From: Jimgerdemannia flammicorona
Taxonomy: Eukaryota
NCBI GenBank assembly: GCA_003990765.1
Contig: RBNJ01000160.1
Coordinates: forward strand, 1-38,528
Direction of reading: 5' to 3'
Length of the DNA stretch: 38,528 bases
Shown: piece by piece, positions 1 through 38,528 of the stretch
Layout of the letters: the number at the start of each line of letters is the position of its first letter
How positions within the stretch are numbered: position 1 is the stretch's first letter
Translations under genes and position numbers: made by a program
Notes under the pieces: generated by a model
What the model saw: the letters and a program-made list of their open reading frames with translations, nothing else
Databases searched by the model: none
What the model was told of the DNA's origin: nothing

Positions 1-61
1 AAGTCCCTTGGACTCCGTCTTTATTACCAGTCTATGAATAAGTATACAATATCACCACCCA

Positions 62-3000
62 CTATCTGATCCCCATCGGGGGGCCCCTCCCCACCTCTTC
101 ACATATAAAGACCACTCTCTCACCAACAACTCCAACTCTCCCACCACTCTGATGACAGATTTTCACCACTAAGCGGTGCCTCTGACCCCCCTGCAGCCCC
201 CAACCAAGCCACCAGCCTGTCAAGGTATCCTCCATAAGGCACTGCCACTGTGATAACCTGCTCCCCAAGCTCTGCCACCTCTCCTCCTCAAATACAAATA
301 GCCAGTGACTGGCCAGCCCAACCCAAATAGCCAATGCCCAGCCTAGAGTAATCCACTCCTCCCCTATCCCTCCTATCAATCGATCCCTCAGGTCCTCCCA
401 CCTCTCCTGTACAATATCACCCCTACGCCTTACCCCCAAGCAGTTCCCAATGGCTTGCCAAAAGTCTCCCAATACCTCACACTCCCCTAGCCAATGTTCC
501 GGCATCTGTACAAATCCCCCTTCCTGCTCTACATTATAGCACTCCTCGCAGTCAAAGCAGCCCCCTACAACAAGGTGTCCTGAGCAGAAGTTAAGCATCA
601 CATTCCTCCTCAGCATGCACCACCAGACCACCCAGTACTTCGGCAGCATCCAATTTTTCACTGCGGCACTCTAGGTCCAAACCCCATGCCAGTCCCACTC
701 CTCACCAATTCCTACTCCTTGCCAACCACTAGGCCACAGATCCTGGCCTGGTCCCCTTTGGCATTCGATTCCATCACCAATGTCGAACTCAAGTAAAGGC
801 ATGCCTCCCAGAAGAACGCCATCCTATCTCCACATCGCTGGGCCCCAAGCCCTCTCCCCCTCATCCCCTTGCCAGCAAATATCAATGTGGTGAGCTCCCT
901 TGGTAATCCCCCACCAGAAGCCTTTATATCTCAGTTGCACAGTGTTCTGAAGCCCAACCAATGAAAGAAGGTCACCAGTTAAGCCTCTTGGAGATGTCCA
1001 CCTCTCCCAAACCTTCTGCAGCAGGGAAACCCAGCCCCCTCTATGCAACTCCACCACCCTCCGAAGCCACCATGTCCTCAAGCAGTGTAGTCTTTTGGGG
1101 AAGTCCACCAGCCCAAGACCACCTCTTGCCACCGGTAGGGACAAAGTCTCCCAACCAATCTGACTCTGTCTGTCAGCCCAAATCCATCCCTTGGCCACCC
1201 TCACCAATCTCTTCACCACTCAGACTGAGAAGTCCAGATGATAAGCCAAGTACCACAGCTTTGAGCCAATATACATTCAAAATCGAGATCCTTCCTGCCA
1301 GAGAGAAGTGTCTTCCCCCCCAACCCCACAGGTCCTCCTCCCAAATTCCAATCCTCTGCTCCCACCACAGCCTGGGCAGAACAGACTCATAGATCGACAA
1401 ATAGATGCCCAAGTACTGCACTGCCTCTCCAGTGGGGACAATTGTTCCAATAACTTCCCCACCCACCAGGCCATTGCCCAGCACCATTGTTTCACACTTG
1501 TGCCAATTCAGCTTCACCCCAGAGTTCTCCTCATACCACTCTACTGTCTTCTTGAGCTCCTCGATATCTGCAGTCACTCCCAAACCAACCACTATGTCAT
1601 CTGCAAAGGCTCCAACTTTCCAGCCAATGCTATAGATAGAGAGCCCCACTATTCTCTGCCGAATTCTGTCCATTAGGGGTTCCAAGGAAAGAGTATACAA
1701 AATGGGGGACAATGGGTCCCCCTGGGGCACTCCCCTACCCAGAGGGAATGCTACCCCTCTATGCCCATTATACATGAGCACAGCCCTACTCCTTTCCAGT
1801 AGGCTGACCATCGCTGACCGAAATGGGACCAGAACTCCAATTCTATCTAATACTTTCGCCAGCCAGACTCGCTGCACCCGGTCATAAGCCTTCTCCTGGT
1901 CCAAGAAGACAAGATGCCCATCCAGTCCACAGGCTCGAGCACCTTCAATAACTCTATGTACCCAGGCTGTGCCATCTCGAATAAGCTGACCCCCTATGAA
2001 GCCCCTCTGCTCAACACCTACAATTTGCTGGGCCACCTTCTGTAGCCTTGCGACCACCACCTTAGTCACCAACTTTCTGTCTATATCTAGTAACATTATT
2101 GGCCACCAATTCTTCCAATCTTCTCGCCTTCCTTTGTTCTTATAGAGCAGTGTCACCAGCCCAAGATCCTGCTCCCCCACCCATCTCCCTGACTGCAATA
2201 TAGAGTTGCACAGTGCTGTCAACTCCCCCAACATGCCTGGGACTCCAACCATTCACTTCCAGAAGTCCCAGGAGAGGCCATCCTCCCCAGGCACTGTACC
2301 CGAGGCTGTTGTGGTAAGAACCTGGTAGATCTCTTCCTCCTTTACAGGTATCACCAGGTCACCTAATCCCTCAGCTTGTAGTGGGTGCCAATCTTCTAAT
2401 GTTTGGTCAATAGCTATAGCATCTGCCCCACCCTCCTCCTCGCTCCACAATCCACTCCATCACACCTTCAGCATTCCAAGGATATCCTGTACACCATGTA
2501 CTAGTATACCCTCCAAGTCAAGTACCCCTTCCCACTGTTGCTATACCCTTCTCGCTCGAAGTGTCCTCATGAGAAACTTGGAAGACCTCTCCCCTTCCTC
2601 CAGCCCCTGCCAATGAAGCCATGCCACCAGGCCTTGCATCCATGATTCTTCCTCCTCCCACAGCACCTGTTGTAGTTCCCCAACCTCCATCTTTACCCTT
2701 GTTATTCTCCAATCCTCTACTCTCTCCACTACTGCCAGTCTTGCCCACTCCTCCAGGAGCCTAGCCAATCTAGTAGAAGCCCAATGCACTCTCCACCTTT
2801 GCTGCTTCCCAGCCACTCTGCCAGCCTCGCTCCAATACATCCTGGCCATCTCTTTCATCCTCATCCACCAAACCCCAATTTTGGCCCCTTTCTACCACCA
2901 ATTCACCACCTTCAGCTGAATGTCTTTCGCCCACTCCTTCCACCAGGACTCATCATTCAACAAGGAGAAATTTAGGCACCAATATCCAGGCCCATCACCA

Positions 3001-3716
3001 CTTCCCCCAAAGCACCCCTGTCCCAAAAGGCCCCAGTGATCTGATCACGGACACCATTCCACCTCTAGCACCTTTCAAACATCGTGGCCCCAACAGTCAG
3101 CTGACAGAATCCAGTCAATCCTTGTCCCCAGACCTCCAGCCCAGTGCATATAGACCCTCCTGTCCCCCCAGTACTCCCTACCAGCATCCACCAGTGTTCC
3201 TAGCCTCTCGACCTCCTCCTACATCGCCAGCCCCCCACTCTTGCTCTCAGCACCCCATCCTCCATCAGTTCTATCCAGCCATACATCTCGAACCATATTG
3301 AAATCTCCTCCAAGCATATCCAACCCAGCTTCAGCAAGGATCCCACTCTCTAGGAGCTCTTTCACCCAATCCACACACTCCCCCTGCACAGCAGGACAGT
3401 AACAGGAGCCAACTGTGACTGGCTCCCAACTTGCACGAATCCACTCACCCTAGACCAGTCTCTCCCACCAGCTTCTCACATCCCTTATCTCCCCTCTGCC
3501 TTTCCGAACCAGAATCCCGACCTTGCTGTTCCAAATCGCCATGCCACCCCATTCCTTAGACCATTCCATCCTATCAGAATCATTCTTGCACCTGACATCC
3601 TACAAGAGGAAGAGATCAGCCTCCAATCCCTTCAATCAGATAAAAATGTTCCTGCATCTAACTGCACCCCTCAGCCTATTCACGTTCAAAGAAAAAATAT
3701 TAGTTGTACTGTTCAT
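62..3716 (-). pseudogene. LINE ORF2: AP endonuclease + reverse transcriptase + C-terminal zinc finger, with several in-frame stops and one frameshift near 1220-1260
   Basis: Starts MNSTTNIFSLNVN at 3716. APE motifs LGGDFN (~3297-3314) and SDH (3036-3044). RT motifs WPIMLLDIDRK, FLDQEKAYDRV, GVPQGDPLSPILY, AFADD, YLGI. C-terminal CFDCEEC...EHWLGEC. The APE and RT segments share one reading frame. Confidence 0.93.
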
Positions 3717-3746
3717 AATAAAATACAGTTTGTTCTCAATCCATCT

Positions 3747-5777
3747 CTACTGCTCCAAGCCCATCTCCTCCTGTGTCATATCCAGATTATATTCAGCTAT
3801 CACCTCCTCCTCTTCAGCCCTCTGAGCCTCTAGTCCAGCCAACAGCTCATTCATTTCCTCATCAGCCTTCTCCTCAAACTCCTCTCTGTACTCGATGCAA
3901 GCCTCCTGCCAAAGCTGCAATCCATGATGCCTGTTCCAACAGTACTCAGCCTTCTCCCCAGTGACAACTGCCAACTCTGCCTCCCTCTCCTTGTCCACCT
4001 CATACCCTTCCTCCTCCAGATACACTGTGAGAATTTCTGCCTTCAGCACCATCACCACACCTTCCCTCTGCAAAATTCGCATCCAGTACTCGTCACCCAT
4101 CCCATGTAAGTCCACCTTCCCCAGCTCTTCTGCTGTCAGATTATTCATCATCTGGCATATCCAAAGTAGATTCCCCACCTCCTTCCCACCAGGGGTCACT
4201 GGCCTCCCTCCATCCAGCATCATGGTGTCAGCTCCAGCGCTCGCATCCTCATCCCATACCTCTGGGACATCCACCAGTTCCTCCTCTCCAGCCGCCACTA
4301 CTTGGTCCCCATTCATTACTTCTGGAATGCTGAATTTCACCTACTGGGTCCCCAGCATCATCAGGTCCTCCCCAGACTTGTGTCTGGAAGCCAGGCCATA
4401 CCTGATAAGAGGGGAAGGGGTGGGGGAGTTCTCTCAGACTTCATCCCAAACCTCCAAGGTGCCATCAGCATATGGATCGCTAATCTTCACCTCTTTTGCC
4501 TTCCCTGACTTTGCCCCATCATTCCCACTCCTCTCACCAGCCCAGATACTCGCTCCAGCCCCTTCTGCATCTGTCTTCATGCTCGCATCCTTCTGTAGTC
4601 CATCCCCCAGTTTAGCCAGCAGATCCTTCTGCCTCTTCCTCCCCTGAGCCCTTTCCCACTGCACCTTGTCCACTCGAATCCTCTTTCCATCCACTACCTC
4701 CAGGTGTGTCAACTCCTCGAAAGTCTTCCAGGCCTTAGCTCACCATTCCACAGCCCTATCCAGCTCCTCCAGTGCTTCCAATAAATCTTCCTCCTCTTCT
4801 TTACTTCCTTTCACCCATGTCACCTTACACAGGAATGCTCCCCAAACCATCACTGAAGGCTAGTCCCTTGTCTTCCCAGTAGCCTCTTTCCTAGCCAGCT
4901 AAATCCTCACATCCATGTCCCCAGTCCTGAGCGTGGTCCCTTCCCAGACCCTGAATCCAATATCCACCACCTCTCCATACTCTGCCATGACATCCTCCAC
5001 TCCCTTCCTCATCTCCATCACTATCACCATGGGTACTCCTTTCACCAACAGTTGGACCACCCTCGGATCCCATTTCAAACACCTCGCCATCAGAACACAC
5101 ACCTCCCCAACCACCAACCCAACCTTCAGTGCCTCCTCCAGTGGTTCAACCTCCTCAAAACCCACCTCCACCCCCTCCAGCCCCTTCAGAAACTTCACTG
5201 ATGCTGCTCCTACCACCTGCTTAGCAATAAGCCCCAACACCATTTTCGCCATCACTGCCAAGCCCTGGAAGCACAATGTGACTGCGAATGCCGAGATCGA
5301 CTTCTTGAGTAACAGAGCCACCACTAGTCCCATTACACTATCCACCAGGTCCCCGGGCCTTGTGCCCTTCCCACTACTCAGCTCACTATCAGCAGTCCCA
5401 TCTAGATTTTTTTCCAGATCGCCCATCACACCCCCATCAGCAGTCCCCACCCCAGTCACTACCCCCCCAGCTCCATTCCTATGGCCCTCCAGAGAGGAAC
5501 CCCCAAGAGGTTGCTGCCTGGTAGCCTTCACTGGTACCTTCCCCCCTCTCAGCCAGCTCTCCAGTCCAGCTCCTTGCTGACTCCCCTTCACCTTCTCTGC
5601 AAAGCTCACCCTGCCAGACCCTTGACCTCCAGCTCCTCCCCCTCCTCCACTGTGGTCTCCCACCAGTAGGCCCCTCATACTTCCCCCCAAGCCGGGGTCT
5701 CTCCCCACTTGCTGCCATTCAAACGCTCCAGGGCCACCCTGCCCAGTATACACCTCCAGATGCTCGTTGGTTGCCAT
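3747..5777 (-). pseudogene. LINE ORF1 (~676 codons) broken by in-frame stops
   Basis: ORF-track pieces 4899..5777, 4434..4712 and 3747..4340 are all in the same frame. Contains an RRM-like L1/Tx1 ORF1 segment (LLVKGVPM...YGEV...RTGDMDVRI) and an acidic coiled-coil-like C-terminus. Ends 30 nt before the ORF2 ATG. Confidence 0.8.
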
Positions 5778-6164
5778 GATACTAGTAGCTTTTCTCCAGA
5801 AACTGTGTTGAAAGTGTTGCCAAAAGATTGTGTAACCTGAATGTTACTGGAGAAAGATGAGGATGGCCCTGGTTTGCTGTATCTATTAAAGAGCAGTAGG
5901 AGGAAGGCAATGGTGATGAGTTGTACCTTTATCAATATCAGATCAGTGATTCTTCCACTTTTTCAAGGTTTCTGATACCTCTGGATATATCTGGAATATA
6001 CCTGTTTTAGTACAGCATCTTCTTCCTTTTGCTATTATTAATAATATATTATCTTAGAATATTACAAACTATGTAGAGAGTTAGCTGACCTTGGGTGTCA
6101 AGTATCAGTAAAGATTCTAGCAGATCTTTAATATCTGTAACAGACCCTCTGAGTTTTGGCAAGC

Positions 6165-6940
6165 TTTTTTTTTTTTAACAGACTCAAGTTCTGTAAATTT
6201 TTATTGAAAGAAAATCTAGACTATAGGCCAAACCCCTCCTCCATCCCCTCACTGAGCACTATACCTCTATTAAACCTAGGCTAGCTATTTTTCAGCAGCT
6301 CAACTATATCAGATATAGCAGAGCTTATATTAGCCTATACCTTATTGTATATATTATACTCTCTCTACTATTAGGAGGAAAGTAACCATATATCTATAAC
6401 TAAAGACATATACTAAAAACTCTAATATATATACAAGACCATATCTAAACTAAATAAAATAGCCTCCACTGCTCCAAATAGAGTAATAGGTAAAGAAAAT
6501 CTCCTTAAGAAATATAGAATGATAAAAAGGACCTAGTTCTCTCTGATAAGATGAATAGAGAACTTATATATAAGGTGAGAGGAGATCTCTAATATCCCAC
6601 TACTCAAGTCTGCAGACCTTGATTATGTTACTATATTAGCTCTCAGTTCCAGTTAAGTATAGCCAAGACATCTGACCTGAGTAGTCTCAGGCCCCCTAGC
6701 AACCTTCAAATGATCAAGACCCAATCTCATATATTACTAAGAGCTGTCAAGAGTGATATCTACTATCTAACCACCCCATACCAATTAGAAGACTCTACTA
6801 ATATAGTACTCATCTCAGCTCTAATAACCATCACTAGTCTACTGGTTTACTATAATTACTCTTTCTCTTATTTATGATAGCCATCTCTTCTTCCATCCTA
6901 ACTCTACTCAAAAAATAGTTATCTATATCAGAACCATACT
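6165..6940 (-). mobile_element. Degenerate poly(A)-tailed repeat fragment (unclassified family X, probably the 3' end of a non-LTR element)
   Basis: T-run at ~6165-6177, with AATAAA ~25 nt upstream on the minus strand. Inverted homologue at 7335-8109. Confidence 0.55.
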
Positions 6941-6949
6941 TGCCAAGAA

Positions 6950-7230
6950 GCTTATCAAAGCTCAGAGAATACTATTATAGGTACTGAAAACCTGTAGGTA
7001 ATCTATACTAGCACTCAATATCTAGTTTATAATATATCAAGATAATACCTGGTTAGTGATAATAAAAGGAAGAAGGTGCTATACTAAAACAGATATATTT
7101 CAGATATAGTCAAAGATACTAAAAACTGTAAAAAAGTAGAGAAAGTACTGATTTAATACTGATAAAGAGATAATATATGTATTACTATTATCTCTCTTCT
7201 ACTACTTTACAATAGATACAGCAAATTAAC
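6950..7230 (+). repeat. Inverted degenerate copy of the putative LINE-A 5'UTR (5870-6165)
   Basis: For example aaaaggaagaaggtgctatactaaaacagatatatttcagatata (from ~7064) versus the rc of ~5986-6030, aaaaggaagaagatgctgtactaaaacaggtatattccagatata. Confidence 0.75.
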
Positions 7231-7334
7231 CCAAGATAGAGAAAGTATAGGTTATAGAAAGAAGACTCAAAAGATTATCTACCAAAATCTTATAATTAGT
7301 ATAGTAGTAGAGAAAAGTACTGACTTTAATAAGG

Positions 7335-8106
7335 GCACAGTTCTAATATAGATAACTGTTTTTTAGATAGTGTTAGAATAGAAGAAAAGATAGCTATCAC
7401 AGATTAGAGGAAGGATAATTATAGTAGACCAGTTAGATATCAGACTAGTGATAGTTATTGAGATTGTTAAATACTATATGTATCAGTGGGGCTTCTGATT
7501 AGTATAAGGTGGTTAAATAGTAGATATTACTCTCAGTAGCTCTTAGTGATAAGTGAGATTAGGCTTTAGTTATTTGAAATTATTGAGAGGCCTGAGACTA
7601 TCCAGATCAGATATTTAGACTATACTTAACTAGAACTAAGAGCTGATATAGTGATATAATTGAGACCTATAGGCTTGAGTAGTAAAATATTGAGGGTCTT
7701 CTTCTATCTTATATATAAGTTCTTTACTTATTCCATTAGGAAGAACTAGATCCTATCCACTATTTTATATCTTTTGGAGAATTTTATCTTTACCTGTTAC
7801 TCTATTTAGAGTAGTGAGAGCTTTGCTCTGGCTCTGATATAATCTTATATATATATTGGAGTTTTAGATATATGTTTTTAGTTATTAATATATAGTCACT
7901 TTCTCTTTAGTAATAGTGAGAATATATATACAGAATGAGGTATAGGCTAACTTAAGCCTTGCTATATCTAATATAGTAGAGTTACTAAACAATAGTAAGT
8001 CTAGATTAATAGAGATATAATATTTGGGGGGGAGAGTTGAGGGGGGGAATTTGGCCTATATAGTCTAGATTCTCTTCTAATAAAATTCTATGAGATATTA
8101 AGTCTG

Positions 8107-8109
<3 letters not shown>
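7335..8109 (+). mobile_element. Second copy of family X, ending in a (TA)n tail
   Basis: Aligns in inverted orientation to 6177-6940, differing mostly by transitions. AATAAA at ~8079, followed by the TA microsatellite. Confidence 0.6.
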
Positions 8110-8146
<37 letters not shown>

Positions 8147-8162
8147 TTATATATATTTATAA
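8108..8162. repeat. (TA)n microsatellite
   Basis: Direct TA run with a few TT interruptions. Confidence 0.95.
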
Positions 8163-8315
8163 TATTTAATCATTATTTATCAACAGTACTACTTAAGGCA
8201 AATATAAAAACAGATATAAATAATTATAATTAAAATATTTATAACTTATAAAATATTAAGATAATACAAATAAACTTTGATACAGAATGATAACTATTAT
8301 GAATCATTGAAGAGC

Positions 8316-9822
8316 TCATTGATGATCCTTTATCCTATACTTGCATTCTTGATATAAGGATACAGCAAAGTACACCTTGTCAGGGAGATCACTCCAGGCT
8401 GTCCCGTAATTGATCCCATTGATTGAAAGAGCACAGGTATGGTGATTTAAGTTTAAATGAAAGGTTATGACATCGCCATTTTCAATACGTTTGCCATATT
8501 TGACGTACTTCGTTCCAACTACCACAAAATTGGCAGTGCCTTCAGTATAAAAACTCCATGCATTTTGCAGATTTAAAATGCTATGGTCAAAATCGGTGAA
8601 TTTCTCTCCAACGAGCCCAAGCATACAGATGCCGTGGTTGCCATACGATCCAATGGATTCAACGACAATATCCCATTCGCATAAACCGTTGTGAACCTTC
8701 GTCCCGGGGACAGAAAGCCTTGCTGTCCATTGCGAAGTCCCCAATGGAAGCTCCACCACCTTGCCATCTTCTGAAACGACCACTAGGGGACCGATTTTCG
8801 ATCGATCCCACTGGAGATTGACACTGTGACCCGCCCCTCCGCGACTTGCAGACGGGTGACCGGTAGGGCATATGGTGTTTTTGCAGGCATGATGGCAAAA
8901 CGCCATGTAGTGTGGAGAGGTCTCCGCAAACGCGTCAACTGCCTCCACAAGGGTCTTGAGTCGATGTGGGCAGATGAGTGTGAGGTCAAAGTGGCTCATC
9001 ATTTTGAGCAGCAAGGCGCGCGACGCACTATCTCCAAGAGGAACCGTGCCGTCGCACCCCGCAACCATATCGTTGATGTCATGCAAAACAGCTCGACGCT
9101 CCGAAACCGACGGCGCGTTCGCGTTGCGTCCCCATACCCAGTCGACGACGCACAGCAAAAGATCGTGCTCTGACGTGGAAAGTGTGGCTGTCTCGGTGAG
9201 GAGTAGCTCGAGGGCCTCTTCGGAGAGATCGGTCAGCTCACCGACGGCAAGCTTGTGAGCACGGAAAGGATTGAGGAGCACGGTATAGAGGTCCTTGTTG
9301 GCTTCGCTCCATGGGATGGCAGCGACGGCTTCATTGAGAAGCGATGAGGCGACACCGAAATCAGCGAGGTCATGCGCGCGCTCCAGCACCATCTTCATGA
9401 GCTTCGGGAGGAGGAGAAAGTTCGCTGCGTGGTATATTCCTACCGCGACGGAAATGTTGACAGCATTATCGATGGTTTCGGTGTGAATGAAGCCAAGGAC
9501 GATGTTGAGCACTGTCGAGGTGATGTCGTTGAGGACGACGCGATGAGAGGAACCCTCTCGCATGTTCCCGTACAGCATTGCCTTGAAGACCGGGCATCTT
9601 TTAATAAACCACATGAACTCAAATATTAGGAAAGTGTCATAGGAAGTGATAAACTGTGTAAAAGAGTCGAAATCGGACAAACCTTGAAGCCAATACGGCA
9701 CGGCATGCGCCCACCTCGACGCCGTCAGCGCAGACGATGGTCACATCGTGATAAGTCGAGTCCTTCCAGATGGAGGCGATATCGTCCTTGAGGTTAAGAC
9801 CGCTGTCAGATTGCTCGACCAT
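8316..9822 (-). CDS. BTB/POZ-BACK-SPRY(B30.2) protein, copy 1 (~473 aa; exons 9822-9683, 9597-8316)
   Basis: BTB: DVTIVCADGVEVGACRAVLASR|CPVFKAML...FIHT. BACK: LSEEALELLL...EHDLLLCVVDW. SPRY: WDIVV...GLV...YGKRIENGDVITFHLNL...INGINYG...YFAVSL. An 85-nt GT-AG phase-2 intron restores the frame. Confidence 0.9.
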
Positions 9823-10644
9823 GTTTATAAAAGGGAGAGAAATAAAATGGATGGTCTCTGTTTTGGTATATCAGAATCGTGGCGCAGTGTTGACAAGGCT
9901 GGTAAAAACCATTTCGGCGTTACACATGGATTTAATTAATTATTGAACACACCTTCGATGTTGCAAATGTCGAGATTACTACAGCGTTGATCCTGCACAT
10001 GGAAATGGAGTGCATTGCGGAGCATCTAACTCAACGCATCGGATTGCGATGCCACGTCTTGATCATAAGCAGTGATTTACACTGTGTCTAGGCAGTTCAT
10101 GTGAAATAAAATACGAGCGCTTCACTTGATTCTGTGGTCTCTAATCCTCTAGTGCGCCAAACGACCCCAACAATTACGAGGGATACGTAGAGAACATGCT
10201 GAGGAAGCGACAGGAATACGTATATATGCTGATAATCTAAATTGTTGTTCCAGTTATTCTAATTACCAATTCCATGTAGTATAATATATCAAAAAAAAAA
10301 AAAAGTTATTTCGACCATTCAAACATTATTGGATATGCTAGTTAAAAGTTCGGCCCTGCCTCCATTGCTTACGGGTCAAGGTAGTTTGTGCTGCGTGGAA
10401 TATACGTTGAATTTCGCTCCGAAATCTGGATCGAATGCAAGAGTTCGAATATAGACTTTATATCCAATAGCATTTATTGTTAACATTCAATATCTACTTG
10501 ACAATGACTCTACTCAAGATGAATATAAAAGGCAGGAACTGGTATGAATAGTTACAGCTACAATATATATAACTCATTCAAGACATTACAAAATAGGATT
10601 TGATAACTATTGCTAAGCTAAGAGTGGACGCACCATTTATAACT

Positions 10645-12101
10645 TCATCGGCGATCCTTTATCCGATACTTACATCCTTGCCATAAAGAAACGGCAGGGT
10701 ATACCTTGTTAGGGAGATTGCTCCCGGCTATCCCGTGATTGATTCCATTGATCAAAACGGCAAAGGTGCGGTCATTTACATTTAAATGCAAGGTTATGAC
10801 ATCGCCCCTGTGAATACGTTTGCCATAATTATAATTCATACAATTTTTTTTGACTAAACGTAGTACAGTTTTCGTGGTTGTAGAAATAGAACCCCAATGA
10901 ATATCGCTAGGCTGACATGCTACTATCAAATTTGCGAATTTGTCTCCAATAAGCCCAATCATACAGACGCCGCGAGTGCTAACGGATTCAACGACAATGT
11001 CCCATTAGCAGAGACCGTTGTGAGCCTTCGTCCCGGGGAAAGAAAGCCGTGCTGTCTGTTCTGTCTTTGTCGAAGCCCCTGATGGAAGTTCCACAACCTG
11101 ACCATCTTCCGAAACGACCACTCGAGAACCGATTTTCCATCGATCCCACTGGAGGTCGACATTGTGACGCGCCTCTCCGCAACTTGCGGACGGATGACCT
11201 GTAGGGCATACGGTGTTCTTACAGGCGTGATGGTAAAACGCCATATAGTGTGGAGAAGTCTCCGCAAACGCATCAACTGCTTCTGTGAGGGTCTTGAGTC
11301 GATGCGAGCAAATGAGCGTGAGCTTAAAGTGGCTCATCATTTTGACCATCAAGGCGCGTGACGCACCATCTCCTAGCCGGACCGTGCTGTCGCACCCTGC
11401 AACCATATCGTTGATGTCATGCAGAACGGAACGGCGATCTGAAGACGACGGAGCGTTCTCGTTGCTTCCCCAGACCCAGTCGACGACGCACAGCAATAGT
11501 TCGTGCTCTGGCGTGGAAAGGGTGGCTGCCTCGGTGAGGGACTCTTCGGAAAGGTCAGTCAGCTCACCGATGGCAAGTTTGCGAGCGCGGAAGGGGTTGA
11601 GGAGCACATCCGTACAGGTTCTTGTTGGCTTCGCTCCACGGGATGGTGGCGACAGCTTCGTTGAGAAGCAATGAGGCGACACCAAAATTAGCAAGGTCGT
11701 GTGCGCGTTCTAGCACCACCTTCATGAGCTTCGGGAGGAGAGAAAGCTTGCCGAACGGTATATTCCTATGACGATGGAAATGTTGACGGTGTTAACGATG
11801 GTCTCGGTGTGAATGAAGCCGAGGAGGACGACGCGATGAATAACTCTCTGGCATATTTCCGTACAGCATCGCCTTGAAGACCGGGAATCTATTATTAGAT
11901 CATATGTAATAAAGTATGTGGAAAGTGTTATGAAAAGCGACAAACTGTGTAAGGGAATCGAATCGGACGAACCTTGAAGCGAGTATGGCACGGTACGCGC
12001 CTATCAGAGCAGACGATGGTCACATCGTGGTAGGTTGTGTCCTTCCAGATGGAGGCGATATCGTCCCTGACATTAAGACCGCTATCGGATCGCTCGACCA
12101 T
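10645..12101 (-). pseudogene. BTB-BACK-SPRY pseudogene, copy 2
   Basis: Collinear with copy 1, but with a frameshifting deletion in exon 1 (GVEV lost), a deletion in the BTB, and further frameshifts that split the protein over several ORFs. Confidence 0.88.
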
Positions 12102-13359
12102 GTTTGTGGGAGCGAGAAAAGCAAAGAGTTTTGTTTCGGATGGTTGAGGTGTGTGTACCAGAATCGTGGTGCAGCGTTAACAAGGTTGGTGTCATCAAAG
12201 TTGATCGCCATATAATTAATAAAGGTGCTGAATTTCTTTGTAAGGCAACCTGTCGAACCTGAAAAGCGACCTATGGATGTGCGGATTCCTAGAACAACCC
12301 GCTCCTTGCCTGCATGCACGTATATCCCAATAGTTCGAACCTTCAAAGATTGACTCTATTAACAACGACGAATATCCACTATTTCCTATCCAAAATTGCT
12401 CCTATGAGCCTGTGCGTAAGCCTGTACGTAAGCCTACACATACCTTTTCAGCTTGCATAGAGCGATTTCAGCTTTCGTGGAGCGCCAAGTGGACCTTTGC
12501 GCTAATGTTCCTCGTCATCGATAAAGCCTTAACCCGGCAAAATCTTTTTTAGCCACCATTTTTGACGCTATTTTTTTGCAATAGTGTTAAAACGCTAAGC
12601 TTTCAAACTTAGCATACTTTGGCTGGTGAGGGACGCCGATGACTCGACACAATCATCCTTATTGATCGCCACTGTTACAGTATAATAAAATTATTCACCC
12701 TTGAGCCTATCGAAAAAAAAAAAGAAAACATCCCCGTAAATCAGAAAATGTCGGCACCAAAGTAATATGGTGAACATTTATCGTGGTATGACTGAAATAG
12801 GGAATCGTACTTGAGCATTGAACGTATTACGGCGGTTGTTGGTATTTTGGCCTGTTTGTGGTGACCGCTTGGAGGATATCAATTATCTCCCAATGTCCTG
12901 CGCGTTGTTGGAGGCGAATGGCTTTTAAGGATTCAATATAATCGAACATATATACTCCGTGACCTAAATAGCGGCCACTCGAAATATATACGAGAATTGA
13001 GCAAACACGCGTTATATAAGAACACCAATCTTCGCAGAGAAAGACCGTTTGCGGTCGCCATTTTCAGTGCAATCATCGCCAACTGAGACATTATGGCAGA
13101 TATGGTTTGTCGGACAATATGCCATCGAACAAGAAGCTTCAACACATCGTAACGGTAAGTAGCAGATGCATGGAGAAAATTTTACACATGTGATGCCATT
13201 AAACATGAGTCAAGCAAATCAAGATGGCAAATGTAACCCAGCGCCAATCTATGAAAATTTTATACGAGCTACCCAAACAAGTATTCGTGAAGTGTTCCCT
13301 CAACTCTATCTATTTTTTTTTTTTTTTTTTCTTCAATACACGTCCGCCTCCATCTCGCC

Positions 13360-15343
13360 TCAACCATGACGATTTGGTTGGATCTGTGCACTCTGCTCCA
13401 TGGAGCACCAGATCTCGAGCTCGTTATCGGGCTTCGCGAGGTGCTTTGCCACCGTCCAGTCTTCTTCGTCTGAGTGTGGATCGCGACGGGGGGACAAGAC
13501 AAGGCGAGGAAGGAAGTAGAAAAATTTGTGGATGGGAAAGACGGAGATGGCGAGAAGAATATAGACACTTTATAAATGAGAAAAGCAAAGCTGATGACGA
13601 AAGGGCTCTAACCCTCACCCGTCACAACCGACGTGTTCTCATTTCCGTACAAAATAACATCCTAACCAACCCCCACCCCCTTCCACTCTTTCTCTATCTG
13701 CTCTCGGACCTACCAGCGATGAAAACGGTTCTCCCCTTAGCCTCACGATACTTGACGCTCATGTATACAGGGTTATTAATGCGGAACTTGCGCTCCAGGT
13801 GAGCTAGGACGTCGGCAAAAGTAACGGATCCCGGGAGAATCAGGACGCGCGTGTCGTGCTGAAAGTTGCAAACAATGCGGAGCTACCGTGTAATGTGGGT
13901 GTGATCATTAGCAAATGAATCGAAATCGTAAAATCAGTTTCCTTCCCACCACCACACCCGCCGACCCACCCCATAAACCCACCATCTGCGGCAAATGCCT
14001 GCTCAACAAGACATCCAAGTTTGTCCCCTGCACCATCGGCGTCCCATCCGCACCGGCACCCGCAAGGGCTCCCTCATCTACCTCCTTACTCCTGACCGCA
14101 AAATACTTCAACGCGGCAGCCATAAGCCCAGAGCTCTGGCCTCCTTGCACATCCTGATTCGCTCCCCCCGCACTAGTAGTTGCAACCACATCGGCGGCCC
14201 CAAATAACCCGGCGCTGGTCCCGCCGACACTACCGACGGGTCTGGTAACAAACGGGCTAGTCTGGTCGAACACGGGGGCGGACGGGTAGGCGTCGAAGAT
14301 GGAGCTCGTGCTAGGCAGGGGAAGTGACTGAGGCGCAGTGCTAGAATTCGAGAGTGTACGGATTGGTTGGCCCTGCGCGAGATTGGAGAGAGACACTGTC
14401 AACGACTCCGTGGCGGGGAAGGCGGCGGGTGTAAAAGGATCGAGCGCAAACGATCTTCTCGATTGCGTCGGCATTCCATTTCCATTTCCATTCCCCATTC
14501 CATTCCCATTACCCAACCCCGAAGATTCAATCCTGGGTGTACTCATTCCTAAGTTAGTCGTGGGGGGTGGTGTGGTGGTTCCGGTTCCGGTCGCGCGACG
14601 CGGATTGACGACGAGCCGGTCGAGGTCGGAGGACACGGTATCCATCTCCATTTGCATGCGGGGCTTGCAGCCAACGGCACGGGCCATGGCGCGGTCGAGG
14701 GCTTCGAGGCGGAGCGCAGCTGTGACGTCTGAGAGATGAAGAGTAATATCTTGGGCTGTGTAGATTTGGCCGCGTGTCGGGTCTGTGTCGGTCATGTGGT
14801 GGGGGCGGGGGGTCGTGTGCGTAGTGGGTCCGAACTGGGAGGTGGATGTAATGAAGATGGAGTATAGAGACGCAATAGTTGAGGATTTTTCATGGAGGTA
14901 AATAACTGAGGGGTACCTTCAGTGACCTGATACCCAACGGGGGAGGGTGAAGTTGCAGCACCAAGCAGTTGTCCTGCCTGTAACGGAAGAAAAAAATAAG
15001 CATAAAGAATATATATAATGGCCCATTGAGGGCATTACATTTTACCTATTCACCAATAATCATATAGTTTCTTTCATTCTTTTCCACCTCCTCCCCTCCC
15101 CCCTCCCTCCCAACATTTTTCTGTGACTATTCCAGTCTTTAAGCTCGCAGAACACGTGACCAACAAGTCTAATATACGCCACCTTTGGTAATTCGATAGG
15201 GCCTCGAAGCAGAGTGACAACTCCTTCTCGCCAATGTAGATGGAGAAGGACTTGTTCTCCCAGCGTGGGACAAAGTTCAGACCGGAGCCTTGCCTGTTGA
15301 AGTGGCCGATAGTGACCTGGGTCAGTGGGATCTCGGTCGGCAT
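13360..15343 (-). CDS. ~450-aa protein with a globular N-terminal domain (possibly PH-like), a low-complexity S/T/P/G linker and a C-terminal PB1 domain; exons 15343-15183, 14977-14917, 14834-13983, 13882-13714, 13469-13360
   Basis: Four GT-AG introns give one continuous frame. The C-terminus LRIVCNFQHDTRVLILPGSVTFADVLAHLERKF...SVKYREAKGRTVFIADEEDWTVAKHLAKPDNELEIWC fits the PB1 pattern. Branch site GCTAAT in intron 3. Confidence 0.8.
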
Positions 15344-15597
15344 GGTGGAGTGGAGTGCGTGAAGTGGTTGGGTACTGGCGAGGGTTCGGAGGGGTAAGGT
15401 TCGTTGGGGAGCTGCGAGTTTCGGTGGGGTAATGTCGTTAAATGACCCAGGGGTAGGGAGTTAGGAATGTTCTTGCACGAGATCCAAAGAATATGAACGT
15501 CAGCACAGTTCTCCAACCTCGAGCTATCTTGTCGTATGTTTCAGGCAGAAAGTCAGGTCCCTTCCCCCGAGCGGACCTGCAACACCTTTTAGCGAGG

Positions 15598-15688
15598 GGC
15601 AGGCGTCGAGCGGTGGCAGGCGTCGAGCGGTGGCTTAACAGTGAGCGGGTGGCTTAACAGTGAGCAGGTGGCTTAACAGTGAGCGAGT
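15598..15688. repeat. Compound minisatellite upstream of the PB1 gene: 17-bp unit x2, then 19-bp unit x3
   Basis: ggcaggcgtcgagcggt x2, then ggcttaacagtgagcRRgt x3. Confidence 0.9.
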
Positions 15689-16808
15689 ATTGGGCGACGC
15701 TAGAAGAGTCGAGCTTAAACCCGGCAAAGGGAATAGAGGTTCGGAGCAGAGAAAGAATATGAGTGTAGGGTAGACTGAAAAAGGGGGAGAACAGGGTCTG
15801 TGGCGGTGGTGTAAAGGGGCAGAAAGGTGGTGGTCCTCTTGATAAGTCAGACACGTGATCCCAGATTTCAAGGCCACGCTGCTTGTGCTTTACATCCATT
15901 GTATATATACCCGTAACTGTGCATCTTTATGACATAATTCAGCCGTCCGTCAAACGTGAAGATAAAGTGCCACAAAACTGTGGGAAATACCCGTGACGGT
16001 GACGGCCAGATTCTGAGAATCCGCCATTCTTTCCCATTTTTTTAGTACTCTAACAAGTGGAACACGAGATACACTTATGGCCATAGCTAGAGTATTCTTT
16101 TTGTATGCTCACAGGCTTGACTTGGCACGCGTGATCAAACCGCTGTGGCAATTTATACCAATCGTCTGCAGACCAAGTATTAAAAAAAAAAAATGTGACA
16201 ACGTCCCATCATGACAATCTAAACACAACGTATTCATGTCCTCAACCTCATACACTGAAAGCCTTGGAACGTTCAACCTGAACGTTGCGTTTCGCGAGAA
16301 CGTTTGAAACAACGCTTGCCATTGTTTATTCACTCCTATCGCAAAGGTGGTTGACGTCATGGATATTTAGTACGTTTCCGAAGATTTTTTTTTGGGGGGG
16401 GGGTTTCTGTTGTCAAAATTGATCTCTAGTGCCCTAAACGAAACCAATAAATACGAACGACGTGTAAGGACATGTTGACGAATGCAGAAAATTCACCCAT
16501 TCAAACGTTTATTTGAGGTGCTAGTCTTGGATAAGCATTTGGCTTAATGAAGTATGCGGTCGAGTTCGATATCCTTGATTCTAGATTGAATTAGAGTGTT
16601 ACATAAATCTAGCACTTCGCTTTCGTCTAAAAGGGCTCGAACATTAGACATCCGATGATAAACAAGAGAATTTATTGTTGACATTCAATCGCCACTTTGG
16701 CAATAGCATCATTAAAAAGAATATAACGGATATGAGAGTAACTGCCCATATAAATGTTAGGAAGGCTCAGAATGTAGACAGTATTCATATTCAAAGCTAC
16801 AAGATAGA

Positions 16809-18333
16809 CTATCCAGATCCGGATCCACATCCAACCACCCTCGATGATGATATCCGATACTTGCATCCTTCACGTAGGGACACAGCAGGGTACACCTTGT
16901 TGGGAAGATTGGTCCAGGCTGTCCCGTAATTGATTCCGTTGATCGAAAGGGCACAGGTATGATCATTTAAATTTAAATGCAAGGTTATGACATCGCCATT
17001 TTGAATACGCTTGCCGTATTTTTTCTTTTTTGTTGCGACCGATATGTGTTGTTCGTCGCTGAAAGACTGGAAAGCCCATGCATACGGCTGTGCTGCCATA
17101 TGTCTATTAAAATATGTGTATTCTTCTCCAACGAGCCCAATTTCGCAGACGCGGTAGCTGCCTTGCGATTCAGTGGATTCAACGACAATATCCCATTCCC
17201 ATAGACCGTTGCGAGCCTTCATTCCTGGGACGGATAGTCGTGCTGTCTGTGGAGAAGCCCCCGATGGAAGTTCCACAACCTGACCATCTTCCGAAACGAC
17301 CACTCGAGAACCGATTTTCGATCGATCCCACTGGAAGACATTGTCATCTGCCTTTCCGCGACTTGCGGACGGATGACCTGTAGGGCATATGGTATTCTTG
17401 CAGGCGTGATGGCAAAACGCTATGTAGTGTGGAGAGGTCTCTGCAAACGTGTCGACTGCCTCCACGAGGGTCTTGAGTCGATGTGGGCAGATGAGCGTGA
17501 GGTCAAGGTGGCTCATCATTTTGAGCAGCAAGGCGCGCGAAGCACTATCTCCAAGAGGAACCGTGCCGTCGCACCCCACAACCATATCGTTGATGTCATG
17601 AAAAACCACTCGACGCTCCGAAACCGACGGCGCGTTCGCATTGCGTCCCCATACCCAGTCGACGACGCACAGTAACAGGTCGTGCTCTGGCGTGGAAATA
17701 GTGGTTGCTTCGGCGAGGAGCAGCTCGAGGGCCCCTTCGGAGAGATCCGTCAGCTCACCAATAGCGAGCTTGTGAGAGCGGAAGGGATTGAGGAGCACGT
17801 CATAGAGGTCCTCGTTAGTTTCGCTCCTAGGAATGGCGGCGACGGCTTCGTTGAGAAGCGACGAGGCGACACCAAAATCGGCGAGTTTGTACGTGCGTTC
17901 CACCACCATCTTCATGAGCTTCGGCAGGAGGAGAAAGCTTGCTGCACGGTATATTCCTACCGCAATGGAAATGTTGACGGTATTGTCGATGGTTTCGGTG
18001 TAAATAAAACCGAGGACAATGTGGAGCACTGCGGAGGTGATGTCGTTGAGCACGACGCGTTGAGAGGAACCCTCTTGCATGTTTCCGTACAGCATCGCCT
18101 TGAATACTGGGCATCTTTTAAGAAGCCGCATAAGTTAGGTGTGTGGAAAAACGGCGGACACAGCTCACCTGTGTAGAAAATCAAAACCGGACAAACCTTG
18201 AAGCCAGTACGGCACGGCACGCACCGAGTTCGACACCATCAGCGCAGGCGATGACCACATCGTGGTAGGTTGAATCCTTCCAGATGGAAGCGATGTCGTC
18301 TTTGAGAATAAGACCGCTGTCGTTCATGTTCAT
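16809..18333 (-). CDS. BTB-BACK-SPRY protein, copy 3 (~480 aa; exons 18333-18197, 18114-16809) with an altered C-terminal tail
   Basis: Same motifs and an 82-nt intron at the conserved position. Ends ...CKYRISSSRVVGCGSGSG instead of ...KDHQ/KDRRG. Confidence 0.9.
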
Positions 18334-19217
18334 GAAGGCGAGAGGAATATAGTGAGAATTCCGCTTTGTCTTGTATCTGAATCGTGGCGCAGCGTCGACA
18401 ACAATGAAGGAGCAAACCCATTTTCGCCGAACATTACGTGGCACACAGACCAACCTATTGAACAAATACTTGATGCATTTCTTATGTGCAAATGTCGAGA
18501 TTCCGGTATCATTAATCCGGCACATAAAAAGTGGACAGCATTGAAGAACGTCCAACCCAGCGCATGGCATCACGATGCCACACCCAGGCCCCCAGCGCTG
18601 CAAGTGGATATACATTGATCGCACGGAAAGGTAAAAATACATCATGAGAGTCAGTTGCATAAATTTTTTTGGTTAACACAGTTGATCTCTAGTTCTGCAA
18701 ACGGGGCCAACAACCACAAAGGACATGCCAACGAAGCGAAAGAAATTACCTGTGTGGGCTTAAAATATAAGCTGAGTCCTAATTGTTCAGTCTGTGCAGT
18801 AGTTTGCATGCAAACCAGAATTTCGGCCATTCAAAAATTCATTAGGAATGCTAGTCTTTGTTAAGCGTTTGGTCTGACCAGAACGCTTTCAGCGCTTATG
18901 TGCCAGTGTATTTGAGCTCCGTTTTGAGTGCGACGTTTATGGATTGAATGCATAGTGTAAAAATACTCTAGTGTAGTTCATTTTTATTTAGACATCTACT
19001 CTTAATGACAAACAGTAAAATTAATTATTTAAAATTTAAATTCTGTTTTGCCAACAGTACACAGTTAAGACATAAGTTAAAAATTAATGGATATAGCTAA
19101 AATATGTTCATCAATTCATAAAATATTTGGAAAATACAAAATGGACCTCACTATAGACTGACAATAGTATTCATATTGTTAAGCTAAACATAGATGAACC
19201 ATCGATGACATCATCAT

Positions 19218-20709
19218 TCAACCTCGCCGATCTTTTATCCGATACCTGCATCCTTCAAAAAAGGACACAGCAGGGTACACATTATTGGGGAGATTGCTCC
19301 AGGCTGTCCCGTAATTGACTCCGTTGATCGAAAGAGCACAGGTATGATCATTTAGGTTTAAATGCAAGGTTATAACATCGCCATTTTGAATGCGTGCGCC
19401 GTACTTGTTAGTTTTTTTTCCAACGAATGTAAAGTTTTCGTTGTTGAAGGACTGAAAAGCCCATGCACATTGCTTGGTTGCCATGTAATTTTCAAAATGT
19501 GCGAATTGCTCTCCAACGAGTCCAATTTGGCAGACGCCGGTGGTCTTGTGGGACCCAATGGATTCAACAACAATGTCCCATTCGCATAGGCCGTTGCCAT
19601 TTTTCGTTCCGGGGACGGCTAACCGTGCTGTCTGTATCGAATCCACCGAGAGCTCCACAACCTGGCCATCTTCCGAAACGACCACTTGAGAACCGATTTT
19701 CGATCGATCCCACTGGACATTGTGAGGCGCCTTTCCGCGGCTTTCGGACGGATGACCTGTAGGGCATACGGTGTTCTTGCAGGCATGATGGCAAAACGCC
19801 ATGTAGTGTGGAGAGGTCTCCGCAAGCGCGTCGACTGCCTTCGCAAGGGTCTTGAGTCGATGCGGGCAGATGAGCTTGAGGTCAAAATGGTTCATCATTT
19901 TGAGCAGTAAAGCGCGCGACGTGCCATCTCCAAGTCGGACCGTGCCGCTGCACCCCGCAACCATATCGTTTATGTCATGCATAACAACTCGACGCTCCGA
20001 AGCCGGCGGCGCGTTCTCGTTACGTCCCCAGACCCAGTCGACGACGCACAGCAATAGGTCGTGCTCGGGCGTGGAAAGAGTGGCTGCCTCGGTAAGGAGC
20101 AGTTCGAGGGACTGTTCGGAGAGGTCGTTCAGCTCGCCGATAACGAGCTTGTGAGCGCGGAAGGGTTTAAAGAGCACGTCGTAGAGGTCTTTGTTGGCTT
20201 CGCTCCAGGGGATGGCGGCGATAGCTTCGTTGAGAAGCGATGACGCGACACCGAAGTCCGTGAGGTCGTGCGCACGCTCTAGCACCATCTTCATGAGCTT
20301 CGAGAGGAGAAGAAAGCTTGCCGCGCGGTATATTCCTACCGCAATGGAAATGTCGACAGCGTCATCAATGGTTTCGGTGTGAATAAAGCCGAGGACAATG
20401 TTGAGCACCGCGGAGGTGATATCGTTGAGCACGACGCGCTGAGAGGAACCCTCTCGCATGTTTCCGTACAGCATCGCTTTGAATACCGGGCATCTTTGAG
20501 AGACCGTATAAATTAGGTGTGTGGAAAAACGGCGGACACAACGTAACGGTAAGAAAATAAAACTGGACAAACCTTGAAGCCAGTACGGCACGGCACGCGC
20601 CGAGTTCGACACCGTCAGCACAGACGATGACCACATCGTGGTAGGTTGAGTCCTTCCAGATGGAAGCGATATCGTCTTTGAGACTAAGACCGCTGTCGTT
20701 CATGTTCAT
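19218..20709 (-). CDS. BTB-BACK-SPRY protein, copy 4 (~470 aa; exons 20709-20573, 20493-19218)
   Basis: Same motifs, 79-nt intron at the conserved position, uninterrupted frame. Confidence 0.9.
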
Positions 20710-21244
20710 GAAGGCGAGAGAAGTGTTCTGATTTGAATGGTCGACTTGTAATTTTGGCTGAGAAAGGAATTCCGTTCTGTTTGGTATATAGTATTTGACT
20801 AAGCCTATTTGACTAAGCCTCCGTTGTTACACAACGGTCTCCAAGTCGCGAGATAGACTTCGTCTATCTCTGTATCGTGGCGCAGCGTCGACAAGGTTTT
20901 TGCTGTCAAAGTAACGATGGACGGAGCAAAAAACCGCCATTTTCGCCGAACACTACGCGGCACACTTTTTATACATTTCTTATGTGCAAATGTCGAGATT
21001 CCTGTATCGTTGATTTGGCACATGAAATCGGACTGCATTGAAGAACCTAGGTCTCCAGTGCTAAAGTTGATAAAAATATAATCAGATTTATGAATTTTTT
21101 TTTTTTTTTCCCCAAATTATATCAATATTTAATTATATAACTTATAAAAATATTAAGAAAATACAACATAGACTTCAATACAGACTAATGATATTATCTA
21201 TATTGCTAGACTAAATCCAAACAGATTATCTATGATATAATCAT

Positions 21245-22501
21245 TTAGCCTTGACAACCTTTTATCTGATACTTACATCCTATCATATAAATATAGTAAA
21301 ATACACCATATTGGGGAGATTTTTCCAGACTGTCCCTTGATTGATTCTGTTGATTGAATGAGCACAGATATGGTCATTTATGTTTAAATGCAAAGTTATA
21401 ATATCACCATTTTGAATACGTTTGCCATAATCACGCTCTCCTCTTTTTGCAAACACTCTGTGACTGCAGTTGCTGGACTGGAAAGCCCATGCACATGGTA
21501 ATTATTGAAATGTGTGAATTCCTCTCCCACGAACCCAATCATAGAGATGTCGCCAACGCTTTGTGATCCAATGGATTCAACGACATGTCCCATTCGCATA
21601 GACCGTTGTGAGCCTTCGTTCCGAGAACAGAAAGCCGTGCTGTCTGTCTTGTCCGTGGCGAAATTCCTCCACAACTTGACCATCTTCCGAAACGACTACT
21701 TGAGAACCGATTTTCGATCGATCCCACTGGAGACTAGCATCGTGACGCGCCTTTCCGCGACGTAGGGCACGCGGTGCAAGATGGCAAAACACCATAGAGG
21801 TCCACAAACGTGTCGACTGCCTCCACGAGGGTCTTGAATCGATGTGGGCAGACGAGCGTGAGGTCAAAGTCATCATTTTGAGCAGCAAGGCGCGCGACGT
21901 ACCATCTCCAAACCGAATCGTGCCGTCGCACCCTGCAACCATATCGTTAATGTCATGCAAAACTACACGGCGTTCCGAAGCCGACGGCGCGTTCTCGTTA
22001 CGTCCAAAACCCAATCGATGACGCACAGCAACAGGTCGTGCTCGAGGGCCGACACCAAAATCGGCGAGGTCGTGCGCGCGTTCCACCACCATCTTCATGA
22101 GTTTCGGTAGGAGGAGAAAGCTTGCTGCGCGGTATACTCCTACCGCGATGGAAATTTTGACAGCGTTGTCAATGGTTTCGGTGTGAATGAAGCCGAGGAC
22201 ACCGCGGAGGTGATGTCGTTGAGCACGACACGTTGAGACCTCTCGCATGTTTTCCGTAAAGCATCGCCTGGAAGACTGGGCATCTTTAAGAGACCATATG
22301 AAATTAGGTGTGTGAAAATACGACGGACACAACTAAACTGTGTAAGAAACTTAAAATCGGTCACCTTGAAGCCAGTACGGCGCGGCACGCACCGAGCTCG
22401 ACACCGCCAGCGCAGACGATGATCACATCGTGGTAGGTTGGGTCCATTCAGATAGAGGCGATGTCGTCCTTGGGACTAAGACTACTTTCGATCATGTCCA
22501 T
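21245..22501 (-). pseudogene. BTB-BACK-SPRY pseudogene, copy 5
   Basis: TGG>TGA in exon 1 (~22448), a ~170-180-nt deletion between DFGV and EHDLL (~22045), several frameshifts and a CpG-depleted 3' end. Confidence 0.9.
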
Positions 22502-23404
22502 AAAAGCGAGAGAAATAAAAAGTTCTATTGAGGTGTGAATTCGCCTGTGGAAAGAATCTCTTTCTATCTGAATCGTGGCGCAAAGCATCGTTGCGCAAGA
22601 CCATTGCGCATGCTCGCCGATCGCAAGTCACAACAGCAAGACCCTTTATACAAAAACTTCTAGGTAATCCGAAAGTCCACTATCCTTAGCACGCAATTGA
22701 CGACCGAACTATATGATGAACGACTTAGGTGCAAAATGTCAGGATGCCAGCATCGCCGATCCAGCACATGGAAAGGGGGGACCTTTATAGAGCATCCAAC
22801 GCAACGCCTAGGCCTTCAGCACTGCATATTGTCCGTGTAGGCAATGCAGATAATAAAATTGCACACACTTCACGTCATTTTGAATATCAGTTACATGAAA
22901 CTTTTTAACAGCTTCAACGGAACTAACAACTACAAATTATGTGCAAGGATCATGTTGACAAAGAGAAAGAGATGGCATCTATATGTTGAAAATTTAAGCT
23001 GAAATCTCAGAGTTCCCAATTACCAAATCTACTCAATAGAACGCCTGGAGGACGGAATTTCGACCATTAAAGGTTCTTGTCTTGGCTAACATTGTGCCGC
23101 TTTCAGAACCTATAGGTCAGGATAATTGAACTGCATGAAATGTAAACCTGATTATGGATTGAATATATAAGCCTGGTGCAGTTATATATCTCATTATGAA
23201 ATTCAAAAGTTTATCATGATAACATTTAATCATTATTTTGTCGACAGAACTACTTATGCTGAATATATAAGATATGTCAGATATATATGACTATACTGCT
23301 CACAAAATGTTAGGACAACCATAATAGACTTTTTTTTAATACAAAACAATGAAAGTATTTATAATACTAAGCTAGAAGCGATAAACAATTCATGATCCCA
23401 TAAT

Positions 23405-24902
23405 TCAGCCACGATGATCTTTTATGCGATATTTGCACTGTGCATATAAAGTCACAGCAGGATATACCTTGTCGGGGAGATTTGTCCAGGCTGTCCCGTA
23501 ATTGATTCCGTTGATCGAAAGGGCACAGCTATGCTCATTTAGGTTTAAATGCAAGGTTATGACGTCTCCGTTTTGAATACGTTTACCGTATTTGACAGTC
23601 TTTAATCCGACCAATGTACGTTGCTCGTCGTTGAAGGACTGGAAAGCCCATGCATACGGCCGGGTTGACATGTAACTATCAAAATGTGTGAATTCTTCTC
23701 CAACGAGTCCAATCTCGCAGACGCCGTAGTTCCTGTGGGACCCAATGGATTCAGCGACAATATCCCATTCGCATATATCGCTGTGAACCTTTGTTCCGGG
23801 AACGGAAAGCCGTACGGTCTGTTTCGGTGCCCTCAATGGACGCTCCACAACCTGGCCATTTTCCGTAACAATCAATTGAGAACCGATTTTTGATCGATCC
23901 CACTGGAGACTGGCCTTTCCGCGACTTGCGGACGGATGACCCGTAGAGCATACAGTGTTCTTGCAGGCGTGATGACAAAACGCCATGTAGTGTGGAGAGG
24001 TCTCCACAAACGTGTCGACTGCCTCCGCGAGGGTCTTGAGTCGATGCGGGCAGATAAGCGTGAGATCAAAGTGGCTCATCATTTTGAGCAGCAAAGCGCG
24101 CGATGCGCCATCTCCAAGCCGGACCATGCCGTCGCACCCAGCAACCATGTCGTTAATGTCATGTAAAACAGCATGACGCTCCAAAGCCGATGGCGCGTTC
24201 TCGTTGCGTCCCCAAACCCAGTCGACGACGCACAGTAACAGGTCGTGCTCGGGCGTGGAAAGAGTGGCTGCCTCGGCGAGGAGCAGTTCGAGGGCCTCTT
24301 CGGAGAGATCGTTCAGCTCACCAATGGCGAGCTTGTGAGCGCCGAAGAGATTGAGGAGCACGTCGTAGAGGTCTTTGTTAGTTTCGCTCCAGGGGATGGC
24401 GGCGACGGCTTCGTTGAGAAGCGATGAGGCGACACCAAAATCAGCGAGGTCGTGCGCGCGCTCCAGCACCATCTTCATGAGCTTCGGGAGAAGGAGGAAG
24501 CTTGCTGCGCGATATATTTCTATTGCAATGGAAATGTTGACAGCGTCGTCAATGGTTTCGGTGTGGATGAAACCGAGGACAACGTTAAGCACCGCGGAGG
24601 TGATGTCGTTGAAGACGACGCGTTGAGAGAACCCCTCTCGCATGTTTCCATACAGCATCGCCTTAAAGACTGGGCATCTTTCAAGAGGCCAAATGAAATT
24701 AGGTATGTGGAAAGTGTATAAAGAAGTATGGACACAACTAAACTGTGTAAGAAAATTGAAATAGTACGAACCTTGAAGCCATTACGGCACGACATGCGCC
24801 TAGCTCGACACCGTCAGCACAGACGATGGTCACATCGTGGTAGGTTGGGTCCTTCCAGATGGAGGCGATATCGTCCCTGAGACTAAGCCCGCTGTCAATC
24901 AT
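23405..24902 (-). CDS. BTB-BACK-SPRY protein, copy 6 (~467 aa; exons 24902-24772, 24677-23405)
   Basis: Same motifs, 94-nt intron at the conserved position, uninterrupted frame. Confidence 0.9.
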
Positions 24903-24970
24903 GTTCGTGAAAGTGAGAAAATAGAGTTGTTTAGGTATGATTTCGGCTGCGGAAACTGGTTTGTATACCT

Positions 24971-24984
24971 GAATCGTGGCGCAG
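24971..24984. promoter_or_regulatory. Conserved upstream motif GAATCGTGGCGCAG (plus-strand reading), also at 9874, 12161, 18379, 20872 and 22570
   Basis: Present with at most one mismatch 45-165 bp upstream of the ATG of all six copies, while the flanking sequence diverges. Confidence 0.6.
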
Positions 24985-25518
24985 CGAAAGTGTCTGGGGG
25001 ACATGAAATTAAAATGGCATTCGGGCGTTTTTCCTATGTAGAAGAGCGGTGAGACAGCAACGATGAAAAGTACGATGACGTCATCGAATCCCCACGAATC
25101 CGAAGTCTCTGAGAATGAGATTTTCCTTAGCTCGGTATATTTTGAAGAAACATGGTGAATTCTAGCGAAGCGGGATGTAATGATTTGGCGAATTTGTTTA
25201 TGGATTCCCTCGGTCGATTCGCTATTTAGATTTTGTCATATACTATTCTTGTTTTCTTTTCTATCCTCCTTTCCATCTACCTCACATACATTACCTTACA
25301 ACCCTCCTTCCCTACTCTGCTTCTACCTTCCTCCTTTAATATATGATGTAAGATATACAATTGACATAACAATAGTGATAAACTTTCTTTAGTTCAGATG
25401 TGAATAGTATTACTTTATTGGGGTGAATAATCTCTGAATAAGACAGCCAAATACTAGTCATATTATTTAGAATATATATTAATTTATAAAGAGCTATATA
25501 AATCTTATTAAACTATAT

Positions 25519-26971
25519 CCTGCAGGAGAGGTGGTGCAGTATCTGGGCATCTTCCTCTCAGTATATGGATCTGTCCTCCCACAGGTATGGTGGGAGAGGA
25601 GGGTGGCTATCTGAAGAGAGGCTCTTAGAAGTTGGGGAGGTTGCCACATCTCGCTAGCAGGCCAGGTATCAATTCTGAATGTCTACTGGTTCTCTAAGCT
25701 ATAGTATATTACTTATCACTTAGACTTCTCAGCTTGGGTGATGAAGAGGCTAATGAAGATAGCTAGGGCTTAGATTTGGGCTGGAAGGTAGTCTTAGATC
25801 AGTTGGGATACCCTATTATTGCCAGTGGTGAGAGGAGGGCTAGGACTGGTGGATCTTCCTAAGAGGCTCCACAGCCTGAGAGCTTGGTGGCTGAAGCAGA
25901 CTGCTGAACTACAGAGAGTGAGATGGATGCTACTGATGCAGAAGGTGTGGGAGATAAGGTTCTCTCCAAGAGGGTCCTTGGGAGACTTGCTATCATTGGT
26001 GGGTCTGGGTGGGAGCCATTGGTTAAGATATAAAGGCTTCTGATAGGGGATAGTAGATGGAGCTCACCATATTGGTTTACACTGACATAGTAATGAAGGG
26101 GAGATACTGTAGAGTTCAGAGATATGGAGATGGAACAGACTGCTATTAGGGGGTGCTCTACTGATTGAGTTTAACATTAGTGATGGAGTGGAGTATCAGA
26201 GGGGATTGGGTCAGAATACATATCTGGCCTGATAGTTGGCAAGTAGTGAGGATTAGTGAGGAGTGGGACTGGGCAGGAGTCTGGTCATGGAGTGCTGAGA
26301 TGAGGAGGTGGCTTTCTCCCAAGTTCTGAGTAGTATGGTGGAGGATTCTTCAGAGAAATGTCATATTGAATTTCCATGCTGGGTATCTAGTAGATGGGAA
26401 AAGACTGGACTATGAGGAGTGTTATAATATTGGACAAATTGGAGGATTTGTACAGATACCAGAACATTGACTAGGAGAGTGTAAGGTTCTGAGAGACTTT
26501 TGGTTAGCAGTAGATAGATGGTTGGAGGTTAAGAGAAGATCAGATAGAGAGAGAGTTCAATGGGAAGATTTGAGAACTAGGTTGGTAGGAGGTGTGAGCA
26601 ATGACTGGCTCACTGTAGAGTGGGTTTTAGCTATATGGGTAAGGTTGGCTGGACATTGGCTCTTCATTTTTGAGAAGGGGCAACAGATGGATCTACAAGA
26701 AAAGTTATTAAGATGGGAGGGGTTGTTGGGAGATTTATTGACAGGGTGGTAGGTGGGTTGGGGTCTCTAGAGTGGGTACTATCACTATCTAGTAGAAGGA
26801 ATCTGTGAATAGAGTGGTAGATAGATTGCAATGGTTAATGACTTGGTGATCTTTAATTATGATACATAAGATGGAGAGAGGAGGGCCCTCTAGGGGAATC
26901 AGATAGAGGTGGGCTCAATATATTTATATCAGATAGATGGGTGTATTAATAAAGAATAGAGTCTAAGAGAC

Positions 26972-27037
<66 letters not shown>
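25519..27037 (+). mobile_element. 5'-truncated LINE (LINE-B), related to LINE-A, with an A63 tail
   Basis: Begins at GEVVQYLGI (end of RT) and follows LINE-A ORF2 to its end with many stops. AATAAA at ~26948, poly(A) 26975-27037. Possible TSD AAACTAT (25510-25516 / 27035-27041). Confidence 0.92.
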
Positions 27038-27039
<2 letters not shown>

Positions 27040-27236
27040 ATTTATATTTATAATAGGTTTTTTTTTAAGAGAAGCTTACTTATAGATAAGAATAACTTCT
27101 GCTACTATCAAATTATAATAAAACTATATACTAATATAATTAATATATTACAGATAATTAGAATTAACTATTAGCTCTAAGTTCTGAGTTTTTATGAGAA
27201 AGTACTAAGTTTCAATTATCTGTTGTAGTGGTGTAG

Positions 27237-27490
27237 TCTAAGTATTACTTTTGAGATCTTGTTCTGAAAAAATATACTGTGCTTGTCTCCTAAGTTATGT
27301 AATTAGGCTTAGAAGTATTAACAAGATAGATCTGAGAGTTCTGTAATAAGAATACTACTTTATTCTTATATTTAGAGAAAGTAGAGCTGAGATTATATAT
27401 AATATACTTAGTATAGAGAGTATTTATACAGATTCAAATTATAATTAAATATAGTATATTGAGTATATCTATATATTATAGTATATCTGA
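27237..27490. repeat. Degenerate repeat arm, inverted relative to 34365-34612
   Basis: taataagaatactactttattcttatattta (~27344-27374) is the reverse complement of ~34477-34507. Similarity extends ~250 bp. Confidence 0.75.
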
Positions 27491-28359
27491 CTTAATAGAG
27501 GTAAATTACAAGATTGGAGATTAGTGTAGTTTGGCTTAAGCCCTCAGTTACTTTGTCAAAAAGCAATAAAATGTTTTAAGATTTCTGATATTCTTGATGT
27601 TTAGTAGTATAATAGTTAAAGCTAGATATCTGCAAGTAATTCTGGCAATTTCCTTATTGGGATAGATTCTTGGGTTTGAGTGGTGATTTGCATATAGTGT
27701 AAGTAGTTTCCTTATATGATTTCTGTATAATGATCTCTCATATAGTATGATGATCTCTATATAGTATGGTAATCTCCAAAAGTGTGTAATTTCTGATATG
27801 ATGATCTTGGCAGTATTTCATATTTAGCAGAGAACTCAATTTGGTAAATAACTCAGATAACTCAAAAATGACAAATGATGCAGATTCTTTCTGAATCAAT
27901 AAGCAAGAAGACAACTCTGAATATATCTACCTATAAGGAAAAATTGAAAGAAATTCTATTGAAGTCCTCATTAACAGTAAAGCAAGTAAGCATTATTTTG
28001 ATAAGACTACTGATAAGTTTAGACTCAAGATATAAAAAAACTCAGAAGAAAACATTACTATATTTAACTTAGAAACTTTTAAAAATCTATAAGAATGTAC
28101 TCCTTTATCTAGAAGACTATACTACAAAGTAGATCTTCTATATTGTATATCTTTTAGAATATAATCTCATCTTTGAAAAATTCTGACTCATTTAAGAAAG
28201 TTCATATATTTACTAGTAAACCAATATAATCTTCCTAGAACATATTAAGTTATAGTCAGAATAGATCAAGAAGAAAGTAAAACCCAATATAACATCTCTT
28301 TCAGATATATTTTATATTATATAAATATATATCAATATATTTTACATAGTTTTTTAATA

Positions 28360-31300
28360 AAAGAGAAGATTGGAAGAGTGAGCTTTATGGACAAAGTCAA
28401 GGCTGGAGACCAGTCAGCAGGTCTGGATGAATAACTGTAGAGGGGAAGAAGATATGGGCTATAGGTCCTGGGGGGGTGGCTCTGGGCAGTAGTAGTAGTA
28501 GGGCTGAGAGAGTAGTGGCTAGAGAAGAGAGAAGAACTGCTGATGAGAAGATGACTATTAATCTGATAAAAATTCAAATATGATAGCTGATGGCAGTAGA
28601 GAGGCATGAGGTCCAGAGACTTAGCAGATAGTATAATAGACCTGGTAGTAACACTATTACTCAAGAAATCAGTATCTGAATTTATAGTCACTTTGTACTT
28701 CCAAGGCTTAAAAGTTTCTAAAGTGACTGGAGGAGGTCAAGGTAGACTTTGAGGAGGAGGATTTGATGCTGAGAGTACTATAGAAAGGAGTAGTAGTCAG
28801 GGGTATAGTAATCTCTATAGTGAGATACTTATATTGGGACCCCCAAATAGTTTAGCTAGTGATAGCTAATATATCTATAGTGAAGAAGAAGGAGACCAGG
28901 AGGTTGATTTTCAATACTGTCAAGGAGTATGGGGATATTGTAGATATTCTAAAAGGGTATATATAGAGTTTAGGACAGAGGATGTGGATATTAGGCTAAG
29001 GCTGATGGAAAAGGAAAATATAAAGTAGGAGAGAGATTGGTCAGTAGTACTGAAGTAAGAGCTAGTGAAGTACAAGGTTTCAAGGGTAAAGAAAATGCTG
29101 GAGGAGGAGGAGGATTTTCTGGAGACATTGAAAGATCTAACAGAAGTAATAGAGAGAAGACAGTGAGTATAAAAGGAGTTTGAGACTAGGATAGTGATAG
29201 AGATTATTAATAGTAAGAGGGTATATCAAGATCAAACTCCTTGAGAGAGAGCTTAAAGAAGGTAGCAGTAGAGGAATTTATTGGTAGGTTTGGAAGAGGA
29301 GTTAAAGGAGGTAGATATCACTAAGGAAGTTGGTTCAAGGGCCAGTGCCTGGATAGGAGAGAAGATGATGACTCAAGTAGAGGTCCTGGAGAAGGGTATA
29401 GTTTAAGAGTAGAATATAGTAGCTAAAGATAAGGTGATGACAGAAGGGGCTCAAGTTTGATATGGAGCTCCAACAGTAGGGGGGGGGGGAATGATAAGCT
29501 GTAGGATATACTAGAGGAGGACTGGGATAAGTTGGTAAGAATGAATACTGATGGAGGTCAGAGAGTGGCTCTGAGAGTGGGGAAGATAATTGGAGATAAG
29601 AAATAATTATAGAAGGCACTAATGAATATTGCAGCTGATGAGTTGGGAGAGGTTGATTTTTGTATTGTTAGTGAGATATACTGGAGTACTGTCTTATGAG
29701 GTGAGAATATAGTGTGAAAGCTTCAGAATAAGTTAATAGTAACTCTTTTGAAGACAGATAAGTACAAGATTGATGAGAATAGAGAAACAGTACTGAAAAT
29801 TATAAATGAGTATATAGCTTACCTATAGGGCCTAAGGAGGGAGTTAGCAAAATGGCAAATAGTATATGAGAAATACAGGTCTTTCATAGAGATACAGGAT
29901 AGAGAGAACTATCTAGAGATATTGATAGCTCTGGATGCTCAGTAGAGAGAGATAGATGAGCTTAAGACTGAGAGGAACTTGGATGTAACTAGTAATATAG
30001 TAAGTATGGAATTGTAGAATAAGAGGATCTTCTATATATATTATTCAATATGAATAATATAACTAGAATCTTCTCTTTAAATGTTAATAAGTTATAGAGG
30101 GCAGTGAGATAGCAGGACATTTCTCTTAATTGAAGGGGCTAGATACTGATCTGTTTTTGCTTCAGAATATAGGATATTATGAGGACTTAGATATACAGGA
30201 CTGGATGAGAGAATAGAGGAGGAGTAGTAGTATAGAAGGGCAGAGTGGACATTATAATTAAAAGAGAAAAAGGGGACATTGGGGATATTAGACATTGGGA
30301 GAGCAGAGTAGTGTAGGGAACATTGAAGAAAGTAGGTTAGGGCCTGATAGTAGTCAGGTCCTGCTATGGTCCAGTGGAAAGAGCAGCTCAATTAGAGTAG
30401 ATATGTAGATTTCAGAACTCAGGCAGACTGGTGGAGACAGGGATTAATTATCTGGGTGGGGACTTCAATATAGTTTATAATGACAAACTGGACAGGACTA
30501 ATGATGGGAGGAGATTGGCTGAGAGAAGTATGGGAATAGAGAGTTGATAGGAGATTAAAAGACTTATATAGCTCTCTAGTGGATACTAACTGACAGGAGT
30601 AGAAAGATTACCAGATTTATACTCACTGAGTAGATGGGCTTAGCTCTCAGATTGACTGGATTCTGACTGCTGAGTGCTGAGGGGGTAATATCTGGAGATA
30701 CTAGAGACTGTTTGATATCTATAATCTAATCATTAAGGCCTCCTGAGGCATGGAAGGTTTGGAGAGAGGAGGGAGAGATCTGGATATTTATCTGAATACT
30801 TTCTTATTAGATGAACCCTCTCTGTAGGATATCTGGGTAGTGGATATTAGATCTAGAGTTCTTAGTTAGTATGTGGCAGGCCTTACTATTGGAGATCAGT
30901 AATATCAGCTAAAGTCTATACTCAACTTTTCTAGGAAAAGGCAGAGAGAGTATAGAGTACTCAAAGATAGTACTATATATGGTAGATCTTATGCTAATTG
31001 AAAGAGTTGTTGTCAGAGTAAACTGGACTGCTGGAGGATAAGAAGATAGTAGATTAGAGAGTTTAGCATATCAGGCTAGAGGTGGAGTTTGCTATAGAGA
31101 GAGAAAGATATATAAGTAAAGAGTATAGTGGTCAGGCTATAGTAGTAAGGGCTGGAGGAGAAGAGATGGCCTACAAAGTTTTTGTCAAGGCTTCTTCAGG
31201 TGAGGAGAGTGTGACAGAAGTAGGATAGAGTATTGAATGAGTTAGAAGAACTGATGATGGAGACTCAGAATATCTTGAATCAATTGAGTAAGTGCTGGGG

Positions 31301-33785
31301 ACAATTATAGAGTAAGAAGGAGAGTAGAGAGGATATATAGGCCATTGAGCAGCATCTTGAAAACTAGTATTCAGATCTGGCTGAGAGTCTGGGGGAGCTT
31401 GGGATACTGGTTCAAGAGGAGGAGATTTTTCAGATTTTGGCTATAATGAGTCTCAGGACAGCCTCTAGAGAAGATGGTCTGCTCTGGGATTTCTCAAAGT
31501 AAATGGTAAGTATTGAAGTAATATTACAGATGTGTGATAAAGTTATGGGCTCTAAAGTATGAATTGGGGGACAGTATCTGGGACTTATAACTTTATGGTA
31601 TAAGAATAAAGAAATAAGAGAGAAGTGAAAGAACTGGAGGCTGATCATACTTCTGAATATAGATCATAAGCTAGTTATGAAGATTTTAGTGACCAAGTTA
31701 CAGAGAGTAGCTCAGTGAGTACTAAAAGAGAAATAAGGGACTTTGTTGATGGTCACTTAATCTGAGATGAGACAGTATAGATCTATGGTATCATTGAGAG
31801 AGTGAGAGCTGCTGAGATAGATAGTCACCTAGTATTTCTGAACCAGGAGAAGACATATGATAGAGTTTGATATGTGTGACTAGACAGAGTACTAAAGTAT
31901 ATTGGGGTCTTTCTAGACTTTTAGTAGTCTTTGATCAGTTTATTGGAGGAGAGTCAAGTAGCTATCCTAGTTAATAGATACAGGAGAGTTTCATTCTCTC
32001 TGAGTAGAGGAGTATCACAGGGTAATCCACTATTACCCATTCTCTATACTCTCTCCTTAGAGTCTTTATTAGATAGAATTTGGCATAAGGTGGAGAGGTT
32101 GGACATTTTTGAAGTAAATTAGAAGGTAGGAGCCTTTGTAGATAATATAATAGTCAGACTGGGCTCTATGAGAGATGTGGTGAAATTAAAGAGAACAGTA
32201 GAATAGTATGAAAAGTGCTTGGAGACTAAGCTCAACTGGTATAAATATAAGACTCTGGTACTAAGAGGAGAAATAGTAGGAGGAGATTGATAGAAATAAT
32301 TATTCTGGTGAGAGAGGCAGTTTGCTATCTGGGAATCTATTTCTCAGTATATAGCTCTCTGCTACTCTGGGTATAGTGGAAGCAGTAGCTAGCAGAGTGG
32401 GGAAATATACTCCTGAGCTAGAGTGATCAGTATATATATCTCTCTGACAGAGAGAGTGATAGTATTAAATATATATTGATTACTTAAGCCATAGTATTTG
32501 AGATATTATTTGAACTTTTCAATATAGATGGTGAAGAGACTTTTGAAGATAGTTAGGACTTAGATTTGAATTGGATATTATAGTCAGATTGGATAGAAGA
32601 TATTGATACTGTTAGTGGATCAGGAAGACCTTGGTCTTATGGACTTTACTGAGTACTTACACTACTTAAGAATATAGTAGATGAAGTATACTAGTGAGCT
32701 GAGAGGATGTGAATAGGTTTCTCTTATATAAAGAGTGTGTGAGATATAGTTCTCTCCCAGAGGAGCATTAGATGACTTGCTCTCTCTAGTAACACTCAAG
32801 AAGAGCTATAGAATTAGTGCTCCCAATGAATCGAATCGAATCGAATTTGGCCCAAACTCGATTCAATTCAATCAAATCAAGGGTCCAATTTGATTTGATT
32901 TGAATCAAATCAAAGGTCTAATTTGATTCAAAGTTTGATTCAAACCTTAATTTTCAAAATGTAATAACTCGACGAAAACTCATCCAAATTTAACATATTT
33001 TAGCTTGTTAGATTCACCATATTAATGTGATTCTAACAAGCTAAAGTACGTTAGATTTGGATGAGTTTACGCTGAGTTATTGCATTTTGAAAATTAGAGT
33101 TCAAATTAGACCCTCAAATTCAATTCAACTTTTGATTTGATTTGAATTGATTTGAATTGAAAAATCCCCAATTCGATTTGACTCATTTAACCCTCAATTC
33201 GATTCGATTTGAATTGATTCGACTTGTTTGGGAGTACTATATAGGATATATTATAAGGGCTTCTGATAGAGAGTAATTGATAGAGCTCATTGTATTGATA
33301 TCTGCTGACAAAGTAATAAGAGTGAGAAGAAATAGAGACTCTAGATATAGAGATGAGACTATCTACTATTCAGGGATACTTCAGTAGATAACTTCAGTCT
33401 TGAGAATAGTATAGAGTATCTTTGAGAATATGAGAGAGATTTATGGCTAGAGGCTTGATAGGTGGTGGGAATTAGTAAAGAGTAAAACTGGGCTAGTATC
33501 TAGTTATAGAGTAAGATAGTAGTATAGTGGCTTCTGCCTAAGTTCTGGGTGGTATAGTGGAGGCTTCTATAATATGTAGAATATAATATTAAACTTTCAG
33601 TCAGGATATCTGGTGGAAGAAGGTGCCTTTAATTATAAAAAGTGCTATAATATTAGACAGAAGAGTGGGGTGATACAGATCTCAGAATATTAGCTAGAGA
33701 AGTATGAGATCTTAGCAGGCTTCTGAGAGGTGATCAAAGGCCAGCTGAGAGTACAACAGCCTGTAAGAGAGATAGAGGGGCAATG
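28360..33785 (+). mobile_element. Strongly degenerate LINE (LINE-C; ORF1 ~28370-30017, ORF2 from 30050), 3'-truncated and interrupted by a MITE
   Basis: ORF2 start MNNITRIFSLNVN at 30050. Relics of GGDFN (~30456), FLNQEKTYDRV (~31834), GVSQGNPLLPILY (~32010), AFVDN (~32132) and YLGI (~32326). No poly(A) tail. Confidence 0.88.
32815..33239. mobile_element. 425-bp non-autonomous hAT-type fold-back MITE
   Basis: TIRs TAGTGCTCCCAA... / ...TTGGGAGTACTA. 8-bp TSD tatagaat (32807-32814) / tataggat (33240-33247). (GAATC/GATTC)n subterminal repeats. Removing the element restores the LINE ORF2 peptide ...KKSYRIYYKGF. Confidence 0.9.
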
Positions 33786-34611
33786 GGCTAAGATACTAAG
33801 AACAAACCAAAAACAAGATCACTGTCACTATTTTTATAGCTATCAAATACCAATGGGATTCTATCAAACTACTCTCTGTCAATATATAAATCTCTAGAGA
33901 CTCAGACCAAAATGAAGCCCAATAATATTTTAGAAGAATCTAATATTTCTAGGCCCTTTGCTACTAATAAGAATTAAAAGAGTACTATGAGATTGGATAT
34001 CTTATCTATTAATAAGCTACTTTCAGTAGTACTAAATAATAAGCCTATCTTTTTATTGTACATATATTATTATTAAAAGATTTTATGTCCTTTTCTATAT
34101 CTGACTCTAAGTACTCAACTATATATCTCTATAGAGTATTCTTTGAGAATATTGTCAATTTGAGTAATGAACAATAGAGCAATATTGTTTTTTAAGTAGT
34201 TTAGTACTGAATTCAATTAGTAAGTTCAGATAAAGAAGAGAAGAATATAATAAATCATTACATATCTATAAGCTACTGAAAATTCCAATGAAATTTCTGA
34301 TAAAAATTTCTATAGAATTTCTTATAGAATTTCCAACTAATTATCATAGATATCAAATATCTAAATATAGTATAACTATATATATATATATCCAGTATAC
34401 TATATTTAGTCATAGTTTTGAATTTACATAAATATCCTCTATATTGAGTATAGTATAACCTCAGTTCTGCTTTTCTTAAATATAAGAATAAAGTAGTATT
34501 CTTATTATAGAACCCTTAGATCTGACTTATTAATAATTCTAAATCTGATCAACTTGGGATACAAATATAGTACTTTCACTAGTATAAGAACCTGAAAGTA
34601 ATACTTGGACT

Positions 34612-34702
34612 TAGTGCTTCCAACAAATTGAATCAAAGGTTCAATTCAATTTAAAGTCTAATTTGAACTCTATTTTTCAAAATATAATAATTTGATAAAT
34701 AT
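34612..34702. mobile_element. Left end of a second copy of the same MITE family, cut by the LTR retrotransposon
   Basis: tagtgcttccaacaaattgaatcaaagg...ttttcaaaatataataa matches the MITE TIR and its internal segment (~32905-32970). Confidence 0.7.
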
Positions 34703-36196
34703 TGTAACGGTGACCCCAGAATGATGACATCAGCACAGGAGACAGCCTTTCTTTACAAGCCACCAGATCAGAGTATAAGAAGATCATACGGCATGTGAGA
34801 TGAGCAATGATGACCAACTGTGAGTCATTGTGACCACAGCACAAGCATCCTGAAAAATATAAAAGAAGGATCAAGGAACTGCAGTAGCAGCAACCAATAA
34901 GAACCCCAATCCCAAAATAGCTCAAAGACTTACCACAAACAAAATGCCTGCTGCCTGCCAAACCTCAAGGTCAAGGAATCATCAAGGTATCTTGGTCGAG
35001 GAAAGGATGTTTCAAGACATCAGAAGAGCCATGAGGACCCACTCAAGAAGGACTCCTAGCATCAACCTGGGTACTGCAGACTCTTATCACTTTATCCTCT
35101 ATCGCTGTGAAATGGAAACAAGGATCACCATCGCCACCGAATGCCTCCAAATGTAGCAGGAGTACGAAATAGGAAACTTCCTCTGCCGGGAGTTCCCACA
35201 GGCCAGCCCTCAAGAGCTACAAGATGCCACCCCCATAGATCTACGTGAGGCAAGGACAGCAAAGAAGATCCATCAGATCTTCAGACATGCACCATGGTCG
35301 ATCCCCAACTTGGAGTATGTTAGAGTCTCAGACTTCAGAGACCTGTCATCCCGCCACATCAATGCACTAGAAGCCAGAGTGGCTACAGAAGCCTGGTCCA
35401 CTATCACCCTCAACAGCGAAGAAGTAGAAGACTTCTGGCACCCTATCCTTCAGGACAACCCAGACCAGTTCCTGCAAGGGTTGATCTCAGTATTCCAAGG
35501 CCCAAGCATCCAGGTCAGACCTCCCCAGGACCCCACATTTGTCTCTTACTTTGTGGAAGAGAACCTCATAGACTGGAGAGCTCCAGATCTTGTCCCCGAT
35601 TTCCCCACCGAACGTGGTGATGTCATCGGCGATGATGTCATCCCGTGCAACATACATGAAGTATGCGAAACGCACGACCTGCAGGAAGAGTTCGCGGATC
35701 TCATCTCCTTCAGTGATGATGATGATAATGATGATGAAGCTCCCATGATCCTTCTTTATTATACTGGATAATGCCAGCACCGGTATTCTCATGTAACACT
35801 GGATAATGCCAGCACCGGTATTCTGAGGTGATGCGAAATTGTTCCAGCACTGGTATTTTGATGTGGTACTAGATAATGCCAGCCTTGGAACTTAGTAGTT
35901 TTAGTTATTGGAATTTATATTTAGCTTTATATATTAGCAACCATTGAATTATATTTTGTATAAATACCCCTTTTATTTCCTCTGAAATAAAGTCAGTTCT
36001 ATCCGGTTCACTTACACACTTCCTTGCAAGCAATCTAAGAGATAACAAGACAGTTAAAGATAAGAAGTTTGAGGACTATAAGACCTTGGAAAGGCACTCC
36101 AATAAGAACTTGCTTATAACAACTTGAGTTAGTCTAAGAGATATACCTTGAAGAGAATCTGGCGTATTTGAAGGACTCAGCGACCACTATGTGACA
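34703..36196 (+). repeat. Putative 5' LTR (~1.49 kb)
   Basis: TG...CA termini with an imperfect inverted repeat (TGTAAC/GTGACA), a sharp compositional change at 34703, TATAAATA 35959-35966, AATAAA 35986-35991, ~35-bp tandem repeats 35763-35883 and a PBS 3 nt downstream. The second LTR is not visible. Confidence 0.7.
34944..35771 (+). pseudogene. ~275-codon ORF of unknown function inside the putative LTR, with one in-frame TAG at 35154
   Basis: ORF-track pieces 34944..35156 and 35310..35771 are in the same frame, and the sequence between them is open (QEYEIGNFLCREFPQASPQELQDATPIDLREARTAKKIHQIFRHAPWSIPNL). Confidence 0.65.
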
Positions 36197-36199
36197 ACT

Positions 36200-36217
36200 T
36201 GGTGCCCATTGGCTGGT
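36200..36217 (+). other. tRNA primer-binding site
   Basis: TGGTGCCCATTGGCTGGT starts 3 nt after the LTR-terminal CA. It is complementary to a tRNA ending ...AUGGGCACCA; the isoacceptor is not assigned. Confidence 0.7.
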
Positions 36218-36316
36218 GATTCAAGACGAATCCCTCACTTTCAAGCTGAAAAACGAATAACCCCCACAACAACTACCCTGACTTCAAGAGTCACCCCTGC
36301 AAGAATTCAAGACAAG

Positions 36317-37520
36317 ATGGAAATGTGTCCCCCTACATTCTATGGATATACTACTGAAGAGTCAATCCTGACCTTCATTGAAGACTTTGAACAATTTGCC
36401 GCCATACAAGCCCTTGGTGTGGATACTCAATTGGCCCTTCTACTAGTCAGCCTCAGAGGACCTGCCAGAGACAAGTTCAATGCAGCCACCATTGCTGATG
36501 CTGGTGCAGCCAAACTTGCCAACATGAAGGCCTTCCTCAGAACAACATATTATACTGAAGAGATCAAGCAAGCTCTCAAGGATCAACTCAATACTATCTG
36601 CCAGGGACTTAGTGAAGATCCCAACTCATTCTATACCCGAATCTGCCACCAGATTGTCTTGGCTGGCTATGATGACCGCCTCAAGGAACAAATAGCGGAT
36701 TCAACCTTCCTTAAAGGAGTTCACCCTGAAATTGCCCTAGCAATCCGGTCTACCCCAGCTGCACTGACCCTTGATCAGAAAGTGGTCTTTGCACAGAGAT
36801 ATTGGACTGCCAGACACCCTGCCGAACACTCAATGGAGAAAATAACTGGCATCAAGATGGAGCTAGTATCTTACCTACCACAGTTGTAAACAGACAACCA
36901 ACCCCATCTACCCCCAAGACAGCCAAAGCTGACCCAGTGGAAGAACTTGCCAAGCAGTTCGCTGAGATGACTGCACATCTTGGTGATGTTGTTAGAGAAG
37001 TCCGAAGTGCCAACCAAGCAATGCTAGCAGAACCAGAGAACAAACTAATGCAGTAGTCATCGAGGAGATCAGTGACACTGATGATGAAGAATACTACGAG
37101 GAGCTTGAATTCTACCCTGCTACTGAAGGTACCAGAACCCGGTCCAAGCCCTATGACAAGAAGAGCAACAGTAAGCCAGTTGGAAGACCAAAGAAGACTC
37201 CAGCTGTCACTATTCAAAGCAAGACCCAACACGAGGAGATTGATCAAGATATGGAGTTGGATGAAGCCGCCTGCCAAATTATCGAAGGCACTACTCCAGT
37301 CTCAGGAGAAAGCGAGAGCAAGAAGGAACAGAAGCTGTGCAAGACCAAGATCCACCAGTATGACATCTACAAGGACCTCAAGGAACAGAAGGTCAATGCC
37401 ACTTTTGGGCAGCTAGCTGAAGTCTCTGCCTTCAGACAGCAGTTGAGAGTAGGACTTGCAACCACTGTCAAGAATCAAGAGTACAAGATTGTAGAAGCTC
37501 AAATGCACAAAAAGAATCTG
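36317..37520 (+). pseudogene. Gag-like region, frameshifted
   Basis: Capsid-like PPTFYG...TFIEDFE...SLRGPA...QGLSEDPNSFYTRI...FLKGV. Continues through -1 frame changes near 36870 and 37010 into YDIYKDL...NATFGQL, a motif typical of the pre-protease region. Confidence 0.75.
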
Positions 37521-38528
37521 AGAACTCAGGTAAAGAATCCAAAGATCAGCACAAGACATCAGCCTATACCCCCTGCCAGATCGAAGACTGTATCTTTGAT
37601 GCCATCATTGATACTGGTGCTGGAGGATACCTCATGAGCAAGAAGGCAATCGACCGCCTAGGTTGGGACATTGAAGAGTCCACCAAGATGGTCTATGTCA
37701 CAGCAGACGGTACACGAGCTACCCCTCTTGGCAAAATCCGAGAAGTCCCCATCAAGATAGGAGGAGCTACCATCCCAGTAGACGTGATTGTTACAAGCGC
37801 CACCAACTATGACATCCTCATTGGCAACCAATGGCTTCACAAGGCCAAGGCCATCATTGACCTCAATGCCCAGAAGATGCAGATCAACTACAGAGGGAGA
37901 AAGGTACAAGTTTCTATCAATGTCCACAAAGGAGTCCTGCCAGACATGGAGGAAGGAGATGAGGAAGACACAGAGGTCTTCATGCACTCGGTGAACAAGA
38001 ACAAGAACAAGACACCCAAGCTCACAGATGAGCAGTGGTACAACAAGATCATCGATGGCTATGCCCCTCAAGGAAGATGCCCCCATGGTACTAGGATGTA
38101 CTGCTCCGAACACCTAAATGACTGCTGGTCCTGTATCAGCAAAGTCAGGAAAATCCGCCAACAGAAACATGAGCAAGAAGCCGCCAAAGCCAAAAAGAAA
38201 GCCGAAGAAGATGACCAGCCCCCAGAGCTTCAAGCTGACAGTGATGATGAGGAGGAACAAGAACCAGACATCACCCTCAAGGTCAAGAAGTTTCACCCTA
38301 AAGCCAAGATCCCAGAATACAAGACCGAAGGAGCCATAGGAATGGACCTTGCCAGTATCCAAGATGCTACCCTCGAACCACAGACTACCACCCTACTTGG
38401 CACTGGAATTGGAGTCAAGCTGCCAGAAAACCATGCCGGAATTATCAAGACCAGGAGCAGTCTGGCCAAAAGCGAAATCTCAGTTGAAGGAGGAGTAATT
38501 GACCCAGATTACACTGGTGAGATTTTTC
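37514..38528 (+). CDS. Pol N-terminus (partial): retropepsin protease, Cys/His motif, dUTPase
   Basis: Open frame missing from the ORF track because it has no stop in the window. AIIDTGAGG (DTG 37610-37618), DILIGNQWL, then GAIGMDL, KTRSSLA and GGVIDPDYTGEI. Confidence 0.9.

Follow-up and report, generated by a model that had tools for sequence, protein, structure and literature searches.

Differences among the paralogs of a tandem BTB–SPRY gene array lie mostly in four SPRY segments, which appear to evolve at about the neutral rate

The locus described here raises the question of whether tandem paralogs that differ in discrete parts of their SPRY domains do so because a ligand-binding face is under diversifying selection, as the first-pass annotation had proposed in likening these parts to the variable loops of TRIM5. 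The window, by which we mean the whole stretch of 38,528 nt that was analysed, carries six neighbouring BTB–helical–SPRY paralogs on the minus strand with two exons each, which were modelled by six-copy DNA alignment and a splice-site search and are referred to here as c1 to c6. Four copies (c1, c3, c4 and c6) are intact and two (c2 and c5) are decayed pseudogenes.

8316..9822, minus strand: c1, intact, 473 aa; exon 1 9683-9822, intron 9598-9682 (85 nt, GT..AG), exon 2 8316-9597
10648..12087, minus strand: c2, pseudogene; placed by tblastn/blastn, DNA alignment, the ORF list and projection on the c4 frame
16809..18333, minus strand: c3, intact, 480 aa; exon 1 18197-18333, intron 18115-18196 (82 nt), exon 2 16809-18114
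19218..20709, minus strand: c4, intact, 470 aa; exon 1 20573-20709, intron 20494-20572 (79 nt), exon 2 19218-20493
21147..22514, minus strand: c5, heavily decayed pseudogene; placed by tblastn/blastn, DNA alignment and projection on the c4 frame
23405..24902, minus strand: c6, intact, 467 aa; exon 1 24772-24902, intron 24678-24771 (94 nt), exon 2 23405-24677

The stretch 19218-19720 (minus strand) is the SPRY-coding end of c4, the stop codon of which ends at 19218. Pseudogene c2 carries out-of-frame deletions and insertions together with 33-nt and 12-nt deletions, the Glu codon of its conserved 'EWD' has become an in-frame TAA, and a compensated frameshift (-1/+10 nt) crosses its segment 3 (defined below). 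In c5, exon 1 contains a stop, the 5' splice site is damaged, the middle region has lost ~180 nt and the SPRY part is broken by several frameshifts. With two of the six copies dead, decay may describe the family better than diversification. Retroelements flank the BTB–SPRY array.

Against the Pfam cut-off of 26.3 bits for SPRY (PF00622), three of the four intact copies scored above (c3 44.9, c4 40.6 and c6 34.1 bits) and c1 slightly below (24.2 bits). BTB/POZ (PF00651, cut-off 20.5 bits) was found at the N-terminus of three of the four copies submitted, namely c1 (E 4.9e-7, 30.4 bits), c3 (38.1 bits) and c4 (30.6 bits), and in the outside homologs at 39-70 bits; c6 gave no BTB match, the submitted c6 ORF starting at an internal Met. 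The region between the two domains is all-helical in the model of c4 exon 2. No Pfam match to BACK (PF07707) was obtained at E<=5 with c4 exon 2 and four outside homologs, while the Atlas clusters that look alike are annotated BTB+BACK+SPRY, with BACK in 66-100% of members. Likewise, PRY had no Pfam match at E<=5, RING and B-box had no Pfam matches in the array proteins, and MATH had none, the substrate domain being SPRY. A SOCS box after the SPRY domain is absent, as the proteins stop 2-13 residues past the last SPRY strand (13 in c3). Identity as TRIM/RBCC proteins was ruled out by the N-terminus, which consists of BTB and helices with no RING or B-box match in Pfam.

19230..19715, minus strand: c4 SPRY domain, exon-2 residues 261-422, a predicted β-sandwich of ~15 strands

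The AlphaFold2 model of c4 exon 2 has a mean pLDDT of 91.1. Its best Foldseek match was the B30.2 domain of TRIM67 (TMt 0.87, E 5e-14), and all 50 matches listed by VIA-align had Z of at least 18.2, 49 of them being SPRY or B30.2 and the exception being 2e63 (NEUZ domain). In VIA-align the model superposed on the SPRY domain of RanBP10 with Z 24.1 (rmsd 2.2 Å, 169 residues aligned), on Ash2L with Z 22 and on SPSB2 with Z 20.4 (rmsd 2.1-2.2 Å, 157-158 residues aligned).

Variation among the four intact copies was indeed concentrated in discrete SPRY segments, as had been claimed from the sequence, and every peptide string quoted for copies 1, 3, 4 and 6 and for copy 2 matched exactly. Variable columns numbered 30/131 in BTB, 45/165 in the middle helical region and 84/165 in SPRY, and within SPRY 48 of the 58 columns of the four segments varied as against 36 of the 107 framework columns. 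When the column order was permuted 10,000 times, no permutation reached the observed variance of window means, and the maximum window (p=0.0002) and the number of runs (p=0.0006) were likewise extreme, with a lag-1 autocorrelation of 0.39. The accompanying description of BTB-BACK as nearly invariant was overstated, since 23-27% of its columns vary. The variable parts of c4, placed on strands and loops with a secondary-structure map of the predicted model, are as follows.

19629..19652, minus strand: segment 1 (LSVDSIQT), β3-β4 loop, indel-bearing; approximately SPSB2 loop B (Arg68, Pro70-Gln73)
19524..19559, minus strand: segment 2 (IGSHKTTGVCQI), tip of the β5-β7 hairpin; approximately SPSB2 loop C (Thr102)
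19407..19505, minus strand: segment 3, 33 codons, the long β7-β8 loop (approximately SPSB2 loop D, Tyr120-Ser128) and the exposed strands β8-β10
19251..19262, minus strand: segment 4 (FFEG), β14-β15 loop; approximately SPSB2 loop E (Val206-Gln209)
19716..19745, minus strand: fifth variable, indel-bearing patch in the linker immediately before SPRY (alignment columns 299-311, pLDDT 67-68)

The linker patch was missing from the list in the first-pass annotation. In the order c1/c3/c4/c6, segment 1 reads LPLGTSQW / LPSGASPQ / LSVDSIQ / RPLRAPKQ (LPSGASTKTEQ in c2), segment 2 reads GSYGNHGICML / ESQGSYRVCEI / GSHKTTGVCQI / GSHRNYGVCEI, segment 3 starts with DHSILNLQN / NRHMAAQPY / ENYMATKQC / DSYMSTRPY, and segment 4 reads LYQE / LREG / FFEG / LYAQ. 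The segments presumably correspond to v1-v4 of TRIM5. In the published pocket of SPSB2 the loops lie on a single face, opposite the termini. On the predicted model the four segments appear to coincide approximately with the canonical SPRY peptide-binding loops B-E, a mapping interpolated from structural-alignment end-points with an uncertainty of up to ~10 residues for loops C and D.

Pairwise NG86 dN/dS was 0.10-0.16 in BTB, 0.14-0.28 in the middle region, 0.17-0.27 in the SPRY framework and 0.54-0.92 in the segments. By maximum likelihood (ML) the SPRY framework had an omega of 0.25 as against 1.24 in the segments, two omegas being preferred to one with 2ΔlnL 85.8. The ML omega of the segments, which is biased upward as they were chosen for their variability, was 0.91-1.26 and never significantly different from 1 when they were given their own synonymous rate, and 1.24-1.62 when the synonymous rate (branch lengths) was shared with the framework. 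It significantly exceeded 1 only with the shared rate in DNA-projected alignments (4, 5 and 6 copies; p 0.042-0.0003); with the shared rate in the protein-guided four-copy alignment the test against 1 gave p 0.18, and analysed alone the segments had an omega of 1.05-1.22, not different from 1. When strands and loops were separated, omega was 0.20 in strands, 0.33 in SPRY loops outside the segments and 0.91 in the segments (other loops vs segments, p=0.004). Diversifying selection, in the form in which it had been claimed, was thus not borne out by either the pairwise or the own-rate ML values.

We consider the array, on balance and with some reserve, to be a birth-and-death tandem family whose products are putative Cul3 adaptors that diverge in their substrate loops, which is our best reading of it. 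The six BTB–helical–SPRY genes, four intact and two dead, belong to a eukaryote with short, fungal-like introns, and by domain logic their products would be putative Cullin-3-type substrate adaptors, in which dimerisation and docking to the ligase would fall to the BTB domain. The C-terminal SPRY domain, judging from its similarity to SPSB, RanBP9 and Ash2L, would hold the substrate by the loops opposite its termini. Since the paralogs differ chiefly in four segments at canonical binding loops, each copy would most likely recognise a different ligand. The segments change amino acids at about the neutral rate (omega ~1), with the framework (omega 0.2-0.3), the other loops and BTB under purifying selection, and the sequence homogenised by gene conversion lies mainly 5' of these segments. 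An omega of ~1 could then be a mixture of relaxed constraint after duplication and some episodic adaptive change in the specificity loops. Arms-race style selection on the loops is possible; a TRIM5-like arms race is not demonstrated, and a stronger adaptive component may be present. As it stands, this is ordinary-looking paralog divergence, in which the pattern is real and an excess over the neutral expectation is not shown.

The chief rival to this reading, which we hold to be rather unlikely, is sustained diversifying selection acting on the ligand-binding face of SPRY, in the manner of TRIM5alpha, finTRIM and nematode MATH-BTB proteins, such that the array would be a recognition repertoire against pathogens, transposons or other non-self with dN>dS at some loop sites. 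In its favour, every M2a/M8 fit contained a class with an omega of 1.8-4.5 in 10-25% of SPRY sites (point estimates), the ML omega of the segments lay above 1 under shared branch lengths, and the asymmetry of omega between substrate domain and BTB fits the pattern of MATH-BTB and F-box adaptors as far as it is described in part of PMC4334554. On the other hand, site models, the check suggested for the original claim, gave non-significant results with the four intact copies (p 0.10-0.30), with 2ΔlnL 2.38 and p=0.30 for M1a/M2a and p=0.12 for M8a/M8, and the pooled omega of the segments with their own synonymous rate was 0.91-1.26. In simulations with an omega of 3 at 15% of sites all 22 replicates exceeded the observed LRT and 15/22 were significant, whereas with neutral loops 4/22 reached it.

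Adding the pseudogenes made the tests significant (with c2 p=0.012, with c5 p=0.0002, M1a/M2a on six copies p=3e-5), and the six-copy result persisted with the pseudogene tips held at an omega of 1 (p=5e-4) and, likewise, when the doubtful region was masked (p=0.007). Of the nine sites with a posterior >0.7 in this fit, eight were inside segments 1-4; in c4 numbering the candidates are residues 329 and 332 in segment 1, 364 in segment 2, and 400, 402, 405, 407 and 408 in segment 3. Against this, the six-copy LRT fell to 1.8 (p=0.41) with two site-rate classes, a conservative test, and the segments alone with neutral pseudogene tips gave p=0.145 and an omega of 1.07. The six-copy site models were therefore set aside as proof, since their signal needs the pseudogenes and a shared site rate.

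Whole-gene site models were also significant (p 0.004-0.015; M7/M8 p=0.004), and these we rejected as evidence of selection because the LRT was 0 once the two halves of the gene had separate branch lengths, which improved lnL by ~61 units. The N-terminal and SPRY parts indeed gave differing tree topologies. The proposed check for gene conversion turned up tracts, mainly 5' of the variable segments: between c3 and c4 over exon 1 and the intron (p=0.002), between c1 and c3 in the middle region (p=0.026), and between c2 and c3 where the SPRY-coding region starts, 5' of segment 1 (p=0.0002). Recombination inflates site-model tests for selection, and its presence here counts against the chief rival. 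The 'positive selection' of the site models in this array arises because a mosaic gene is forced onto a single tree and a single synonymous rate, and this outcome is a methodological caution for such genes.

We find it improbable that the loops merely drift neutrally, by pure relaxed constraint or genomic drift, in a redundant and partly decaying family with no paralog-specific function. Whenever the segments have a synonymous rate of their own, their omega admittedly does not differ statistically from 1, and segment dN (0.32-0.67) is not above the non-coding divergence (JC 0.50-0.78 in the 3' flank, 0.22-0.70 in the intron). Two of the six copies are pseudogenes, the segments tolerate indels across the family, and for families of F-box adaptors genomic drift has been suggested, as far as part of PMC3030570 goes. 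But at a dS of 0.39-0.56 four copies still have intact frames, BTB and the SPRY framework are under strong purifying selection, and a conserved binding scaffold is hard to explain if the binding loops are irrelevant. The SPRY loops outside the segments are constrained as well, which implies that the variability is specific to the loop set matching the canonical binding site, and the β7-β8 loop is modelled at pLDDT 97-98, which suggests a structured element. Finally, that the pattern is an artefact of misalignment, compensated frameshifts or patchy gene conversion sparing the segments is most improbable and, for the intact copies, largely excluded: conversion tracts exist, the synonymous rate is 1.4-2.0x higher in the segments and the compensated frameshift of c2 does cross segment 3, but the segments of the four intact copies can be aligned in frame with just one gap of a single codon, the rate excess is small and short of significance (p 0.07-0.12), and an omega of 0.9-1.2 vs 0.25 is far beyond a 1.5-fold rate difference.

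Among known systems, the B30.2 (PRY-SPRY) domains of TRIM5alpha and finTRIM share with the array the SPRY β-sandwich and variation in discrete loops forming a ligand-binding surface (binding being predicted here), and they too occur in tandem clusters with duplication and recombination (for finTRIM, according to part of PMC2657112). The likeness to TRIM5 loops thus stood as regards variation in discrete SPRY loops and failed as regards the proteins themselves, which are no TRIMs: they have BTB and a helical N-terminus in place of a RING, a B-box and a coiled coil, and no Pfam PRY match. Positive selection is given for finTRIM at p<0.001 in the same portion of PMC2657112, a demonstration that the array lacks.

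The MATH-BTB (BATH) and F-box adaptors of C. elegans and plants are, like the array with its putative adaptor role, expanded tandem birth-and-death families of Cullin adaptors, in which fast evolution of the substrate-binding domain goes with conservation of the Cullin-binding one (part of PMC4334554, citing original work). The array matches this pattern with an omega of 0.10-0.16 in BTB vs ~1 in the SPRY segments and with two of six copies as pseudogenes; it differs in having a C-terminal SPRY instead of MATH, strong positive selection is not shown for it, and its family is small in public data, with 18 representatives at E<=1e-30 among 1.84 billion.

SPSB1-4/GUSTAVUS proteins (SPRY and SOCS box, Cullin-5 adaptors) are SPRY-based substrate receptors of cullin ligases, as the array proteins putatively are, but the latter have no SOCS box and their predicted ligase-docking module is the N-terminal BTB; moreover, the pocket of SPSB proteins keeps its residues for a single motif (D/E-I/L-N-N-N), whereas the array loops differ between paralogs. 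Among solved structures and among sequences the closest are the SPRY domains of RanBP9/RanBP10 (CTLH/GID E3) and Ash2L (Z 24.1 and 23.9, phmmer E 8e-6), through which peptides are bound; unlike the array proteins, these proteins are single-copy and conserved, with LisH-CTLH or PHD-WH-SPRY architectures, no BTB and no diversifying paralog array. BTB-BACK-Kelch adaptors of Cul3 (KLHL/KBTBD) share the N-terminal BTB, the helical region and a C-terminal β-rich substrate domain, with the differences that SPRY replaces the Kelch propeller and that BACK is undetected by Pfam in the array copies.

Expanded families of cullin adaptors in which the substrate domain evolves fast (MATH-BTB, F-box, TRIM B30.2) count as candidates for innate-immunity or conflict systems, a theme to which BTB-SPRY proteins of a non-vertebrate eukaryote would add a new domain combination. 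The array might even be a non-animal TRIM5-like repertoire of Cul3-BTB-SPRY receptors, the hypervariable loops of which would capture fast-changing targets, non-self or selfish, for ubiquitination, although we see only a slim chance of this. The targets could be proteins of the flanking retroelements, viruses or parasites, and if true it would be an innate-immunity-type system built on the BTB-SPRY combination, for which a full-text literature search returned no publication. The array would also offer a compact natural set of paralogs with a common scaffold and differing loops for mapping SPRY specificity.

A search for homologous proteins gave four matches at 40-49% identity, and an exhaustive search of 1.84 billion cluster representatives gave 243 matches at E<=1e-3, 18 of them at E<=1e-30, with no SPRY part closer than ~50%. 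A metagenome scan yielded one locus, which covers only residues 1-74. None of the outside relatives found was usable for dN/dS. In seven outside homologs the segments were the least conserved parts, with an identity to c4 of 0.12 vs 0.43 elsewhere, and inserted residues numbered 75 in the segments vs 28, segment 3 being variable in length. Atlas clusters resembling the BTB-SPRY protein were most frequent in Nematoda, Mucoromycota and Haptophyta.

Six paralogous genes lie head-to-tail on the minus strand, at ~8.3-24.9 kb of the window, in eukaryotic DNA. Aligning the DNA of all six and searching for splice sites gave gene models that each have two exons and a single GT..AG intron of 79-94 nt, whose position differs among copies (after codon 44-47).

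8316-9822, minus strand: c1, intact, 473 aa
about 10648-12087, minus strand: c2, pseudogene
16809-18333, minus strand: c3, intact, 480 aa
19218-20709, minus strand: c4, intact, 470 aa, the copy highlighted by the first-pass annotation; 19218-19720 is its SPRY-coding end
about 21147-22514, minus strand: c5, pseudogene
23405-24902, minus strand: c6, intact, 467 aa

Pfam recognized an N-terminal BTB and a C-terminal SPRY domain, and found no match to BACK, even at E<=5, in the helical region between them. The lesions of c2 and c5 are in-frame stops, deletions and frameshifts; in the SPRY part of c2 (10648-11004) variable segment 3 is out of frame between indels of -1 and +10 nt, which together restore the downstream SPRY frame and thus leave the ORF open over 119 codons. 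A block kept among c4, c3 and c1 (about 20968-21046, 18470-18549 and 9962-10017; 80-85% identity), about 260-340 nt 5' of the start codons and ending in c4 with a TATA-like 'TATAAAAAG', is probably a core promoter or 5' UTR common to the paralogs. Between c2 and c3, an ORF of 295 aa (13908-14795, minus strand) with a 12-nt tandem repeat (14472-14520) encodes a low-complexity Gly/Asn/Thr/Pro-rich product matching no Pfam family, and a (TA)n microsatellite (8107-8168) lies directly 3' of c1.

The proposal that variation is concentrated in discrete SPRY segments was borne out. All quoted peptide strings were found exactly as written, and in the alignment of the four intact copies 48 of the 58 columns in the four segments are variable vs. 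36/107 in SPRY outside them (84/165 in the whole domain). When column order was permuted within SPRY, the observed variance of window means was reached in 0 of 10,000 permutations (maximum window, p=0.0002; runs test, p=0.0006), and therefore the clustering is real. A fifth variable patch, bearing indels, in the linker immediately before SPRY was absent from the original list, and the description of BTB-BACK as nearly invariant was too strong, since 30/131 BTB and 45/165 middle helical columns vary among the intact copies.

Pairwise dN/dS by region (Nei-Gojobori)
Whole gene: 0.23-0.32 (dS 0.39-0.56)
BTB: 0.10-0.16
Middle region: 0.14-0.28
SPRY framework: 0.17-0.27
Pooled segments: 0.54-0.92 (dN 0.32-0.67, dS 0.49-1.04)

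Maximum likelihood estimates came from a purpose-written GY94/F3x4 program, which behaved as expected on simulated data. With sites fixed and four intact copies, omega (dN/dS) was 1.24 in the segments vs. 0.25 in the framework (two omegas against one, 2ΔlnL 85.8), and the segment value did not differ from 1 (p=0.18). It fell to 0.91 in the four intact copies when the segments were given their own rate (1.56x); the four-, five- and six-copy versions gave consistent values, 1.06-1.26 when the segments had an own rate and 1.05-1.22 when they were analysed by themselves. The amino-acid-changing divergence of the segments showed no excess over non-coding divergence among the copies (3' flank, JC 0.50-0.78; intron, 0.22-0.70).

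Site-model tests
SPRY part, four intact copies, M1a/M2a: 2ΔlnL 2.38, p=0.30
SPRY part, four intact copies, M7/M8: p=0.27
SPRY part, four intact copies, M8a/M8: p=0.12
SPRY part plus c2: p=0.012
SPRY part plus c5: p=0.0002
SPRY part plus both pseudogenes (six copies): p=3e-5
Six copies, pseudogene tips held at omega=1: p=5e-4
The same, after masking of the doubtful region: p=0.007
Six copies, null and alternative both with two site-rate classes: LRT 1.8, p=0.41
Six copies, segments only, with their own branch lengths: p=0.015
The same, neutral pseudogene tips: p=0.145
Whole gene under a single tree: p=0.004-0.015
Whole gene, each half with its own branch lengths: LRT 0, lnL better by about 61 units

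The first-pass annotation had read the clustered variation as the pattern expected of a ligand-binding face under diversifying selection, a possible reading that the tests did not demonstrate: site models on the SPRY part of the intact copies gave p=0.12-0.30, and loop omega, at about 1, far exceeds the scaffold value and rises above neutrality in no robust test. Of the 9 sites that reach a posterior >0.7 when all six copies are fitted with neutral pseudogene tips, 8 are segment sites; the test with two site-rate classes is conservative, because these classes can soak up non-synonymous excess. A small power study on the four-copy tree (22 replicates per setting) gave significance in 15/22 replicates when 15% of sites were simulated under omega=3, all 22 exceeding the observed LRT, and in 0/22 with neutral loops, 4/22 of which reached it. 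Strong pervasive positive selection is thus disfavoured for the intact copies, in which a weaker or episodic component may be present.

Gene conversion, which the first-pass annotation had suggested looking for, was found by a Sawyer-type runs test. Tracts join c3 to c4 over exon 1 plus the intron (p=0.002), where this pair diverges by 5.5-9% and other pairs by 14-27%; c1 to c3 within the middle region, with a divergence of 3-5% (p=0.026); and c2 to c3 where the SPRY-coding part begins, immediately 5' of segment 1 (alignment columns 1155-1213; p=0.0002). Among the array copies no significant tract overlaps the variable segments. For the N-terminal part, grouping c1 with c3 is better by about 17 lnL units, and the SPRY-part tree is star-like with c1 most divergent, so that, together with the tracts, the gene is a mosaic. 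Mosaic genes are a known source of site-model false positives. Homogenisation of the 5' part exaggerates the contrast between an "invariant" scaffold and variable loops.

Exon 2 of c4 was modelled with AlphaFold2 (input alignment of 57 rows) at a mean pLDDT of 91.1, and the last 170 residues of the model match the solved SPRY domains of RanBP10 (Z 24.1, rmsd 2.2 Å, 169 aligned), TRIM67 (Z 22.8), Ash2L (Z 22.0) and SPSB2 (Z 20.4). The segments, which may correspond to TRIM5 v1-v4, fall in the model's secondary structure as follows, with SPSB2 positions interpolated.

Segment 1, residues 282-289: β3-β4 loop; SPSB2 68-73 falls at about 284-289
Segment 2, residues 313-324: tip of β5-β7 hairpin; SPSB2 102 falls at 308-318
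Segment 3, residue 331 onward: long β7-β8 loop (pLDDT 97-98) and strands β8-β10; SPSB2 120 falls at 326-336
Segment 4, residues 412-415: β14-β15 loop; SPSB2 206-209 falls at 412-415

The SPSB2 positions are pocket residues (Arg68, Pro70-Gln73, Thr102, Tyr120, Val206-Gln209) named in PMC11203437, and loops A-E occupy the face opposite the termini (PMC2923778). The mapping shifted positions by +216 at the N-terminal and +206 at the C-terminal end point, as given by an alignment of model 255/256-424 with SPSB2 chain 39/40-218 (157-158 residues aligned). Being interpolated, not aligned residue by residue, it may be off by up to about 10 residues mid-domain; it approximately supports placement of the variable segments at the canonical binding loops, and so on the binding face, of SPRY. 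Loops elsewhere in SPRY vary far less (23/47 columns), with omega 0.33 vs. 0.91 in the segments (LRT p=0.004), which argues that variability is no generic loop property, with the caveat that the segments were picked for variability. Foldseek also aligned the whole 425-residue model with the 447-residue chain 9ya0_KE of a Toxoplasma pre-conoid ring cryo-EM structure (464 columns, TMq 0.45, 13% identity), which may be another BTB-helical-β protein.

In public protein space the BTB-SPRY family is small: among 1.84 billion searched, 243 representatives matched at E<=1e-3, of which 18 reached E<=1e-30. In the seven closest outside homologs the segments are the least conserved part (identity to c4 0.12 vs. 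0.43; inserted residues, 75 in segments vs. 28). Positions 1703-1921 of a 1.9-kb metagenome contig encode a stretch 70% identical to residues 1-74 of c4 exon 2 (BTB part), so relatives occur in environmental DNA. A full-text literature search with BTB-SPRY terms returned a single paper, on an unrelated subject; the closest published concepts are adaptors of the MATH-BTB and F-box kinds, in which positive selection is confined to the substrate domain (PMC4334554), and the B30.2 loops of finTRIM and TRIM5 (PMC2657112), and a neutral "genomic drift" alternative has been proposed for F-box genes (PMC3030570). The locus is best read as a birth-and-death array in which putative Cul3-type BTB-SPRY adaptors carry diverging substrate loops, a new domain combination within a known evolutionary theme.

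The array is flanked on both sides by retroelement remnants.

1173-2252, minus strand: reverse transcriptase ORF (Pfam RVT_1, E 1e-28)
37634-38527, plus strand: aspartyl-protease and dUTPase ORF, open at the window's end, which looks like an LTR-retroelement pol fragment

CpG observed/expected is 1.11 in the gene array, in contrast to extreme depletion in the retroelement-rich flanks (1-8000 and 25301-38528; 0.20, 0.00, 0.06 and 0.29 by block). The flanks are also strongly asymmetric between strands (C 0.374/G 0.149 in 1-6000; C 0.113/G 0.249 in 25301-33500), and the two asymmetric blocks share an inverted 1.1-kb stretch at 66.5% identity. This looks like a RIP-like process or repeat-targeted cytosine methylation/deamination, and its signature is absent from the tandem genes (76-84% identical). 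A perfect poly(A) run of 63 nt occupies 26975-27037.
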